From assembly GCA_963806035.1 (NCBI GenBank), contig CAWDWO010000008.1, positions 26,839-90,838 on the forward strand: a stretch of DNA of 64,000 nt, read 5' to 3'. Both the position numbers and the translations under genes were made by a program. How positions within the stretch are numbered: the stretch's first letter is position 1; every line of letters begins with the position of its first letter. Source of the DNA: Candidatus Krumholzibacteriota bacterium (lineage in GTDB: Bacteria > Krumholzibacteriota > Krumholzibacteriia > JAJRXK01). Of the stretch, positions 1 through 64,000 are shown one piece after another. Under the pieces are notes generated by a model that saw nothing but the letters and a program-made list of their open reading frames with translations, was not told the origin of the DNA and ran no database searches.

Positions 1-323
1 TCGGCGAGCTCGTAGATGTTCTTGGCGTAGTCGCCGATGCGTTCGATATCGATGATCGTGCTGGTCAAGACGAGGCCAGCCGTAAGGTCCGAGACTTCGT
101 TCAGAAGCTGATACTCGAAGACCAGGCGTCTTACCTGCATCTCGCCGCGATTGATCTCGCGGTCGAGCGCATAGATATCAATCTCGGGTTTCTTTCCGTC
201 GAGAAGATCTTCTATCGAAGCGCGGGCCAATAGCTCGGCCTTTCCCAAGCACTCGTAGCTCAGGTCCAAGGCCCTACTCAACTGGTTCTTTTTCCGTAGC
301 GCATTCAAGAGAGCTCGAAACAT
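1..323 (-). CDS. PhoU-domain phosphate uptake regulator (3' end outside the window)
   Basis: Manual translation from ATG at 323 gives MFRALLNALRKKNQ...IYALDREINRGEMQVRR...IIDIERIGDYAKNIYELA. The ERIGD motif is typical of PhoU, and the gene lies downstream of a Na/Pi cotransporter. Confidence 0.8.
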   Translation of the reverse strand, partial: MFRALLNALRKKNQLSRALDLSYECLGKAELLARASIEDLLDGKKPEIDIYALDREINRGEMQVRRLVFEYQLLNEVSDLTAGLVLTSTIIDIERIGDYAKNIYELA

Positions 324-332
324 GAGATTCCC

Positions 333-1502
333 CTAGCGTGTCAAAAAGATCAGTGCCAAAGGTACAATGAAAAACACGAGCAGAACATAGGCTACTGCGT
401 ATCCCTTCGAGCGCACACTCAAGCGGCCCAAGAGCTTGGCGGCGCCGATCGGAATCCTGCGTAGAGGATAGAGCACCAGGATCCCGTAGACGTTGAAAAA
501 AAGATGGCTCAGGGCCACCACGAGAGCAGCCGGTGATCCCGTGACCAGGCTGGCGAGAAGCGCCGTCACCGTGGTTCCGACGTTGGCCCCGAGCACCACC
601 GGGAAAATTTGCTCCACCGTGGCAAAGCCGGCAGCCATGAGAGGGACGAGCAGGCTCGTGGTCACGCTGCTGCTCTGAACGAGAACGGTGATGAGCGTGC
701 CCGCCAGGATTCCGGCTGCGGCGTTCCGGAAAACAAAACGGTGCATCAGCAGCTCCACCCTGCCCAGGATGAGCCGGCGCATCAGCTTTACCAAGAAGTG
801 CAGGCTCAAAAAGAGGAGGATCAAGGAGAGGATCACCAGGATGACCGCGGCCAACGAATCGGATTGGGTCAGGTGCCGCAACAAATCTTGGGTCGCCTTG
901 GCAAGCGGTTTGACGACGAGCTTGAGAGGCGAGTGAAAGCTCACGCCCGACTGTCCCACCAGAAAACGCTCGGCCCACTGAGAGGAGCGCTCGATGAAGT
1001 GAGTGAAAATTTCAAGAGGCAGGAAAAGAGTGACGGCCAGAAGATTGAAGAAGTCATGGACGGTCGCGCCGCTGAACGCCCGTTGAAACTCCTGAGGACG
1101 CGCCATGTGTCCCAGCGATACGATCGTATTGGTTACACTGGTTCCGATGTTCGCGCCCATGACGATGGGAATCGCGCCCGGGACGCTCAGCCCGCCCCCC
1201 GCCACCAGACCTACCACGATGGAAGTGACGGTCGAGCTACTTTGCACCAGGCTCGTGGCCAGGACGCCGATCAGAAGACCGGTGAAGGGATTGCTGGTCG
1301 TCTTGATGAGACCGACCGCGAAACCCTTACCCATCAGTTTGAAAGTCGACCCCAGTAACTCGATGGAATAGAGAAAGACGTAGAGAACCAGGATCAGGGC
1401 GGCAATCCGCGCCACCATTGGCCAAAATCCGTCCCGGCTCAGAAAGGCCCGGGAACGCGCGTTGTTCCTGTCGCTGGTGGCGAGTGAATCAGCCGACGGC
1501 AT
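333..1502 (-). CDS. nptA: Na+/phosphate cotransporter (NptA / SLC34-like)
   Basis: Two repeats of QSSS...GAN(I/V)GT(S/T)VT and multiple TM segments. Confidence 0.9.
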   Translation of the reverse strand: MPSADSLATSDRNNARSRAFLSRDGFWPMVARIAALILVLYVFLYSIELLGSTFKLMGKGFAVGLIKTTSNPFTGLLIGVLATSLVQSSSTVTSIVVGLVAGGGLSVPGAIPIVMGANIGTSVTNTIVSLGHMARPQEFQRAFSGATVHDFFNLLAVTLFLPLEIFTHFIERSSQWAERFLVGQSGVSFHSPLKLVVKPLAKATQDLLRHLTQSDSLAAVILVILSLILLFLSLHFLVKLMRRLILGRVELLMHRFVFRNAAAGILAGTLITVLVQSSSVTTSLLVPLMAAGFATVEQIFPVVLGANVGTTVTALLASLVTGSPAALVVALSHLFFNVYGILVLYPLRRIPIGAAKLLGRLSVRSKGYAVAYVLLVFFIVPLALIFLTR

Positions 1503-2598
1503 CCGCCTTCTCCCGCAAGGCCTCCAACAAACCCTCGAAGCTCCGTTCGAACTTCTCCACCCCTTCCTTCAGGAGCTCGTCGGTCGCGGACTGCAGCGAG
1601 ATTCCGAGTGCTTCGATCTCCTCGAGCGCCGCACTCGATTCGGCTTCGTCCTTCAGAATTGCATCCTTTTCGGGCTTCCCGTGATCGCGGTAGGCATCCA
1701 CGGTAACCGTCGGAATGGTATTCACCGTGTCCTTCCCCACCAGAGGATCCACGTAGAGGGTATCCGGGTAGTCCGGATTCTTGGTACTGGTGGAGGCCCA
1801 CAGAGGACGCTGTACCCGGGCTCCCGCCCGCGACAACTTCTCCCAGCGCTCGCCTGAAAACACTTCGAGAAAATCGCGGTAGGCCAGCTTCGCATTGGCC
1901 ACCGCCGCCTTGCCCATGAGAGATTCCGCCTTCTGACCACCCACTTCGCTCAATTTTGCATCCACCAGAGTATCGAGCCTGCTCACGAAGAAGGATGCCA
2001 CCGAAGCGACGTTCTCCAGTGGCCTCTTGTGCGCGAGACGGGCCTCGAGCGCACTCAGGTAGGCCTCCATCACCTCGCGATAGGCCTGGCGGCTGAAGAG
2101 AAGAGTGACGTTGATCTTGCGGCCCTTCTCCAGCGCGGCGCGAATGACCGGAATGCCCTCCTTGGTGGCCGGGATCTTGACCATGAGATTTTCACAGTCC
2201 ACCCAATCCCAAAGGTGGTCGACTTCCTTCATGGTACGTTCCGCGTCGTAGGCCAGGCGGGGGTCGACTTCGAGGCTGACGAAGCCGTCGCTTCCATCGC
2301 TCTCCTCGAAGACTGGCGCCAACAAATCACAAGCATCTCTGATGTCGCGGACCGCGAGTTCCCAGAAGATCGACTCGGGGTCCAGATCGGAGCTGGAGAG
2401 CTTGGCGACCTCTCTGTCGTAGTCGTTGCTCTTGCTGATTGCCGCCTGAAAAATGCTCGGATTGCTCGTTATGCCGCGCATCCCATCTTCGTCACGCATG
2501 CGCGCGATGGTGCCGTCGTGGAGCGCACGCCGGCTGAGGGAGTCCCACCAGAAGGACTGACCGAATTCGTACAAACGAGTCAAGGGGTTCTGATTCAT
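1489..2598 (-). CDS. tal: Transaldolase
   Basis: Motifs GITSNPSIF, VSLEVDP, VKIPAT, INVTLLFS, ASFFVSR and LWASTSTK. Start placed at MNQNPL. Confidence 0.95.
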   Translation of the reverse strand: MNQNPLTRLYEFGQSFWWDSLSRRALHDGTIARMRDEDGMRGITSNPSIFQAAISKSNDYDREVAKLSSSDLDPESIFWELAVRDIRDACDLLAPVFEESDGSDGFVSLEVDPRLAYDAERTMKEVDHLWDWVDCENLMVKIPATKEGIPVIRAALEKGRKINVTLLFSRQAYREVMEAYLSALEARLAHKRPLENVASVASFFVSRLDTLVDAKLSEVGGQKAESLMGKAAVANAKLAYRDFLEVFSGERWEKLSRAGARVQRPLWASTSTKNPDYPDTLYVDPLVGKDTVNTIPTVTVDAYRDHGKPEKDAILKDEAESSAALEEIEALGISLQSATDELLKEGVEKFERSFEGLLEALREKADAVG

Positions 2599-2668
2599 CG
2601 CGGAACTCCTCGAGGCAGGGTTGAGACGGACGAACGGAACCGGGCGACGCGAGCCGCCATCCAGTTGA

Positions 2669-3124
2669 TTACAGAGGTTTTCCCTTGCCCTCCAGCTCGT
2701 CGATGAGCTGAAGGCGCCGCACATGGCGTTCCTTCCCGCTGAAACGGGCGTTCAAGAACGCGACTACGATCTCTTTCGCGAGACTTGGACCCACGACCCG
2801 GGCCCCCAGGCACAGTACGTTGATGTCGTCATGCTCCACTCCCTGGTGCGCGGAATAGGTGTCATGACAGAGCCCGGCGCGGATCCCCTTCACCTTGTTG
2901 GAGGCCACCGCGGCTCCGACGCCGCTACCGCAGAGCACGATTCCGCGCTCGGCGCTTCCATCGAGCAGGGCCTTGGCAACCTTCGAGGCGAAGCGCGGAT
3001 AGTCGACGGGATCGGCGGAGTCGGTGCCACAGTCGATGAGCTCGTGGCCGTGCTCGGCGAGCAGCTTCGAGAGCTCCGCTTTGAGTGGGAATCCGCCATG
3101 GTCACAGCCGAGCGCCACACGCAT
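2669..3124 (-). CDS. rpiB: Ribose-5-phosphate isomerase B
   Basis: Motifs GCDHGG, DYP, CGSGVG, ANKVKGIRA-like and HDDINVLCLG. Confidence 0.95.
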   Translation of the reverse strand: MRVALGCDHGGFPLKAELSKLLAEHGHELIDCGTDSADPVDYPRFASKVAKALLDGSAERGIVLCGSGVGAAVASNKVKGIRAGLCHDTYSAHQGVEHDDINVLCLGARVVGPSLAKEIVVAFLNARFSGKERHVRRLQLIDELEGKGKPL

Positions 3125-3351
3125 TGCCCTCTTCCTCCCTTCCGTCAGTGCGACATGGACGTCGCGCCCCGGGCCGATCCATCCCGACCCAATGGCGCCG
3201 CGAAGCGAGTGTAGGGAACCGGCTCCACAGAAGCAATGCCGGAGCCCGAGGGCCCGCGAGAAATGGGCCTGAATCCAGGGGATATGAGATTCCTTTCCCC
3301 ACGCTCCACCGGCTGGTATTCTAGCCCACGATGTTCTTCAAGGAGGTGGCC

Positions 3352-4578
3352 GTGTCGCCGCTATCGCGTGTGTTGGGGATGGTTCTGCTCTCTTGCCTGC
3401 TCGGTCTCGCCTACCCCGTCCCTTCTCGTTCAGAGACCCCGGAGCCGGTCCAGCTGGTGGAAAGCTGGCCGGTGGAAACCGAACTCGACAATCCCACCAT
3501 CCCGGACGCGCCCCGGGTTTGGTTGCAGATGGTGGAAAGCGCGCGCGAGAGGCTCGATTTCGCCGAGTTCTACGCGTCCAACGCCCCCGATTCGCTCCGG
3601 GAGGCCTATCCCGCCAGCGCGGGCCGGCTCGAGGCCGTGATCGAAGCGATCGAGGCGGCTGCCAAGCGCGGGGTTAAAGTTCGTTTCTTGGCCGAGAAGA
3701 ACTTCTACAAGACCTACCCCACCACCTTGAATCGCCTCGACGCACAACGAAACGTGGAGCTGCGCATCTACGACGTGGGTGCGCTCATGGGAGGCGTGTT
3801 GCACGCCAAGTACTTCCTCGTGGATGGGCGTGAGGCCTATCTCGGCAGCCAGAACTTCGACTGGCGCTCGCTGGCCCACATTCAGGAACTGGGATTGAAA
3901 ATCGACGATCCCCACATCAGCCAACGACTGCAGGAAGTTTTCGACTATGACTGGGCGCGATCCAACGGTGAGGAGCCCCCGCCGGTGAGCGCCACTCCGG
4001 ATAGCCTTCCCGCAGGCTATTCGGTGGCGTTCAGCCCTACCGGCTTTCTGCCGCGCGAGGCGGACTGGGATCTTCCACAGATCGTGAAGCTCCTCGATGG
4101 GGCCCAGGACCATATTCGATTTCAGCTTCTCTCCTATCACGTCGTGGGACGCGACCATAGTTACTGGAACGTCATCGACGACGCTCTACGCAGAGCCTCC
4201 GCGCGCGGCGTGAAAGTGGAGATGATCCTGGCGAATTGGTCGAAGGGAGGGAGTTCGATGCAGTATTTGAAGAGCCTGCAGACTCTCGATCACGTCCAGG
4301 TCAGAATCGCCACCATTCCGCAGTGGTCCAAGGGATTCATCCCCTTCGCCCGGGTGATTCACGCGAAGTACCTCGTGGTCGACGGCGCTTCGAGTTGGGT
4401 CGGAACTTCCAATTGGGGCAAGAGCTACTTTCACAACACGAGGAACGTGGGACTCGTGATGAACGACTCGCGGATCGCTCAACAGCTCGAAGGGTTTTTC
4501 TCCCGTCTCTGGCAGAGCACCTACGTGGAGGATCTCGACCCCTGCAAGAGCTATGAGCGCCAAAGAGTCGCTCAATAG
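3352..4578 (+). CDS. Secreted phospholipase D superfamily protein (PLD3/K4-like)
   Basis: Signal peptide and two HKD motifs (HAKYFLVD...GSQNFD and HAKYLVVD...GTSNW). GTG start follows an AAGGAGG RBS. Confidence 0.85.
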   Translation: MSPLSRVLGMVLLSCLLGLAYPVPSRSETPEPVQLVESWPVETELDNPTIPDAPRVWLQMVESARERLDFAEFYASNAPDSLREAYPASAGRLEAVIEAIEAAAKRGVKVRFLAEKNFYKTYPTTLNRLDAQRNVELRIYDVGALMGGVLHAKYFLVDGREAYLGSQNFDWRSLAHIQELGLKIDDPHISQRLQEVFDYDWARSNGEEPPPVSATPDSLPAGYSVAFSPTGFLPREADWDLPQIVKLLDGAQDHIRFQLLSYHVVGRDHSYWNVIDDALRRASARGVKVEMILANWSKGGSSMQYLKSLQTLDHVQVRIATIPQWSKGFIPFARVIHAKYLVVDGASSWVGTSNWGKSYFHNTRNVGLVMNDSRIAQQLEGFFSRLWQSTYVEDLDPCKSYERQRVAQ

Positions 4579-4611
4579 CGGCAAGGCATAACTCGACCCA
4601 GAGGTAATTCC

Positions 4612-5493
4612 ATGAAGAAGTTCATGATTGGCTGCGGAATCGTGGTGGGGGTCATTCTACTCATCTCGATCGTTTCCTCCTGGATCTTCGTGCGCTCGCT
4701 CAAGAACCAACTGCCCGAAATCAAGCCCCTGAAAGAGCGCGAAGAACAACTGGTCAAGCTGTACGGACGACTCGACGATTACACACCGCCGTTGAATGGG
4801 CGCATTTCTCCCGAGCGCATGGAACTCTATCTGCAGATTCGCGAGAACCAACCACACGACACCCAGCTCTTCGTGGACGCTCTTGACGAAGTTTCCGAGC
4901 AAGAAAAAGAGATGCACGAGGCCACGGGACTGGAAAAACTCAAGCGTGGGCTGAAGATGGCGAAGAGCGGCATGGCGGTGGCTCGGGTCACGATGGTCTA
5001 TCTCAGCGCCCGCGATTCCCTTCTGCTCGCCGACGAAATGTCACCCGGAGAGTACCTCTACCTCACTGTCATCGGAGCAGTGTGTGACCTACAGTGGTCT
5101 CCCCCGCGCTGCCGGAATCAAGATGCCGTGGCGGACTCCACCTCCGACTACTACAAGTTCAGCGGAGACTACGGAAGCTTTGGCGACGTCTATCGAAGGC
5201 AGCTCGAGAACGCCCTACGCGATCTTCGCGGTAGGGAGAATCTCGACGAAGACGAACAGAACTTCATGGCACAGCTGGAGGGAGCCCTCGAGCACGGGAG
5301 AATCGGTGACGCTCGCGTTCCCTTCGAGGGCGAGCTACCGGCTTCTCTGAAGGAGAGCGTAGAGCCCTATCGTGACCGCCTCCAGGCGACGCTTCCCACC
5401 TGTCTGAGCGCCTGGTCCCTGGAGCTGGCCACGATCGCCGGCCAACACAACGACGGAGTGAACATCAAGATCGGTGAGGATGACGATCACTGA
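4612..5493 (+). CDS. Hypothetical protein with an N-terminal membrane anchor
   Basis: GAGG RBS, one N-terminal TM helix, operon-like spacing. Confidence 0.7.
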   Translation: MKKFMIGCGIVVGVILLISIVSSWIFVRSLKNQLPEIKPLKEREEQLVKLYGRLDDYTPPLNGRISPERMELYLQIRENQPHDTQLFVDALDEVSEQEKEMHEATGLEKLKRGLKMAKSGMAVARVTMVYLSARDSLLLADEMSPGEYLYLTVIGAVCDLQWSPPRCRNQDAVADSTSDYYKFSGDYGSFGDVYRRQLENALRDLRGRENLDEDEQNFMAQLEGALEHGRIGDARVPFEGELPASLKESVEPYRDRLQATLPTCLSAWSLELATIAGQHNDGVNIKIGEDDDH

Positions 5494-6832
5494 GACCCGA
5501 GCGGGGGAAGCGAGCCTCGATCGGCCGCCGGGCTTGGCCCGACGTTTTTGGCGGCTTTCCTCGCTCAACATTCTGGCCAATCTCATGGTTCCCCTCACGG
5601 GCCTGGTCGACATGGCCCTCTTGGGCCATCTCGGCCAGATTCGTTTTCTGGCCGGAGTAGCTCTGGGCGCAATCCTCTTCGACTACGTGTACTGGACCTT
5701 TGGCTTTTTGCGCATGGGAACCACGGGAATGACGGCGCAGGCCGTGGGACGCGAGAGCCCCGACGAAGTTGCAGTGGTCGGCTTGCGAGGCATGGCGATG
5801 GCTCTCGCCCTGGGACTTCTCATTCTCCTCCTGCAAAAGCCTCTCTCGCTGCTGGGCTTTTGGATCCTCCAGGGAGATCCGGGGGTGAAAGCCGCCGGTC
5901 GCGCCTACTTTTCCGCACGCATTTGGGGCGCCCCCGCCGTCCTCCTGAATTTCGTCCTTCTGGGGTGGTTTCTGGGCCGCGAGCAGGCGGGACGCGTTCT
6001 GATCATGTCCGTGGTGGGAAACCTCTCCAACGTGATCCTCGATTTCTACCTGATCGTCCATTTACACATGGCCGCTCGAGGAGTGGGAGCTGCCACGGCA
6101 GTCGCCCAATACCTCATGCTCAGCTGTGCTCTGATCTTCGCGGCGAGAGATCTCTCAATCCGGCGAGTTCGGCGGGTCATCCCGCTCTGTCTTTCCATGG
6201 AGGGGCTCCGCGCCACCTTCTCCTTGAACAACGACATCTTGGTCAGGACTCTCGCGCTCATCAGCGTTTTCGCCCTCTTCACCAACATCGCGTCCACCAT
6301 GGGCGCCGTCCTTTTGGCAGCCACTGCGGTGGTGAAGCAGGTGGTGACGCTGGCCGCGTTCTTCATCGACGGCTATGCGTTCGCGACCGAGAGCCTGGCC
6401 GGCATCCTGGAAGGGGCCAGAGAACGCGTGCAGCTGCGACGGCTTCTGATCATGTCGGTTTCTTGGAGCGCGTTGACCGGAGTGTTGTTCGCGGCCACTT
6501 TCGCATTCGCGCCGAGGCTCTTCCGCTTGCTCACGGACCACGCCGACGCTCTGCGCCAGATCGACATTCTGAAGATGTGGTTGTGGCCGGTGCTGAGCGT
6601 GGGATCGATTGCGTACGCCCTGGACGGCTATTTCATCGGACTGGTGAGGGGACGTATCCTCAGTCTCGCGATGGTCTTCTCCGCACTGATAGGCTTCGCC
6701 CCCCTCGCTTTCCTCGCCTATCGCGCACAGAGCATCCAACTTCTGTGGTTGGCGCTTGCCGCCTTCATGCTGGCGCGGGTCATCAGCTTGGCCGTCTGTG
6801 TCCCCTCGACTCTGCGCCTCAGAGGGCGATGA
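5480..6832 (+). CDS. MATE family efflux transporter (DinF-like)
   Basis: About 12 TM segments. Motifs NLMVPLTGLVD, FGFLRMGTTG and DGYAFATE. Confidence 0.9.
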   Translation: MTITETRAGEASLDRPPGLARRFWRLSSLNILANLMVPLTGLVDMALLGHLGQIRFLAGVALGAILFDYVYWTFGFLRMGTTGMTAQAVGRESPDEVAVVGLRGMAMALALGLLILLLQKPLSLLGFWILQGDPGVKAAGRAYFSARIWGAPAVLLNFVLLGWFLGREQAGRVLIMSVVGNLSNVILDFYLIVHLHMAARGVGAATAVAQYLMLSCALIFAARDLSIRRVRRVIPLCLSMEGLRATFSLNNDILVRTLALISVFALFTNIASTMGAVLLAATAVVKQVVTLAAFFIDGYAFATESLAGILEGARERVQLRRLLIMSVSWSALTGVLFAATFAFAPRLFRLLTDHADALRQIDILKMWLWPVLSVGSIAYALDGYFIGLVRGRILSLAMVFSALIGFAPLAFLAYRAQSIQLLWLALAAFMLARVISLAVCVPSTLRLRGR

Positions 6833-7082
6833 CGCCCTCGATTTTGAGAGCCTCTGCGTAAACCGCGATCACCGCATCGCTCGATTCCATCTCCTTCTTA
6901 CAACTGAGGCTCAGATATTTCCCGGTTCGTGAAGCGCGCAGCGTGTATTCCTCGTCCTTGAAGAGCTCTTTCAGCTCCTCGATCTTGCCGCGCGGAGCGA
7001 TGAACTTGAAAAGGTAGGGACCGGGCCACTTTTCGAAGACAGCCAACTTGGCGCGCAGAGTATCCAGAGCATCACGGTTCAT
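6819..7082 (-). CDS. DUF493 (YbeD-like) protein
   Basis: WPGPYLFKFI...SRTGKYLSLS...IEGVIAL. ATGA overlap with egtB. Confidence 0.8.
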   Translation of the reverse strand: MNRDALDTLRAKLAVFEKWPGPYLFKFIAPRGKIEELKELFKDEEYTLRASRTGKYLSLSCKKEMESSDAVIAVYAEALKIEGVIAL

Positions 7083-8359
7083 GATTCGGAATCTCTACAC
7101 AATCGAAGCCCACCGAAAAGCCAGCGCGAGGACGGCGCATAGAAATTGCGGTAGCTCACGCGTAGATGCTCACGAGGACTCGCGCAACAGCCACCGCGCA
7201 GGACCATTTGGTTCGCCATGAATTTTCCGTTGTACTCGCCCAGGGCGCCGGCCGCCGGGCGGTAGCCCGGATACGGTCCGTAAGGAGAAGAGGTCCACTC
7301 CCACAGATCTCCGAAGAGCTGCTCTAGACCCTTCCCTTCGGCGCCGCGGGCCTGCAGATATCCATCCTCGAGGAAATTTCCCCTCTTCAAGAGATCCCCA
7401 TCCTCCGCGAGCGCCGCGGCCGCCGCCTTCTCCCATTCGAATTCGGTCGGGAGACGAGCGCCGCTCCAACGGGCAAAGGCATCCGCCTCGAAATAACTGA
7501 TGTGAGTCACGGGAAGATCGGCGCGGACCTTCATCTGACCGAAGAGGCCGCGACGGCACCATTCTCCCGCCACTTTCTCCCAGTACAGCGGCGCGCGCCA
7601 GCCCCTCTCCTGGGCCAGAGCCCAACCGTCGGAGAGCCACAACTGGGGACGCTCGTAGCCGCCATCCTCCATGAACTCCAGATACTCGCCTGCGGTGACC
7701 AGACGATTTGCGAGTTCGAATCGCTCCGTCCAAACCCGGTGGCGGGGCTCCTCGTTGTCGAAGCAGAAACCCTCTTCCTGGTGCCCGATCTCCAAGAGAC
7801 CCTCTTCGAAGCCTCGCCAATGCAAGGCCACGTTCGGGCATGGAGGGCAGGTCTTCAGCTCGCGGTAGGCTCCACCCACCGGGTTGGTGGCCAGGACATG
7901 CTGGATGTCCATCAGAAGCAGCTCCTGATGCTGCTGTTCGTGCTGAAGGCCGAGTTCCACCACCGGATGCAGTTTGGAAGGGAGGACGCCATGGGCCAGG
8001 ACCTCCTGCATTCTCTCCTCGACGTTTCGGCGGTACTTTAAAACCTCGCGCAGCGGCGGCCGCGAGAGGAGACCGCGCTTTCCCCGCGGGTGCTTCTCAC
8101 CGACCCCCTCGTAGTAGGAGTTGAAGAGGACGCGGAATTCGCGGCGAAAGGGCCGAAAATCCCGCTCGGCGGCCTCCAGGACGAAGGTTTCGAAGAACCA
8201 GGTCGTGTGCGCCAAATGCCACTTGGTGGGCGACACCTCGAGCATGGACTGCACCTGACAGTCCTCGGGGCTGAGAGGCTCGATCAGTTGCAGGGTAGTT
8301 TGACGAATCCGGGCAAATCGCTCGGCCAGGGTGGCCGAGTTCGCGGTGGTATCGATCAA
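7079..8359 (-). CDS. egtB: Ergothioneine biosynthesis sulfoxide synthase (DinB-like + FGE-sulfatase domains)
   Basis: Fe-ligand motifs KWHLAHTTWFFE and HEQQHQE, plus GEYNGKFM and YRNF. Confidence 0.9.
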   Translation of the reverse strand: MIDTTANSATLAERFARIRQTTLQLIEPLSPEDCQVQSMLEVSPTKWHLAHTTWFFETFVLEAAERDFRPFRREFRVLFNSYYEGVGEKHPRGKRGLLSRPPLREVLKYRRNVEERMQEVLAHGVLPSKLHPVVELGLQHEQQHQELLLMDIQHVLATNPVGGAYRELKTCPPCPNVALHWRGFEEGLLEIGHQEEGFCFDNEEPRHRVWTERFELANRLVTAGEYLEFMEDGGYERPQLWLSDGWALAQERGWRAPLYWEKVAGEWCRRGLFGQMKVRADLPVTHISYFEADAFARWSGARLPTEFEWEKAAAAALAEDGDLLKRGNFLEDGYLQARGAEGKGLEQLFGDLWEWTSSPYGPYPGYRPAAGALGEYNGKFMANQMVLRGGCCASPREHLRVSYRNFYAPSSRWLFGGLRLCRDSES

Positions 8360-8545
8360 GGTCTCTCCCCGGGGAAAAGGTCGATTCAGGGCTCGTGTTC
8401 GCTGATTTCAGTCTAGGGTTTCGCGTTCACTCTGGCCAGAGCGGCTGGACGATCGCGTCTGAACCCTTATATTTGCGCCGGACCCAGCACAAGGGCACGA
8501 GCATTCATTCGGAGCCTCGCTCCAACTCATCGAAGGGGATTCGCA

Positions 8546-10816
8546 ATGCAGGAGAACTGGTTGGACGCCATCCATACCGTCTACGAGAATCTCGCCTCCC
8601 ACCACGCGAAAGGCCGCGAGGTTCTGGGGCATCCGCTGACTCTGGCCGAAAAAATCCTCTTCGCTCATCTGCGAAACAAGGATGAGGCACCCACCCGCGG
8701 CAAGAGCGTGGTCGACCTCGTTCCGGATCGAGTGGCAATGCAGGACGCCACGGCGCAGATGGCGCTCCTCCAATTCATCGCGGCAGGAAAGGCCAGAGTC
8801 GCGACTCCCACCACGGTTCACTGCGATCACTTGATTCGCGCGCGAGTGGGAGCCGAGAAGGATCTCGAGGTCGCCAACGACGAAAATGGAGAGGTCTTCC
8901 GCTTCCTTAAGAGTGCTTCGAAGAAATATGGGATCGGATTCTGGAAGCCGGGAGCCGGCATCATTCATCAGGTAGTGCTGGAGAACTATGCCGCCCCCGG
9001 CCTGCTGATGATCGGCACGGACAGCCATACTCCCAACGCGGGCGGATTGGGCATGGTCGCCGTGGGCGTGGGCGGCGCCGACGCGGTCGACGCCATGGTC
9101 GGAATGCCCTGGCAAGTTCTGTGGCCGCGTCTGATCGGAGTGAAGCTCACCGGCAAGCTCAGCGGTTGGACCGCGCCGAAGGACATCATCCTCAAGCTCG
9201 CCGGCCTGCTCACGGTGAAGGGCGGCACGGGCAAGATCGTGGAGTACTTCGGCGAGGGCACCAAGAGCATCTCCTGTACGGGCAAGGCCACGATCTGCAA
9301 CATGGGCGCCGAGCTGGGCGCCACCACCAGCCTCTTCCCCTTCGACGAACGGATGGCGACCTATCTGCGAGCCACTCGTCGGGCCGAGGTGGCGGAGATG
9401 GCCGAGAAACACCGCGACGAGTTGGTGGCGGATCCCGAGATCGCGAGAGAGCCCGAGGAGTACTACGACGAGATCGTCGAGATCGACCTCGACCAACTCG
9501 AACCACACCTGGTCGGACCGCACACTCCCGATCTCTTGCATCCCCTCTCGCGCATGGGTCAAGATGCGCGCGAGAACGGATATCCCATCGAACTCTCGGC
9601 CGCGCTCATTGGTTCGTGCACCAACTCGAGCTACGAGGACATCGACCGCTCGACCCACATCGCCCGGCAAGCCGCCGAGAAGGGCATCAAGGCCAAGACC
9701 AAGTTCATGGTCACGCCCGGCAGTGAACAGGTTCGCGCGACCATCGAACGCGACGGACAACTCGCCCAACTGGAGAAGATGGGCGGTGTCGTGCTGGCCA
9801 ATGCCTGCGGGCCCTGCATCGGACAGTGGCAACGCGACGATGTCTCCGAGGGAGACAAGAACTCCATCCTGACCTCCTACAACCGCAACTTCCGCAAGCG
9901 CAACGACGGAAACGCCTCGACCATGGCCTTCATCGGCAGTCCGGAAATCGTCACGGCCATCGCGCTTGCCGGCCGGCTCGACTTCAATCCGATGAAGGAT
10001 ACGCTGAAGGCGGCCGATGGCAGCGAGTTCCGGCTCGAAGCTCCGCAGGGCGACGAACTTCCCCGCAAGGGCTTCGACCAGGGCGACACCAGCTACTTCG
10101 TCCCGGTGAGCGAGGACGGCGAGGAGATCAAAGTGGAGATCTCGCCGGATAGCGATCGGCTGCAGTTTCTCACGCCATTTGAAGCCTGGGACGGAGAAGA
10201 CTTCGAGGATCTCTTGGTCCTGGTGAAGGCCGACGGAAAATGCACCACCGATCACATCTCTCCCGCCGGTCCCTGGTTGAGTTACAGAGGACACCTGGAC
10301 AAGATCTCCGACAACATGTTCATCGGCGCAGTCAATGCCTTCCGCGACGAAACGGGGCGCGGCAAGAACCAGCTGGACGGCTCCATCGAGGGCTTTTCCA
10401 AGATCGCCCGTGCCTACAAGGCGGCCGGCAAGGGATGGATCGCGGTGGGCGACGAGAACTACGGAGAGGGAAGCTCCCGGGAGCACGCGGCAATGGAGCC
10501 GCGCTTCCTGGGCGCGCGCGCAGTTCTGGTGCGATCCTTCGCCCGAATCCACGAGACGAATTTGAAAAAGCAGGGCGTTCTGCCGCTCACTTTCGCCAAT
10601 CCGAAGGACTACGGCAAGGTGCAGGAGGATGACCGCGTGAGCATCCTGGGTTTGAGCGATCTGGCTCCGGGCAGCGAGCTGACGGTCGTGCTGAAACACT
10701 CCGACGACAGCCAGGACCGCTTCAAGGCCCAACACACCCTGACCACCGAACAGATCGAGTGGTTCAAGGCCGGGTCGGCGCTGAATCTGATCCGGCGCCA
10801 GGAACAGGCGGGATAG
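8546..10816 (+). CDS. Aconitate hydratase (mitochondrial-like type)
   Basis: Motifs [53 protein letters not shown] and GSSREHAA. Confidence 0.95.
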
Positions 10817-10823
10817 AATCGCG

Positions 10824-11627
10824 GTGAGTACGCAAGCAGCTCTCAGGCTCGGGGTGAGCCGCTGTCTCCTGGGCGAAGCGGTGCGCTACGACGGAGCCAC
10901 CAAGCAGAGCATCCGAAGCTGGTGGCCGGCCGATACCATCATCGAGTGGATCGGCGTCTGTCCGGAAGTCGAACTCGGCATGGGGGTGCCGCGTGAAGCG
11001 GTACAGCTCGAGGGCGAGGCCACGGCGCCTCGCATGCTGGGAGTCAAGAGCCGCGTCGATCATACCTGCGCCATGCACCGCTGGGCGAAGAGCCGTCTGG
11101 CCGAATTGGGCGTGGAGGACCTGGACGGGTTCGTGCTCAAGAGCCGCTCACCGAGTTGCGGCTTGCTCGATGCTGATCTCGTCCGCGGCGAGGAAGTCCT
11201 GGGTACGGTGGACGGACTCTTCACCGCTTCCTTGCGCGCCGCTTTCCCGTTCTTGCCGTTGACGAGCGAGAGTTACCTGGAGGATCCCGCTGCTCGCGAG
11301 CCATTCTTGACGCGCGCGCGTCTCTTCCGATCCTACAAGGAACTCGTAGCCAAGGGTGCGGACCCGGACGAACTGAAGTCCCACCACGAAGCCACGCTCA
11401 GAGCCTACCAAAGCTGGCGGACGAAATCCTTCTCCGCACACAAGGCCGCCGTGGAGGCGCCGGCGAAGGCCACGCGCAAGGGCGAGTTCCGCGCAAGGAA
11501 CTCTCTGACGAGCAGTTTGAAGGATGCGTGCGAGCAAGCCTGCCGGCTTCAGGGCGCGGACAAAGCAAAGGAGCTGACCAAATACGGTCAGCTCCTGCAC
11601 GATCTCCTCGACCCTTCACGGGCCTGA
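10824..11627 (+). CDS. DUF523 (2-thiouracil desulfurase-like) Fe-S protein with a divergent C-terminus
   Basis: Motifs SRCLLGEAVRYDG, VCPEVELGMGVPRE and LKSRSPSCG. Confidence 0.85.
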   Translation: MSTQAALRLGVSRCLLGEAVRYDGATKQSIRSWWPADTIIEWIGVCPEVELGMGVPREAVQLEGEATAPRMLGVKSRVDHTCAMHRWAKSRLAELGVEDLDGFVLKSRSPSCGLLDADLVRGEEVLGTVDGLFTASLRAAFPFLPLTSESYLEDPAAREPFLTRARLFRSYKELVAKGADPDELKSHHEATLRAYQSWRTKSFSAHKAAVEAPAKATRKGEFRARNSLTSSLKDACEQACRLQGADKAKELTKYGQLLHDLLDPSRA

Positions 11628-11641
11628 ATCGCCTCGTCGAG

Positions 11642-13117
11642 TTACTCGCTGCTCGACTTCTCGGCTCCGTAGGTCTCAAAGAGATACCAGCCCTCTTTTT
11701 GACCGTACTTTTCCGCCTCGACCGAGATCTTCAAGAGGTTCAGCTGTCCGGATTTCGCGAAGGCCTCCGAACGAATCTTCTTGTTGTAGGCCTTGATCTC
11801 CTGGGCGAGACCCGGTTTCGGGTAGAACATCATCGCCTTACCCCAATCGGCGGGGAGGGTGCCCGGGGCGCAGTCCGAACATTGCGGAGCGTAGTAACGG
11901 CCTTCCTTCGCGCCACAGCGCACGACCTGGGTCAAAAAGGAGTTGAGACCATGTTCGGTCTCATCGTCCAATTTTCCCCACTTCTCCGGCCGGGCGAGGG
12001 CGAATTCCGACTTGATGCCCACTGCGTCGAGCATGGCGATCATCAAGGCTGTTTTCTCCACCGGCGTCCCCTCCTTGCTCGAGAGGACTTTCTTGAGGCT
12101 GCGCAATGCGCCCCGATCGTATTGCTCCCCGCTGACATCCTTGATCTTGTCGCGCACGAACTCGCAGATCGCCTTTTCCTTGGCCACCTCATCGCTCAGT
12201 CCCGAGGTCACCGCGGACGCGCTGATGTCGACGCCTCCGGCGTCCTCGAGCATCTTTTCCTTACCCGCGGCGAGGAAGCCCGCGATGGTCACCCATCCAT
12301 TGGTGGGGACCCAGCCCTTATAGAAGTTCGGCTGATCGATGTGGCGCGCCTTGAGGGTGATGGAGAAAACGGGAGTGCCCATGGGATAGGGCCCGGTCCA
12401 GGGTAACGAAGGGATCGGGGCGAAGTTCTTCGCGTTGGCGCTCCACTCCTTGGTGCGATCGTTGACGAGGCCGTTCGTCTTCAAAATGAAGTTGTCCGCT
12501 TCGATGCCGCGCGACTTGACCACGAAGTCGGAATTTCCATCGTTGAGAATCCTCACGCTGGCATAGATGACAGGATAACGATCGGCTGCGGGAGAAACCC
12601 AAGCCATGAGCGGGCCCTTGTGCACTTCCACGATGGACCATCCGGCCACGTCACCCTTCTTCAATTCCCCCCACTGAATCTTGACCTGATCGCGTTGGAT
12701 CTCGCCGTCACCCTTGGTAACATCGATCTTCTTTTCATCGAAGCGTTGAATCTCGTCCTTGCGCATGATGAACGCCGAGCGCTCGGGGTAGTCGTCACCG
12801 GGGCCGAAGTAGGGCTCGGTCAGCTCCATCGCCAACTTGCCCGGGTCCTCCACCTCGAACACCAGATTGGTGCAGACCCGGTAGCCCGTCTCCTCCATCT
12901 GAAAGAAATGCTGCTTGTACATGACGACCGCGGTTGCCCCATCCGCACCGGGCACCGTTTTCACGTGAGGGGCCAGAGTTTCGATCAGCTTCTTGAGCCC
13001 CGCGTCATCCCTGCGGGCGATGGCCCAGTTGGACTGAGCCTGTGCTGCGGAAGCAAAGAGAAGCACGAGGGCCGTCGCCGTCGTGAGAATCCGGCCGAAA
13101 GCGCGCGGAAAAGACAT
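11642..13117 (-). CDS. Secreted DUF3857 / transglutaminase-like domain protein
   Basis: Signal peptide (AQA). The segment AICEFVRDKI...KKVLSSKEGTPVEKTALMIAMLDAVGI resembles a transglutaminase-like core. Confidence 0.6.
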   Translation of the reverse strand: MSFPRAFGRILTTATALVLLFASAAQAQSNWAIARRDDAGLKKLIETLAPHVKTVPGADGATAVVMYKQHFFQMEETGYRVCTNLVFEVEDPGKLAMELTEPYFGPGDDYPERSAFIMRKDEIQRFDEKKIDVTKGDGEIQRDQVKIQWGELKKGDVAGWSIVEVHKGPLMAWVSPAADRYPVIYASVRILNDGNSDFVVKSRGIEADNFILKTNGLVNDRTKEWSANAKNFAPIPSLPWTGPYPMGTPVFSITLKARHIDQPNFYKGWVPTNGWVTIAGFLAAGKEKMLEDAGGVDISASAVTSGLSDEVAKEKAICEFVRDKIKDVSGEQYDRGALRSLKKVLSSKEGTPVEKTALMIAMLDAVGIKSEFALARPEKWGKLDDETEHGLNSFLTQVVRCGAKEGRYYAPQCSDCAPGTLPADWGKAMMFYPKPGLAQEIKAYNKKIRSEAFAKSGQLNLLKISVEAEKYGQKEGWYLFETYGAEKSSSE

Positions 13118-13254
13118 GTCATTCCTCCGATGGAAATTGAGATGGCCTCAGTACGCCGACAAGATGGTGAAAATCCAGGGGAGAGGGCAAGTCCAATCTC
13201 TCCCGCGAAAATGCGGGGATTCTGGGCCCTTTGCCCGCCTCGACGGAACGAGAC

Positions 13255-13917
13255 TCAGGTTTTCTTCTCCTTGACCACGGCATTGAGGTCGCGGACGAGC
13301 TTGTCGACACCCTCTTGATTCGCGTCGTAATACCCGCGCACCCTTCCCACCTGGTCCACCAAGATGAATCGCTCGCTGTGAGCGATGTTGTAGAGTCCTG
13401 TCTTCTGGTCGGACTGTGGTTCCATGACCTGGAAGAAGCCGTCCACCACGACTTTTTGCACTGCAGCCAGATCCCCGGTGAGAAACTTCCAGTGACCGGG
13501 AATGGCGCCGTAACCCTTGGCGTAGCTCATCAGCTTCTCCGGCGTATCGTGCCGGGGGTCGACGCTGATCGAGACCAGCCGGATCTCATCGCCCAGAGAC
13601 TTTGTCCGATCTTGAATGCGGGTCATCCAATCGGTGATCCTGGGACAGACCGTGGTGCAGGAGGTGAAGAAAAACTGCACGACATAGGCCTGACCTTTGA
13701 GATCTTGGTCACCGAACTTGGCGCCGGTTTCGTCCACCAATTCGAAGGAAGGCGCGGAGGTGACGACCTCGGGTCCGGATTGCGTGGAGTGCAGGAAGAA
13801 CCACGCCGCCCCAGCGCTCAGTGAAGCCACGATCAAGAGCAGCACCAGGACGAAACGCAGGGTCCGCATGGTGGAAGGCGCGGAAGGAGAGGATTCAGGG
13901 GGGCGTTCTGGTTCCAA
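13255..13917 (-). CDS. SCO family copper chaperone
   Basis: TM anchor, FFFTSCTTVCP (CxxxC), ISVDPRHDTPE and a conserved His (IAHSERF). The start may be 13869. Confidence 0.92.
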   Translation of the reverse strand: MEPERPPESSPSAPSTMRTLRFVLVLLLIVASLSAGAAWFFLHSTQSGPEVVTSAPSFELVDETGAKFGDQDLKGQAYVVQFFFTSCTTVCPRITDWMTRIQDRTKSLGDEIRLVSISVDPRHDTPEKLMSYAKGYGAIPGHWKFLTGDLAAVQKVVVDGFFQVMEPQSDQKTGLYNIAHSERFILVDQVGRVRGYYDANQEGVDKLVRDLNAVVKEKKT

Positions 13918-14112
13918 GTTTCGAACCTCTATTTCTCGAGAATGGCGCCGAAACGCGCGAAGATGTTTCCCCGCGCAGGTCCCACGGACCGGGGAGCGCC
14001 GGAAGGTCCGGTCTCAAGCTTAAATGATTCGGCCATTTTGGCTAGACTCTGGATGCCGTGATGGCCCGCAGGGTTTATCATGGCGCGGTTCTCTTTCCAG
14101 GAGAAACTCACG

Positions 14113-14544
14113 ATGAGCTTCGATCAGCTGCCAGCGTTCAACGCGTTCTTCAACGGTAGTGCGGCCGTCCTGCTCCTCTGCGCCTATGCGGCAATCCGCC
14201 GCAGGAAGGAAAAACTGCACCGCCGCTTCATACTGAGCGCCGTGGCTTCGTCTATTCTCTTTTTGATCGGCTATCTGAGCTATCATTCGGTTCATGGGAC
14301 CACGCGCTTTACCCACGGCGGCGCGGCCCGGGTGCTGTATTTCTCCATCCTGATCAGCCACACGATTCTGGCGGCCACGGTGATCCCTCTGGTCATCGTC
14401 ACCTTGAGACACGGTCTCAAGTACCACCGGGCCCGGCATCGCAAGTGGGCGCATGTCACTTTCCCCATCTGGCTCTACGTGTCGATCACCGGAGTCCTTA
14501 TTTACTTCATGCTCTATCATTGGTTCCCTCCCCATGCCGTCTGA
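14113..14544 (+). CDS. DUF420 membrane protein (CtaM-like)
   Basis: Four TM segments with LPAFNA, ILISHTILA and HRKWA...PIWLYVSITG. Confidence 0.9.
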   Translation: MSFDQLPAFNAFFNGSAAVLLLCAYAAIRRRKEKLHRRFILSAVASSILFLIGYLSYHSVHGTTRFTHGGAARVLYFSILISHTILAATVIPLVIVTLRHGLKYHRARHRKWAHVTFPIWLYVSITGVLIYFMLYHWFPPHAV

Positions 14545-16459
14545 GGCTCGAGGCAAGAACGGTCTCTTCCGAGCGTGCTTGATGCTCTCGCTCATGGTGT
14601 ACGCTCTCATCATGGTGGGAGGGCTCTTGCACATCATGGGGGCCGCCATGAGCTGTCCCGATTGGCCCCTCTGCTACGGAGAGCTTCTCTCCACTCGCCC
14701 GGGCACGATTCTCGCGCAGACCCACCGCTATCTGGCGGCCGCACTCGCCCTCTTCACCCTGGGAATCGCCATCACGATCGCGCGCCGGCGGCCCGCGGAC
14801 CAGGGGCTCCTGGAGCTCAGTCGCTCGGCCGTGGTGCTCGTCCTCTTGCAGGCCGCGCTGGGCGGGGTGGCCGTGATCTTGATGCTCCCCACCCTGATCT
14901 CGGTGGCGCACCTGGCCCTGGGTCTCGGGCTCTTCGCGCTGTGCCTCGCCATGACCTTCCGGACCCGGCCCGATTGGATCTCACCGCCATTCACCGAGGT
15001 GGATGCGAGGATTACCTCGTTGCATTCCTGGGTCGATTTGGCGATCTCGGCGACCTTCGTGGAGATGCTCCTGGGCGCTTTCCTGCTCCAGACCGGGGCC
15101 GGGGCCGCGCTCGGACTCGGTAAGAGCGCCGCCTTGCTGGGAGTGGATCCCGCCACCTCTGCCCACGTCTTTTGGCCTGACGACGCGCCGGGACGCTGGA
15201 ACATGATTCACCGGCTCTCCGCCCTGGTCACCGCGACCCTGGTGCTGACCAGCGCGTGGAAAGGCATTCGCTTCGCGCGGAGCGGCGCGGATCGCGGGGG
15301 AGAGAGCCCCTCGCTCGAGCAGGGACACGACCGGGCCGGGCTGGTTTTGTCGCTCTCGGCCATCGCGCTGGTCCTGGCGCAGATCTTTTTGGGGGTTTTC
15401 GGCCTGATCCACAACCTGGCTCCCCTCTGGGTTTCCCTGCATCTCGCGGTCGCGACCGCGCTCTTCGGGGTTCTCTTGGCCAATCGACTTCATCTGGGCG
15501 CGAGCGTGCTGCCCGAGCTGGACGGTCTGGATGCCGCCCTACGATCGCCCCGTGTCGAGGGCGCATCCGGGGGTCTCCTCGGCCAGAGTCTGCTCGACGC
15601 CTTCGTCCTGACCAAGCCGCGGCTGGCCTTCCTGGTGATCTTCACCACGAGTGCGGGAATGAAGTTGGCCCCGGGCGGGCTGCCGCTCAGCGAGGCCCTG
15701 CTGACCATCCTGTTCGTGACCCTGGTCGTCGCGTCGGGAACCACCCTGAACATGTACCAGGAGCAGGAACCCGACGCGAAGATGGAACGAACCAAGGAGC
15801 GGCCGCTGCCGGCGGGACGTCTGCATCCGCGCGTGGCCCTGATCCAGGGCTGGGTGCTGGCTTTGAGTGGTCTGGTGGGGCTCGCCCTGGTCTCCAACCT
15901 TCTCACCACCGGTCTGGCCGCGCTGTCGCTCTTCGTCTATCTGGGCCTGTACACGCCGATGAAAGCGCGCAGCGTGAGCGCGGTCTATTTGGGAGCGATC
16001 CCCGGCGCCCTCCCCATCGCGATGGGCTGGACCGCGGTGACCGGCAGTTTTGACGGAGGCGCGATCGCACTCTTCGCGCTGCTCTTCATCTGGCAGATCC
16101 CTCACTTCATCGCGATCTCGCTCTATCGCAAGGAGGAGTACGCGGCGGCCGGCTTCAAGATCTTTCCCCTGGTCTACGGTGAGCGCGTAAGCCTGCGGCA
16201 CATTTTCGCCACCAGCGTGGGACTGGCCCTCAGCACTTTGATCCTGAGCCGCTTCTTCGCACTTCGGCTGGGCCTGAGTGGCGAAGGCAAGGGGGGAATC
16301 TTCTACTTGGCGGTCGCATTGGTCCTGGGCAGTTTGATCGTGAGATCGTCCGTGCGTGGATTTTCGCCGCTCCGCAACGAGAACTGGGCCAGGCGCTTCT
16401 TTTTCATTACACTGGTCTACCTGCCGGTTGCCCTCGGTGTCCTGCTGCTCGACTCGTGA
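14534..16459 (+). CDS. Fused heme A synthase (CtaA/Cox15) and protoheme IX farnesyltransferase (CtaB/CyoE)
   Basis: N-half has CPDWPLC and four His positions (THR, VAHL, IHR, LHL). C-half has LTKPR, DAKMERTKERPLPAG, YTPMK and WQIPHF. Confidence 0.9.
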   Translation: MPSEARGKNGLFRACLMLSLMVYALIMVGGLLHIMGAAMSCPDWPLCYGELLSTRPGTILAQTHRYLAAALALFTLGIAITIARRRPADQGLLELSRSAVVLVLLQAALGGVAVILMLPTLISVAHLALGLGLFALCLAMTFRTRPDWISPPFTEVDARITSLHSWVDLAISATFVEMLLGAFLLQTGAGAALGLGKSAALLGVDPATSAHVFWPDDAPGRWNMIHRLSALVTATLVLTSAWKGIRFARSGADRGGESPSLEQGHDRAGLVLSLSAIALVLAQIFLGVFGLIHNLAPLWVSLHLAVATALFGVLLANRLHLGASVLPELDGLDAALRSPRVEGASGGLLGQSLLDAFVLTKPRLAFLVIFTTSAGMKLAPGGLPLSEALLTILFVTLVVASGTTLNMYQEQEPDAKMERTKERPLPAGRLHPRVALIQGWVLALSGLVGLALVSNLLTTGLAALSLFVYLGLYTPMKARSVSAVYLGAIPGALPIAMGWTAVTGSFDGGAIALFALLFIWQIPHFIAISLYRKEEYAAAGFKIFPLVYGERVSLRHIFATSVGLALSTLILSRFFALRLGLSGEGKGGIFYLAVALVLGSLIVRSSVRGFSPLRNENWARRFFFITLVYLPVALGVLLLDS

Positions 16460-16506
16460 TACAAGCCGGGCTGGACCCGAGGCGGATGAAGGTGGCATGA
16501 TGGGCC

Positions 16507-16995
16507 ATGCCGGACTCTCCCCCGATCTACGATGAGGCCAACCCCATGACCGAACACGAAATGGAAATATTCCACGGCAGCCTGGAGCGCTGCCTTGGAG
16601 GGGACGGATTCGTCGAGAGGTTCTACGAACTACTGTGCGACCGCTCCCCGGAGATCGCCGCGAAGTTCAAGGACACGGATTTCAAGATTCAAAAGCGCAA
16701 GCTCACCTCCTCCCTGTACATGACGATGCTCCTGGACGACGAAACCCCCGAGGGCGACGTCCACTTCGAACGAATTGCCCAGCTGCACAGCCGCAATGCC
16801 CTCGACATCCGTCCCGAGTACTACGGCATCTGGATCGAATGTCTCATCGAGACCGCGCGCGAATTTGACCGGTACTTCGATGAGGAAACGGAGAAGGCCT
16901 GGCGGCACTTGATGGCGCCGGCGATGGAGTTCATGAAGACGCGCTACCGGCGCAGCGCCGGCCCGACGGACGAGGATCTCGGGGTGGACTCGTGA
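16507..16995 (+). CDS. Single-domain globin
   Basis: FVERFYELL...FKDTDF.IQK..L, a proximal His in IAQLHSR, and IRPEYY..W. Confidence 0.85.
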   Translation: MPDSPPIYDEANPMTEHEMEIFHGSLERCLGGDGFVERFYELLCDRSPEIAAKFKDTDFKIQKRKLTSSLYMTMLLDDETPEGDVHFERIAQLHSRNALDIRPEYYGIWIECLIETAREFDRYFDEETEKAWRHLMAPAMEFMKTRYRRSAGPTDEDLGVDS

Positions 16996-17055
16996 GTTCC
17001 CGCCGCGCGATCGCGAGCAGAGCCTTCCTTTTCGGCCGGGAGTAACGCTGGATCC

Positions 17056-19281
17056 ATGTCCCTGCGAGCACCAAACGCGGCCGGCGGTTTTCCCGCGATC
17101 GCCTACGTTCTCGCCAAGGCGAGGCAGGCCGGAGGGTTGCTGCCCTTCCTGAAGCGCTTGCGCGGAAAGAACACCTGCAAAACCTGCGCGCTGGGAATGG
17201 GTGGACTTTCGGGGGGGATGGTCGACGAGTCGGGCCACTTCCCCGCGATCTGCAAGAAGTCCGTCCAGGCCGTGGCGGCGGATCTGGCCGGCGCCATTCC
17301 GGAGAGTTTCTTCAAACGGAACTCGCTGCGCGCTCTTTCCGCTTTGAGTTCGGCGGAACTCGAGAGCCTCGGCCGTCTCTCCTTTCCCATCGTGGCACGC
17401 GCCGGCGATACCCACTACCAACGCATCTCGTGGGAGGAGGCGCTGGATCTCGCGGCACGCGCGTTCCGGCGCGCCCCAGCCCAGAGAACCTTCTTCTATG
17501 CCAGCGGGCGCTCCTCCAACGAAGCGGCCTTCCTCCTGCAGCTTTTGGCACGGAGTTTTGGGACGAACAACGTCAACAACTGTTCGTACTATTGCCATCA
17601 GGCCAGTGGCGTCGCCCTCAGCAAAGTGTACGGCTCGGGAACCGCCAGCGTGGTGCTCGGGGACCTCGCGCGAACCGATCTCGCCGTGGTCATCGGAGCG
17701 AATCCGGCCTCCAATCACCCGCGTCTGATCACGCAGCTCATGAAACTGCGGCGGCGCGGGGGTCAGGTCATCGTCATCAATCCCTTGCGGGAGTTGGGAC
17801 TGACGAGATTCCGCGTGCCCAGTGATCCACGCAGTCTCCTCTTCGGTTCAGAAATCGCGAGTCTGTACCTGCAGCCCCATGTGGGAAGTGACATCGCCCT
17901 GCTCAAGGCCTTGCTCAAGGGCGTGATCGAGGAGGGCGGTCTCGACAGGACCTACATCGAACACTACACGAGTGGATTCGAAGATCTGCGAAGAGAGCTC
18001 GAGGAATGCTCTTGGGGCGAACTCCACGAAGCTTGCGGCGTCGATCCTTACCAAATCGAACGCGCGGTGAGGATGATCTGCGCCGCCCGCAGCGGAATTC
18101 TGCTCTGGGCGATGGGACTCACGCACCACGCCTTCGGTGTGGACAACATCTTGGCCGTGGCCAATTTGGCCCTGGCGCGCGGCTGGCTGGGACGACCGGG
18201 CTGCGGGCTTTTGCCCATCCGCGGCCACTCCAACGTGCAGGGAGTGGGGTCGGTCGGAGTCAAGCCGGCTCTGAAACGGGCCTTCGCCGAAAAGCTGGAA
18301 GAGCTCTACGGAGTGCCCGCCACGCTGCCGGCCGGCCTGGATACCTACGCCTGCATGGAAGCCGCCCAGCGCGGCGAGATCGACGCGGCGCTGCTTTTGG
18401 GTGGGAATCTTTACGGCGCCAATCCGGATGCGAACTGGGCCGCCGGTGCGCTGAACAAGATCCCCTTCCTCCTGCAGGTCTCCACCAAACTGAACACGGG
18501 ACATCTGGCGGGGCGCGGACGCGAGACTTTGGTGTTGCCGGCATTGACCCGCGACGAGGAACTGCAGCCGACGAGTCAGGAGAGCATGTTCAACTTCGTG
18601 CGCCTCAGCATGGGCGGAGAAGCTTCACCCGCCGACGGAATGCACGCCGATGCTCAGAGAGAGCGGCCGCTGGAGAACGGACGCGGAGCGCGCGGAGAAG
18701 TCCAGATCCTGGCCTCCTTGGCCCAGAGGATTCTCCCCGAAGGACGCTTCGACTGGAGCGAAGTGCGAAACCATCAGTCGCTGCGCGAGAGCATCGCGAG
18801 AGTAGTTCCCGGCTACGAGGCGATCGCCAAGCTGGGCGCCGGAGGGAAGGAGTTCCAAATCGCGGGAAGGACCTTTCATCGGCCCAGCTTCTCCACGGCG
18901 GACCAGAGAGCGCACTTCCACCCCACTCCCCTGCCCCACTGGCGCCCCAAACCGGGCCGTTTCCGCCTCATGACCCTGCGCAGCGAGGGACAATTCAATT
19001 CGGTGGTCTACGAGGAAGAGGACCTCTACCGCAATTCCGCTCCGCGAAATGCCGCCCTGATGGCGCTGGAGGATCTCCGTCGTCTCGCGCTGCAACAGGG
19101 TCAGCGGATCCGCGTGGAATCCGCCGCGGGCGGAATGGATGCCGTGGCCTGGGAAGCGAATCTGCCGGCCGGCAACATCGCCATGTACTACCCGGAAGCC
19201 AACGTGCTCGTTCCCCGCAAGCTCGACCCCCGCTCGCACACTCCTGCCTTCAAATCAGTGGAAGTGTGGCTCAGGACCTGA
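17056..19281 (+). CDS. FdhF/YdeP family molybdopterin oxidoreductase
   Basis: Motifs [33 protein letters not shown] and TLRSEGQFN. Confidence 0.9.
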
Positions 19282-19291
19282 GTCCGCCCCA

Positions 19292-20042
19292 TCAGCCCTT
19301 TCGTTTGGCCTGATCCGCGACGGCCTTGGCCGCCGCAGCGATCTCGTCTTGATCTCCCAGATAGTAGTGCTTCAGGGGTTTCAGGTTCTCGTCGAGTTCG
19401 TAGACGAGGGGAACCCCGGTGGGAATGTTGAGGGAGACGATCTCCTCGTCGGAAACCCCGTCCAGATATTTCACCAGCGCGCGCAGACTGTTTCCGTGCG
19501 CGACGAGAAGGAGCCGTTGCCCGCTCTTTACCAGCGGGGCGATCTCCTTTTGCCAGAGCGGCAAAAAGCGCTTCACGGTGAGCTCCAGGCTCTCGGTGCA
19601 GCGGAATCTCCTCGGGAGCGAGGGAGGCGTAGCGGCGATCGTGTCCCGGCCAGCGCGGATCGTTCTTTTCGAGCGCGGGCGGCGGCGTGGCGTAGCTTCG
19701 CCGCCAGAGCATCACCTGTTCGTCCCCGTGTTTCTCGGCCGTCTCCGCCTTGTTCAAGCCCTGGAGAGCCCCGTAATGGCGTTCGTTGAGGCGCCAGTGC
19801 CGGATCACCGGCAACCACATCCGGTCCATCTCCTCCATCACCAGCCACATGGTCTTGATCGCGCGCATGAGAACCGAGGTGTAGATCAGATCGAAGTCGT
19901 AGGCTTCTTCCTTCAAGATCCGGCCGGATTGGATGGCCTCCTTGATCCCCTGTTCGGTGAGATCCACGTCGGTCCAGCCCGTGAAACGGTTCTCCAGATT
20001 CCAGGTGGATTGACCATGACGCAAAAGAACCAGCTTGTGCAT
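19292..20042 (-). pseudogene. gpmA: 2,3-bisphosphoglycerate-dependent phosphoglycerate mutase, split by a +1 frameshift near 19598 (possible assembly error)
   Basis: [15 protein letters not shown] and [11 protein letters not shown] lie in one frame; AHGNSLRAL and NIPTG lie in another. Removing one base restores [14 protein letters not shown]. Confidence 0.9.
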
Positions 20043-20239
20043 ATCCATTTCCTTCGCGAAAGAATCGGCGTGATCGACGGCTTGTCGCCTCATTCTAACA
20101 CCACAGCCACCGGGATGCACAGGCTCCGGCGCCTTCAGTTGGGCTTGTGAGCCGGCCTTTCGCTGAGTAGGCTTGAGCCGGAAAGGGCGGACGCTGGGGC
20201 CCTTCCCGCGATTCAGCCTCAGAGCACCCGGGAGTGAAC

Positions 20240-21773
20240 ATGGCCATCGTTTTGACGGGCAAGAATCTGAAGATCGAAGACCTCGTGCGCGTGGCGCGGC
20301 ATGGCGAAGCAGTCGAGCTCCATCCCGAAGCCCGGCAGCGGATCGCGGCCTGCCGCCAATTGCTCGAACGAAAGATCGAAGAGGGCGAGATCATGTACGG
20401 GGTCAACACCGGCATCGGAGAGCTTGCCAGTGTCGCGCTCGAACCCGAGCAGGTGCAGAAGTTTCAGCGCTACCTCATCTACAACCACTCGGCGGGAATC
20501 GGCGAGCCGGCGCCCCTGGATCACGTGCGCGCCGCCATGTTGGCGCGCGTCAACGTCCACGCTCATGGAAATTCCGGGTGTCGTCCCATCATCAGCCAGA
20601 CCTACGTGGACATGCTCAACCGCGGAGTTACCCCGGTCGTCTGCGAGAAGGGCAGTGTGGGCGCGTGCGGAGATCTCGCACCAATGAGTCAGATCGCGCT
20701 CTCGTTGATGGGAGAAGGCGAGTCCTTCTACCAAGGCCGGCGCATGCCCACCCGCGAGGCCATGGCCGAGGCCGGAATCGAAATCCCCGGCCTTCAGGCG
20801 CGGGACGGTCTGGCCGCGATCAACGGCTCGAATCTGCTCACCGCGATCTCCGCACTGATAACGTACGAGGCCGAAATCTGGTTGAAACACGCGGAAATCG
20901 CGGCAGCCATGAGCCTCGACGCGCTCGGAGCGAATCTCAAACCCTACGATCGCCGCCTGCACGAGCTGCGCGGTTTTCACGGAGCGATCGTCGCGGCCGA
21001 AAACTTGAAGCTCGTCCTGGCGGGTGGGGATTTGGCCGACGGTGGAAAGCTGAAAGTGAAGGTTCAGGATTCCTACAGCATGCGCAGCACCCCTGCAGGT
21101 CATCGGAGCCGCGCGCGACCAGCTTCGCTGGACGAAGGAACAGATCGAAGTGGAGCTGAACGGAGTCGGTGACAACCCCATTTTCTTGCCCGAGGAAGAC
21201 ACCGTTCTCACCGGCGCCAACTTCCAGGGGACTCCCGTTTCCTTGCCGATGGAGGGCCTGGGAGCCGCAATCACCATGATCTGCGTGCTCAGCGAACGCA
21301 GGCTCAACCGGCTCCTCAACCCCAAGCTGTCGGACGGGCTGCCCGCATTCTTGACCAAGGGCGCGGGAATGTTCAGCGGTCTCATGCTGAGTCAGTACAC
21401 CGCGGATGCGCTGATCGTCGAGCAACGCATCCTCTCCACTCCGGCTTGCACGCAGAGCATCCCGGCCGCGGCCGATCAAGAGGATTTCGTGAGCATGGGT
21501 ATGAATACGGCGCTCAAGAGCCGGCAGATCATGGACAACGCCTACGGAGTGCTGGGCATCGAGTTGCTGGCTGCCGCCCAAGCTCTCGACTTCCGCGAGT
21601 GGAAGCCGGGACGGGGCTGTGAGGCAGCCCGCAGCGCCATCCGGAAACACGTGGAGCACCTGGAGGAGGATCGACCTCTCTTCAACGACCACAATGCCAT
21701 GAGCAAGTTGGTAAGAAGCGGAGAAATTCTCGCCGCGGTCGAAAAGAGTGTCGGTCCCCTCGCGAGTTCCTGA
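20240..21773 (+). pseudogene. Histidine/aromatic amino acid ammonia-lyase (HutH family), split by a +1 frameshift near 21094 (possible assembly error)
   Basis: YGVNTGIG, GSVGACGDLAP and QDSYSMRS in the first frame; DNP, GANFQG, SERR and DQEDFVSMG in the second. Removing one base restores RSTPQVIGAARD. Confidence 0.88.
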
Positions 21774-21800
21774 AGGCCGAAGGCCTGAAGGCCTGAAGGC
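21770..21800. repeat. Short tandem repeat, about 4 x CTGAAGGC
   Basis: CTGAAGGC-CGAAGGC-CTGAAGGC-CTGAAGGC, overlapping the lyase stop codon. Confidence 0.8.
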
Positions 21801-21853
21801 AAGCTACGGAAACCTCAGGCGCGAATGCACTCGCGCGAGAAGCAATCGAAGGC

Positions 21854-22888
21854 TCAGTAACTCGTTTCGCCCTGGCCGACTTTCCCGGCGAACTTGCGGT
21901 ACATCCAGCTCGAGTAAGCCATCGCGATGAGCATTCCGGGGATCCACCAGTAGAGTCCCAGCCGCAAGCCCGAGAGCGGAGCCGCCGCGTTGTGGATGTT
22001 CAAGCTCATTCCGGTTTCGTCCAGGGCCGGCAGCACCAGGGGATAGACGCCCGCCACCACCGCGCCCAACATTCCCGCCAGATAGGCGCATGAAGCGTAG
22101 AAGGTGCTCCGTTCTCCCCCTCGGCGCGGAAACCAGAAGAGCCCGCACAGTCCGGCGAGCGCGAGGAGAGGAAAGACGTAGCGCCAGGGCTGCGCGTTGA
22201 GATGCTGCAGAATGACCGGTTGAATTCTGAAGGTGACGACGGTGAGAACGAGGGTGAGAAGCAGTTGTACCGGTACAAGGGTTCCGATCGTGCGCTGCGA
22301 ACGATGCTGCACGGGACCGCTCGTCTTCAGGTTCAACCAGCTGGCTCCCTGCAGAGTCAGAGCAACCACCGCGGTCAGTCCCACCAAGACGGTATAGAAG
22401 TCCAGAACCCCCACGCTGTGTCGACCCCCCAACCACATCGGCGCGAAGAACCGGCCGCTTTCGTCCAACGGAACGCCGCGAACGACGTTGCCCAGTGCGA
22501 CTCCGAAAAACAGAGCCAACAGGAAGGAACTCAGCACGAAGATCGAATCCCATAGCGAACGCCAGATTGGCGCCTCGAGATGCGAGCGAAGTTCGATGGA
22601 GATCCCACGGCCCATCAAGAGCCACAACACCATGTTCAGCGGCAAATAAAACCCGCTGAACGCGCTGGCGTAGAGCAGAGGAAAGGCGAAGTAGAGAGTT
22701 CCTCCCGCGGCCAATAGCCACACTTCATTGCCGTCCCACACCGGCCCGATGGTGGCCAGGGCCATGCGGCGTTCCTCGTCGCTTCGCGCCACGAAGCGAT
22801 GCAAAATCCCCACGCCCAAATCGAACCCGTCCAGGAGCACGTACATCACGATCATGAAGGCCACGAAACAAAACCAGATCGTCTGCAA
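21854..22888 (-). CDS. cydB: Cytochrome bd oxidase subunit II
   Basis: LDGFDLGVG and PVWDGNEVWL. TTG start follows GGAGG. Confidence 0.95.
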   Translation of the reverse strand: MQTIWFCFVAFMIVMYVLLDGFDLGVGILHRFVARSDEERRMALATIGPVWDGNEVWLLAAGGTLYFAFPLLYASAFSGFYLPLNMVLWLLMGRGISIELRSHLEAPIWRSLWDSIFVLSSFLLALFFGVALGNVVRGVPLDESGRFFAPMWLGGRHSVGVLDFYTVLVGLTAVVALTLQGASWLNLKTSGPVQHRSQRTIGTLVPVQLLLTLVLTVVTFRIQPVILQHLNAQPWRYVFPLLALAGLCGLFWFPRRGGERSTFYASCAYLAGMLGAVVAGVYPLVLPALDETGMSLNIHNAAAPLSGLRLGLYWWIPGMLIAMAYSSWMYRKFAGKVGQGETSY

Positions 22889-22902
22889 GGGAATCCTCCC
22901 GG

Positions 22903-24234
22903 TCAGTGTGAAGCTTCGCCGCTGGGACCGCGCTGGATTTCGCGCCACATCAACAGGATGAAGAGGAGCGAGAGCAGAGTGTACATGCCCATGAATCCCA
23001 TGAGAGTGAAGATGCCGTTACCCGCCGAGACGGTGTCGCTGTAACCGTCTTGGGTGCGCAAAAGGCCGTACACGAGCCAGGGCTGCCTTCCGAGTTCCGC
23101 GGTGAGCCATCCCGCGGTGTTCGTGATGTAGGGAAAGGGAAACAGAATCACGAGAACCCACAAAAAGAAGCGGCTCTGAAAGAGCTTTCCCCGCGCGAGC
23201 CAGATCATGCTCAGACCCAAGAGCAGAATGAAGATGGTACCCAGGCCCACCATGATGTGGTACGCGAAGTAGAGAAGCGGAATGTTGTCGGGCCAGTCGC
23301 GCTCGGGAAAAGTAGTGAGCCCCGGCACTTCAGAGCGCAAACGGCTGGTGGTGAGAAAACTCAGCGCCCAAGGAATCTTGATCGGGTTGTCCAGACTGCG
23401 CCGTTCCACGTCGGGTTGACCGATCAGCACCAGCGGCGCTCCCGCCTCGCTCTCGAAGAGCCCCTCCATCGCGGCCAGAGCGACCGGTTGGTGCTTCGCC
23501 ACCATCCTCGCGTGAAAATCACCAGTGGGAAAAGCCAGGGCGATGGCCGCGATCAGTCCGGCCGGCACGCCCACGCGCAAGAAGCGCCGGGCCACTTGCA
23601 CTTCACGGTCTTGCAGGAGGTAGAAGGCACCGGTCGCGCTCACGAAGATGGCGGCGGTGACCGTGGTGCCCATCATCGTATGCAGGTACTGCCAGAGTCC
23701 CCAGGGATTCAAGAGGAACTGACTCAAACTCGTCAGAGCCACTCCCCCATTCGCCATGAGCTCGAAGCCGCGTGGATACTGCATCCAGGCATCGGTGATC
23801 ACGATGAAGTAACCGGACAACCACGAACCGACGAAAACCAAGAGCGAGGCGATCCAGTGGATGCGCGGACCGAAACGCTTTTCACCGAAGAGGAGAATTC
23901 CCAAGAAACTCGATTCGAGGAAGAACGCAAAGACGCCTTCCATGGCCAAGCTCTGCCCGATCACACCCCCGGCGAATATGGAGAAACGGGACCAGTTGGT
24001 GCCGAACTGGAACTCCAGGGGAATGCCCGTGACGACCCCCATCGCAAAATTGATCGCGAAGAGTCGAATCCAGAAACGCGCGGCTTGGTTCCACTCTTCC
24101 TTTTGCGTTTTGATGGCCAGGCTCTTCATCAAGAAGATGAGCAGCGCCAGGCCCATGGTGAGTTGCGGAAAGAGGTAGTGGTAGGTGACGGTGAACGCGA
24201 AGTGGAAACGGTGAACGGCGAGCGCAGTGTCCAT
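22903..24234 (-). CDS. cydA: Cytochrome bd oxidase subunit I
   Basis: Motifs HYLF, GVVTGIPLEFQFGTNW, AFFLES, QPVALAAMEG and ELGRQPW. Confidence 0.95.
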   Translation of the reverse strand: MDTALAVHRFHFAFTVTYHYLFPQLTMGLALLIFLMKSLAIKTQKEEWNQAARFWIRLFAINFAMGVVTGIPLEFQFGTNWSRFSIFAGGVIGQSLAMEGVFAFFLESSFLGILLFGEKRFGPRIHWIASLLVFVGSWLSGYFIVITDAWMQYPRGFELMANGGVALTSLSQFLLNPWGLWQYLHTMMGTTVTAAIFVSATGAFYLLQDREVQVARRFLRVGVPAGLIAAIALAFPTGDFHARMVAKHQPVALAAMEGLFESEAGAPLVLIGQPDVERRSLDNPIKIPWALSFLTTSRLRSEVPGLTTFPERDWPDNIPLLYFAYHIMVGLGTIFILLLGLSMIWLARGKLFQSRFFLWVLVILFPFPYITNTAGWLTAELGRQPWLVYGLLRTQDGYSDTVSAGNGIFTLMGFMGMYTLLSLLFILLMWREIQRGPSGEASH

Positions 24235-24498
24235 CTTTTCGTCCGTACCTTCCTGAGAAGAGACCGGGACTTGGAATCCGGCGCCCGTTCGTGACACGAG
24301 CGAAGCTCGGTTCGTCCATCCGTCCCAAGAACGTCACTGGCGAATGTGATACAAGGATCTGAGGGAGACAAGAACTTCCCTGCGGGACTCGTCGAAAGTG
24401 AGAGGAGAAAATCTTCGTCGGCTTGCGGCTTCTGTGAATCGCGCTTATCTCTGGGCCAAACCGCCGCCAATCGAAGAGTCTCACAGGAGGAAGCATCG

Positions 24499-25086
24499 AT
24501 GTCCCTGGTCGGCAAGCAAGCCCCGGATTTCACTCTCGAGGGCTATTTCAACAAGAACTTCGAGACCTTCAAGCTCAGCGATTATCGCGGCAAGTGGGTC
24601 TACCTGCTCTACTACCCCCTCGATTTCACTTTCGTGTGCCCCACCGAAGTACTCGAGTTCAGCAAGATGGCGGCGGAGTTCCGCAAGCTGAACTGTGCAC
24701 TGTTCGGCATCTCCATCGACAGCAAGTTCGTCCACAAGGCCTGGGTGGACGGAAAGACCGAGGACGGCGCCCTGGGCGGGAGCCTCGACTATCCTCTGCT
24801 GGCGGACGTCAAGAAGACGACGGCGGCCAACTACGGAGTCCTTCTGGAAGAATCGGGAGTTGCCCTGCGGGGACTCTTCCTCATCAGCCCCGATGGCACC
24901 GTCATGCAGGAGACGATCAACAACCTATCGGTAGGCCGGAACGCCAAGGAGGCTATCCGTCTGCTGAAGGCCTTCCAGTACGTCACCAGCCACGAGGGCG
25001 AGGTGTGCCCCGCGAGCTGGGATGAAGGCTCGGATACGATGAAGGCCAGCTCGGAAGGTATGGCGGAGTACCTCAGCAGCCACTGA
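24499..25086 (+). CDS. ahpC: 2-Cys peroxiredoxin
   Basis: YPLDFTFVCPTE and EVCPASW, with an AGGAGG RBS. Confidence 0.93.
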   Translation: MSLVGKQAPDFTLEGYFNKNFETFKLSDYRGKWVYLLYYPLDFTFVCPTEVLEFSKMAAEFRKLNCALFGISIDSKFVHKAWVDGKTEDGALGGSLDYPLLADVKKTTAANYGVLLEESGVALRGLFLISPDGTVMQETINNLSVGRNAKEAIRLLKAFQYVTSHEGEVCPASWDEGSDTMKASSEGMAEYLSSH

Positions 25087-25130
25087 GAACCATCGCCCAA
25101 CGAGAGTTGATCTCAGGCTGAGAAAAGCGC

Positions 25131-25162
25131 GAGGGCGGAGCCGGATGGCTCCGCCCTCTTTG
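25131..25162 (+). terminator. Rho-independent terminator-like hairpin
   Basis: Perfect 12-bp stem GAGGGCGGAGCC-ggat-GGCTCCGCCCTC followed by TTTG, between convergent genes. Confidence 0.75.
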
Positions 25163-25225
25163 TGTCGCCATGGGCTTCTGAGCGATTCAGGATTCGCCCC
25201 GCGACGAGTCCGAAGAAGTGGCTCC

Positions 25226-25507
25226 TCAGTGAAGCTCGAGTTCGGCCAGGCGCTGCAAGCTGCGCACGCTTTCGGTGGGTACCACGACGCGCGGAATGTC
25301 ACCGCGCTGACCCACCATGCTCACGCGTTTGAGGTACTCGTCGCGGCTCAAGCTGCTCTCTCCCTCGACGTGAGCCTCCACGTCCAGAAGAACCACCTGC
25401 TGGGGAGTGACGGTGTCACAGCGACCGACGAAAAGTTCCGGTCCATCGGTCACGACCACCACGGTGATTCCGTGCAACTCGCCCTTGTCGTGATGAAAAG
25501 TGCCCAT
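25226..25507 (-). CDS. Small hypothetical beta-rich protein (93 aa)
   Basis: GAGGG RBS; starts 25 bp after the bacilliredoxin stop on the same strand. Confidence 0.7.
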   Translation of the reverse strand: MGTFHHDKGELHGITVVVVTDGPELFVGRCDTVTPQQVVLLDVEAHVEGESSLSRDEYLKRVSMVGQRGDIPRVVVPTESVRSLQRLAELELH

Positions 25508-25532
25508 GTGTTCCCTCTCGAGCCCTTCGTGC

Positions 25533-25958
25533 TCAGGCCGTCACGCAGTGCTTCTGGAAGGCCTCGGTGAGCTCCTGTGCGATCTCCTGCGCGCTGCGGC
25601 TCTCGATGCGATGCCGGGGCAAGAAGTGCACGATCTCACCGTTCTTGAACATCACCATGCTGGGGCTGCTCGGCGGAAACTCGGCGAAGTGAGACCTGGC
25701 CTGCGCCGTGGCCTCGACATCCTGTCCCGCGAAGACCGTGGCCACCCTGGCAGGACGCGCCGAGTGCTTGAGCGCCAGCTCCACCGCGGGCCGAGCCTGG
25801 CCAGCGGCACAGCCACAGACGCTGTTGATGATGAGAAGTCCGGGGCTATCGTTCTGGGCCATCCACTCGTCCACCGCGGCGGCGGTGGTGAGTTCCTGAA
25901 CCCCGAGACGAGTGAGCTCCTCACGCATGGGAGCTACCAGCTGCGGATCGTACGGCAT
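25533..25958 (-). CDS. BrxA/BrxB family bacilliredoxin
   Basis: Motifs PMREELT, INSVCGCAAG.ARP, TVFAGQD and PPSSPS. Confidence 0.92.
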   Translation of the reverse strand: MPYDPQLVAPMREELTRLGVQELTTAAAVDEWMAQNDSPGLLIINSVCGCAAGQARPAVELALKHSARPARVATVFAGQDVEATAQARSHFAEFPPSSPSMVMFKNGEIVHFLPRHRIESRSAQEIAQELTEAFQKHCVTA

Positions 25959-26189
25959 GCAAATCACTCCTTGTGGACAACCGCGGACGGGGGTGCGGTA
26001 TTGAAAACCGATTTCAATCCCCCACTAGCTAGACCAAAAGAGCTGCTGCGGCAAGGCAAAGAGCGCTTTGGACTTGCCAAATCGGGCGCTCGTGATCTTC
26101 CTTAGCGCTCGGGGAAGCGGGAACGGACCCGGCCCCGGCGCGTTTCAGGCTTAGGAGATTTCAGAGTCGTATCCCAGGGGAAGTGAGCC

Positions 26190-26915
26190 ATGATGGACCA
26201 ATCGCGTTCCTTCGATCTTCAAGAGCGCCAACGCATCCTCAGCCGCAGCTCGGTGGAGGCGCGGACCTCCTTCCTCAGCCAGGTCTACGCCTGGATGTGC
26301 ACCGGCCTGGTCGTGACCGCCCTCACCGCCTATGGCCTGCTCCAGAACCGCGAGCTGATGGCCCAGCTGGTGGGCGGTCAGGGACGCTTTCTGCTTTTGA
26401 TCGGGTTGCAACTCGGAGCGGTGATCGTGCTGGCCGCGGCCTTCCAGAGGCTCTCCTTCGCGGCGGCGGCAGGGCTCTTCCTGCTGTACTCGGCCCTGAC
26501 GGGGGTGACCTTCTCCACTCTCTTCCTCGTCTACACCGGAGCCAGTATCGCCTCGGTGTTCTTCATCACCGCCGGTACCTTCGGCGCGGTCAGCTTCTAT
26601 GGAATGACGACCAAGCGCGATCTATCGGGCTGGGGCTCTTACCTCTTCATGGGTCTCATCGGCATCATCGTCGCCTCGCTGGTCAACCTCTTCCTCCACA
26701 GCGATGGTCTGACGATGGCGGTGTCCTATCTGGCTGTCTTGATCTTCACCGGTCTGACCGCCTACGACACCCAGCGCCTGATGCTCGTGCACGAATCCGG
26801 AAGGGCCCACGGGCGCGCGGGATCGAAGTTGGCGGTCTACGGCGCGCTGCAGCTCTACCTCGATTTCATCAACCTCTTCCTGGCGCTGCTGCGCATCATG
26901 GGCCGGAGGCGCTGA
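26190..26915 (+). CDS. Bax inhibitor-1/YccA family membrane protein
   Basis: Seven TM segments with TKRDLS, TAYDTQ and ALQLYLDFINLF. Confidence 0.92.
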   Translation: MMDQSRSFDLQERQRILSRSSVEARTSFLSQVYAWMCTGLVVTALTAYGLLQNRELMAQLVGGQGRFLLLIGLQLGAVIVLAAAFQRLSFAAAAGLFLLYSALTGVTFSTLFLVYTGASIASVFFITAGTFGAVSFYGMTTKRDLSGWGSYLFMGLIGIIVASLVNLFLHSDGLTMAVSYLAVLIFTGLTAYDTQRLMLVHESGRAHGRAGSKLAVYGALQLYLDFINLFLALLRIMGRRR

Positions 26916-26941
26916 GAGAGCGGCGCGAAGGCGAGTTTCTC

Positions 26942-28225
26942 TCAGGGATTCCGCGTGTTCTCCTCCAGGCGGTGAATCTTGCCCTGCGCGGCGTATTCCA
27001 AAACGTAGAGACTGCCGTCCGCCCCCAGACCGAAGGAGGAGATGCGGAAGGGTGCGTCCAGCAGCTTCTTTAGTTTCTGAGCGTCGTGGTCGATGGCCCA
27101 GATGCGGCCGGAGGAAAAGTCGCCGAATACGTAACGGCCCTCTAGCGAACTCAGATTGGCTCCCCGCACCAGGTAGCCGCCAGTGATCGAGGCATTGCCC
27201 TCGGTGTGCGGATACTCGTACAGGGGATCCAGGAAGGGGCCGGCCGAGGAGCACTGCGGCGAAGGGCCGTCGGGAGGTCCCAGGTAGTCATGGGCTCCCT
27301 CGCGGCAGTCCCAACCGTAGTTGCCGCCCTTGACGATGCGATCGACTTCTTCCCACGTGCCCTGCCCCACTTCTCCCGCCCAGAGTTCTCCGCTTGGGGC
27401 GTCGTAGGAAATGCGCCAGGGATTGCGCAGTCCATAGGCGAAGATCTCCTCCTTGAAGCCCTCACTGTTCCCCACGAAGGGGTTGTCGGCTGGAATCGCG
27501 TAGTAGGGTGGAGTGTTTTCGTTGGCTCCCACGTCGATGCGCAGGATCGAACCGAGGTAATTTGTACGGTCCTGGGCGGAGTCCACCGGATTTCCCCCGC
27601 CACCTCCATCGCCCAGACTCAGGTAGAGTTCGTTCCCCACTCCGAAGCACATCCCACCCCCGTTGTGGTTGGAGAAAGGTTCGTCGAACTGCCTGAGAAT
27701 GACCTCACTGGAGGCTTGCGCGCTGAGCCCGTCGCTGTCCGCCGTGAAGCGCGCGAGGCGGCTGTGATAGCCCGACGCATCCGAGGTGGTGTAGTACACG
27801 TAGAACCAGCGGGAACTCTCGTAGTCGGGACGAAAGGCCAGGCCCAGAAGTCCCAACTCGCTGGACGCACTGGCGACGCTGTCGGCAATGTCCAGGAAGA
27901 GCGTCGCGCGCGAGGAGTCCGCGGGATCGAGCATGAGGATTTTTCCCTGCTTCTCCACCACGAACAGCCGTTGCCCCAGACCCGGGGCCGCGCACAGCCC
28001 CACCGGGTTTTCCAGGCTGACCTGGGGATAGACGCTCGTGAGCTTGTAGTCGTAGAGCTTGGGTGTCGGCGAAACGGAATCCGAACAGCCGGCGAGGGAA
28101 GCCAGGAGCACCAGGATTGCGCAAGCGGTGGAGGGAAGGGCGCGACGCAGGAAGCGGCAGGCCCTGCGCGGGCTAAAGGACACGCGAATCGACACGAAGG
28201 CGCCTTTCGGCCGGGGAGAATCCAA
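26942..28225 (-). CDS. PQQ-dependent sugar dehydrogenase family lipoprotein (GSDH)
   Basis: Lipobox LAGC. Motifs ELGLLGLAF, NHNGG, GLRNPWR and GGNYGW. Start uncertain. Confidence 0.88.
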   Translation of the reverse strand: MDSPRPKGAFVSIRVSFSPRRACRFLRRALPSTACAILVLLASLAGCSDSVSPTPKLYDYKLTSVYPQVSLENPVGLCAAPGLGQRLFVVEKQGKILMLDPADSSRATLFLDIADSVASASSELGLLGLAFRPDYESSRWFYVYYTTSDASGYHSRLARFTADSDGLSAQASSEVILRQFDEPFSNHNGGGMCFGVGNELYLSLGDGGGGGNPVDSAQDRTNYLGSILRIDVGANENTPPYYAIPADNPFVGNSEGFKEEIFAYGLRNPWRISYDAPSGELWAGEVGQGTWEEVDRIVKGGNYGWDCREGAHDYLGPPDGPSPQCSSAGPFLDPLYEYPHTEGNASITGGYLVRGANLSSLEGRYVFGDFSSGRIWAIDHDAQKLKKLLDAPFRISSFGLGADGSLYVLEYAAQGKIHRLEENTRNP

Positions 28226-28285
28226 GCACAGTCTAGGCGAAACTCCGCGGAACTGCGCCCGCCCCCGTGCCGCATGCGGTCAAGC

Positions 28286-30907
28286 TCAGAACTTCTGACG
28301 ACCTCCGTCGTGGATTTCCACGGGATCGGCGCGCAGCACCGGCTGCCCCGGTGAGTGGAAGAGAGCGCGCAAGAAACGCAGCTCCTTCTCGCTCAGGCCC
28401 ATCCACGGGCCCAGGGGGCGCAGCGGTCCTCCGGAGAGCGAATCGAGCGCCAGCTCCCCCCCCAGCGAGGGCAAGAGATTCGGCCGCAGAGCCGCCAGGT
28501 TGAACGCTCCCAGGCTGGGACCCTCCGCCAAGCTCACTTCTCTCTCAGGGGGAATACCCGCCAGATCCTTGGCCACCTGAATCGCTTTCCAGAGCCCTCC
28601 GATCTCATCCACGAGACCCTCGCTCAGCCCGCGCCGCCCGCTCCAGATGCGCCCCTGCCCCACCGAATCGACGTGCGCCTCGCTCAGGCCCCTTCCCTTG
28701 GCCACCTGGCTGACGAAATCGCCGTACATCGCGCGGATGGTCTGTTCCACCCGCTCCTGCTCCTTGTGATCGAGAGGGCGGTACGGCACCGTCACGCCGA
28801 GGAAGGGGAGCTGGATACCGCCGCCCATGTCGGCGTGCGCGCCCCGCTGAACCTGGCTGTAGTCGAAGCCGATCTTCTCGGAGAAACCCTTGTCGTAGAT
28901 CCAACCCCCGATCACTCCGATGCTGCCGGTGAGGGTGAGTGGCGAGGCGAGCAGCGAATCGCAGTACATGCTGATCCAGTACCCGCCGGAAGCGGCGACG
29001 TTGCCCTGGCTCACGACGACCGGCTTCTCCTTCATGGTCTTCAGCATTGCCCGCGCGACCATGTCACTGGGCAGAGGGTCCCCCCCCGGGGAATCGACGC
29101 GCAGGATCAGCGCCTTGACCGTCGGATCTCTGCGCGCCTGTTCGATCTGTTTGCTCAGTCGGCGTCCCTCGATCCCCTCATCCATCGCGCACTCGCCGAT
29201 GGCATAGAGCACCGCGATCCTGTCTGGTTCGCCCCACTCGGCCCTTCGCCAGCGGGGGTCCCCCGTGACACTCAAAAGGGAGTGTTTCCTCGCGGGCTGA
29301 GTCGCCGGAGTCGTATCGCTCTCCGTCCCCTTCTCGGCCCCCTTGCGGGCCTCCTCGTAGCTCCCCACCTCGTCGACCAGGTGCAACTGCAGTGCTTCGG
29401 GCGCCCGCAAAAAACCGCGGGTGTCGACGATCTCGTCGAACTGAGAGCTGCTGAGTCCGCGAGCGGAGCAGATCAAAGAGCGCGCCTCTTCGTAGTAATC
29501 GTCCAGCAGCGCCTGGCGCTGCTCTCGATCCGCCTCGCTCTGGGAGCTGCGGGAGAGCACTTCGAAGGCCGACTTGTACTTGAAGTAGCGCCACGCCTCG
29601 ACCCCCAGTCCCAGCTTGGTGAGGGCGTCATGGTAATAGGTTTTTCCCCAACTCAATCCGCGCAGGTCCAGGTCGCCTTGGGGATCGAGCCAGATCTCGT
29701 CCGCGCAACTCGCCAGCATTGTGCCCATGAGCGTCAGGCGATCGGCATAGACCACGACGGTCTTGCCGCGCGCCCGAAACTCCTCGAGCTGCTCCCTCAG
29801 CTCCCAGAGCATCTCGCTGCTGATCTGCATTCCGGAGAGATTGAGCACGAGACGATCGACGCGCGGCTCATCGGCCCAGTCGGCGATGCGCGTGAGAGTG
29901 GACAGGAGGGTGTTGCGATCATCGAAGTAGCGGTAGCGGCGATAGGGCATGGCGCCCTTCAACGAGAGTTCCACCGTGGAACCGCTCTTTAGAGCCGCGT
30001 GCGACAGGCACAGTGGCGCATCCACTTGCGCGCCGAGCTGGATCGAGTAGACCTTCTGCAGCACTCGATTCTCGTCCATCTCCACGATCGAACTGGCCCT
30101 GGATCCCCCATCGAAGCTCAGGGCGAGTCCGAAGCCAAAGACGCCGCCGTCGCGGTAGCGAAGGCTGGCGCGCAGGCCGGGCACGATCTGGCTTTCGATT
30201 CCCAGACCGCCCCGCCACTCGGCCCTCTCGGTGTCGTCGGGGCGGGCGCTCAGTTCGCCGAAGAATGTCCAGGCCGGTCCGAAGGGTCGCAATCCCAGAT
30301 CGGTCTGAGCCGCGAGTTTACCCGTTTGCAAATCCCAGTCGCCGTTGAGCCCGAAGGAGGCGAAACGGCGTCGCTCGATGAGACCCGCGCTCATCCGGCG
30401 ATGGCGCGGCATCAGATCCCGATCCCCACCAGCCCAAGAATACGCCAGCCCGAGCGCATGGGAGCGGTTGCCTCCGCTCAGCGCGAGGGAATATTCGTTC
30501 ACGGTGGGGCGATCCACCTCAAGGTCCTGCAGGAATGGCGAAGCACTGGAGCGCCCCTCAAAATCGAAGCGCCGGTAGGAGAAACTCAACGCGGGCAAGG
30601 AGACGATGGCGGCCAGATCGTGCGATTCCAAGAAGAGTGGACGGTCGAGGGGGTGCACGCGGAGCTGATCGTTCCTCTTCCAGCCGAAGTAGATTCCCGA
30701 CTTGGATCCGCTGCCGAAGGCCGCCGGATTGAAGAGCCCCGCCGCCAGACTGGAAGAGGTTCCCGGCGGGCTGGCGAGCCAGCTCGATTCCGTGGCGTAA
30801 TCGGGGAGTCCATCGTCCTTCGCGGCCCGAGCAGGGCGGACCGAAGCTGAGATGAGGAACAGGCTCAAAAGGAAAAGTGAAGCTGCATGGGGACGGAGGC
30901 ACTGCAT
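28286..30907 (-). CDS. sppA: Signal peptide peptidase SppA (S49, tandem domains) with an extra N-terminal beta-strand domain
   Basis: Motifs KYKSAFE, LRVDSPGG, AASGGYW, TGSIGV and GQGRIWSG. About 300 extra N-terminal residues follow a signal peptide. Confidence 0.88.
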   Translation of the reverse strand: MQCLRPHAASLFLLSLFLISASVRPARAAKDDGLPDYATESSWLASPPGTSSSLAAGLFNPAAFGSGSKSGIYFGWKRNDQLRVHPLDRPLFLESHDLAAIVSLPALSFSYRRFDFEGRSSASPFLQDLEVDRPTVNEYSLALSGGNRSHALGLAYSWAGGDRDLMPRHRRMSAGLIERRRFASFGLNGDWDLQTGKLAAQTDLGLRPFGPAWTFFGELSARPDDTERAEWRGGLGIESQIVPGLRASLRYRDGGVFGFGLALSFDGGSRASSIVEMDENRVLQKVYSIQLGAQVDAPLCLSHAALKSGSTVELSLKGAMPYRRYRYFDDRNTLLSTLTRIADWADEPRVDRLVLNLSGMQISSEMLWELREQLEEFRARGKTVVVYADRLTLMGTMLASCADEIWLDPQGDLDLRGLSWGKTYYHDALTKLGLGVEAWRYFKYKSAFEVLSRSSQSEADREQRQALLDDYYEEARSLICSARGLSSSQFDEIVDTRGFLRAPEALQLHLVDEVGSYEEARKGAEKGTESDTTPATQPARKHSLLSVTGDPRWRRAEWGEPDRIAVLYAIGECAMDEGIEGRRLSKQIEQARRDPTVKALILRVDSPGGDPLPSDMVARAMLKTMKEKPVVVSQGNVAASGGYWISMYCDSLLASPLTLTGSIGVIGGWIYDKGFSEKIGFDYSQVQRGAHADMGGGIQLPFLGVTVPYRPLDHKEQERVEQTIRAMYGDFVSQVAKGRGLSEAHVDSVGQGRIWSGRRGLSEGLVDEIGGLWKAIQVAKDLAGIPPEREVSLAEGPSLGAFNLAALRPNLLPSLGGELALDSLSGGPLRPLGPWMGLSEKELRFLRALFHSPGQPVLRADPVEIHDGGRQKF

Positions 30908-31045
30908 CTCTCTTACTTCCTCGGTTTCGCTGGAGGCTACGCGGCGGAGCCTAAGACTTTCGCGCTTCTCGCACAAGACGAGCCCTCACTTGCCGGATGA
31001 GCCCTAGCGGGGCATGCTCCTCTTCCCGCGGTCACGGAGGCGGCC

Positions 31046-31732
31046 ATGAATCCTTCCCGCAGTCTCATGTTTTTCTCACTCGGCTTCGCCGTCTTTCTCT
31101 TGAGCCCGGCGTACCTCGTGGCCTCCGCGCCCCCCGAGGGACTTCTGCGCGTGGGAGACCTGCTCGATCTCTTCACTCCGCTGGTTTTGGTGCCTCTTTA
31201 CGCTCTCCTCTTGTACCAGCGTGACGGCGCCTGGCCCCGCTGGCCCAAGATGCTTCTGTTCCTCCTGCTCTGCGCCGCCTGGGTCGAAGGACATTCGGTC
31301 CACCTGGCCGCGAATGCCCTGGGACATTTGCTCGATGCCCAGCCGCCGAGCGCGGCCTACCGCCTGGACTACTTCCTGGACGAACACCTGAGTCACGTGG
31401 TGTGGCATGCCGCCATCATCCTGCTCGCGTGCCTGCTCTTGGTGCGGGGCAAACTCGAAATGGAAGTTTCGCGGTTGAGCTGCATCGTGAGTGCCGTGCC
31501 CTACGGATTCAGCTATTTCGCGATCACGGTCGAGGGACAGACTTCTGCGATGGGAATCGTCGCGGCGCTGGCGCTCTCGGGATTCATCGCTTCGAAGTTC
31601 AGAGAACGTCGACGAGATGCATACTCCGTCTTCTTTCTCATCGCGCACTTGCTGGCGCTCATCCTCTACCTGATCTGGTTTCTGATGAACGGGGGGCTGC
31701 CCCAGTTCAGCGAAGTTGGTCTATTGAAATGA
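31046..31732 (+). CDS. Hypothetical multi-pass membrane protein
   Basis: GGAGG RBS and about 7 TM segments, with intramembrane His motifs EGHSVHLAAN and DEHLSHVVWH. Confidence 0.7.
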   Translation: MNPSRSLMFFSLGFAVFLLSPAYLVASAPPEGLLRVGDLLDLFTPLVLVPLYALLLYQRDGAWPRWPKMLLFLLLCAAWVEGHSVHLAANALGHLLDAQPPSAAYRLDYFLDEHLSHVVWHAAIILLACLLLVRGKLEMEVSRLSCIVSAVPYGFSYFAITVEGQTSAMGIVAALALSGFIASKFRERRRDAYSVFFLIAHLLALILYLIWFLMNGGLPQFSEVGLLK

Positions 31733-31845
31733 AGAGACTGCCAACGAGAAGAGACCGCCCCAAAAGGAACGGCCTCTCATTCTTGCTGCCGGCGCGGCGC
31801 AGCTGCTAAAGGGCGTGCGCCGCGGGAGCAGGAAAACGCGGGTTT

Positions 31846-32112
31846 TTACATGATCACGAAATCGTGGGCGCGCACCGTCTTGCGGCCGTTCGCCTTGGCG
31901 CGCTTGGCGGCCTGCTCGATGTACCAATAGACAAGGCCATTGAGACCATCGAGAGCATCACCGGCAACGTTGACACCGTGCTTCTTGAGCGCGACCTTGG
32001 TCTTGCTCCCCACGAGCAACATCTCCATGGCGGCCTTCCTGGGCGCGGCCTTCTTTCTCGTCGTCTTCTTCTTGGCGGTCTTCCTCTTGGCAGCGGTCTT
32101 CTTCTTGGCCAC
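31846..32112 (-). CDS. Bacterial histone-fold protein with a Lys/Arg-rich N-terminal tail (88 aa)
   Basis: GTG start 6 nt after AAGGAGG. Core MEMLLVGSKTKVALK...GDALDGLN...AAKRAKANGRKTVRAHDF ends in the RKTV..xD motif of prokaryotic histones. Confidence 0.88.
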   Translation of the reverse strand: MAKKKTAAKRKTAKKKTTRKKAAPRKAAMEMLLVGSKTKVALKKHGVNVAGDALDGLNGLVYWYIEQAAKRAKANGRKTVRAHDFVIM

Positions 32113-32264
32113 AGTGGGCCTCCTTGGGTTTTGATTGTCAAACGAGGAGCCGGTACCATACCGGTCCTTCAAGATCGACAACGAGTCCGAGGGAAGTCCT
32201 ACCCTTGGTGCAGTACACCGTGATGGAGTGGGGTCCCATTGCGACCCGTGCGCTGTAAGAGCCG

Positions 32265-32293
32265 GAAATAACTCAATCGCGCTGCGACGGCAA
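32265..32293 (-). promoter_or_regulatory. Putative sigma70-type promoter of the histone gene
   Basis: TTGCCG-17 nt-TATTTC on the minus strand. Confidence 0.45.
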
Positions 32294-32353
32294 GCGTTTT
32301 CGCGAGAACTTGTCCTCTGCCGAGCTGAGTTTGCTCGGCTCGGACCGCCATTC

Positions 32354-33496
32354 TCAGCGAGCAGCTGCCTCACTCGCGGCCGGGACTTTCTGGATCGCGA
32401 CCAACTCGAGTCGCAGGATGAGCGGACTGTTCGCGGGGACGACCCCCGGAATGCCTCGTGCGCCGAAACCGAGCCTGGCGGGAAGAAACACCCAGCGCTC
32501 TTCCCCCACCCTCATCTGCAGAAAGTTCATCTCCCATTGGAGGCCTCTGCGGGGCTCGCCCGCCTTGAGCACTTTGGGCTGTCCTTCCTGATAGGTCGAT
32601 TCCACCACTTTGCCGTCGGGAAGGTAGCAAGCGTAGTTCACCACGATGGACTGCCCCTGCTGCGGCCTCTTCCCCTCACCCTTCTTGCTTGTGATGGTGC
32701 GGCTGCCATCGCGCTGCTCGCGCGATTTCTTGCGCAGTGGATCGACCCTCTCGTGGAAGCGCTGCGTGTGCAAACGGGTGAGCTGGGTCGCGTTGAGGTC
32801 CTTGAGCTCTTGAAAGGTGGCCTCGGCGTCGAAGTTCTGGGCCGCCTTCCCGCGGCGTATGAACTTCACCGAGCGCAAGTGCACGTCCTCCGTCGGCTTT
32901 TCCTTCTCGGTGGGCACGGAGGAGATCGCCGAGACGACGTCCATCCCGAGCACGACCCTGCCGAAGATGCTGAAACGGCGATCGAGTTCGGGCTCGCGCT
33001 TCTCGGTGATGAAGAATTGACTGCCATTGGTATTGGGACCCTGGTTCGCCATCGCCAAAATCCCGGGATGATCAAACCTCAGGCCGGGCACGATTTCGTC
33101 GCGGAAGCGATAGCCGGGTCCCCCGGTACCAGTACCGGTGGGATCGCCCGTCTGGATGAGAAAGCCGCCGACAACCCGGTGGAAGATTACGCCGTCGTAG
33201 AACGGTTTCTGCGTCGTTTCACCGGTCTGCCGGTTGACGAGCTTCCGCGTCCCTTCGGCGAGACCCACGAAATTGGCGACAGTGAGGGGAGCGCGCTGGA
33301 AGTAGAGTTTGCACACGATGGCGCCCAGATCGGTCTGAAGCACCGCGTACAGACCATCGTCGGCGGTCGCTTCTTCGATGGTGCCGTAGCTCGGACCGCT
33401 CGCCTCGTCGGTGACATTTTGCGCGTGAACGGAGCTTAGCGGCGGAATGAGAAGCAATACGACGAGAAGAATGACTCTTGCGGAAGCGCGGTGCAT
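32354..33496 (-). CDS. Exported cyclophilin-FKBP fusion peptidyl-prolyl isomerase
   Basis: Signal peptide. Cyclophilin motifs FHRVV, QTGDPTGTG, MANQGPNTNGSQFFIT. FKBP motifs VNYACYLPDG, MRVGEER, GVVPANSPL. Confidence 0.9.
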   Translation of the reverse strand: MHRASARVILLVVLLLIPPLSSVHAQNVTDEASGPSYGTIEEATADDGLYAVLQTDLGAIVCKLYFQRAPLTVANFVGLAEGTRKLVNRQTGETTQKPFYDGVIFHRVVGGFLIQTGDPTGTGTGGPGYRFRDEIVPGLRFDHPGILAMANQGPNTNGSQFFITEKREPELDRRFSIFGRVVLGMDVVSAISSVPTEKEKPTEDVHLRSVKFIRRGKAAQNFDAEATFQELKDLNATQLTRLHTQRFHERVDPLRKKSREQRDGSRTITSKKGEGKRPQQGQSIVVNYACYLPDGKVVESTYQEGQPKVLKAGEPRRGLQWEMNFLQMRVGEERWVFLPARLGFGARGIPGVVPANSPLILRLELVAIQKVPAASEAAAR

Positions 33497-33734
33497 CGAC
33501 GATGGACCTCCAGATTAGCCTTCTGACGCCCACCACGGGCGAACCTCTGGAATCTAGCATCAGCGGCGGATTTCGCACAGGACTTGCGGTTTCCCCCGGA
33601 GGCTCGCCTCCCTCCCGGAGGCCTGACGCAAGAAGCGTCGCCCACGCCCTCAGCTTGAGAATTCAGGCCGCTGAAACTACTCTAGAACACTCCGAAGCCG
33701 GCGATTCTCCTTCCTTCGCGGATACGGGAGCTCC

Positions 33735-35465
33735 ATGGACGCGCAAAGTGCACTGATCCTCGCCGCCGTGGCGCTCTGCTTCGGCCCTTTGATCGCGGGC
33801 GTGCTGCAGCGGCGTTCCAATCTCCATGCCCTGCTGGATGGCTTCATCCTGGTGATGGTGGGGGGTCTGGCGCTCCTTCACCTGCTGCCCTACGCGCGAG
33901 ACTCCATCGGCGCCTGGTGCATTCCCCTGGCCGCCGTCGGCGCCTTCCTCCCCCTCTACACGGAGAAGAAGCTGCACCGCCACGATTCCGACGAATCGTC
34001 GTCGATCCTGTGGCTGGCGGTCATCGGTCTCGTTCTGCATGCCTCCCTCGACGGCGCCGCCCTCGCCGCCAATCAGGAGAGCATGCACGAGCATCTCGCC
34101 GAGAGCTGGAGTCTCCCCCTGGCCATTCTGCTCCACCGTGTTCCGGTGGGCCTGCTGATCTGGTGGTCGGTGCGGCCCCGGTTCGGATGGAAGATCGCGG
34201 TCGCGATTCTGGCCGCGATCGGAGCCGCCACTTTCGTCGGCCACGGCCTGAGCCGTTTCCTGCTGCCGCTCAGCGTCGGACCGGTATCGGGAATCATTTT
34301 TTCCCTTTTGGCGGGAGGACTGCTCCATGTCGTGATGGACCACCGCCATCAAGGCAAGCACGGGGGCATTCTGGTGAGTCCCGCATGGGCCGCCACCGGC
34401 ACCGTACTCGCGCTGACGATCTTTTTCCTCCTGCCCGATACGGTCCCCCCCGTCCTTCAGCGCGGATTCCGCAACATGGGCTATCTGTTCATGGAGAGTT
34501 CGTACGCAGTGGTGCTGGGCTTTTTGGGGGCGGGACTGATGACCATGGTCCCCGCGCGCTCCCTCAAGCAACTTCTGCGGGGCAGCACCGAGGCCTCCAG
34601 CGCGCTCAAGGGGATCCTCTTCGGACTGCCCCTGCCCATCTGTTCGTGCGGAGTCGTGCCTCTTTACCGCAGCCTCCACGCGCGCGGAGTGCCCGCGGCG
34701 GCGGCAACCGCGTTCCTGGTGGCGACTCCGGAACTCGGTTTCGACGCGGTACTGATCTCCATTCCCTTGCTCGGAACCTCCGTCACCCTGGTGCGGCTGG
34801 CGGCCGCGTTTCTCGTGGCGCTGATCGCGGGACTGGTGGCGGGAAAACTCATGCCTTCCAGCGTGTCGAGCAGCCCCGAGGATCCCGCCACTTTCCCACC
34901 GAGGAACGATCTCAAGGGGGCACTGGATTTCGGGGTGCGCGAACTCTTCGACGACCTGGGGCCCTGGGTCCTGGTGGGAATTCTCGTCGCCGGACTCATC
35001 GAACCCATCCTGATGAACGGACTGATCGGGCTCATCCCCGCGTTGATCCAGGTCCCGCTCTTCGGGCTGGTGGCGACCCCCTTCTACGTCTGCGCTTCGG
35101 GAGCGACGCCGATCGCGACCATATTTCTGGCCAAGGGCGCCTCGGTGGGCGCGGTGCTGGCCTTTCTCCTCACGGGTCCCGCCACCAACGTCACCACCTA
35201 CGGCGCCATCAAGGGCGTCCACAAACGACGCGCGGTGTGGATCCTGATGCTGACGGTTCCGTTGAGCAGCATTCTCTTGGGATGGATCGTCAATCTCATG
35301 CCCGGGCTCGCCGCGACGGTTCCGGAGCTGGGGAGCCACGCTCACGCCTACCACTGGTGGCAGAAGGCGGGGGTGGTGTTCTTCGCCGCGCTGCTCTTGG
35401 GATCGCTCTACCGGCTCGGTCCGCGGGGCCTCTTGCGTCAGGTGGGAATCGGCCGCGGAGCTTGA
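33735..35465 (+). CDS. Metal permease: ZIP-like N-terminal domain fused to a DUF318/ArsP-type permease
   Basis: N-half has LHLLP, LHASLDG and LLHRVP. C-half has PICSCGVVP, FLVATPE, YVCASGATP and FLLTGPATN. Confidence 0.75.
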   Translation: MDAQSALILAAVALCFGPLIAGVLQRRSNLHALLDGFILVMVGGLALLHLLPYARDSIGAWCIPLAAVGAFLPLYTEKKLHRHDSDESSSILWLAVIGLVLHASLDGAALAANQESMHEHLAESWSLPLAILLHRVPVGLLIWWSVRPRFGWKIAVAILAAIGAATFVGHGLSRFLLPLSVGPVSGIIFSLLAGGLLHVVMDHRHQGKHGGILVSPAWAATGTVLALTIFFLLPDTVPPVLQRGFRNMGYLFMESSYAVVLGFLGAGLMTMVPARSLKQLLRGSTEASSALKGILFGLPLPICSCGVVPLYRSLHARGVPAAAATAFLVATPELGFDAVLISIPLLGTSVTLVRLAAAFLVALIAGLVAGKLMPSSVSSSPEDPATFPPRNDLKGALDFGVRELFDDLGPWVLVGILVAGLIEPILMNGLIGLIPALIQVPLFGLVATPFYVCASGATPIATIFLAKGASVGAVLAFLLTGPATNVTTYGAIKGVHKRRAVWILMLTVPLSSILLGWIVNLMPGLAATVPELGSHAHAYHWWQKAGVVFFAALLLGSLYRLGPRGLLRQVGIGRGA

Positions 35466-35498
35466 GGAGACCGGACATGCGCCGGCACCCGGCCGCGC

Positions 35499-36089
35499 TC
35501 AGGCGCCGGTGGCAAGAGCGACGCTGAGAATGGCCTGAACGAGTCCGATCACGAAGCCCAGCACACCGCCAAACAGCGTGATGTAACGAAACTGCTTGCG
35601 AGAGAAGCCCAGGATGAGCTCCTCGAGAGCGGCGATGTCCATTTCGTTGATGCGGTCCTCGATGCGGCGCGCCACGTCGAAGCCGCCGTCTTGCTCGACC
35701 GCCTCCTCCGCCATCTCCTCGATGCCCCCGAGCAGACGCTCGACGATCATGGGCTTGAAACTCTGCGCCATCGCGGCGATGGGTCCCAGACTTCGTAGCA
35801 TCTCCTCCACCTTGGACTCGACCTTCCGATGGACCCGCTCTCCGGTGAAGAACTCGTGGATCTCGCGGGTGGACAGAAGCTTGGTCTCGAAGGTTTCGGC
35901 GATGTTGCGCGCGATGGTCGCCCGCTGCGCCGGAATCAATCCGGGGGTGAAGGGCAGACGCCAAGGGCCCAGCTTTTTCGCGGTGTAGGGATGAAAGAGC
36001 ATCCGGATGGCGATGTCGTTGGTGATCAGACCGATCGCCGCCCCCACGAGGGGGAAAATCAGAAATTCCCAGGCAGTGACTGCTGGCAT
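35499..36089 (-). CDS. DUF445 family membrane protein
   Basis: GAAIGLITNDIAIRMLFHP...GLIP and a C-terminal YITLFGGVLGFVIGLVQ. Confidence 0.88.
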   Translation of the reverse strand: MPAVTAWEFLIFPLVGAAIGLITNDIAIRMLFHPYTAKKLGPWRLPFTPGLIPAQRATIARNIAETFETKLLSTREIHEFFTGERVHRKVESKVEEMLRSLGPIAAMAQSFKPMIVERLLGGIEEMAEEAVEQDGGFDVARRIEDRINEMDIAALEELILGFSRKQFRYITLFGGVLGFVIGLVQAILSVALATGA

Positions 36090-36289
36090 GCATGGACCTC
36101 CGCGAAAGACGGATACAGTAGCTCCAGGAGGGGCGGGCGCAAGGGCGCGCCCCGGGGCGAAGGAGGCGTTCCGAAAGACTCGTGAAAAATACTTAGTGCT
36201 TTTATGGTAATTATAAATATCTTAGTTTCTCTGATTGTATCGTATTCTCCGCTTGCATTTCCCTAGCTTCGCCTTTTTATACTGATTTT

Positions 36290-36955
36290 ATGGAATTCCT
36301 CAGCTCTGCGCCCTCTCATCTGGTCCTGGCCGGCGAACTCGTCCGTCCCGGCGCGACGCCCGCGGCCAGCGCCGTACTGCAGCGGCTGGAAGCGGCGCTG
36401 GCGGAGCTCTCGCGCTTGCACCGCCGCCACCTGCGCACGCCGCTGGAGTGGAGCGGAGAGCAGGGGCGCTTTCTGGCGCTGCTGCGGCACCCCTCTGCCT
36501 TCTGTGAGCTGGCGGCGGATCTCGAGACGGAGGCCCCGGGACTGCCTTTGCGCTGGGGTCTGGGTTGGGGGACTGTCCACGGAGAGCTGCGCCCGCGGGT
36601 GCACGGAATGGGTGGCCCCTGCTTCGACCACGCGCGGGCCGCGCTCGCGACGGCACGCCGCGAAAAGGCCTGGGCATCCTGCCTGGGTTTCGAGGAGGAG
36701 CCGCAGCTGCTGCTGAACGGCCTCTTGCGGCTGCTCGGGGCGGTGCGCATGCGCTGGAAACCGAAGCAGCGTGAAACCATCGCTCTGGCGCGCGCGCACG
36801 CGCGCCGCAAGGATGTCGCGCGTCTGAGGGGCGTGAGCGAGGCCACGGTGAGCCGTTCCTTGGAGGGAGCGCTCTTTGCGCCGGTGCTGGCCGCGGAATC
36901 CGCGCTCACCACCGCCCTGGCGCTCTTCACGGAGCAACCGTCCTCCCCATCCTGA
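36290..36955 (+). CDS. SatD-like protein with a C-terminal HTH
   Basis: LRWGLGWG...GMGGPCFDHAR and W.PKQRE...VARLRGVSEATVSRSL. The N-terminus is divergent. Confidence 0.7.
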   Translation: MEFLSSAPSHLVLAGELVRPGATPAASAVLQRLEAALAELSRLHRRHLRTPLEWSGEQGRFLALLRHPSAFCELAADLETEAPGLPLRWGLGWGTVHGELRPRVHGMGGPCFDHARAALATARREKAWASCLGFEEEPQLLLNGLLRLLGAVRMRWKPKQRETIALARAHARRKDVARLRGVSEATVSRSLEGALFAPVLAAESALTTALALFTEQPSSPS

Positions 36956-36956
36956 T

Positions 36957-37928
36957 CTATCGAACCGCGCGCATGTTCTCCACGTTGGCGCGCATGACGC
37001 TCAAGAAGTCTCCCTCGGCGGGGCGGTTCGCGCAGGGATCGAAGACGACGCTCTGGATGCCCATCTGCAAGAGCTTGCGCTTGCTCGCGGGCAAGGGTTC
37101 GCCCTCCCAGATCAACCAGCCCGCATTCTGCTTCTGCTGAAGTTCGGTGAGGTGGTCCCATTGCTCCTGACTGGGAAACTCGCCCGGCTCCCACAGCATC
37201 GCGATCAAATTCAGGCCGTAGCGGCGCCCCAGGTACTGGAAGATGGGATGAGACGCAAAGAGCGTCTCACCGCGGTGCCCTTGCATCAGGGAACGCAGGC
37301 TGGAATCCAAATCGAGGAGGTCCTGTTGCAGCGACTCATAATTGCGCCGCAGCAGGAGGCTGTCGGCGAAATCGTGCGCCACGAAGGCCTCGTAGACCGC
37401 CTTCGCCTGCCGGTTCGCCTGCGAAAAGTCGATCCAGGTGGTAAACACGGTGCCCGCGTGCGAGTGCTTGCCCGAGGGTCCGTGGGAGTGCGTGATCGCG
37501 TTGGGGATCACGATGAAGCTGTCGGCAAAACTCGCGGAAGTGTCGACCAGCTTCTCGGGAGGTAGAGTGGCTCGCTTGACCCACTTGGCATAGTCGGCCC
37601 CGTTCAGGAGGATCAAGTCCGCGCTCTGGTAACGAAGAACCTCCTCCGCCGTGGGATTCCAAAAGGCGGGGTCCAGCCCCTCAGGGGTCGGGAAGATCAC
37701 CTCGATGCCCTGTCCGCCGATGCGCTCGGCAAAGTAGCTGAGCGGGTAATTCACGGTGTAGACCACGGGTTTGTGGTGCAAGGGGGAGGGGCTCTGCTCG
37801 CTCTGCCGCGTATGATCGCCCTTTTGGGCGCACCCCGCAGCATTCATCGACGCGAGCACGAGCATAGCGCAAAGCAAATTGCCGGCTCTGCGAAGCCGAG
37901 CGGAAACACCGCGTGAACTCATCGCCAT
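36957..37928 (-). CDS. ZnuA/TroA-fold substrate-binding lipoprotein
   Basis: Lipobox AAGC, YPLSYFAERIGG, ADLILLNG and a His loop THSHGPSGKHSH. Confidence 0.85.
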   Translation of the reverse strand: MAMSSRGVSARLRRAGNLLCAMLVLASMNAAGCAQKGDHTRQSEQSPSPLHHKPVVYTVNYPLSYFAERIGGQGIEVIFPTPEGLDPAFWNPTAEEVLRYQSADLILLNGADYAKWVKRATLPPEKLVDTSASFADSFIVIPNAITHSHGPSGKHSHAGTVFTTWIDFSQANRQAKAVYEAFVAHDFADSLLLRRNYESLQQDLLDLDSSLRSLMQGHRGETLFASHPIFQYLGRRYGLNLIAMLWEPGEFPSQEQWDHLTELQQKQNAGWLIWEGEPLPASKRKLLQMGIQSVVFDPCANRPAEGDFLSVMRANVENMRAVR

Positions 37929-37938
37929 TCCTCCCGCT

Positions 37939-39120
37939 TCAAGAGAGAATCAAACTGCGGATGATCGCCGAGCCGAAATGGGATGTGACGAGAGTCAGGC
38001 CACCGGCCAAGAGAACGCTCAACACGAGCACCGCGACGATCTCCGAGACCAGGAGCGCGGAAATGCGCCTCTTCGAACCGCCGATCTTCATCATGGTGCT
38101 AATCTCGCGTCGCCGCAGCCGCAGAGACAGCATGAAGACCAGGATTGCAGTGGCCAGGGTGGCCAGGCCAACGATCAAGACGGCGGCGATCAAATAGCTC
38201 TGCACGGTGAAGATGGTAGCGAGGAGATCGTGCATGACCTCGCGCGGGCTCACGAGTTGCACGGGCTCTTTCGTGGACAGATAGCGTCCCCGCAGCAGAG
38301 TGGATGCCTTTTCGCTCTCGGGTAAGACGATGGCGGCAGTGACCGGGAAGTCCATCGGATCGCCGTGGAAATGGAAGGAGGCGATGTTCTCCGGGGTGAC
38401 CTCGTTGTATTGCATGAGCGAGGAATTCGCGACGACTGTGTTGCCCTCTTTCTGCAGGACCTGCGCCCTCGCCCCCGGTTTCGTGAGGTCCTGGTGGCCG
38501 TGTCCGATACCCGCGATGATCCAGGTCGTCTTGAGATCGGTGAAGATCGCGCGGTCGTCCGGGGTGTAGCTGCGTTCCAGCACTCCCACCACCCGCATTT
38601 TCAAAGGATAGGCGCCCGCGAGATCGAAGACGTTTTCCGCCGAGGAAACCAAGTGATCACCGACGGTGATCTTCAGCCGATGCGCCACTTCCCAGCCCAC
38701 CACGCATTCCCCCAACAGAGCCAGGGTGCGGCCGGACTTCAAACGCAAATCGCGGCACGTGAAGTAGTCCAGAGTCGTGCCCACGATGGGAAAGCCGCGA
38801 CAGCGGAAACGGGTGTAAAGAGGAATGGGCCGCGCGAGATGTGAGGAGTCTACTCGCGCGATCTCGGCGTAACGCATCGGGTCGGGGACTTCCGATTCGA
38901 AGTAAAGTGAGTTCAGTGTCAGTTCCAGCGGACTACCCTTGGCTCCCAGGAGCAAAGGAGTCACTCTGGCCCGCGCGATCAGTTCCGCCCGGCTCTGAGT
39001 GGCCAGAACCCGCAAGCCGACCGGAAGATAGATGATGAGGGTGATCGAGGTCACCAGGATCGCGGTCTTCACCCGGTGGTAACTGAGATAGCGCGAGGCG
39101 AGATAGAAGATCTCTCTCAT
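37939..39120 (-). CDS. ABC transporter permease, FtsX/MacB family
   Basis: One N-terminal TM, a large periplasmic domain, then three TM segments (RRREI...KIGGS). Contains GAKGSPLELTLNSLY. Confidence 0.85.
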   Translation of the reverse strand: MREIFYLASRYLSYHRVKTAILVTSITLIIYLPVGLRVLATQSRAELIARARVTPLLLGAKGSPLELTLNSLYFESEVPDPMRYAEIARVDSSHLARPIPLYTRFRCRGFPIVGTTLDYFTCRDLRLKSGRTLALLGECVVGWEVAHRLKITVGDHLVSSAENVFDLAGAYPLKMRVVGVLERSYTPDDRAIFTDLKTTWIIAGIGHGHQDLTKPGARAQVLQKEGNTVVANSSLMQYNEVTPENIASFHFHGDPMDFPVTAAIVLPESEKASTLLRGRYLSTKEPVQLVSPREVMHDLLATIFTVQSYLIAAVLIVGLATLATAILVFMLSLRLRRREISTMMKIGGSKRRISALLVSEIVAVLVLSVLLAGGLTLVTSHFGSAIIRSLILS

Positions 39121-39812
39121 CGAACACCGTCCGCAGCTGAGAGGCGCTCGCTTGCCTCGCCGTGGAAACGGCTGAAGTCGACGACTCGCTCAAAACGCTC
39201 GAGCAAATCGTGATCGTGGGTCACGGTGAGCAGAGTCGCTCCCTCCCGTTCCACGTACGAAAAAAGAATGTCCAGGACCCTGCCCTTGTTGCGCGGGTCC
39301 AGGTTTCCCGTGGGCTCATCGGCCAGAATCAGTCTGGGCCGGGGAAGTAGGGCGCGGCAGATGGCCACACGCTGCCGCTCGCCCTGAGAAAGCTGGTCGA
39401 CGTAACGTCCCGAGTCGTGGGAGATGCCCACCTCCGCGGCAAGCTCGGCCGCTCTCGCCTTCACCTCCGGCGCCAGCCTCAGGGCGGAGTGAATGCGGTA
39501 AGGAAGCAGGATGTTGTCGAGTACCGTGAGGTACTCCAGAAGTTCGAACTCCTGGAACACCAAGCCGATGTTGAGGATGCGAAAGGACCGTCTCTCTGCG
39601 TCGCTCAAGCCGCTCAACTCGGTGCCATCGTGCACGACCTTCCCCGCAGCGGGGGTCACGATTCCACCGACGAGGTTCAGAAAAGTCGTTTTGCCCGTTC
39701 CACTGGGCCCGATCACCGCCACCGATTCCCCGGTTTCAAAGCTGAGATCGGGGATCCGCAGACTGAACTCGCCGTCCGGATAGTGGAACTCGAGTTCACT
39801 GAGGGTGATCAT
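39117..39812 (-). CDS. ABC transporter ATP-binding protein (LolD/MacB type)
   Basis: Motifs [27 protein letters not shown] and VTHD. Confidence 0.95.
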
Positions 39813-39831
39813 CGCGATCGTCGCCCTGCCA

Positions 39832-40530
39832 TCACTGGCTGTAGCGGTCGTCGCGCCAAGGATGGGCCGTGTTGGAGTAACCTCTCTGCTCCCAGAATCC
39901 AGGCTGATCTTCCGTGAGGATCTCGATCCGTTTTATCCACTTGGCACCCTTCCACGCATAGAGTTGCGGAGTGATCATTCGCACGGGCCCCCCGTGCTCG
40001 TGGGGCAGAGCTTCGCCATTGGCCTCGTACACCAGAAGAACGTCGTCCTTGAGCGCCTCCTCCAAAGGGATGTTCGTGGTGTATCCATCGTAGCCGTGGC
40101 AGAGCAAGTGACTCGCGGCCTCCTCGGGTGCGGCCCGAGCCAGAATCTCGCTCACCCGAACTCCCTTCCAGTGGATGTCCATCTTGGACCAGGTCGTGAC
40201 GCAATGGAAGTCGCTCGTATCTTCCACTTGTTCGAAAGCGCGGAAGCCTTCCCAGTTGAGATCGAAGGGATGGGCACAGGCGCCGTCGACGCGCAGCCAC
40301 CAACTCTCACGGGAGAGCTGGGGATTGACTCCCAGATCGAGCACCGGCCACTTCTTGGTTTCGGTCTGGCCCACCGGCAGACGAGGCATCCCGTGGCGGT
40401 TCAAAGGACCGCTCCCCTGTGGCTCTTGGTCGGAGGCGCCGGGGGTCTCTTGCATCTTGCGCAGGAAACGCTCGCGGAGCTTCATGCGCTGCCTGACGAT
40501 TCGCTCTTGGCTGGATTCTCGGCCGGACAT
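39832..40530 (-). CDS. Sulfite-oxidase-family molybdopterin oxidoreductase (YuiH/MsrP-like)
   Basis: Motifs DFHCVTTWS, YTTNIPL, HGGPVR, YAWKGAKW and GFWEQRGY. Confidence 0.9.
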   Translation of the reverse strand: MSGRESSQERIVRQRMKLRERFLRKMQETPGASDQEPQGSGPLNRHGMPRLPVGQTETKKWPVLDLGVNPQLSRESWWLRVDGACAHPFDLNWEGFRAFEQVEDTSDFHCVTTWSKMDIHWKGVRVSEILARAAPEEAASHLLCHGYDGYTTNIPLEEALKDDVLLVYEANGEALPHEHGGPVRMITPQLYAWKGAKWIKRIEILTEDQPGFWEQRGYSNTAHPWRDDRYSQ

Positions 40531-40655
40531 CTCGTCTCCGCGTTCGCGGGGGAAAATCGAAGGAAGGGGGAGAAAGTGGGACTGGACATAGTATGATCAC
40601 GATGGAGCGCGCTCGCACCCGGAAACGGGACTCTGAACTCGATCGCGGAACTGCC

Positions 40656-41888
40656 ATGCCTTCTCGAAAAGCGAAGTCCCCGTCCGCCCGGCTTCAGCGC
40701 GCCTCCGTGGCTCTCTTGTGCATGAGTCTGCTTCTGGCTTGGCCCGTGAGAGCTCTGCAGGCGCAAGAGGATCAGTCCGCGGTCCATTTCACTCTCGTGG
40801 TGAGCCTACCCGATGCCACCGCTCAGGGTGATCCGATCTACCTCTCCACCGATCACGACGGCTGGCGCGCGGACGATCCGAAGTACCGACTTCAGCCGCG
40901 CCCCGACGGAAGATGGGAGCTAAAGATGAGCGCTCCCGCCGACCGGCTCCTGCACTTTTTGTTCTGCCGGGGAAGCTGGGCAAGAGTCGAGGTGCGCGCG
41001 GACGGCTCGTCTCTCGATGCGCGCCGGTTGCGGCCACGAGACGGCGCGAGCTACGAGTTGCGGGTGGCCCGCTGGGCGGATGCCGACATGTCGACGATCA
41101 CGGGCCACGTGGAGTCCTTCGTAGAGCCCTCCTTCCTGCACGGCCGTCGCTGCTGGGTCTATCTCCCGCCCGGCTACGCCGAGGGCGATCGCCGCTATCC
41201 CGTGTTGTACATGCACGACGGGCAGAACCTCTTCGACAAGGAGCGCTCTTACGCGGGAGAGTGGCAGCTCGATGAAACTCTGGAGCGCATGATCGCGAGC
41301 AAAGAACTTCCCGCACTCATCGTGGTCGGCATCGAAAATGGCGGCGTGGCGCGCATGGACGAATACGGACCCTGGCACGATACGAAATGGAATGCGGGAG
41401 GCGGAGGGGACGCCTACCTGCGCGCGGTGGCGGATACCCTCAAACCCGCCATCGATGCCGAGTACCGCACACTCCCTGAGCCGAATCATACCTACATGGC
41501 CGGATCCTCCATGGGGGGATTGATCTCGGCCTACGCCGGATTCAAATACGGCAAGGTGTTCGGCGGCGGCATCGCCGCCGTCTCTCCCTCCTACTGGTGG
41601 GCTCAGGACCGTATTCTCCAACTGGCCAAGCGTGCCGGCCGACCCACCACGCGCCGTTTCTATCAGGACATGGGCACTCTGGAATCGGGCGGTTTCGAGG
41701 ATGAGAACCACGACGGAGTGGAGGATTCCATCGGCAGACTGCGCGCCATGCGGGACCTTCTCGTCGCGGGCGGGATGAAGGAAGGCGAGAATCTCCTCAG
41801 CGTGGAGGCAGAGGGTGGCCGTCACCACGAGCGCGACTGGGCCAAGCGCTTGCCCGGGCTCCTGCGCTTTCTGTTGGCTGATGAGTAG
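40656..41888 (+). CDS. Secreted alpha/beta-hydrolase (esterase family) with an N-terminal CBM20-like module
   Basis: Signal peptide and IYLS...GW...W.L...F.RGSW..VE, followed by VYLPPGY, YPVLYMHDGQN, GSSMGG and HHERDW. Confidence 0.85.
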   Translation: MPSRKAKSPSARLQRASVALLCMSLLLAWPVRALQAQEDQSAVHFTLVVSLPDATAQGDPIYLSTDHDGWRADDPKYRLQPRPDGRWELKMSAPADRLLHFLFCRGSWARVEVRADGSSLDARRLRPRDGASYELRVARWADADMSTITGHVESFVEPSFLHGRRCWVYLPPGYAEGDRRYPVLYMHDGQNLFDKERSYAGEWQLDETLERMIASKELPALIVVGIENGGVARMDEYGPWHDTKWNAGGGGDAYLRAVADTLKPAIDAEYRTLPEPNHTYMAGSSMGGLISAYAGFKYGKVFGGGIAAVSPSYWWAQDRILQLAKRAGRPTTRRFYQDMGTLESGGFEDENHDGVEDSIGRLRAMRDLLVAGGMKEGENLLSVEAEGGRHHERDWAKRLPGLLRFLLADE

Positions 41889-42112
41889 TCGAGCGTGTGG
41901 ATTCTTTTCGTCCCCGCGGTCCCTTTTTAGTCATCAAGAGCGGTATTTGTGTACCCGGGTAAAAACAGGTAACTCCTTGTTATTCTATAAGATACTTGGG
42001 TAGATGCTTACGCAAGAAAGGCGAAACTGACAAACTGAAGAGCTCCCTCTCGGCTTGGGTGACGCTGAGGAAAGGGCTCTCTGGCTCCACCGCTACCGGG
42101 CTCTCCCCAGGC

Positions 42113-42150
42113 AAAGAGAAGCGGGCCACCCCAAGGCGGCCCGCTTTTTC
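42113..42150 (-). terminator. Rho-independent terminator ending the alpha-glucan locus
   Basis: Minus strand AGCGGGCCGCC-TTGG-GGTGGCCCGCT (one G-U pair) followed by TCTCTTT. A T-run is also present on the plus strand. Confidence 0.8.
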
Positions 42151-42182
42151 TCGCGCACTGCGCGATCACGCAAGCGTGGTGA

Positions 42183-43334
42183 CTAGTACTGCGCCTTCAA
42201 AGCACCCCAAGAATTGGAGGAGGTGGGGATCGGAGCGCAGCTTCCCGATCCATCATCCCAGACGTAGGTCTCGGTCTGCGTGGGCAGGAGAGAGTTATCG
42301 ATGACGAGAATCCGGTTGCCCACGGACTCCCAGGTGCCACAGTCGTCCTTCTGGAACTTGAACTCCTGGTTGAAAGGAATCGCGGTTCCTTGAGGATAGG
42401 TGACGCAGGCCTGGTAGAGACCGCCGCCCAGCATGGTCATGCTGATCCCGGGCTGCCCCCAGTTCGTGAGCAGAGCGCCGCCGCCGGTGAGGCAGACTCC
42501 GCCGGTGTTCTCCACCCCGTCCAGACAGACCTGGAAGCAGACTTCCTTATCTTCCGTGAGGGTGTTCCCCAGGCCACACCCGATGGGGGCGTTGTTCCAG
42601 CTGTCCACGCCCAGGGTGACCATGGCGGTTCCGTCGGTGGGAAGGTTCACGACGCGGTTGGCGATGCCCTCCCAGTCGGCGCAGTCATTGTTCTTGTACT
42701 TGTACTCGAAGCTGGGGTTGTCGCCGGCCAGGAAGGTCACGGTGACTTCGTAGAGTTCACCCGAGACGTTGCTCATGGGAACCCCGGTGCCCCAGGCTCC
42801 AATCTCGGCCGCCGAGCCGATGACGCAGGGAACGCCGGTGGTGACCGGTTCCCCGCTCATGCAGAGCTGGAAGGTGACGTCGACGTCGTTCGGTAGCACG
42901 TTGGTGACGGTGTAGCGCAGGAGCGGCGGAGTGCCATTCTGGTCTCCCACCACCTCGAAGCTCGTCGCATCGCTCAGATCATCGAAGACGACGGTGACGT
43001 CCACCCAGCTCGCCCCCGCGAGGTCGGCCTGGGCAATGTCGGCCTTGTATTCGTCGTTCGATCCGACGTCGGTATTGTAGACCATGGCCACGCTGGTCTG
43101 CGCACCCATGAGGTCCGTTTGGTAGTACAGCGTGCCTTGGATGTCGGCGCCCTGGCCGGCCGCATCGGTCACGCCGCCCTTCCAGACCTGCGCATAAACG
43201 GTCACGTCCGATGTCGGAGTGATCAGAGCGCCGTCGTTGGGATAGACGTTCCCAGCCCAACCGATGACGGCGTGGGCGTTGGTCGATAGGCCCACGAGGA
43301 CCAAGACCATCAGAATCGGTAGCAGCTTTTTCAC
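42183..43334 (-). CDS. Secreted non-catalytic starch-binding protein (amylopullulanase accessory-like domain + 2 CBM20-like domains)
   Basis: Signal peptide (AHA) and IGWAGN...VYAQVW.GGVTD..GQG...GSNDEY. Two modules GS..EIGAW...FEYKY...WE...NR and G...LTNW...EFKF...WE..GNR. Ends in SWGALKAQY. Confidence 0.7.
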   Translation of the reverse strand: MKKLLPILMVLVLVGLSTNAHAVIGWAGNVYPNDGALITPTSDVTVYAQVWKGGVTDAAGQGADIQGTLYYQTDLMGAQTSVAMVYNTDVGSNDEYKADIAQADLAGASWVDVTVVFDDLSDATSFEVVGDQNGTPPLLRYTVTNVLPNDVDVTFQLCMSGEPVTTGVPCVIGSAAEIGAWGTGVPMSNVSGELYEVTVTFLAGDNPSFEYKYKNNDCADWEGIANRVVNLPTDGTAMVTLGVDSWNNAPIGCGLGNTLTEDKEVCFQVCLDGVENTGGVCLTGGGALLTNWGQPGISMTMLGGGLYQACVTYPQGTAIPFNQEFKFQKDDCGTWESVGNRILVIDNSLLPTQTETYVWDDGSGSCAPIPTSSNSWGALKAQY

Positions 43335-43421
43335 GGTGTCCTCCCTCAGGACTGATGGTTGAATTCGAACCCATCGACCTCAATTTTAGGCCAAATGGAG
43401 TTTTCCGGTCAATTCGAGCGG

Positions 43422-43452
43422 TCCCCCGGCCCACCGGAACCAGGCCGGGGGA
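43422..43452. terminator. Intergenic GC-rich hairpin
   Basis: 10-bp inverted repeat TCCCCCGGCC...GGCCGGGGGA without a clear U tract. Confidence 0.45.
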
Positions 43453-43470
43453 ACACCTGCTATCCTTCTG

Positions 43471-45933
43471 CTACTTGAGAAGGACGAGTTTCAAGCCGTC
43501 GGCGGATCCGTCGGCCAAAAGACGCACGTAATACACACCGCTCGAGACGGGGCTTCCGGTATCGCTCATGCCGTTCCATTGCAGCTCGTGCCGGCCCGGA
43601 GACTGCACGGAGTCCAGAAGCTGGCTCACCAGCCGTCCCCTCGCGTCGTAGATCGCCAGGTTCACCCGCGACCTGCTTGCCACCTCGAACTGCAGAGTGG
43701 TCCGGGGATTGAAGGGATTCGGCCACGCCGCCAGCAAGTGGGTTCGTATTCCGGGAACGACGTTCGGAGCCGCCGTCGCCACGGTGTGGTGGAGCTGGTC
43801 CAGCGGCAGCACCTGCGGATTTTGGCCCGCGTCGAAGTTGTCCAGGATGATCATGCTCCGATTGGGTTGATCCTGCCCCTCGAAGACGTCTCCCACGGTG
43901 TACTTGTACTCGAGGTAATAATTCGTCGAATCGACGAAGGTCACCGCGAGGGTGTAGATGTCGTCTCCCGCGACCGCATCGAAACCGATTCCGTCATCGT
44001 GCATGCCGGGAGCCAGAGCCGGATCCCAGTCGAGCGGGGACTGACTTCCAGCCAGACGAACGTCCAGCGCGCCGCCCGAGCCTGCGACGGACGACTGTCC
44101 GACATCGACGCTGAAAACCACCTTGACGTCGTGCCCAATGACGTAGCAGCGATTGAAGTAGGCCAAGCGCAGCGCCAGCGGGCCCTTGAGACCGCCGATC
44201 GTGTCATACAGCGTATCATCCAGGTAGACGTCGCGGTTGCCCGTCTCGGGACACTCGAAGCTCCCGTTGAGCGTGAACTTGTATCCCACGTTCTTGAGCG
44301 TTCCGGCCGGGAAGGACGCCACCCCCGTGTAGACATAGTCACCCGCGGTCTCGTCCTGGCCAGTGCCATCATCGACCATGGTCGCGAACGGCGCGGTGAA
44401 GCTGAGCGGCAGCTCGCTCCCCGCCAGACCCACGTCGTCGACTCCCTGGATGGGTGAGAAGGCACTCATGTCCACTCTGAAGATGACGTCGATGGCTTTG
44501 TCGGTGAAGGAAGTGGGGTCCAGATCGTCCCAGAAGTGGGAAAAGGTCTGGGTTGCGGGGGAGGCGATGTTCAGGGTGAAACTGCGGTTGCCCACGGTCT
44601 CCCAATCGCCGCAGTTGTGGTTGAACTTCCACTCCACCGTCAAACTGCCCGAGCTATCGGAACATTGAACCGGGAAGGAAAAGAGAGTGGTGTACTGCCA
44701 AATTTCGTTGATCGCGTCGACCTGCACCATGTCCGCTCCGTCGCAGAGGTCGAAACTCAACGGGAACTTGCTTCCCTCCACCGTGAATCCATCCGGCGGC
44801 ATGGAGTTGGTCTGGAGATACGGCCCGAACTTCCCTTCGAATGTCACGCTCTTCACGGCAAAACACTTAACGTTGCCAACGTTGTCGTAGATGATCTCGT
44901 TACCGCCCAGATCCTGAACCCCCGTAACGATCACGAAGTACGCTGTCCCGGCCTCGGCAATGTCGTTCGAGAGGGTGAGATGGACGATGCTCGGCACTCC
45001 CGCATCCACGACAGCGCCGGTAACCGTGGCCGCGGTTTCTCCGCCACCGACCGTATAATGAACAGGATTACCACCGGTCACTGCATCGATCGGTTCGTTG
45101 AACGTGAGTTGCAGTTGGGCCGGTGCGGTGCGAATCGCCTGGTTCAACACCGGAGGATTGTCCACCGCGCTCTGCACCACGTAGGGCAGGGTGGCCGTCA
45201 TTTCCACCGCAGTGGTCACGTCGAACACCGTTCCGGACGGGGTCGAGGTCTGTACGTCATCACTGGCCATTGCGTCCAGCGGCGGTTTGGAGGTGCCGTC
45301 CTGGGTCATCCAGATCTCGATGTTGATGGTTCCGCCCGGAGCCACCCCGAACACGCTCAGGGGCAGGGAGAGTTCCTCGAATCCGGTGTCGTCCACGATT
45401 CCCAGACCATTGGAGCCCGAGCCCCAGCCGGGATTGACCGTGGAGGAAATGTTGTCCCAGCTCGTGCCGTTCCAGTGGTACAGAACTTCGTAGTTGAAGC
45501 CGTCGATCACGTCGTAAAGCACGTTGTCCGGCTTGTTGACGATGGTGTTCCAGGCGATCTTCCGGGAGAAGGGATCCGTGGTCCCACCGTCGCCCGGCGT
45601 GCCGTAGGAAAACGCGATTCCCAAGTTCACTTGCGGAGAGCTGAAACAGTCGCGGAAGTATTCGAAACCGATGTAGAGGTTGTTGGCATCGTTGGTCACG
45701 AAGATTTGCCCGAGATCCATCGGCGCGTCGACTTCGGGATCGTCCGTGCACCAGTTCTTGATTTCGGTGTCACCGGTGTCGTCGTCCAACAAGTTGCCCG
45801 GATCGAAATCGTTCACACCATCGATCACAATGGTCTGTGGCGTGACGGCATGGGCCAGCACTGGTGGCAACGACAAGCTCGTGATCAGCATCACCAGGCC
45901 GATCGGCCAGATTCTCGTTCGCAAGTGCTTCAT
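43471..45933 (-). CDS. Secreted multidomain protein (DOMON-like, Ig-like and CBM20-like repeats) with a FlgD/T9SS type-A-like CTD
   Basis: Signal peptide. Three GS..PL...(Y/W)K(F/Y)...E...NR modules and two DDG...D..AGD..YT motifs. C-terminus WPNPFNPRTT...IYDARGRLV...WNG...SGVYYVRL...KLVLLK. Confidence 0.75.
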   Translation of the reverse strand: MKHLRTRIWPIGLVMLITSLSLPPVLAHAVTPQTIVIDGVNDFDPGNLLDDDTGDTEIKNWCTDDPEVDAPMDLGQIFVTNDANNLYIGFEYFRDCFSSPQVNLGIAFSYGTPGDGGTTDPFSRKIAWNTIVNKPDNVLYDVIDGFNYEVLYHWNGTSWDNISSTVNPGWGSGSNGLGIVDDTGFEELSLPLSVFGVAPGGTINIEIWMTQDGTSKPPLDAMASDDVQTSTPSGTVFDVTTAVEMTATLPYVVQSAVDNPPVLNQAIRTAPAQLQLTFNEPIDAVTGGNPVHYTVGGGETAATVTGAVVDAGVPSIVHLTLSNDIAEAGTAYFVIVTGVQDLGGNEIIYDNVGNVKCFAVKSVTFEGKFGPYLQTNSMPPDGFTVEGSKFPLSFDLCDGADMVQVDAINEIWQYTTLFSFPVQCSDSSGSLTVEWKFNHNCGDWETVGNRSFTLNIASPATQTFSHFWDDLDPTSFTDKAIDVIFRVDMSAFSPIQGVDDVGLAGSELPLSFTAPFATMVDDGTGQDETAGDYVYTGVASFPAGTLKNVGYKFTLNGSFECPETGNRDVYLDDTLYDTIGGLKGPLALRLAYFNRCYVIGHDVKVVFSVDVGQSSVAGSGGALDVRLAGSQSPLDWDPALAPGMHDDGIGFDAVAGDDIYTLAVTFVDSTNYYLEYKYTVGDVFEGQDQPNRSMIILDNFDAGQNPQVLPLDQLHHTVATAAPNVVPGIRTHLLAAWPNPFNPRTTLQFEVASRSRVNLAIYDARGRLVSQLLDSVQSPGRHELQWNGMSDTGSPVSSGVYYVRLLADGSADGLKLVLLK

Positions 45934-45999
45934 AGAGGTTCCTCCCGGAAACTGATCTCAGACGCCCAATGACACGAACGCATGGTTCTGCGCAGGGTG

Positions 46000-46008
46000 A
46001 TTATACCA
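46000..46008 (-). promoter_or_regulatory. Extended -10 promoter element
   Basis: TGGTATAAT on the minus strand, about 65 nt upstream of the 45933 start. Confidence 0.6.
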
Positions 46009-46139
46009 GACAAAATCGTCCTTTGTCCTGCGGATCCAAGCTTTAAGGCCCCCTGGACCGATTTTAGAGCCCAATTGCGAACAAATATCGTAACTGGCGG
46101 CTGGCCACTGCGGAGAGCTCGGGCAGCGCGGGGGCGGGT

Positions 46140-46961
46140 CTAGCCCTTGGTCCCGCCCAGGGTGAGTCCGCCCACGAGGTAGCGGCTGAGGGCCAGGAAG
46201 AGGACCACCACCGGGATGGCCACCAGGAGCGAACCGGCCGCGTAATTGGCCCACTCGGTCTGGTAGGTGGAGGCCAGGCTCTCCAGGCCCAGAGGGAGGG
46301 TGTAGAGGTCCTGACTCACGATGAGCGCGCGGGCCACGATGAACTCGGCCCATCCGGCCATGAACGAGAACAGGGCGGTGATGACCAGGGCCGGGGCCGA
46401 AAGCGGCAGGGTCACGCGCCAGAACGCCCCCAGCTCGCTCATCCCGTCAATGAGGGCGGCCTCCTCCAGCGCGCGCGGAATGGTGTCGTAGTAGCCCTTC
46501 ATGGTCCAGATGCAGAAGGGAAGCGCGGTGGCGGTGTAGGCCAGGATGACACCATAGAGGGTGTTCACCAGACCCATGTTGCGCATGAGGAGATAGAGAG
46601 GGACGAGCAGCATGGTGGCGGGAAACATTTGGGTCATCAAAATCGAGAAGAGCCAGATTCCTCTCCCCCGCACCCGAAAGCGCGAGAGCGCGTAGGCCGA
46701 GGTCGAGGCGAGACTGACTCCGAGCAGCGAGGTGACGAGCGCCACCAGGAGAGAGTTGCGCATCCACAGCCAAAAGGGCTTCTCGAAGAGCACGGCGTGA
46801 TAGGAGTGGAGGGTGGCGCCCTTGGGGATGATGCTGAGTTCCGTGCTATAGAGTGCGTCGCCGGGACGCAGGGAGATCCCCAGGATCTGCACCACCGGGT
46901 ACAGCACGATCACCACGATCACGATCATCAAACAGTGCCAGCCGAGCACTCGGATTCGCAT
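46140..46961 (-). CDS. malG: Maltose/maltodextrin ABC permease, MalG-like
   Basis: AYALSRF, QMFP and the EAA loop KGYYDTIPRALEEAALIDG. Ends GGLTLGGTKG. Confidence 0.88.
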   Translation of the reverse strand: MRIRVLGWHCLMIVIVVIVLYPVVQILGISLRPGDALYSTELSIIPKGATLHSYHAVLFEKPFWLWMRNSLLVALVTSLLGVSLASTSAYALSRFRVRGRGIWLFSILMTQMFPATMLLVPLYLLMRNMGLVNTLYGVILAYTATALPFCIWTMKGYYDTIPRALEEAALIDGMSELGAFWRVTLPLSAPALVITALFSFMAGWAEFIVARALIVSQDLYTLPLGLESLASTYQTEWANYAAGSLLVAIPVVVLFLALSRYLVGGLTLGGTKG

Positions 46962-46971
46962 ACGGGGCTCC

Positions 46972-47862
46972 CTAGACCTGGTAGTTGACCTGACCGCGAC
47001 GCCAGTTCAGCCAGGTCAGACCGGCGAGGATGAAAAAGATCACCACGCTGAACGCCGCCGCGTAGCCGTAGCGATAGTAGTTGAAAGCGGCCTTGTACAC
47101 GTAGGTGACGAGGATGTGACTCTTGTCGGCCGGCTCTCCCATGTTCGTGACCAGCCAGATGACGTTCAGGTTGTTGAAGGTCCAGATGGTGCCCAGAATG
47201 ACCGCGGGGGCCATGACCGGCTTCAAGAGCGGGAGCGTGATGTAACGCAATTTCCAGAAGCGGCTCGCGCCGTCGATTTCCGCCGCTTCGTACATCTCCT
47301 CCGGAATGCTTTGCAGGCCCCCCAGCGCCACCACCATCATGAAGGGAAAGCCCAGCCAGATGTTCGTGATGATGGCCGCGGTGAACGCCCAGGTAGCGTT
47401 GGAGAGCCAGGGGATTTGCAGCGGAGCGAAGCCGAGAAGACTCGTGATCTTCTCCAGCCATAGATTGATGGCCCCGTACTCGAAGTTGAACAGCCCCCGC
47501 CAGCTCAGCGCGGCGATGTACTGCGGGAGAGCCCAGGGCAGAATGAGGAGCGCCCGGTAAACCGCGCGCCCGCGGTAGGGACGATTCAAGAGCAAGGCCA
47601 GTCCGACGCCCAGCAAGAGGTGGAAGAAGACGTTGACCGCAGTCCACACCACCGTCTTGAACAGGTAGATCCACAGTAATGGCTCGCCGAAGATGTGCGT
47701 GTACTGCCTGAGGCCTACGAAGCTCGCTCCGTCCTTGATGGTATAGAGGCCGAGATTGGTCAGTGAAATCCAGAAGTTGTAGAGGAAGGGCCAGGCCACG
47801 ATGAGCACCAGGACCGTGGCGGACGGCAGGATGAACCAGAAGAAGGTGCGGCCCCGATTCAT
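46972..47862 (-). CDS. malF: Maltose/maltodextrin ABC permease, MalF-like
   Basis: LILPWALP, NIWLGFPFMM and LQSIPEEMYEAAEIDGA. ATGA overlap with the SBP gene. Confidence 0.88.
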   Translation of the reverse strand: MNRGRTFFWFILPSATVLVLIVAWPFLYNFWISLTNLGLYTIKDGASFVGLRQYTHIFGEPLLWIYLFKTVVWTAVNVFFHLLLGVGLALLLNRPYRGRAVYRALLILPWALPQYIAALSWRGLFNFEYGAINLWLEKITSLLGFAPLQIPWLSNATWAFTAAIITNIWLGFPFMMVVALGGLQSIPEEMYEAAEIDGASRFWKLRYITLPLLKPVMAPAVILGTIWTFNNLNVIWLVTNMGEPADKSHILVTYVYKAAFNYYRYGYAAAFSVVIFFILAGLTWLNWRRGQVNYQV

Positions 47863-49088
47863 TGCCGCATCTCCTCGATCTTTCGCAGCGCCTCTTTTTG
47901 CATCCAGGGTCCGGCTTCTTCCGCGCGCATGCTCCCCGAAAGCACCTCCTGGTACGCGGGCCGAATCACGTCCCAAATGATCCGCATCTGCGGAACCACC
48001 GGCATGGGACGGCCCTTTTCCAGCTGGGCCCAGGATGCTTTCAGGATCGGGTCGTTGACGATCATGGGCCATTGGGCCACGTCTTCGCGACTGGGCAGGG
48101 CTCCTAGCTCTCTGGAAACCTCTCCGATTTGCGGCGCAGCGGTCAAATAGGCCAGGAGTTGCAGAACCGCCTCCTTACGCACGTCGGGAACGTTCACGTT
48201 CAACGAGTATCCCAGAGGAGAAGTCATGGGGGTGGGCCAGAGCCCGGTTTCACTGACGCGGGGAATGCACGCCAGACCGATGTCGATCCCCGCGTCCCGG
48301 TAGCTCTGCCAGGACCAGGGTCCGTTGATGGCGTAGGCTGCTTTGCCCTGCTTGAAGAGTGTGTCGGCCAGCGGGTAGTCGCAGCTCTTCGGGATCACCT
48401 TGCGGCGCACCAGCTTGCGCATGAATCCCATGGCCTTCGTCATCGCCTCCGAATCGAGAGTCGGGGCGCCACTCTCGTCCATGACCCAACCGCCGAACCC
48501 GCCCAACCAGGGAATCAGCCAGAACGGTTCGGACAGATTCATCACGACCCCGTAACGGTCGGTCTTCCCGTCGCCGTCCACGTCGACAGTGAGCGAGTCG
48601 AGTTGCGCCAGCCAGGCGTCGGTATCCAGCGCGGGATGGTCCACGTACTTGCGGTTGTAGACCAAGGTGAGATGATTGCCCACCTGGTCCGCGAGCGCGT
48701 ACACGTGACCGTCGAGAGTTGCCAGGGAAGCCGGGCTGAAGAGCGCCAGGGTGTCGGGCGGGATCACCGTCTCCAGCGGCACGATGAGACCCATGATGCT
48801 GAAGGGGCCGATCTGATCACCGGGCCCGTAGACCAGGTCGGGGCCGGAACCGGCCAGGGCCGCTGTCTGGTACTGCGTGCGCAATACTTCGGTCTTGAAG
48901 TGGTTGGTCTCGACGCGGATTCCCGGATGTTCCGCCATGAAGCGCTCGAGTTGGAGGTGCAGCACCCGCTGCTGCGCCGGATCCATCTGCTCCCAGAGGG
49001 TGATCCGGGAAGCATCCTCTCGCGGCGCGCACGAGCCCTGGCCGAGCGTGAGCGCGACGCATGCCAGAGAGAGAAGAACCCGTCGCAC
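47859..49088 (-). CDS. Maltodextrin-binding protein (MalE/MdxE-like extracellular solute-binding protein)
   Basis: Signal peptide or lipobox-like N-terminus. Motifs GSGPDL, LVYNRK, INGPWS and PMPVVPQMRIIWD. Confidence 0.85.
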   Translation of the reverse strand: MRRVLLSLACVALTLGQGSCAPREDASRITLWEQMDPAQQRVLHLQLERFMAEHPGIRVETNHFKTEVLRTQYQTAALAGSGPDLVYGPGDQIGPFSIMGLIVPLETVIPPDTLALFSPASLATLDGHVYALADQVGNHLTLVYNRKYVDHPALDTDAWLAQLDSLTVDVDGDGKTDRYGVVMNLSEPFWLIPWLGGFGGWVMDESGAPTLDSEAMTKAMGFMRKLVRRKVIPKSCDYPLADTLFKQGKAAYAINGPWSWQSYRDAGIDIGLACIPRVSETGLWPTPMTSPLGYSLNVNVPDVRKEAVLQLLAYLTAAPQIGEVSRELGALPSREDVAQWPMIVNDPILKASWAQLEKGRPMPVVPQMRIIWDVIRPAYQEVLSGSMRAEEAGPWMQKEALRKIEEMRQ

Positions 49089-49102
49089 GGTGGATCCTCG
49101 GG

Positions 49103-49858
49103 CTACTTTGGGCGCACGTTGGCCACGGAGTTCTTGCCGCCGTAACCGTCATCCCGGCTTTCTGAATTGCCGGGGTCGGCCATCCACTTCCCGTCCACCA
49201 CGAACTTGTAGAGATGCTCTCCTTCGGGGAGTTTGATCGTCGTGCTCCAGACTCCGTTGCCACCGAGGGTCAACGCACTGGCGCTCGGATCCCAGTTCGA
49301 CCAATCACCGGTGACGTAGACGCTCTTGGCATCCTCGTATCCCTCGAGCGTGAATGTGTAGTCATAGCTGCGAGACACCCGCGAGGAGGTGTTGAGGCTG
49401 TAGCTCAGATACGCTTCGTCGTAGGCATAAGGCAATTGGGAAGGAACGACGAGAATGGAATTCTTCCCACCGTACCCGTCGTCGGTCGATTCGGGATTGC
49501 TGGGGTCGGCTTGCCAGTCGACCTGATCGATCACGTACTTGTACTGATAACGTCCTGGAGGCAGAGGAAGGGTGATTTCCCAGATCCCATCGCCATCGAG
49601 ATCCTTCATTGGATCGATCTTGGGATCGAGTCGATTGCCTGCCGCGGTGCCCAACCAGTTGTTGAACTCTCCCGCCAGATTTACTTCTCGCGCGGCGGGA
49701 GCCTTGTAACGGAAGGTGATACCGTGCGGGCCGGGTTTGGGGGGATCGAGACGATCTTCCACGAAACCCAGTAGCGAGCATCCGAGGCACAAGAACGCAA
49801 TCGCGCTCAAGAGGAAGCTCGAGGCGACTCGTCGAGGGATCAGAGTTCGAGCTGCCAT
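49103..49858 (-). CDS. Lipoprotein with two CBM48 (AMPK1_CBM-like) glycogen-binding domains
   Basis: Lipobox-like CLGC and two modules G(E/D)(F/W).NW...YK(Y/F)V.D..W..DP.N....DDGYGGKNS. Confidence 0.85.
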   Translation of the reverse strand: MAARTLIPRRVASSFLLSAIAFLCLGCSLLGFVEDRLDPPKPGPHGITFRYKAPAAREVNLAGEFNNWLGTAAGNRLDPKIDPMKDLDGDGIWEITLPLPPGRYQYKYVIDQVDWQADPSNPESTDDGYGGKNSILVVPSQLPYAYDEAYLSYSLNTSSRVSRSYDYTFTLEGYEDAKSVYVTGDWSNWDPSASALTLGGNGVWSTTIKLPEGEHLYKFVVDGKWMADPGNSESRDDGYGGKNSVANVRPK

Positions 49859-49870
49859 CGTCCAATCCTC

Positions 49871-52183
49871 CTAGAATCGCACGAATGCATTGATGACGAT
49901 CTGGGTTCGATCTTCGAGCTGTTGTTCCGCTTGGAGGATGTTGTAAGGGTGATAACGATCGAAACCCATCTCCTGCAAATACCGCTCGCGGAACTGCTGT
50001 CGTCCGTTCGGCCATCCCTGCGGGTCGATGACGAAGTAGTAGTCGGGATCCACCCCGAAACCCAATTGGATGCTCACGGGGTCTGACGGTTCCCACACCA
50101 GTCCCACGTAGGACGAGAAAAAGTCACCATTGAGCCCGACGACGGATTCACTCACTCCACCCTCAGCATCACTGTCGAGCCTGCGAATGGTGACACCATC
50201 CGGGCCGTCGTAATTGATGTAACGCAGGTTGATCCGCACGCCGAAACCGTCGTCCCCCGCGCTGAAGAGGGGCAGTTTGGCCTTCAGGATGAGCTCCTTC
50301 TGGTCCATGCGCGCGAAGTAACCCTGGGCCTGCAGCGGGTTGCCGATGTTCTGCGCGCTATCGAAGTTCAGGTAGCTGGCGGCCCCCACGTCCTGCATCG
50401 GGCGTGGATCGTCGTAGTTCAGCAGCTGAGAGTCCATTCCGAGGTACCAACGAGCGTTCTCGAAAGGATGCCAGCTCACGCGGGGGCTGATTCTCCACGC
50501 GGTGCGGTCGAAGGCGGCTGCCCCGGTGGAAAAGAAATCCACGTAGCCCAGGTTCTCTCTTTCGCGGCCGAGCAGGAAGTCGAGGTTCCAATCGCTCTTC
50601 TGCCACCCCACCGCCCAGCGAAGGTCGTGGGACGAGCGCTCGGGGGTGGGACCGGTCATCAGAATGTCGACACCATTCAGACCATTCACCTCGACGTAGC
50701 TGCCCATGACCTCGTTGGGAGCGAAGCGATCCATGTCTGCCACCATGGTTCCCGGCTGAGTGCGGTAAGTGATGTACTCTTCGTCGGCATCCATGCCCTG
50801 GGTGTATTGGTACTCGTAGCTGACTCTGGAGCTCAAACCTTCATGGTGGTAGTCCAGGGCGAATTTGCCACGCAGACCTCGCTCGTTTCCGATGCTGTAG
50901 TCCACCTTGCCATCGTCATAGAAATCTCCCTGTACGTCCTCGCGATTCCCCAGATCCCATCGAGCGTCATACCAGCTGTAAGCCAGGGCCAAGACCCCAC
51001 CGAAATCGCCCACGATCGGACTCTCCACATCCGCCGCGACCACATGGAAATCGTTGGCTAGCTCGTAGTTATCCGAGACGTTCTTTTCCTCACGCCCCGC
51101 GGCCATCTGATCCTCTTGGTGCTGCTCGAGGTAGTCGGGAAGGGTGTTGTTGGCGTTGGTAAAGTTGACCCACCAATCGCTCAGGAGGCCACGGTAAGTC
51201 ACCCCCATTTTGGTCTTTCCCACCGGACGCGTATAGCGCAGGCCCACGACGTCCGTCCCGGTGCGGCGGTCGAATCCCTTCGTCCCCACCGTGTTCTCGT
51301 CGGGGAGACGGGGAGCAAAGATGTCCTCGTCATAGGTGTCGCTGTAGCTCAAGCCGAGATCACCTCCGACCAGGTTCATGCGGAAAACCACACCCTGGGT
51401 TCCCTGGCCGAACTTTCGGTTCTCGTGGCGAATGGTCCCGCGCAGATCCTCGTGTCCCAACAGATGGAAGGGATCATCGGTGGAGAAGCACTCCTCGTTG
51501 TAGTTGGCCTGCACTGACCACTTGTCTTCGAGGAAATTCGCCTGCGCCTTGTAGAGTTCAGTCGTCAGCTCGTTAGGGTTTCCCTGACCCTGACCGGTTC
51601 GCACCTGCAAGCGGACGCTGGCCCAGAGCTTCTGGTTGAGATTCGCAGTGACGTCGAAGTTGTATTGATCATCAGGATGTTCAAAGCGAAGACGCACGTC
51701 TCCCGGCACGTCGGAAGTCGCGGGCATGATGGCACGGAAGAATCCGCCCAGATATACCTTGCTGTTGAGCGTGTTGTTGGAGATGACGGGAGTCCCCGAG
51801 GGAACCGGCGCCGCTTTGGTCGTCGACACGACGATCTTCCCCTGCGCATCGATGTCGATGAGGGAGTTTCCGTAGTCGCCTCCCGTACGCGGATTGCCCG
51901 GATCGGTCACCCAGGTGCCACCGTTGATGACGAACTTGTAGCCATAGCTACCCGGCTTCAGTTTCACCACCACCGACCAGGTGCCGTCTCCGTCCGGATC
52001 TTCCATCGGAGTTGCCGTCGTGTTCCATTCGTTGAAATCCCCGGCAAGCGCGACCGAGTTCGCCGATGCGTCGGTATACTCGAAGAGAATTCCTCCATCA
52101 ACCTGACTCACTTCTGCCAGCGCGGAACTCGCAACGAGCAGAAGTAGCAGTGCGAGTAGAGGGAGTAGGCATTTGCTGCGCAT
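49871..52183 (-). CDS. CBM48 domain fused to a predicted outer-membrane beta-barrel
   Basis: Signal peptide (ALA), CBM48 (LAGDFNEWN...YKFVINGGTWVTDP) and a P/T linker. About 630 aa of amphipathic strands end in QIVINAFVRF. Confidence 0.7.
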   Translation of the reverse strand: MRSKCLLPLLALLLLLVASSALAEVSQVDGGILFEYTDASANSVALAGDFNEWNTTATPMEDPDGDGTWSVVVKLKPGSYGYKFVINGGTWVTDPGNPRTGGDYGNSLIDIDAQGKIVVSTTKAAPVPSGTPVISNNTLNSKVYLGGFFRAIMPATSDVPGDVRLRFEHPDDQYNFDVTANLNQKLWASVRLQVRTGQGQGNPNELTTELYKAQANFLEDKWSVQANYNEECFSTDDPFHLLGHEDLRGTIRHENRKFGQGTQGVVFRMNLVGGDLGLSYSDTYDEDIFAPRLPDENTVGTKGFDRRTGTDVVGLRYTRPVGKTKMGVTYRGLLSDWWVNFTNANNTLPDYLEQHQEDQMAAGREEKNVSDNYELANDFHVVAADVESPIVGDFGGVLALAYSWYDARWDLGNREDVQGDFYDDGKVDYSIGNERGLRGKFALDYHHEGLSSRVSYEYQYTQGMDADEEYITYRTQPGTMVADMDRFAPNEVMGSYVEVNGLNGVDILMTGPTPERSSHDLRWAVGWQKSDWNLDFLLGRERENLGYVDFFSTGAAAFDRTAWRISPRVSWHPFENARWYLGMDSQLLNYDDPRPMQDVGAASYLNFDSAQNIGNPLQAQGYFARMDQKELILKAKLPLFSAGDDGFGVRINLRYINYDGPDGVTIRRLDSDAEGGVSESVVGLNGDFFSSYVGLVWEPSDPVSIQLGFGVDPDYYFVIDPQGWPNGRQQFRERYLQEMGFDRYHPYNILQAEQQLEDRTQIVINAFVRF

Positions 52184-52203
52184 AGGGCGATTCCTCCGGC
52201 TCT

Positions 52204-53733
52204 CTAGAACCAAAGCTTCAAGATGAGTTGCACGCGACGGTCATAGTCCTGGTCCTGGGCACTGGGACCTTCACTGACGAAGCTGTCGTTTTCCGCGAGG
52301 CGATCACTGCGCCCCCCATCACCGTATTCGATGTAGAAATCCGCGTTCTGCCAACCGCTGTAACGAGCCTGCACGAAGACGGTCCTTCTCGATTCTGTGT
52401 TTTCGTCAGCGTTGAGAAAGCGGGCAAAGAACTTCCATTTGGAAGTGGCGTTCAGATTGATTTCCATGCCGTAGCCCTGGGTGGCGAAACGGGTTCCGAT
52501 GTCGCGGAAGCGAACTTCGGGACGCACCGAAATGAGCTTGTTCTGGCCCTGAAGCTCCAGAATGAGATTCCGGTAGACCGACTCGCCGGTGGCGATGTCC
52601 TTGTTTCCCTCGAAGCGGCGGTATTTCACCCAGGAACTGAAGCCGCCCTTGAGCTCCATGTAGACTTCGGCTTCGTACTGCCGTTGATCGAATTTCTTGC
52701 CATCGGCTTCGATGCGTTCCATCGCCCGATTGCGCCAGTGGGCCAGGCGGATGTCCATCTGCTTGCGGGGAAGGCGCCACCACCCTTCCAGGTAGTACCC
52801 CTTGCGATCGTTGTCGCCCTCTCGGTTGCTGATGGCAGTATAGAAATTTGGTTCGCGGTACCAGGCGTCCGCCTTGATGGTCATTCTTCCGGCGCGTAGA
52901 TCTCGCAGCTCGAGCTGGTATCCGTTGCGGCCCTTGTCCTCCAGGGGAAGATTGGTCTCTCCCGAGTAATTGCGTCCCGCCTCACCCACCAGGGAGACGC
53001 GACCGAGGGGAGCCAGTGGCGAGATGAATTCGCCGAGAGCAATTTCGAAGTCCATTGCACCCGTGAGGTCGTAGTCTCGCGAGGTGCTCCCGAAGTCTCT
53101 GCGGCCGAAGGTGGTGCCCAGAAGGATTCTCCGGTCGGACAGATTCTTGTAGAAACGTCCCGCGAAAAAATTCTCGCCGTTCGTCGACTTCGTTCCGTAG
53201 TAGAAGAGTCCGCCGAAGCCTCTCAGGTTGCGCAGGTCGACCCGTAGCGCCTGGGACCTCGGTCCATCCAGGTAGTCCGCGAGACTGCTGCCATCGACGA
53301 CGTTCAGCAGGGGCTGGCTGAACCAGAAGCGGTCCTGATGACTGAATGCGACGATGTCCATGTAGGGGCGACGGAAGAGAATGTGGCCTTCGTTGAAGAG
53401 CAACTCGGGCCGGTGGGTGTCGATATTGTCCGCGTTTTGCGCAAGAGGCGGTTTGGTGAGGCGGTAGCGATTCGAATTGGCGCTCAGTTTGGTGAACGCT
53501 TCGAAGTCTGCCCAGGGCGAAGCCAACACGCGCAATTCGGCGTAGTGGTTGGGTTGATCGAACTGCCAGGTTCCGTCGAAGGCCTCTGCTTGCGAATAGG
53601 CCTCGTAAAAGCCCTGCAGCTCCACGGTTCCCGCGAACACTACCGGAGATGCGACCATGGCGGCCAGAACGGCCGCGCACGAGAGGATTGCCGCGCGCAG
53701 AGGGCAGTTCCATCGGAATCGAATCACGCGCAC
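52204..53733 (-). CDS. Predicted outer-membrane beta-barrel protein of unknown family
   Basis: Signal peptide (VFA), alternating aromatic/polar strands and a terminal beta-signal VQLILKLWF. Confidence 0.7.
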   Translation of the reverse strand: MRVIRFRWNCPLRAAILSCAAVLAAMVASPVVFAGTVELQGFYEAYSQAEAFDGTWQFDQPNHYAELRVLASPWADFEAFTKLSANSNRYRLTKPPLAQNADNIDTHRPELLFNEGHILFRRPYMDIVAFSHQDRFWFSQPLLNVVDGSSLADYLDGPRSQALRVDLRNLRGFGGLFYYGTKSTNGENFFAGRFYKNLSDRRILLGTTFGRRDFGSTSRDYDLTGAMDFEIALGEFISPLAPLGRVSLVGEAGRNYSGETNLPLEDKGRNGYQLELRDLRAGRMTIKADAWYREPNFYTAISNREGDNDRKGYYLEGWWRLPRKQMDIRLAHWRNRAMERIEADGKKFDQRQYEAEVYMELKGGFSSWVKYRRFEGNKDIATGESVYRNLILELQGQNKLISVRPEVRFRDIGTRFATQGYGMEINLNATSKWKFFARFLNADENTESRRTVFVQARYSGWQNADFYIEYGDGGRSDRLAENDSFVSEGPSAQDQDYDRRVQLILKLWF

Positions 53734-53744
53734 CTCACCTTCCC

Positions 53745-54641
53745 CTAGAAGCGCAAGTTCACGGAGGCCCGGTAGGTATTTCCGAGCCTCTCGTGCGTGA
53801 GAAGACTCAGATCGAGTCGAACCATGGAGACCAGAAGGCCCATTCCCGCAGTCAAATCCGAATCGTCGATTCCCGCCCGCAAAGCTAGGACGTCCTCGAA
53901 CCAGGCCTCAGCCCCGAAATGGGCCGTCCAATTCCCTCCCACGTAGGGTGGGATGTCGTGGTGCCGGACTTCCGCCGAGAGCCACACGATGTCCTCCAGC
54001 AGGTAGGCCATGCCGAAGCGACGCCGTCCTCCGATCTCCCTGACGTCAGTGCTGGTACTCACGAGCTGAATCGTGGGCCGCAGTAGATTCTCGAAGCTGG
54101 CTCCCACTTGGAGGTTCTCTTTCACGTGGTACAGCATGCCCAGGCTGAACGAGCTCTCCCACTGCGCGCCGTTGTAGTTGGGATCGTTCAGCGCCTCGTA
54201 GCCGGGGGCGGAGGCTCCGTAAAAGAGAGCGGAGACGCCGAAACTGAGCCTCTTCCCCAGCAGGGACTTGGCCACCCCCGCCGTGAGCACATCCTCGTGA
54301 TAGATGTCCTTCAGCCCGGTCCGCGTCCATCCGAATCCGAGGGCCCAGCTCCCGGCGAGCTGGGCGGAGGCGCCGAGGAAATCCTCGCTCAGACCGTCCA
54401 GTCCGTCGTAGAGCGAGGTTCTCATCCCCTCGACCTGCACGCCGTGTTCGTCACTCAGAATGGATGCGGGATTCCAGAAAATGTGTGAAGGGTCACCGTT
54501 CATGGCGACGAACGCACCGCCCATGGCCTGGCCTCTTGCCCCCACTTCCTGGTCGACGAAGTCCGCGCGCGCCGAAATCGGCAGTAGAAGCAGAGCGAAT
54601 GCGCTCAGAGACACAAGCCGCAGGCGGTGCCGGGTCTTCAT
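53745..54641 (-). CDS. PorV/PorP-like (FadL-fold) outer-membrane protein
   Basis: GARGQAMGGAFVA..DPS.IFWNPA, LALRAG and terminal ASVNLRF. ATGA overlap with the upstream giant gene. Confidence 0.82.
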   Translation of the reverse strand: MKTRHRLRLVSLSAFALLLLPISARADFVDQEVGARGQAMGGAFVAMNGDPSHIFWNPASILSDEHGVQVEGMRTSLYDGLDGLSEDFLGASAQLAGSWALGFGWTRTGLKDIYHEDVLTAGVAKSLLGKRLSFGVSALFYGASAPGYEALNDPNYNGAQWESSFSLGMLYHVKENLQVGASFENLLRPTIQLVSTSTDVREIGGRRRFGMAYLLEDIVWLSAEVRHHDIPPYVGGNWTAHFGAEAWFEDVLALRAGIDDSDLTAGMGLLVSMVRLDLSLLTHERLGNTYRASVNLRF

Positions 54642-57600
54642 CGCACCACCGCCACGGCTGCCGTCGCCCGTTCCCAGCGCTTGAGAAACTTCCCCAGCAC
54701 CTCGGCGCGACACACGTAGATTCCCATCGGCACGTAGTTGCCGCTCTCGTCCTTGCCGTCCCAAACCAATCCCTCGGTGCGGTTGGTCATCTCCCCCACT
54801 CCGGTGAAGAGCTGCAGAGTTCGGACCTTCTTGCCGCGCAGATCGAAGATCTCCACCACGGCCTGGTCGATCTCGTCGGGGATGACGTAGCTGATGTTGA
54901 GGTAATCGTGAATCCCGTCGCCGTTGGGAGAGAAAGGATTGGGACTCAGTTGCAAGCCGGTGACCAGGGTCTCGCTCTTCAGGTCACTGCCTTTCGTGAA
55001 CACTCCGTAGAGCCCGGTCTGCGCCACCTTCGCGGTGATGGTGCTCCCGGAGACTTCGCTGTGCCCTCCGACGAGTATCCAACGCCGAGCGGGCTCACTG
55101 TAACGGAAGTACTGCAGATTCGAGGGCTTCTCTCCGCCAATTTCGTAGTAGGGAAAGTGGATGGAGAACTCGGCGAGCTCGGGCAGATCCTTGATCTCCT
55201 CCATCGTGCTGTCGGCATGAACCCAGAACAACTGGAAGCTGCGCGCGGTCTCGAGGAAGCGATCCTGTGGCATCAAAACCGTTTCGTTGCTCCCCCCGTG
55301 GGTCGAGAGATCCAGATCCTCGCGGCCCAGAGCGCGGTAACGCAAGGAAAGCCGTGAGCTGTCGTCCTCGGCAAAGAGCTTGTCCACGTAGGTGCGTGGC
55401 AACCGCAAGCGGCTTCCTTCCGGCAGATCGAAGTCGACGGGATTGCTGTCATCGGGGAGATCTCCCGGACTCAGAACCTGCGTCACCTCGTCCACCGGTT
55501 TCTCGGGAACTTCGATGAGATACTCGACACTACCCTCGGGCGTCTTGTTTCCGACTCCGTCGGCGGCTTCGAAGGAGAGAATCATGTAGCGCACCGCTTC
55601 GGTAGTACCGTCCTCCTTCTGACGCTGCACTAGATTGGTAACGGAGGGATCGCTGAACTCATCCCATGGGATGTCGCCGATGTGCGTGATGCCGTCGCTG
55701 TCCAGATCACTGCGCAGCAGGCCCAAGGGGACTTCGCGAGCATTCGACCTGGGTTCGCCCACCCCTCGCCATTTCAGGGTCGCCGAGGTAACTCCACTTA
55801 CATCCTCGATCTTCACGATGGGCGAAACCGGAGCCTCTTTGAGAACAGCCCATTGCCGCAGTGCCCGGTTGGGGTCGTTCAGGAAGGTGATCTGCGGCGG
55901 AACCGTGTCGATGAGCTCCTCGGCCTCCAGCTCACACGAGACGAGGATCTTCGGATCGGCAAAACGTCGTTCCGCCTCGGGAGTGGTGAAATCGAGCTGT
56001 TCCTCTTGCGGGCGCCCGGGGGGCTTCGGCTTCCCCGTGGGATCCAGACCGGCGTGAGTCATGATGTCGATGATGTTGGCATCCCGCTCGCGATTCTGCT
56101 CCCCGTTCTTTCCGCCTCCGAACTGCCATTCGGGCCGTCCCTCGTTGACCCAGCGGATGCCTCCCCAGTTGCTGTCGTTCGAATCCCCATCGTGACCGCT
56201 CATCAGTACGATGAAATCCCACTGGGCGATCTTGGCCTTCAGCTCCTCGGCGGAGAGATCGGCGACCTCGAGCCGGCTCTTGTCCACGAACAGGTCGATG
56301 GTGTTGTCGACCGCGTTCGCGCAGAAGAAATAGTCCTCGTCGTTGCGGAAGATGTCCCAACTCCCCGCCGCCGAAGAATTGTTGCTACGCAACATTCCCT
56401 TCCACCAGCCGTCGGCGACCACGGCATAGTCCCAGGCGTCCTGGCGCGCGATGTCGGCATAGCGGTTGTCGGGAATCTTCGTCGATCCCTTTCCAGAGAT
56501 GTTGTCGATGAGCAGAACGACGTTCTGAAGGTTGAGATCGATCCGCGAGCCGCTGGGACAGAGCTGATCGCTGGGATAGGTCGCGTTCCAATCGGATGCG
56601 TCGGGCTCGGAGGGGTCGGTTACATCTCCCACCTTCACCCTGAACACGAGCTTGTCACCCGCGTCGAAGACTTCCATACCCTGCAGGTCGAAGACGCCCG
56701 GAAAGAAAACTCCGTTCGTGGGATAGGTGTAGTAGAGGAAGCGCTCGCCGGGCTGATTGGGGCCGTGGTCGTCACCCACCGCATCCTCGATGCTGAGGAT
56801 GGGCTCGAGCTCGGCCTGACCGGTGATCGCGAGCTCGGCACTCGCAGTCACTCGTTCTCCCGAGTTCAATTCGGAGGCGTGCACCATGATCGTCGCGTCA
56901 CCTTCGAGTTCACTGGGAGCGATGGTCAACAGAACGCTGTACAGTCCATCTCCGGCCACGAGATCGCCGTTCACTCCTGCATCATTCATCGGGGTCAGCG
57001 CGTCGCCCTTGAAACGCGAGAAGTCCGCAAAGACCTGGAAGAGCGGATTGGGGATGCTGGACGAGTCCACGACGGGACGGGCCGTGAGCAGGGTCGATTC
57101 GCCCTGGCTGATCTCCGGCGGAGTGAACTTGACCTCTTCGAGCTTCAGGGCTCCGGGCAGGATCTCGGGCACGAAGGTGGCCCAGTTCTTCAAGTCCACG
57201 CGCGGGGGCAGATTCTCCCACCACTCTCCAGCTCCTGCCGGAGGGACCATGTCCACGGTGGCGTCGTGCGGAACGGAATCCAGCGCCGGCCGTTTTTCGC
57301 CGCCATCCTCCTGCATGACGTAAGCCTGGAGTCTGAGCGTATCGACGCCGGCGACGAAATTCGCACCCAGAACTTTCAAGGGCATGCGGAAGGTCACCGT
57401 GGTCTCGTTCTTCGTGACCCAGCCCTGCGTCTTGCCGTTCACGTTGTCGTTGAACTCACTGATCCAGGTGCCCGCCACCATGTCGTACCACTGCCAGTCC
57501 GTGGGCGAACCGGTGGGAGGAGGGCGCCTGAGGTCAGCGTAGTCGTCCGCCGCATACTTGTAGGTGAATACCATATCGGGCAGAAGAGCGTGCGTGTAGT

Positions 57601-60368
57601 AGATGGGAAAGCCGAAATAGTCCTGGATCGCCCCCACCGGCGTTCCCGTCGACTCCAGCAGGAGAGCCATGTGCGCGCCATTGAAGTTGCTGTGGAAGGG
57701 CAGTTCCACCACCAGCGTGTCGTTCTGGACGAAGGCATAGAGCGCGGTCAGATCCATCTCGGGGTTGGAATTATGATTGCTGTCGCTCTCCGGAGCCCTC
57801 TCGTCCGTGGCGGCCAGTCCGAAGAGAACCGGCGTGCGCAAAGTGGTGCTCTGCTGCGGCAAACCGGCAAGGCTCACCGTGCACTCCACGACGCCGGTTC
57901 GATCCGCGAGCAGTTGAAGATCGAAGCTCGCCGAACCGGATTGATCGTCCAGAGTCACGGAGCTGGGAGCCGAGGCCACGACCTCCGAGGGACCCGCACT
58001 CACCGCAATGTTCGACCCCGGAAGCGGTGAGGCGTTGCCGTAGGCATCCGCGAGTTGAACCTTGTAACGGATGAGAATCTGGTCGTTCTCCACCCGCAGC
58101 TCCGAGCTGAGCAACAACTGCTCGGGCCGCTCCGGGAGTACCTTGAAGTTCAGTTCCGGCGAGACGATCTCCTTGCCTGAATCCGTGGTGCCCATCGCCT
58201 GCAGGGTGTAATCCCCGCTTACCGTGGTGGTAAAGGCCACGTCGCCGTCGGTTCCGAAGGACCCGTCACTCGCGGTGATCGCCACGCTCGGTCCGACGCC
58301 CGCCACGGCCGGAGTGATCTCGAAATTCACCAGGAACTCGTTCGAGAACACGGGATTTCCCGAGACGTCGAGAAGCCGGCCTTGCAGGGGGATGCTCTCC
58401 CCCGCCTTCATCTGGGTGCCCTGCGCCGTGAGCGCGATCTCCGCCGGCTCGATGGGGAGCACGCCAACTTCGAGCACGCCTTCCAGTCCCCCGCCCTGCG
58501 CGAGAAGCCGCACGACCTCCTGCGCATCATCAGTCAAGAGGAAGCGAGCCCTGCCGGAGGGAACCGCACCGGCTTGGGGCTCGAAGACCGCGGGGTCGGC
58601 CAGCGGCTGTGTGATGGCCGTCGTGTCCGCCGCGCTCCAAAGGACCACGTTGCCCTGGGTGGGATACGCGGGATCCATCGTGGAAGAACTCAGGCTCAAA
58701 CCCGGCAGACCGTAAATGGCCTCGTTGCCCTCATCGTCCACGAAGCCAAGCTCGACCACGAGAAAGGCGAAGAAGTTCTCGGCGGGAAGACTCACCGTGG
58801 TGAAGTCCGCCGTGATGCGATCCCCATTACCCTCTTCGTTGGCATCGAAGAACGCGACCCTCGTGGCCTGCACCGTGGAGAGGTCGAGAGTCCCCAGATC
58901 GACGGGGTTGTCGTTGTCGGGTACCCTCAGCTCCACCTCCAACTTCTTGTAGCCGGAACGCTCGGGATCGGCCGCCGTAATCGAGGAGGGCCAGCGCGGA
59001 ACGATGCTCAGGGTATAATTCCCCGCGGGGACGGGGCGCAGGCTCATGCTCAGTGGATCGCCCGGAGCAATGACGAAGCTTTGCTCGAACTCTCCCCCCA
59101 GATCGGTCTCACCCTTGATCTCTCCGGCCAACTCGAGGGTGCGCGTGAGCGTTTCCGGCCCATCCAGATACTGCAGTGCGAAATCGACTTCGCTCGTGAC
59201 TCGCAGCGCGTCGAAGTTGATGCCACTGAGATCCTCGTTCTCGCCCAGCGAAACGGTCTGAGGGGGGGCCAGGTATGCGTTGCTCTGCACCGAAACGGTG
59301 TAGGTGCCGGGTCCGAGCCGTACCAGCTGATAATCCCCGCCGCCGGGAGGAGTCTGATCGCGAGACGCTTCGGTTCCGTCGGGAAGCTTCGCGACCACAT
59401 CGAGTACGGAGAGCGTGTCGCTCAGATCGCTGAGCGTCACGGTGCCGGAGATGCTACCCGAGGGCGGCCAGTCCGGGTCGGGGGTTCCGTCACCGTCCGC
59501 ATCGACCACGAAACTGACCGGCCGATCGATCACCCGAAAGGTCGATTGCGCCGGGATCGATTCCTCGGACATTGAATCCCCACCGCCCACGATGTTGACC
59601 ACCAGGGCGATGGAAGCGCCGGCGGGAACGGTGGTGGTGAGGGAAGGATAGAGATTCGCGTAGAGATCGCTCCAGGGAATGAAAAACTCCAGCGCGGTGT
59701 TCCCCTGTTTGTCGAATCCCTGACAGGCCAGAGGGATCCGCGCAGGGCACGTTCACCCCCACCTGTTGGCTCTCGTCCTTGATCAGATTGACCGGCGCCG
59801 CGGGATCGAAGAGATCCAGAATGCCTCGATCGTAGGTGCCGGCCCAGGAGGTGAAACCGAAGTCGGCGCCGAACCCTCCCCCCACTTCGAGAGGACGCCA
59901 GAGATTGCGGCTGATCGCGCCCAGCGCGTCCTGGCCGATCTGGTCCATGTTGGTGATCCCGGTTCCCTGACCGAAATCCGCATCGAGATAGACGTTGACC
60001 GAGTTACTTCCCGTACCCGGACCGGCGGTGTCCCACAGGAAACCCTGCACGCCCACGTACAGACCCTTGGCGTCCCAGGTCACCCAGAGGCCCGTGAGGT
60101 CGTTGAAGGCGCCCCAGTTGCTGTCTCCCGCCGGATCTTCAACGAGCAGCTCGTCTGGTTGCCAGTCGTTGGAATCGGGCTCATCGTAGATGGGACCGTC
60201 GACGACGGGGGAGTTGTAGGTGGTAGCGCGTGCCGTGGTGGCCGGAACAATCTCCGTCGCAAAAAAGAGAGCCAAGAGGAGTGAAAGACGAACCGTGAAA
60301 CGGAAAAGGTTCGAAGGCAATTCTCTGAGTTCAGTCGAAGCGGAACTTCCGGGGGGAATACTCTTCAT
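54638..60368 (-). CDS. About 1,900-aa secreted multidomain scaffold (DOMON-like/glucodextranase-C, carboxypeptidase-regulatory-like, Ig-like) with a T9SS-like CTD; +1 frameshift near 59700-59752
   Basis: ORFs 59490..60428 and 54638..59602 join on removing one base (...DPSG/QGFDKQGNTALEFFIPWSDL...). Contains DAVGDDHGP...YTYPTNGVF.PGVFDL. Ends SPNPFSPNGDG.HD...IFDLRGKKVRTL...WDGKDESG..VPMGIY. Confidence 0.75.
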
Positions 60369-60514
60369 CGAAATCCCTTCGGCGCCCGCATTTGTCTTCG
60401 GGCGATGTAGATTCCGTCCGATTCGCAACCGACCTTGCGCCCGCCAAGCCTAGAGGAGGTTTCCTCGCGAGGTCAAGCCGCTCCTGTCTCGATCCCGTCC
60501 TTTGAGCGGTGCGC

Positions 60515-63500
60515 TCACTCCAGATTCAGAATGACCGCATCCACTCCGGGCACGGATACTTTCACCGCGCCGTGCGTGACCTTCTGCGCGTCGCCCTCGC
60601 CGTAGAGAAATTCCGCCTTGGCCCCATCGGAGATCCCGGCGTCTCCCAGCGGAACGGTGACCGAGGCGGCGGAATCCCCGTTGTTCAGCACCACGACGAT
60701 GTGCTCCTCACCGAGCTGACGCAAATAGGCAAACACCTGACCCTGAGTGAGCAGTGTCGTGAAATCGCCCAGTGAAAGCGCCTCGTGCTCATGACGCAGG
60801 GCGGTCAGGGCTTCGTAATGCTTGAGCGTCTGCTGTCTGGCCGGAGTCGTCATGCTCGACCAGGGCATGGTCCGGCGGCAGTCGGGATCTTTCCCTCCGG
60901 TGAGCCCGAGTTCATCCCCGTAATAGATGTGTGGAGCACCCACGTAGGTCATGGCGAAGGTCGCGGCCAGGCGCAGTCGTCGCGCGTCGTCCCCCGCCAC
61001 GCGGAGAAAGCGCTCCGTGTCGTGCGAGTCGATCAGATTCATCTGGGCCCGTACCGCCTGAATGGGATAGCGGGTGCGACCCGGCGCCAGCTCCTGGGCG
61101 AAGGTCGCGGCATTGGCCTTCTTCTGAGCGATCCACTTCACGACCGGGTCCTTGAAGTAGCGGTAGTTCATCACCGCGTCGAAGACCTCGGGCGTAATCC
61201 ACTGGGTCGCATCTCCCCAGATTTCACCGATCAGAATGTGATCTGGTTTGACCTTTCGGCATTTTTCCCTGAACAGATGCCAAAACCAGAAGGGAACCTC
61301 GTTGGGAACGTCGAGACGAAAGCCCGACACCCCCATCTTGCCCATCCAGTATTCGGGCGCCTCGAGCACGTAGTTCACGACGTCCCAGTTGGGATCGGCG
61401 TCCTCGATCTTGGTGATCCCATTCTCCTGCGCGTTGGGACGACTGAGGTCGTAATTGAGATTGGGATGCAGACCAAATCCCCACCAGCAGTCGTAGTAGT
61501 CGATGGCATTCTCTCCAGGAGGAAGCGGATAACTGGGCGGGCGCTTCTTCCACTCGTACCAATTGAAATACTTGCTGTCCTTCCAGTTCTTCAACGCGTC
61601 CTGGAAGGCAAAATGACAATCCCCCGTGTGATTGAACGCCATGTCCACGATTACCCGGATGCCGTGATCCAGACATTCCTTGGTGAACTCTTGGAACTCG
61701 GCCTCCGAGCCGAGGTGGGGATCCAGCTTCAAATAATCGCAGGGGTCGTAATGATGATTGCTGCGCGCGTCGGTGATGGGATTGAAGTAGATGATGCTGA
61801 CTCCGAGCTCGGCCAGATAAGGAATCTTCTGGCGCACCCCCTCGATGTCACCCCCGTAGAAACTGTAGTAGTCGGGTTTTCCGTCGGTGCGATAGGGGCT
61901 CTTCACCAGGCCGGAGACGTCGTCCCAGTCCTTTACGAGGTGAAAGTACTCGCCGTTGATTTTCCCGCTGGGCGGCAGGGTTTTGCGACCATCGTAGTAG
62001 GGCTCGTGAAAATCCTGGTCATTGCCGGGATCTCCGTTGGCGAAGCGATCGGGAAAAATCTGGTAGTAGATTCCTTCCTGCGCCCACTGCGGAATGCGAA
62101 AGGGCGGCAGCAGAGTCTGGTTGTACAAAACCCACTGACCGCTCGCGGGTTCCTCAGTGACGAAAGTTCCACCCGAGGTGGCGTAGCGATGGGCGTCGCC
62201 GTCCTTGTATTCGTAGGTAAAGTAGAGATCGCCACCGATCTTGTCGGGCTTCACGACGCTGCGGTAGGTGACGAAGACCGGATCTTTCGCCGCGGGCTTC
62301 ATCTCCACTACGACCGGATTCTCGCCCTCGATCTGGTAGTGCAGCAAAACTCGCTGGACATCGTCACGATACGCTCTGGCCTGAAACTCCAGATGCTCGT
62401 CGTCGACTGCATTGACCGTGGAATAATCGAGCGCGACCTGTAGACCCTTCAGATAGATTTTACCGTCCCCCACCTTCAAGTCCATCTTCTCGTAACTGGC
62501 GTCGACGGTGATGACGCTGTTCTTGCCACCGAACCCGTCGTCGGCGAATGCCTTCGCGCTTTCGTCGGTAATCCAATTCCCATCCACCACGAACTTGTAT
62601 TGGTACTCGCCGGGAGCCAAAAGCAAGGTGGCGGTATAGGTGCCATCGCCGTCGGGATCGGTCATCGGTGTCGCCCCGACGTTCCAGTCGTTGAAGGTCC
62701 CGGCCAGCATCACCTGGTTCACACCCGAGATGACCGGCTGGTAGGAAAAGGTCACGCTGAAGGTGCCGTGAACCGCTTCGTCTCCACCCGTCGTTGCCTT
62801 GGCTCCCTCCGGCTGAGTGCTCGCCGTACCGCCGGTCGTTTCCTTTGCCGTCGACGCTTCCTGGACACCCTCTCCCGCTTTGACGGTGAGTACGCTGTTG
62901 TGACCTCCGAAACCGTCGTCGACCGTCTCGGGATTGTCGGGATCTTCTTTCCAGCTTCCGTCGATGACGAACTTGTACTTGTAGGCGCCGGGCTTCAGCG
63001 GAATGGTCAGTTCGAAGATGCCGTCGCCGTCCGGGTCCTGCATCGGCTGCGCGTTGTCACTCCACGAATTGAACTCCCCTGCCAGATACACGCCCCCCGC
63101 GCCCGGAGCCAGGACGTGAAAGTGCACGTTGCGCTCCCCTGGCGGAGCCGGCGCGACTTCAGTCTTTTTGGCCGGCACGGCGGGCCCCTTCTCTTTGGGA
63201 GTAGGTGTCTTCGCGCTGGCACCGGCTGGAACGCCAACCACCAGCGCTTCCTGCCCGACATGAACGATGCTGTTCTTTCCCCCGTAACCGTCGTCGACGG
63301 TATCGGCGCTGTGGGGGTCGGCGATCCAGTTTCCGTCCGCGACGTACTTGTACTGGTAATCCCCGGGATCCAACTCGAGGGTCACCGTCCAGATCCCGTC
63401 ATCGCCCTTGCTCATGGGCTGTGCGTTAGGCGACCAACCGTTGAATTCTCCCGCGAGAAACACCTGGTTCGCGGCGTTCTCGAAGCGAAAGGTCACGGAG

Positions 63501-63580
63501 GCGGCGGTGGCGACGCTGGCGCCCAGCGCGAGCATGAGGATCGAAGTCAGGAGGATTCGAATCGCGCGAGAGGACATCAT
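60515..63580 (-). CDS. Exported GH13 alpha-glycosidase (neopullulanase/cyclomaltodextrinase-like) with three N-terminal CBM48 domains
   Basis: Signal peptide (ATA), YQIFPDRF, YGGDIEG and NHHYD. Intact catalytic motifs GFRLDVP, IGEIW and DSHDTER, plus DPDCRR. Confidence 0.92.
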   Translation of the reverse strand: MMSSRAIRILLTSILMLALGASVATAASVTFRFENAANQVFLAGEFNGWSPNAQPMSKGDDGIWTVTLELDPGDYQYKYVADGNWIADPHSADTVDDGYGGKNSIVHVGQEALVVGVPAGASAKTPTPKEKGPAVPAKKTEVAPAPPGERNVHFHVLAPGAGGVYLAGEFNSWSDNAQPMQDPDGDGIFELTIPLKPGAYKYKFVIDGSWKEDPDNPETVDDGFGGHNSVLTVKAGEGVQEASTAKETTGGTASTQPEGAKATTGGDEAVHGTFSVTFSYQPVISGVNQVMLAGTFNDWNVGATPMTDPDGDGTYTATLLLAPGEYQYKFVVDGNWITDESAKAFADDGFGGKNSVITVDASYEKMDLKVGDGKIYLKGLQVALDYSTVNAVDDEHLEFQARAYRDDVQRVLLHYQIEGENPVVVEMKPAAKDPVFVTYRSVVKPDKIGGDLYFTYEYKDGDAHRYATSGGTFVTEEPASGQWVLYNQTLLPPFRIPQWAQEGIYYQIFPDRFANGDPGNDQDFHEPYYDGRKTLPPSGKINGEYFHLVKDWDDVSGLVKSPYRTDGKPDYYSFYGGDIEGVRQKIPYLAELGVSIIYFNPITDARSNHHYDPCDYLKLDPHLGSEAEFQEFTKECLDHGIRVIVDMAFNHTGDCHFAFQDALKNWKDSKYFNWYEWKKRPPSYPLPPGENAIDYYDCWWGFGLHPNLNYDLSRPNAQENGITKIEDADPNWDVVNYVLEAPEYWMGKMGVSGFRLDVPNEVPFWFWHLFREKCRKVKPDHILIGEIWGDATQWITPEVFDAVMNYRYFKDPVVKWIAQKKANAATFAQELAPGRTRYPIQAVRAQMNLIDSHDTERFLRVAGDDARRLRLAATFAMTYVGAPHIYYGDELGLTGGKDPDCRRTMPWSSMTTPARQQTLKHYEALTALRHEHEALSLGDFTTLLTQGQVFAYLRQLGEEHIVVVLNNGDSAASVTVPLGDAGISDGAKAEFLYGEGDAQKVTHGAVKVSVPGVDAVILNLE

Positions 63581-63712
63581 GGGGACTCTCCCGATAAGAA
63601 GAGGATGACGGCAGACGAAAAAGTCTGAGCCAGGGACAGAAATCCTAGCATTCCGGGGAGTCGAAAGAAAGAAAAGGAACCCCAAAGCTCCGATTTGAGT
63701 GCCTACTTCCCC

Positions 63713-64000
63713 TCAGCGCTGCTCCTGAACCCCGAGCGCTCCGGAGGGCACCAGGTCCTCGTCGATCGCGCGCAAAAACTCCGCCAGCGACCAGGCCTGG
63801 AAAGTGGCGCCGCCGAACTCCTCGGTCTCCTCCGTCATTCCTCCGTCACGGATTTCACGGATGGCGCCGACGGCACCGTGATCGAGCACCTCGCCGACCA
63901 GGGGCTCCAGCATGGAAAGCGCATCGTCGGTCCGCCCCACGAGACACAGGGCATGGATCATGGGACCACTCAGCCAGTACCACACGTCCCCATTGTGATA
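63713..64000 (-). CDS. Amylo-alpha-1,6-glucosidase / glycogen debranching enzyme C-terminus (5' part outside the window)
   Basis: The frame from 64000 reads YHNGDVWYWLSGP...GAIREIRDG...GATFQAWSLAEFLR. Confidence 0.85.
   Translation of the reverse strand, partial: YHNGDVWYWLSGPMIHALCLVGRTDDALSMLEPLVGEVLDHGAVGAIREIRDGGMTEETEEFGGATFQAWSLAEFLRAIDEDLVPSGALGVQEQR

Follow-up and report, generated by a model that had tools for sequence, protein, structure and literature searches.

Histones have been recognized in bacteria only recently. To our knowledge, only two of them, HBb and HLp, have been studied structurally, and both are without a long tail. A short gene from a bacterium of the uncultured phylum Candidatus Krumholzibacteriota raised the question of whether such a histone carries a long basic N-terminal tail, whether that tail is translated and what it would do. 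The window analysed here is a whole stretch of 64,000 nt (GCA_963806035.1, CAWDWO010000008.1:26839-90838), and positions are counted from its first letter. An initial annotation of the window had claimed a histone of 88 aa, with a eukaryote-like tail, within a mis-extended open reading frame of 175 aa. The gene and its start were placed as follows.

31846..32112, minus strand: histone gene, 88 codons plus TAA, GTG start (translation, PDB sequence matches, homolog search).
32119..32125, minus strand: Shine-Dalgarno (SD) sequence AAGGAGG, with a spacer of 6 nt to the GTG (sequence; family orthologs).
31846..32373, minus strand: mechanical open reading frame of 175 aa, an upstream over-extension of the histone gene and not a gene (ORF list).

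The gene, read from 32112 to 31846, opened with GTG GCC AAG AAG, and the protein ended in RKTVRAHDFVIM, followed by TAA. Translation of this interval gave the same 88-aa protein that had been claimed, and the strong ribosome-binding site of the claim was the AAGGAGG listed above. The first codons of the 175-aa frame overlapped the 3' end of the upstream PPIase gene (32354-33496), and an in-frame stop lay about 18–19 codons 5' of the GTG in two genomes of the same genus (loci L087 and L089). We therefore interpreted the 175-aa form as an artefact of open frames in DNA of 61% GC. In such GC-rich DNA the frame ran far upstream (175–221 aa), so that an open frame by itself proves nothing.

The larger part of the gene encoded the fold.

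31849..32028, minus strand: histone-fold core, codons 29–88 (AF2, Foldseek, HLp alignment, conservation in 109 sequences).

AF2 modelled the core with block-mean pLDDT of 87–97, as helix alpha1 (residues 35–43), helix alpha2 (53–74) and an alpha3 of a single turn (82–84). The RKT motif occupied residues 77–79, and R77 and D84, aligned to R55 and D62 of HLp, formed a clamp. These helices, together with a loop 2 of the RKTxxxD type (R77-K78-T79, D84) and its Arg-Asp (RD) clamp, assigned the protein to the alpha3-truncated class of histone folds, as did the top Foldseek matches, HLp, HBb and HTkC. Among 109 relatives, N75 and R77 were invariant, and R71, T79 and D84 were each conserved in at least 90%.

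The closest known structure was HLp in every comparison. A sequence search of the PDB with residues 26–85 matched HLp (9qt0) at E = 4.4e-10 and 46% identity. Weaker matches were HBb/Bd0055 (8cmp, 4.1e-5, and 8fvx, about 4e-5) and the archaeal HTkC (9f2c, 7e-3). A profile built from the 109 sequences gave HLp (2.2e-23), HBb (2.4e-15) and HTkC (3.5e-14), then HmvA, HMfA and NF-YB. Foldseek placed HLp (9qt1/9qt0) at the top, with TM (target) of 0.96/0.95 and rmsd of 0.7–0.8 Å; HBb and HTkC followed, and nucleosomal histones came only later. Thus AF2, Foldseek and PDB sequence matches agreed on the histone fold of about 60 aa that had been expected behind the tail. The core had been likened to the Bd0055 and Leptospira histones alike. 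It is related to both, and the profile refined the claim, in that HLp is nearer than HBb.

The domain databases missed this fold. Neither PF00808 (CBFD_NFYB_HMF) nor PF09123 (DUF1931) matched the protein at E ≤ 1, and among the 109 relatives they matched 11 and 4, respectively (E ≤ 0.01). The NCBIfam model archaea_histone gave 15.6 bits, below its cut-off of 50. For this reason many relatives carry the label hypothetical.

According to the accessible text of Hu et al. (2025, PMC12701072), HLp forms a stable tetramer with about 60 bp of DNA wrapped on it. Its two dimers are held by contacts of R49, S52 and N53 with R55, T61 and F63, and the same text describes R49, N53 and R55 as conserved among predicted tetrameric bacterial face-to-face (FtF) histones. 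The six contact residues aligned here to R71, A74, N75, R77, H83 and F85, which placed R71, N75 and R77 at the three positions of the FtF tetramer. Of the nine DNA-contact residues of HLp, six were identical (S36, K37, K39, K43, G51 and T79) and three differed (A13>G35, T27>V49 and T56>K78).

A model of four copies of residues 27–88 passed its controls, with ipSAE of 0.89, where the best of three controls gave 0.08. Of 30 proteins solved as one-chain pairs, 20 attained that mark, as did 1 of 23 solved single chains. The runs shared at least 96% of their contacts, with partner pLDDT of at least 92. The modelled dimer-dimer contacts (residues 67, 70–71, 74–75, 77, 81, 83–84 and 86–87) lay on the surface equivalent to that of HLp. 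This pass shows likeness only and may reflect memory, because a like complex (9QT0) has already been solved.

HBb/Bd0055 of Bdellovibrio bacteriovorus (PDB 8CMP, 8FVX and 9EZZ) offers a different model, in which the protein would work as a dimer on its own, bending or coating DNA, and not as a wrapping tetramer. HBb has the same alpha3-truncated fold (38% identical, TM 0.86–0.90) and was the second-best match by structure as well as by sequence, and the support for the tetramer is a model. On the other hand, HBb is a tail-less DNA-bending dimer, and 'bacterial dimer' histones of its kind are without the FtF residues R48 and N52 (Schwab et al. 2024, PMC11390915, available portion). The equivalents R71 and N75 are present here and conserved. 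Moreover, the family profile matched HLp better than HBb by eight orders of magnitude, and the modelled dimer-dimer interface was made of HLp-equivalent residues. Since the core is nearer to HLp than to Bd0055/HBb, a DNA-wrapping tetramer is to be preferred as the model, and we consider a stand-alone dimer unlikely.

The tail precedes this core.

32029..32112, minus strand: tail-coding part, codons 1–28, predicted to be disordered (composition, AF2, homolog tail survey).
32063-32109, minus strand: 18-nt tandem unit, 2.8 copies, 84% matches, encoding approximately A-K-K-K-T-x (Tandem Repeats Finder).

Residues 1–28 comprised 11 K, 3 R, 8 A, 4 T, 1 P and 1 M, with no D or E. The counts of the initial annotation (28 residues, 11 Lys, 3 Arg, 4 Thr, no acidic residue) were exact. 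The net charge of the tail was +14, and that of the core +5. The AF2 block-mean pLDDT over residues 1–30 was 47, 52 and 68, which left the first 28 residues or so unstructured. HLp (PDB 9QT0/9QT1/9QT2, Leptospira perolatii) shares the truncated alpha2 and alpha3, the RD clamp and the tetramer residues. In the form of HLp that was characterized, about 7 N-terminal residues are disordered, against the 28-aa tail of charge +14 in the present protein.

The term eukaryote-like suited the tail in part. Eukaryotic and Asgard tailed histones also have a disordered basic N-terminal extension before the histone fold, and the charge of +14 over 28 residues and the pLDDT of 47–68 correspond to such an extension. 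Their core is of another class, in which alpha3 has its full length and the tetramer is held by a four-helix bundle. Conserved tail motifs with dedicated enzymes, as in eukaryotes, were not found; the tails of close homologs vary in sequence and length, and no conserved modification motif appeared in them. The likeness held for charge and disorder only. The tail itself was a K/A/T/R/P sequence of low complexity that had no sequence match among PDB chains.

This composition is, we presume, nearer to linker-histone or Hc-type tails than to H3/H4 tails. With its K/A/T/P low complexity it would resemble linker histone H1, chlamydial Hc1/Hc2 and some HU tails. It differs from the H1/Hc tails in being joined to a histone fold, and the protein matched no histone or H1-like Pfam family at E ≤ 1, HC2 (PF07382) included. 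No HC2-family gene was found in its genome, and none of the three open frames of its HU/IHF proteins had a K-rich tail. Among the 109 relatives, two were matched by HC2, a chlamydial H1-like family, through their lysine-rich tails (E down to 6.6e-6).

Tail presence in homologs, which had been proposed as a check, was surveyed in the best 120 of 2122 homologs found at E ≤ 0.001. A basic tail was defined by K+R of at least 30% and at most one D/E. Of these 120 proteins, 119 were singlets, and 118 of the 119 had a basic tail, 10–37 aa long (median 22). A tail length of 15 aa or more was reached in 107, and of 20 aa or more in 74. The sole exception (P0003) was the same tailed protein under an over-extended gene call. 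Eight four-residue openings, MAKK and its near variants, accounted for the starts of 114 of the 119. The pooled tails were 46% K and 29% A, followed by R, T, S and P; D/E was outside the ten commonest residues. With basic tails in 118 of the 119 close singlets, the tailed feature is not a chance run. The sequence and length of the tails varied but their composition was kept, and insertions and deletions have therefore preserved the Lys frame of the AAG-rich DNA. Within the genus the tail was 27–38 aa long. The repeat suggests that the tail grows and shrinks by slippage at the 18-nt unit, a likely source of the fast change in length.

Representatives at 50% identity gave a wider view (252 matches at E ≤ 0.001, the best 150 examined). 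Basic tails of 8–49 aa were found in 46 of 118 singlets, 17 of them being at least 20 aa, and in none of the 32 doublets (pseudodimers). This set fits the statement, in the available part of Hocher et al. (2023, PMC10627809), that most bacterial singlets are without long tails.

Other architectures were seen among the same best 150 of 252. Four singlets (P0143, P0144, P0152 and P0157) had long acidic C-terminal tails of 32–60 aa and no N-terminal tail. Four of the 32 doublets (P0168, P0175, P0249 and P0268) began with a hydrophobic, leader-like stretch of 27–51 aa. In P0187 (650 aa) and P0212 (515 aa), an FtF-like histone domain lay near the C-terminus behind hundreds of unrelated residues; these two may be fusions or gene-call artefacts.

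A single-protein scan of reference genomes found relatives in Planctomycetota, Krumholzibacteriota, Bdellovibrionota, Elusimicrobiota, Acidobacteria, Nitrospirota, Myxococcota, Chloroflexota and several archaeal groups. Their N-termini ranged from a bare MAKK (many Elusimicrobiota) up to about 36 residues. The 80 reference-genome loci are biased to AKANGRKT cores, because the scan was seeded by six peptide patterns.

Closer to the organism, the tailed ortholog was found in all four other genomes of the genus and in eight of nine of the family. Other families of the class gave weaker matches only (E 3e-10 to 9e-4, in 20 of 31 genomes), and the two of these that were examined were tail-less or short-tailed histones. 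The assembly itself (2.67 Mb in 41 contigs, 93.7% complete) contained one histone gene and three genes of the HU/IHF family.

A second, more distant histone match was present in relatives of the genus and family (E 1e-5 to 1e-7; G001:C6:269770-269937, G003:C5:132991-133158 and others). It was not found in the 93.7%-complete genome studied here.

The histone gene was surrounded by genes for an S49 peptidase, a CLN6-like membrane protein, a cyclophilin-FKBP fusion and an ArsP-type permease. The order PPIase-histone-S49 was kept in the flanks of all four other genus genomes, and in none of four other family loci and none of six loci from other phyla. In Leptospira, HU and Dps are said to be absent and hlp to stand next to smc and map (PMC12701072, in its accessible text). 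The present genome differs in having three HU/IHF genes, and no chromatin-related neighbour of that kind (smc, map) was found at the histone locus.

Two of the neighbours have features of their own. The PPIase gene, directly upstream of the histone gene on the same strand in this genus only (32354-33496, minus strand), encodes 380 aa, with cyclophilin-type and FKBP-type prolyl isomerase domains behind a hydrophobic N-terminus. On the plus strand, 31046-31732 encodes a membrane protein of 228 aa whose Pfam CLN6 match (27.0 bits, E 3.8e-6) was exactly at the cut-off. CLN6 (ceroid-lipofuscinosis neuronal protein 6) is known as a eukaryotic family. Within the short flanks covered, the CLN6-like gene was matched in two of the four other genus genomes.

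The initial annotation had proposed that the tail serves chiefly as a regulatory platform, on which acetylation, methylation or phosphorylation of Lys and Thr tunes the chromatin as in eukaryotes and Asgard archaea. The tail does expose 11 Lys and 4 Thr along a disordered segment, and the genome contains two HDAC-family genes and one partial SIR2 match. Asgard histones have acetylated tails with writers and erasers, as described in the accessible part of bioRxiv 10.64898/2026.07.02.735847. However, the HDAC and SIR2 families also matched 9 and 10 of 14 ordinary control genomes, respectively, and no SET domain was found in the 93.7%-complete genome. No modifier gene stood among the neighbours of the histone gene (a secreted PPIase, a membrane protein, an S49 peptidase and a permease), the synteny of which was limited to the genus. 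Composition alone was conserved in the tails, with no tail motif, and the available text of PMC11390915 states likewise. With no SET domain, generic HDAC and SIR2 matches, no adjoining modifier and no conserved motif, chromatin regulated by modification of the tail found no support, and we regard it as improbable.

The DNA upstream of the start showed conservation of its own.

32113..32305, minus strand: leader/promoter region of about 190 nt, conserved in the genus (alignment of five genus genomes).
32173-32188, minus strand: invariant 16-mer of the leader, GGACTCGTTGTCGATC (five-genome genus alignment).

In the five genomes, 125 of the 206 alignment columns of the leader were invariant, including two runs of 16 nt, and pairwise identity was 69–97%. 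For comparison, the neighbouring PPIase protein was only 61–82% identical in the same genus, and the DNA further upstream barely aligned. A search of 31700-32500 against Rfam with permissive filters returned no match at E ≤ 1. The predicted fold of the leader (MFE -64.8 kcal/mol) was not unusually stable, with z = -0.37 and 73 of 200 shuffles folding equally well. RNAalifold, applied to the five leaders, which fall in two subgroups, gave 54 pairs, only four of which were changed on both sides, with a covariation term of +0.24; among so few sequences no clear covariation was seen.

The same alignment fold suggested that an upstream CUUCCC sequesters the SD sequence. This candidate was rejected, as the pairing was not above that of dinucleotide shuffles at the 11 scorable loci; two loci in which SD and start were not recognizable by pattern were left out. 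At the strongest loci, 3 and 10 of 60 shuffles reached the observed pairing, and at most loci 23–52 of 60 did.

No sigma-70 promoter-like site was found at the gene, and two terminator-like sites were no more than shuffles gave. The leader matched only itself in its own genome, with no second copy. A search of metagenomes with the 16-mer found at least 120 stretches. A histone lay downstream in only one (L157) of the 80 loci examined, and we interpreted the other matches as chance.

The conservation of the leader could mean that the histone is controlled post-transcriptionally, with the leader as a regulatory RNA or a protein-binding site, for example in autoregulation by the very basic histone, and that a choice between the GTG and the ATG of residue 29 gives mixed tetramers of tailed and tail-less subunits. 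We consider this quite unlikely. If it were true, the gene would provide a tunable bacterial chromatin particle without eukaryote-type enzymes.

The choice of start bears on whether the tail is made at all. In all nine family orthologs (the gene studied here and those of G001–G004 and G006–G009), AAGGAG(G) lay 6–9 nt before an ATG or GTG opening M/V-A-K-K. The tails read from these nine sequences were 22–38 aa long. From this SD at the MAKK start, together with the conserved basic tails, we concluded that the tail is very probably translated.

The contrary reading has translation start at M29 or M31 and takes the K-rich stretch as an untranslated AAG-rich leader. In the 119 close singlets (best 120 of 2122 homologs), the position of M31 was Met in 115 and that of M29 in 62, the latter being otherwise K, A, L, Q, V, T, G, I or S. 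A weak 4-nt AAGG preceded the ATG of M29 by 5 nt, and the frame stays open far upstream, as noted above. There is also a precedent in HLp, which was characterized as a 63-aa form; on the basis of where the SD lies, its authors dismissed the 77-aa annotation (PMC12701072, accessible text). Annotated tails in the FtF family are for this reason not automatically real.

The sequences around M29 did not bear out an internal start, which the initial annotation had named as the outcome that would leave the tail unmade. A strong conserved SD before M29 was not found across the homologs with DNA, in contrast to the full AAGGAGG before the GTG. Where position 29 was not Met, at loci with DNA, its codon (CAG, GGC, CTG, AAA and others) was not a start codon, and only about half of the close singlets had Met there. 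Furthermore, the Lys frame was the one kept in 118 of the 119, never the Glu or Arg frames of the AAG repeats, although the tails varied in length, and MAKK or a near variant opened 114 of the 119. With the start site, the reading frame and the opening residues all conserved at the tail, we consider an untranslated tail very unlikely. The AAGG before M29 leaves room for less, in that an additional, minor tail-less isoform may start there.

RNA libraries were also searched. Contigs from four of them spanned the start codon with at least 31 nt on each side, and one contig of 496 nt covered 31858-32307 with 46 differences. These four metatranscriptome runs yielded contigs of relatives (85–99% alike), from which the start, strand and level of a transcript are not derivable; most pieces at 32060-32110 were short AAG-rich contigs of other organisms. 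We gave this support little weight, since the ends of a transcript are not visible in contigs and such libraries may contain DNA.

On the whole, we think it likely that the gene encodes an alpha3-truncated FtF histone, started at the GTG, with a disordered tail of 28 residues, and that this histone forms an HLp-like tetramer wrapping DNA, with the tails on the DNA. The gene, its fold family, the conserved interface residues and the conservation of the tail are established, while the tetramer, the wrapping and the role of the tail are drawn by analogy with HLp. In the tetramer, contact between the two handshake dimers would be made by the C-terminal part of alpha2, by loop 2 and by the short alpha3. 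DNA would wrap the continuous basic rim of this tetramer without sequence preference, as does the 60 bp or so wrapped by HLp. The GTG start behind the strong ribosome-binding site would place a tail on each subunit, adding +14 to each and +56 to a tetramer. The tail would exit the fold about 7 residues before the DNA contact at the 'paired end of helices' of alpha1 (G35-S36-K37), and it would most likely run along the DNA, either the wrapped part or DNA close by. In that position it may neutralize phosphates, raise affinity and compaction and perhaps bridge other segments of DNA. Since three HU/IHF-type genes are present, the histone would act alongside other nucleoid proteins and is not necessarily the major one.

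A tail of this kind is not new among bacterial histones. According to the available text of Schwab et al. (2024, PMC11390915), FtF histones commonly have tails in bacteria, and not in archaea. These tails are described as having no conserved sequence, as mostly positively charged and as 'H3-like'. The tail studied here and those of its homologs have the same charge and the same lack of sequence conservation. A literature search found no study testing the tail of an FtF histone.

The available parts of PMC11390915 and PMC12701072 list bacterial FtF histones for Spirochaetota, Planctomycetota, Bdellovibrionota and Myxococcota. Krumholzibacteriota was not named in the searchable supplementary files of PMC11390915, and a full-text literature search found no paper on a histone in this phylum.

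The tailed FtF histone is thus a kind of bacterial chromatin protein already described, of which this gene is a clean example, and the current picture of bacterial chromatin is unchanged by it. The family appears to be extended by it to Krumholzibacteriota. With its compact gene, the strong ribosome-binding site at the start of the tail and orthologs throughout the family, this histone is suited to a comparison of the protein with and without its tail.

Follow-up and report, generated by a model that had tools for sequence, protein, structure and literature searches.

Gene Content of the Locus

The two genes considered here, designated barrel 1 and barrel 2, lie between positions 49871 and 53733 of the window, a 64,000-nucleotide stretch of the genome of an uncultured Krumholzibacteriota bacterium. 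Both were found on the minus strand at the coordinates assigned to them in a preliminary description of this DNA. They are part of an operon with the order GH13, T9SS cargo, PorV-like, barrel 1, CBM48-barrel 2, CBM48 lipoprotein, MalE, MalF, and MalG, in which the gaps from the PorV-like gene through MalG are 10 to 20 nt. The features are as follows.

60515..63583, minus strand: GH13 alpha-amylase-family enzyme with three N-terminal CBM48 modules (Pfam)
54638..60428, minus strand: T9SS cargo gene with a Glucodextran_C-like module and a C-terminal sorting domain (Pfam, NCBIfam)
53745..54641, minus strand: PorV/PorQ/FadL-like small barrel, adjoining barrel 1 upstream
52204..53733, minus strand: barrel 1 (OMP509), signal peptide and beta-barrel of about 24 strands, unnamed family, ending …KLWF
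49871..52183, minus strand: barrel 2 (CBM48-OMP), signal peptide, CBM48, linker, and barrel of about 22 strands, ending …FVRF
51839..52114, minus strand: CBM48 (AMPK-beta-type glycogen-binding) module of barrel 2, about residues 24 to 115 of the 770-aa form
51764..51838, minus strand: linker leading from the CBM48 to strand 1, with pLDDT under 50 for model residues 120 to 140
49874..51763, minus strand: barrel domain of barrel 2, about 22 strands (DSSP)
49103..49858, minus strand: lipoprotein with two CBM48 modules (Pfam) and a conserved lipobox and tether
47859..49088, minus strand: MalE-like binding protein, directly downstream of the lipoprotein
46972..47862, minus strand: MalF-like permease, overlapping its neighbors or 10 to 14 nt from them
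46140..46961, minus strand: MalG-like permease, 10 to 14 nt from its neighbor or overlapping it
43471..45933, minus strand: 820-aa T9SS cargo, a further member of the locus
42183..43334, minus strand: 383-aa secreted CBM20 protein, a further member of the locus

The locus carries a total of seven CBM48s, and the barrels are situated in an alpha-glucan locus directly upstream of the MalEFG genes, in agreement with the glucan role suggested for them earlier. The GH13 enzyme has a plain signal peptide, with neither a lipobox nor a T9SS tail. The T9SS cargo gene is split here into two frames (312 and 1654 aa), whereas its orthologues are single open reading frames of 1941 and 1902 aa. The PorV-like gene was taken to start at MKTRHRL…, directly behind the stop of the cargo gene, by comparison with its orthologues (296 and 301 aa), which start likewise. 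Its match to NCBIfam PorV_fam (E 1.3e-17) scored 64.4 bits, below the cut-off of 90, and the best stretch, one of two, covered residues 67 to 148 of a 339-aa reading, in the N-terminal part.

Barrel 1 is listed as an open reading frame of 509 aa. Barrel 2 was listed at 49871 to 52213 (780 aa) with a TTG start at 52213, but the ATG at 52183 (770 aa) is the more likely start because GGAGG is found seven bases upstream of it and because the 770-aa form is the entry in the protein collection. With this start, the two barrel genes are separated by 20 nt and do not overlap. Reading of the translations by eye identified Sec signal peptides on both proteins, with cleavage at MRVIRFRWNCPLRAAILSCAAVLAAMVASPVVFA|GT in barrel 1 and MRSKCLLPLLALLLLLVASSALA|EV in barrel 2, and both proteins end in phenylalanine (…LILKLWF and …INAFVRF, respectively). 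The signal peptides and terminal Phe residues noted in the preliminary description were both recovered.

Two Large Barrels of Unnamed Families

AlphaFold2 modeled both proteins as large beta-barrels, as had been proposed, and not as a non-barrel fold. In our own reading of the DSSP strings from the models, barrel 1 has about 24 strands spanning residues 36 to 508 (pLDDT 82.3) and barrel 2 has about 22 (pLDDT 79). Both have the general features of outer-membrane beta-barrels: a signal peptide, a C-terminal aromatic residue, a closed barrel, and long loops alternating with short turns. The top fold matches of both proteins were all outer-membrane or organellar barrels. For barrel 1 the best were FimD and PapC, ushers with 24-strand barrels (Z 17.4 and 17.3). 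For residues 140 to 770 of barrel 2 the solved chains that aligned most widely were TonB-dependent transporter (TBDT)/SusC barrels minus their plugs (SusC-like 5t3r_D, Z 14.3, 431 aligned; 4epa_A, Z 14.0, 388 aligned; Z 13 to 14.3 for TBDT barrels overall), although matches to TBDT barrels, Tom40, FimD, and maltoporin were within 1 Z of each other. The two barrels are unrelated to one another.

Neither barrel could be assigned to a named Pfam or NCBIfam barrel family, consistent with the earlier designation of both as unknown families. Barrel 1 had no Pfam or NCBIfam match of any kind, and none of the barrel families in these collections matched the barrel domain of barrel 2. Plug (PF07715), TonB_dep_Rec_b-barrel, and LamB gave no match at E<=0.1 in either protein, which bears out the reported absence of a TonB plug and a LamB motif. 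A TBDT (SusC/RagA) identity was rejected: Plug is absent, homology to the TBDT barrel (PF00593) was not found, and only barrel 2 has the 22-strand fold. No Pfam match to PF00593 was found in 38 scanned relatives of barrel 2, and hhalign comparison with the four TBDTs of this genome, which were found with the Plug profile elsewhere than at the barrel genes, gave probabilities of 0.07% for barrel 2 and 1.6% for barrel 1. A LamB/maltoporin identity was likewise rejected (no PF02264 match in either protein; about 22 and 24 strands versus 18), as was a chaperone-usher identity for barrel 1, which has no usher profile match and superposes on ushers within the barrel only.

Atlas feature and structure look-alikes of barrel 1 included DUF6029 clusters, which is a lead only. 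DUF6029 (PF19494) was rejected as the identity of barrel 1: its profile matched none of 28 family members at E<=10, and none was found in the genome.

The CBM48 Fused to Barrel 2

The N-terminal CBM48 described previously for barrel 2 scored above the curated cut-offs of both PF16561 (E 8.4e-10, 39.2 bits, cut-off 26.8) and PF02922 (E 2.6e-9, 37.7 bits, cut-off 22.4) at residues 40 to 117. PDB profile searches matched the module to AMPK beta GBDs (E 5e-11), with which its stretches FN.W and YKF..DG.W line up. Its model (pLDDT 81 to 91) fits the solved CBM48 4aef_B with Z 12.9 and an rmsd of 1.7 A over 87 residues. The W, K, W, and N columns, presumably the sugar-binding residues, are invariant or nearly so (alignments A2 and A4).

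The mature protein starts directly with the CBM48, which is immediately followed by the P/T-containing linker (…STTKAAPVPSGTPVISNNTLNS…) that had been noted and that has low pLDDT. Across the family, the linker is 19 to 30 residues long and contains, directly ahead of the barrel, the motif PSGT…SN(T/N)…S(K/R)V, in which P1, S2, G3, T4, S8, and N9 are invariant (alignment A3). The SNT motif is visible in most of the 41 aligned family members. A profile of the barrel alone recovered 69 representatives among 1.84 billion proteins, and an N-terminal starch-binding module, CBM48, was present in all 38 full-length distant relatives checked (those of at least 635 aa and absent from our own alignment). 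In one relative, P0063, the N-terminal module scores best as CBM20.

In the DSSP string of barrel 2, odd strands lead to long connections and even strands to turns of 2 to 8 residues. The model supports the CBM48 joining the barrel at the end that has the short turns and both termini, which in canonical outer-membrane proteins is the periplasmic end. The periplasmic location considered likely for this module in the preliminary description fits this arrangement.

A Predicted Complex of Barrel 1 with the CBM48 Lipoprotein

Complex prediction for barrel 1 (residues 35 to 509) and the mature lipoprotein yielded ipSAE values of 0.68, 0.77, and 0.63 (median 0.68), compared with 0.00 for the best of three controls, which were unrelated proteins rather than other CBM48 modules. 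The runs had at least 58% of contacts in common, and the pLDDT of the partner was at least 77. Of 157 solved complexes, 116 reached the mark applied to such predictions, as did 2 of 215 mismatched pairs; these figures are a rough guide only, with our own alignments used.

In the prediction, the first CBM48 of the lipoprotein, together with the tether that follows the Cys, forms a plug inside barrel 1 at its periplasmic end. On the barrel 1 side, the confident contacts involve nearly every strand, at the ends adjoining the short turns and termini, and also the invariant RFWFSQP loop (135 to 141). On the lipoprotein side, they are confined to the tether (6 to 10) and the first CBM48 with its trailing linker (26 to 137); the second CBM48 has no confident contact. 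In 13 of 14 loci of the phylum, the lipoprotein consists of exactly a lipobox, the conserved tether, and one CBM48. Conservation of at least 90% was found for 39 of 65 contact residues compared with 105 of 410 other residues (Fisher p 1.3e-7), scored on the same alignment that the complex model used; residues lining a lumen can also be conserved for reasons other than contact. Lipoproteins of the superphylum of Krumholzibacteriota can be surface-exposed, and surface exposure of this one would conflict with a periplasmic plug.

Conservation of the Cassette in Krumholzibacteriota

The full operon order recurs in 4/4 genome loci. The PorV-like gene is immediately upstream of barrel 1 in all 29 loci, and the CBM48-barrel is downstream of it in 26, the remaining 3 ending at contig edges. 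The order PorV-like, barrel 1, CBM48-barrel, CBM48 lipoprotein is found in all 14 larger loci (14 genomes), 12 of which have GH13 within the locus and 10 of which have MalE. Among 201 genomes of the phylum, barrel 1 was matched in 74 and barrel 2 in 71. All 71 genomes with barrel 2 also had barrel 1, and none had the CBM48-barrel alone. About one in three of the Krumholzibacteriota genomes sampled has the cassette.

A Proposed Route for Alpha-Glucan Uptake

The barrels look like an undescribed entry route for starch-like sugars. We consider it somewhat favored, with a probability of roughly 0.55, that the barrel genes encode the channel-forming core of a conserved, undescribed cassette of Krumholzibacteriota for the uptake of alpha-glucans (starch, glycogen, and maltodextrin) across the outer membrane; transport, its direction, and its substrate are what we infer from the locus. 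Both barrels appear to be very large and to have no domain of their own that closes the lumen. In our reading, CBM48 modules would plug or gate them: in trans for barrel 1, where the first CBM48 of the lipoprotein, whose gene is the second one downstream, is predicted to occupy the lumen from the periplasmic side, and in cis for barrel 2, where the CBM48 takes the position at which a TBDT has its plug and probably lies within or at the periplasmic opening of the barrel to which it is fused. T9SS-anchored binding proteins would hold glucan chains at the surface, from which the chains would enter the barrels and engage the sugar-binding face of the CBM48 plug. Chains reaching the periplasm would be cut there by the GH13 enzyme with its three CBM48s, and the products would be taken up by MalE and MalFG. 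Passage is probably passive, because a plug domain and a recognizable TonB box are lacking, and binding and hydrolysis in the periplasm may drive it.

The preliminary description had proposed that the fused CBM48 is a free ratchet in the periplasm. Its attachment at the periplasmic end is supported, but its free state is not, in that the complex tested places the lipoprotein CBM48 within the barrel 1 lumen. By analogy with that module, a role of the fused CBM48 as a lumen plug or selectivity insert is no less probable than one as a free ratchet. We consider it rather unlikely that the barrels are open passive channels, with the lumen unoccupied and the fused CBM48 free in the periplasm to act as a Brownian ratchet or to hand chains over to MalE. 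The loop and turn pattern, by which the CBM48 meets strand 1 at the periplasmic end, would suit such an arrangement, as would the low-confidence linker of 19 to 30 residues and the second lipoprotein CBM48, which would be free. However, without plugs, barrels with 22 and 24 strands would leave very large openings in the outer membrane, the sole complex tested has the CBM48 within the lumen, and the family-wide conservation of the segment just before strand 1 is unlike that of a mere spacer. It is less probable still that the barrels hold starch-binding modules and T9SS cargo at the surface, as membrane anchors or as an assembly platform, while sugars enter otherwise. T9SS cargo and a PorV-like barrel are always in the cassette and the genome has a SprA match, yet anchoring does not require 22 to 24 strands, the CBM48 modules attach at the periplasmic end, and the cassette runs directly into MalEFG. 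Nor was another candidate for a maltodextrin channel found: LamB (PF02264) had no match in the genome, which is 93.7% complete.

A cryptic TonB-dependent system, in which TonB pulls the CBM48 plugs via a motif unlike the known TonB box, is in our judgment doubtful. An N-terminal domain with a 22-strand barrel mirrors TBDT architecture, the genome has four TonB_C matches as well as its four TBDTs, and both the lipoprotein tether and the motif ahead of strand 1 show conservation. However, the Plug domain is absent, the barrels have no profile similarity to TBDT barrels, and the CBM48 is at the very start of mature barrel 2, which leaves no extension for a TonB box. Even more improbable is that the barrels are the secretion porins of an apparatus that exports an alpha-glucan-like exopolysaccharide. 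The look-alikes of barrel 1 from DUF6029 clusters point in this direction, as the available portion of one report links DUF6029 by HHpred to Wzi-like polysaccharide porins (PMC9603273). However, the failure of the DUF6029 profile to match the 28 family members or the genome argues against export, as does a locus with a hydrolase and an import ABC system and, among the open reading frames scanned, no synthase, OPX, or Wzx/Wzy genes.

A broader form of the CBM48-plug model, which we put forward tentatively and with the odds somewhat against it, is that outer-membrane nutrient importers include a third class in addition to porins and TBDTs, represented by the cassette: giant barrels with a carbohydrate-binding module as plug, either fused in cis or provided in trans by a lipoprotein. 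Long alpha-glucan chains would slide, without TonB energy, through a selectivity filter formed by the sugar-binding platform of the plug set against the barrel wall, and periplasmic CBM48-rich proteins and hydrolysis would provide directionality. If so, one operon has the same design twice, in a split form and a fused form.

Comparison with Known Systems

To our knowledge, how polysaccharide fragments cross the outer membrane in diderms outside Bacteroidota and Proteobacteria is largely unknown. The available portion of a 2026 review on glycoside transporters of bacteria mentions SusC-type TBDTs and maltoporin only, and the term 'CBM' does not occur in the review (PMC13543919). We found no publication that describes the cassette. 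If the CBM48-plug model is correct, it offers a testable TonB-independent mechanism for the import of long glucan chains and a natural case of a binding module reused as a channel gate.

The cassette resembles the Bacteroides Sus system (SusC, SusD, SusE/F, and SusG) as an outer-membrane glycan uptake locus with glycan-binding lipoproteins, an amylase, and surface proteins, and in a 22-strand barrel closed by an N-terminal domain, a closure that in barrel 2 we infer. In contrast to Sus, it has no Plug domain, recognizable TonB box, SusD homologue, or sequence or profile similarity to TBDT barrels; its would-be plug is a CBM48, it has two unrelated barrels rather than one, and its products would go to a MalEFG ABC importer. 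With the E. coli maltose system (LamB, MalS, and MalEFGK2) it shares an outer-membrane barrel, a periplasmic amylase, and a MalE/MalF/MalG-type importer, and both systems appear to be TonB independent. However, LamB is a trimeric porin that has 18 strands and an aromatic slide, whereas the cassette barrels have 22 to 24 strands and no PF02264 match, and sugar recognition would come from the CBM48.

Barrel 1 also resembles the 24-strand barrels of the ushers FimD and PapC (3ohn_B, Z 17.4, 368 aligned; 7lhg_C, Z 16.4, rmsd 4.0 A, 383 aligned). Ushers are closed by a globular plug, whereas barrel 1 has no internal plug, usher profile, or N- or C-terminal usher domains, and there are no pilus genes nearby. 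CymA of Klebsiella oxytoca, one of the weaker fold matches of the barrels (PDB 4d5b), is a TonB-independent alpha-glucan (cyclodextrin) channel with a mobile gate that is displaced by substrate. CymA has 14 strands and a short N-terminal peptide as its gate, whereas in the cassette barrels, with their 22 to 24 strands, the gate would be a folded CBM48.

Gene organization and domain content

The two barrel genes lie in a minus-strand string that encodes, in order, a GH13 enzyme, a large T9SS cargo protein, a PorV-like small barrel, barrel 1, barrel 2 (the outer membrane protein with a fused CBM48 module), a lipoprotein with two CBM48 modules, MalE-, MalF-, and MalG-like proteins, a second T9SS cargo protein, and a CBM20 protein. 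From the PorV-like gene to MalG, the genes overlap or are separated by intergenic gaps of only 10 to 20 nt.

Features of the locus (window positions)
60515-63583, minus strand, GH13 enzyme with three CBM48 modules and a signal-peptidase-I type leader (…ATA|AS)
54638-60428, minus strand, large T9SS cargo protein (Glucodextran_C-like module, sorting tail)
53745-54641, minus strand, PorV/PorQ-like small barrel, directly upstream of barrel 1
52204-53733, minus strand, barrel 1, ORF of 509 aa
49871-52213, minus strand, barrel 2, ORF of 780 aa
49103-49858, minus strand, lipoprotein with two CBM48 modules

The preferred start of barrel 2 is the ATG at 52183, rather than the codon at 52213, because GGAGG lies seven bases 5' of it and because the resulting 770-aa form is present in a public protein collection.

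The preliminary description had read signal peptides and terminal phenylalanines in both proteins, an N-terminal CBM48 in the larger one, and neither a TonB plug nor a LamB motif in either, and these readings held. Signal-peptide-like N termini and a C-terminal Phe were seen by eye in both ORFs, residues 40 to 117 of barrel 2 exceeded the Pfam cutoffs for the CBM48/AMPK-beta glycogen-binding module, and neither barrel matched Plug, TonB_dep_Rec_b-barrel, or LamB in Pfam. Barrel 1 had no Pfam or NCBIfam family matches, and the other 27 sequences of its family alignment likewise had none at an E value of ≤10. A lead from Atlas to DUF6029 for barrel 1 was not confirmed by profile searches of family members and of the genome. 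A PDB sequence search with both barrel family profiles returned only CBM48 entries, besides LptC at an E value of 0.2, which was treated as noise. Each barrel is present in one copy in the genome (2.67-Mb assembly, 93.7% complete), and LamB had no match anywhere in that assembly.

Predicted folds and orientation

AlphaFold2, supplied with family alignments of 28 sequences for barrel 1 and 20 for barrel 2, predicted closed barrels for both proteins, as the preliminary description had expected, and neither matched a LamB or TBDT profile. The strands of the barrel 1 model (pLDDT 82.3, pTM 0.70), about 24 as counted from the model, span residues 36 to 508. The best superpositions were with usher barrels of 24 strands, namely 3ohn_B (Z 17.4, rmsd 5.4 Å, 368 aligned) and 7lhg_C (Z 16.4, rmsd 4.0 Å, 383 aligned), and the Foldseek TM-score was about 0.5 at best. 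The barrel 2 model (pLDDT 78.6, pTM 0.71) comprises the CBM48 (residues 22 to 111), a linker with pLDDT under 50 (residues 120 to 140), and a barrel from residue 142 to 769 in which about 22 strands were counted. TBDT barrels, Tom40, FimD, and maltoporin tie within one Z unit as fold matches for barrel 2, and TBDT/SusC barrels minus their plugs give the most aligned residues across the whole of residues 140 to 770. The values were Z 14.3 with 431 aligned for 5t3r_D and Z 14.0 with 388 aligned for 4epa_A. Kinship between barrels 1 and 2 was not detectable (BLASTP E value of 2.5; hhalign probability of 1.3%), and profile comparison found no relation of either barrel to the four TonB-dependent transporters encoded in this genome.

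In both models, odd strands lead to long connections and even strands to short ones. The connections in barrel 2 are 8 to 53 residues after odd strands and 2 to 8 after even strands, and the corresponding medians in barrel 1 are about 8 and about 3 residues. Such alternation is the canonical outer membrane pattern. Read in this way, the models place both termini, and thus the point at which the CBM48 is attached, at the periplasmic end, the side of the membrane that had been thought likely from the sequence.

Fusion of starch-binding modules to barrel 2

A barrel-only profile of barrel 2, built from five sequences, matched 69 representatives at an E value of ≤1e-3 among 1.84 billion proteins. 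All 38 representatives of at least 635 aa outside the alignment had N-terminal starch-binding modules (the scan excluded three close relatives as well as 28 fragments measuring 84 to 466 aa). In P0063, one of the 38, the best match is to CBM20; two modules are present in eight of the proteins. As judged from these sequences, the CBM fusion is obligate in the barrel 2 family. The few relatives with a named source are from Eisenbacteria or Krumholzibacteriia and are annotated as hypothetical or as "glycogen-binding domain-containing."

Across 41 aligned family members, the spacer after the last strand of the CBM48 is only about 19 to 30 residues, and the motif SN(T)…S/P-K/R-(V/I) lies ahead of strand 1. 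This segment (51764-51838, minus strand; PSGT…SNT…S-K/R-V) is kept even in distant relatives, with the remaining linker variable, and it could be a docking strand.

Predicted complex of barrel 1 and the lipoprotein

No fused CBM48-barrel-1 form was found among 29 relatives (search range of 268 to 900 residues; a profile search gave the same 29), and the long open frames 5' of four phylum homologues contained no Pfam domains. When barrel 1 residues 35 to 509 (28-row alignment) were modeled with the mature lipoprotein (6-row alignment), ipSAE values were 0.68, 0.77, and 0.63, compared with 0.00 for the best of three controls. The runs had at least 58% of contacts in common, and the partner pLDDT was at least 77. 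Of 157 solved complexes, 116 pass the mark, as do 2 of 215 mismatched pairs, a calibration that is only roughly valid here, where our own alignments were used. The model supports, but does not show, binding of the lipoprotein to barrel 1.

The confident contacts touch almost every strand of barrel 1 at the short-turn ends (for example, residues 200 to 202, 362 to 364, and 398 to 400), with further contacts beside the termini (residues 40, 44, and 504 to 508) and in the invariant loop RFWFSQP (residues 135 to 141). The first CBM48 of the lipoprotein is predicted to sit in the barrel 1 lumen at the periplasmic end because only a body there can reach all of these contacts. On the lipoprotein, contacts are confined to the tether that follows the Cys (residues 6 to 10) and to the first CBM48 and the linker behind it (residues 26 to 137), leaving the second CBM48 free. 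Conservation of at least 90% was found at 39 of 65 contact residues versus 105 of 410 residues elsewhere (Fisher P = 1.3e-7, from the alignment that was the model's own input).

Independently of the prediction, the lipoprotein is shorter in 13 of 14 phylum loci and consists of a lipobox, a conserved tether with the consensus C-x4-(I/V/L)-(R/E/K)-(N/D/K)-R-L-P-x-P-H, and one CBM48. This conserved core is exactly the part predicted to form the plug. The lipoprotein positions aligned to FN.W and YKF..DG.W of AMPK beta GBDs, which we take to be sugar-binding residues, are invariant, and some (41 and 87 to 89) lie in the interface. The second CBM48 of the lipoprotein (49103-49858, minus strand) is specific to this family of the phylum, and in 13 of 14 other loci the protein stops directly behind the first module.

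Conservation of the cassette

Complete gene order is kept in all four genome loci of related MAGs. Among 201 genomes sampled from the phylum, barrel 1 was found in 74 and barrel 2 in 71, all within the 74. Of the matches in the three genomes that had barrel 1 alone, at least two adjoin a contig end, and one is partial and weak. The gene 3' of the barrel 1 homologue is a CBM48-barrel in 26 of 29 short loci, and the other three reach a contig edge. The order PorV-like gene, barrel 1, CBM48-barrel, CBM48 lipoprotein is found in 14 of 14 larger loci (14 genomes), which also include GH13 (12/14), MalE (10/14), and a large-cargo homologue (11/14). A metagenome scan added just 6 further loci. These counts are descriptions rather than statistics because related genomes are not independent. 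The PorV-like gene is part of the conserved core, and more than a partner of the T9SS cargo, because it adjoins barrel 1 upstream in 29 of 29 short loci and 14 of 14 larger loci.

The large cargo is present in the window as two overlapping ORFs in different frames, of 312 aa (59490-60428) and 1,654 aa (54638-59602). Its orthologues at two related loci are single ORFs of 1,941 and 1,902 aa, and its two parts share one frame in all four related loci. Either a frameshift or an assembly error near 59490-59602 accounts for the split. The 820-aa cargo (43471-45933, minus strand) matches "choice-of-anchor X" at 34.9 bits (cutoff of 25), and the 1,654-aa part of the large cargo scores 23.9 bits, just under this cutoff. 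Neither cargo protein had a solved-structure relative in the PDB sequence search or a recognized catalytic domain.

A putative alpha-glucan uptake module

The best-supported reading of the locus is an outer membrane alpha-glucan uptake module with two oversized barrels and with CBM48 modules that close or gate them from the periplasmic side. The lipoprotein is predicted to supply such a module in trans to barrel 1. Passage through the two barrels is probably passive because there is no Plug domain and no room for a TonB box, and the CBM48 binding face against the barrel wall is a candidate selectivity filter. The GH13 enzyme has neither a lipobox nor a T9SS tail and, on its leader sequence, would be periplasmic by default; such a location suggests entry of long glucan chains into this compartment. 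This enzyme, with its three CBM48s, and MalE would be the sink. No MalK-type ABC ATPase gene was found in the operon (42183-49088) among the ORFs scanned; the nearest ABC_tran gene (39117-39812) adjoins a MacB-like permease.

The preliminary description had proposed a new maltodextrin or glucan channel in which a periplasmic CBM48 ratchets chains inward without TonB energy. Such a ratchet is possible; it would have the module at the same periplasmic end as the models do, free rather than in the lumen as in the predicted barrel 1 complex. Less likely readings are polysaccharide export, cryptic TonB coupling, and barrels that act purely as anchors. Profile matches in the genome number four for Plug, three for the TBDT barrel, four for TonB_C, and one for SprA_N.

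In the literature consulted, largely abstracts and including passages of PMC9603273 and PMC13543919, no CBM-fused or CBM-plugged outer membrane barrel was found. Within the favored uptake module, the CBM48 of barrel 2 is probably a plug or gate in cis, as we infer from its position, its short conserved linker, its obligate fusion, and the empty barrel to which it is joined, which is of the size of TBDT barrels.
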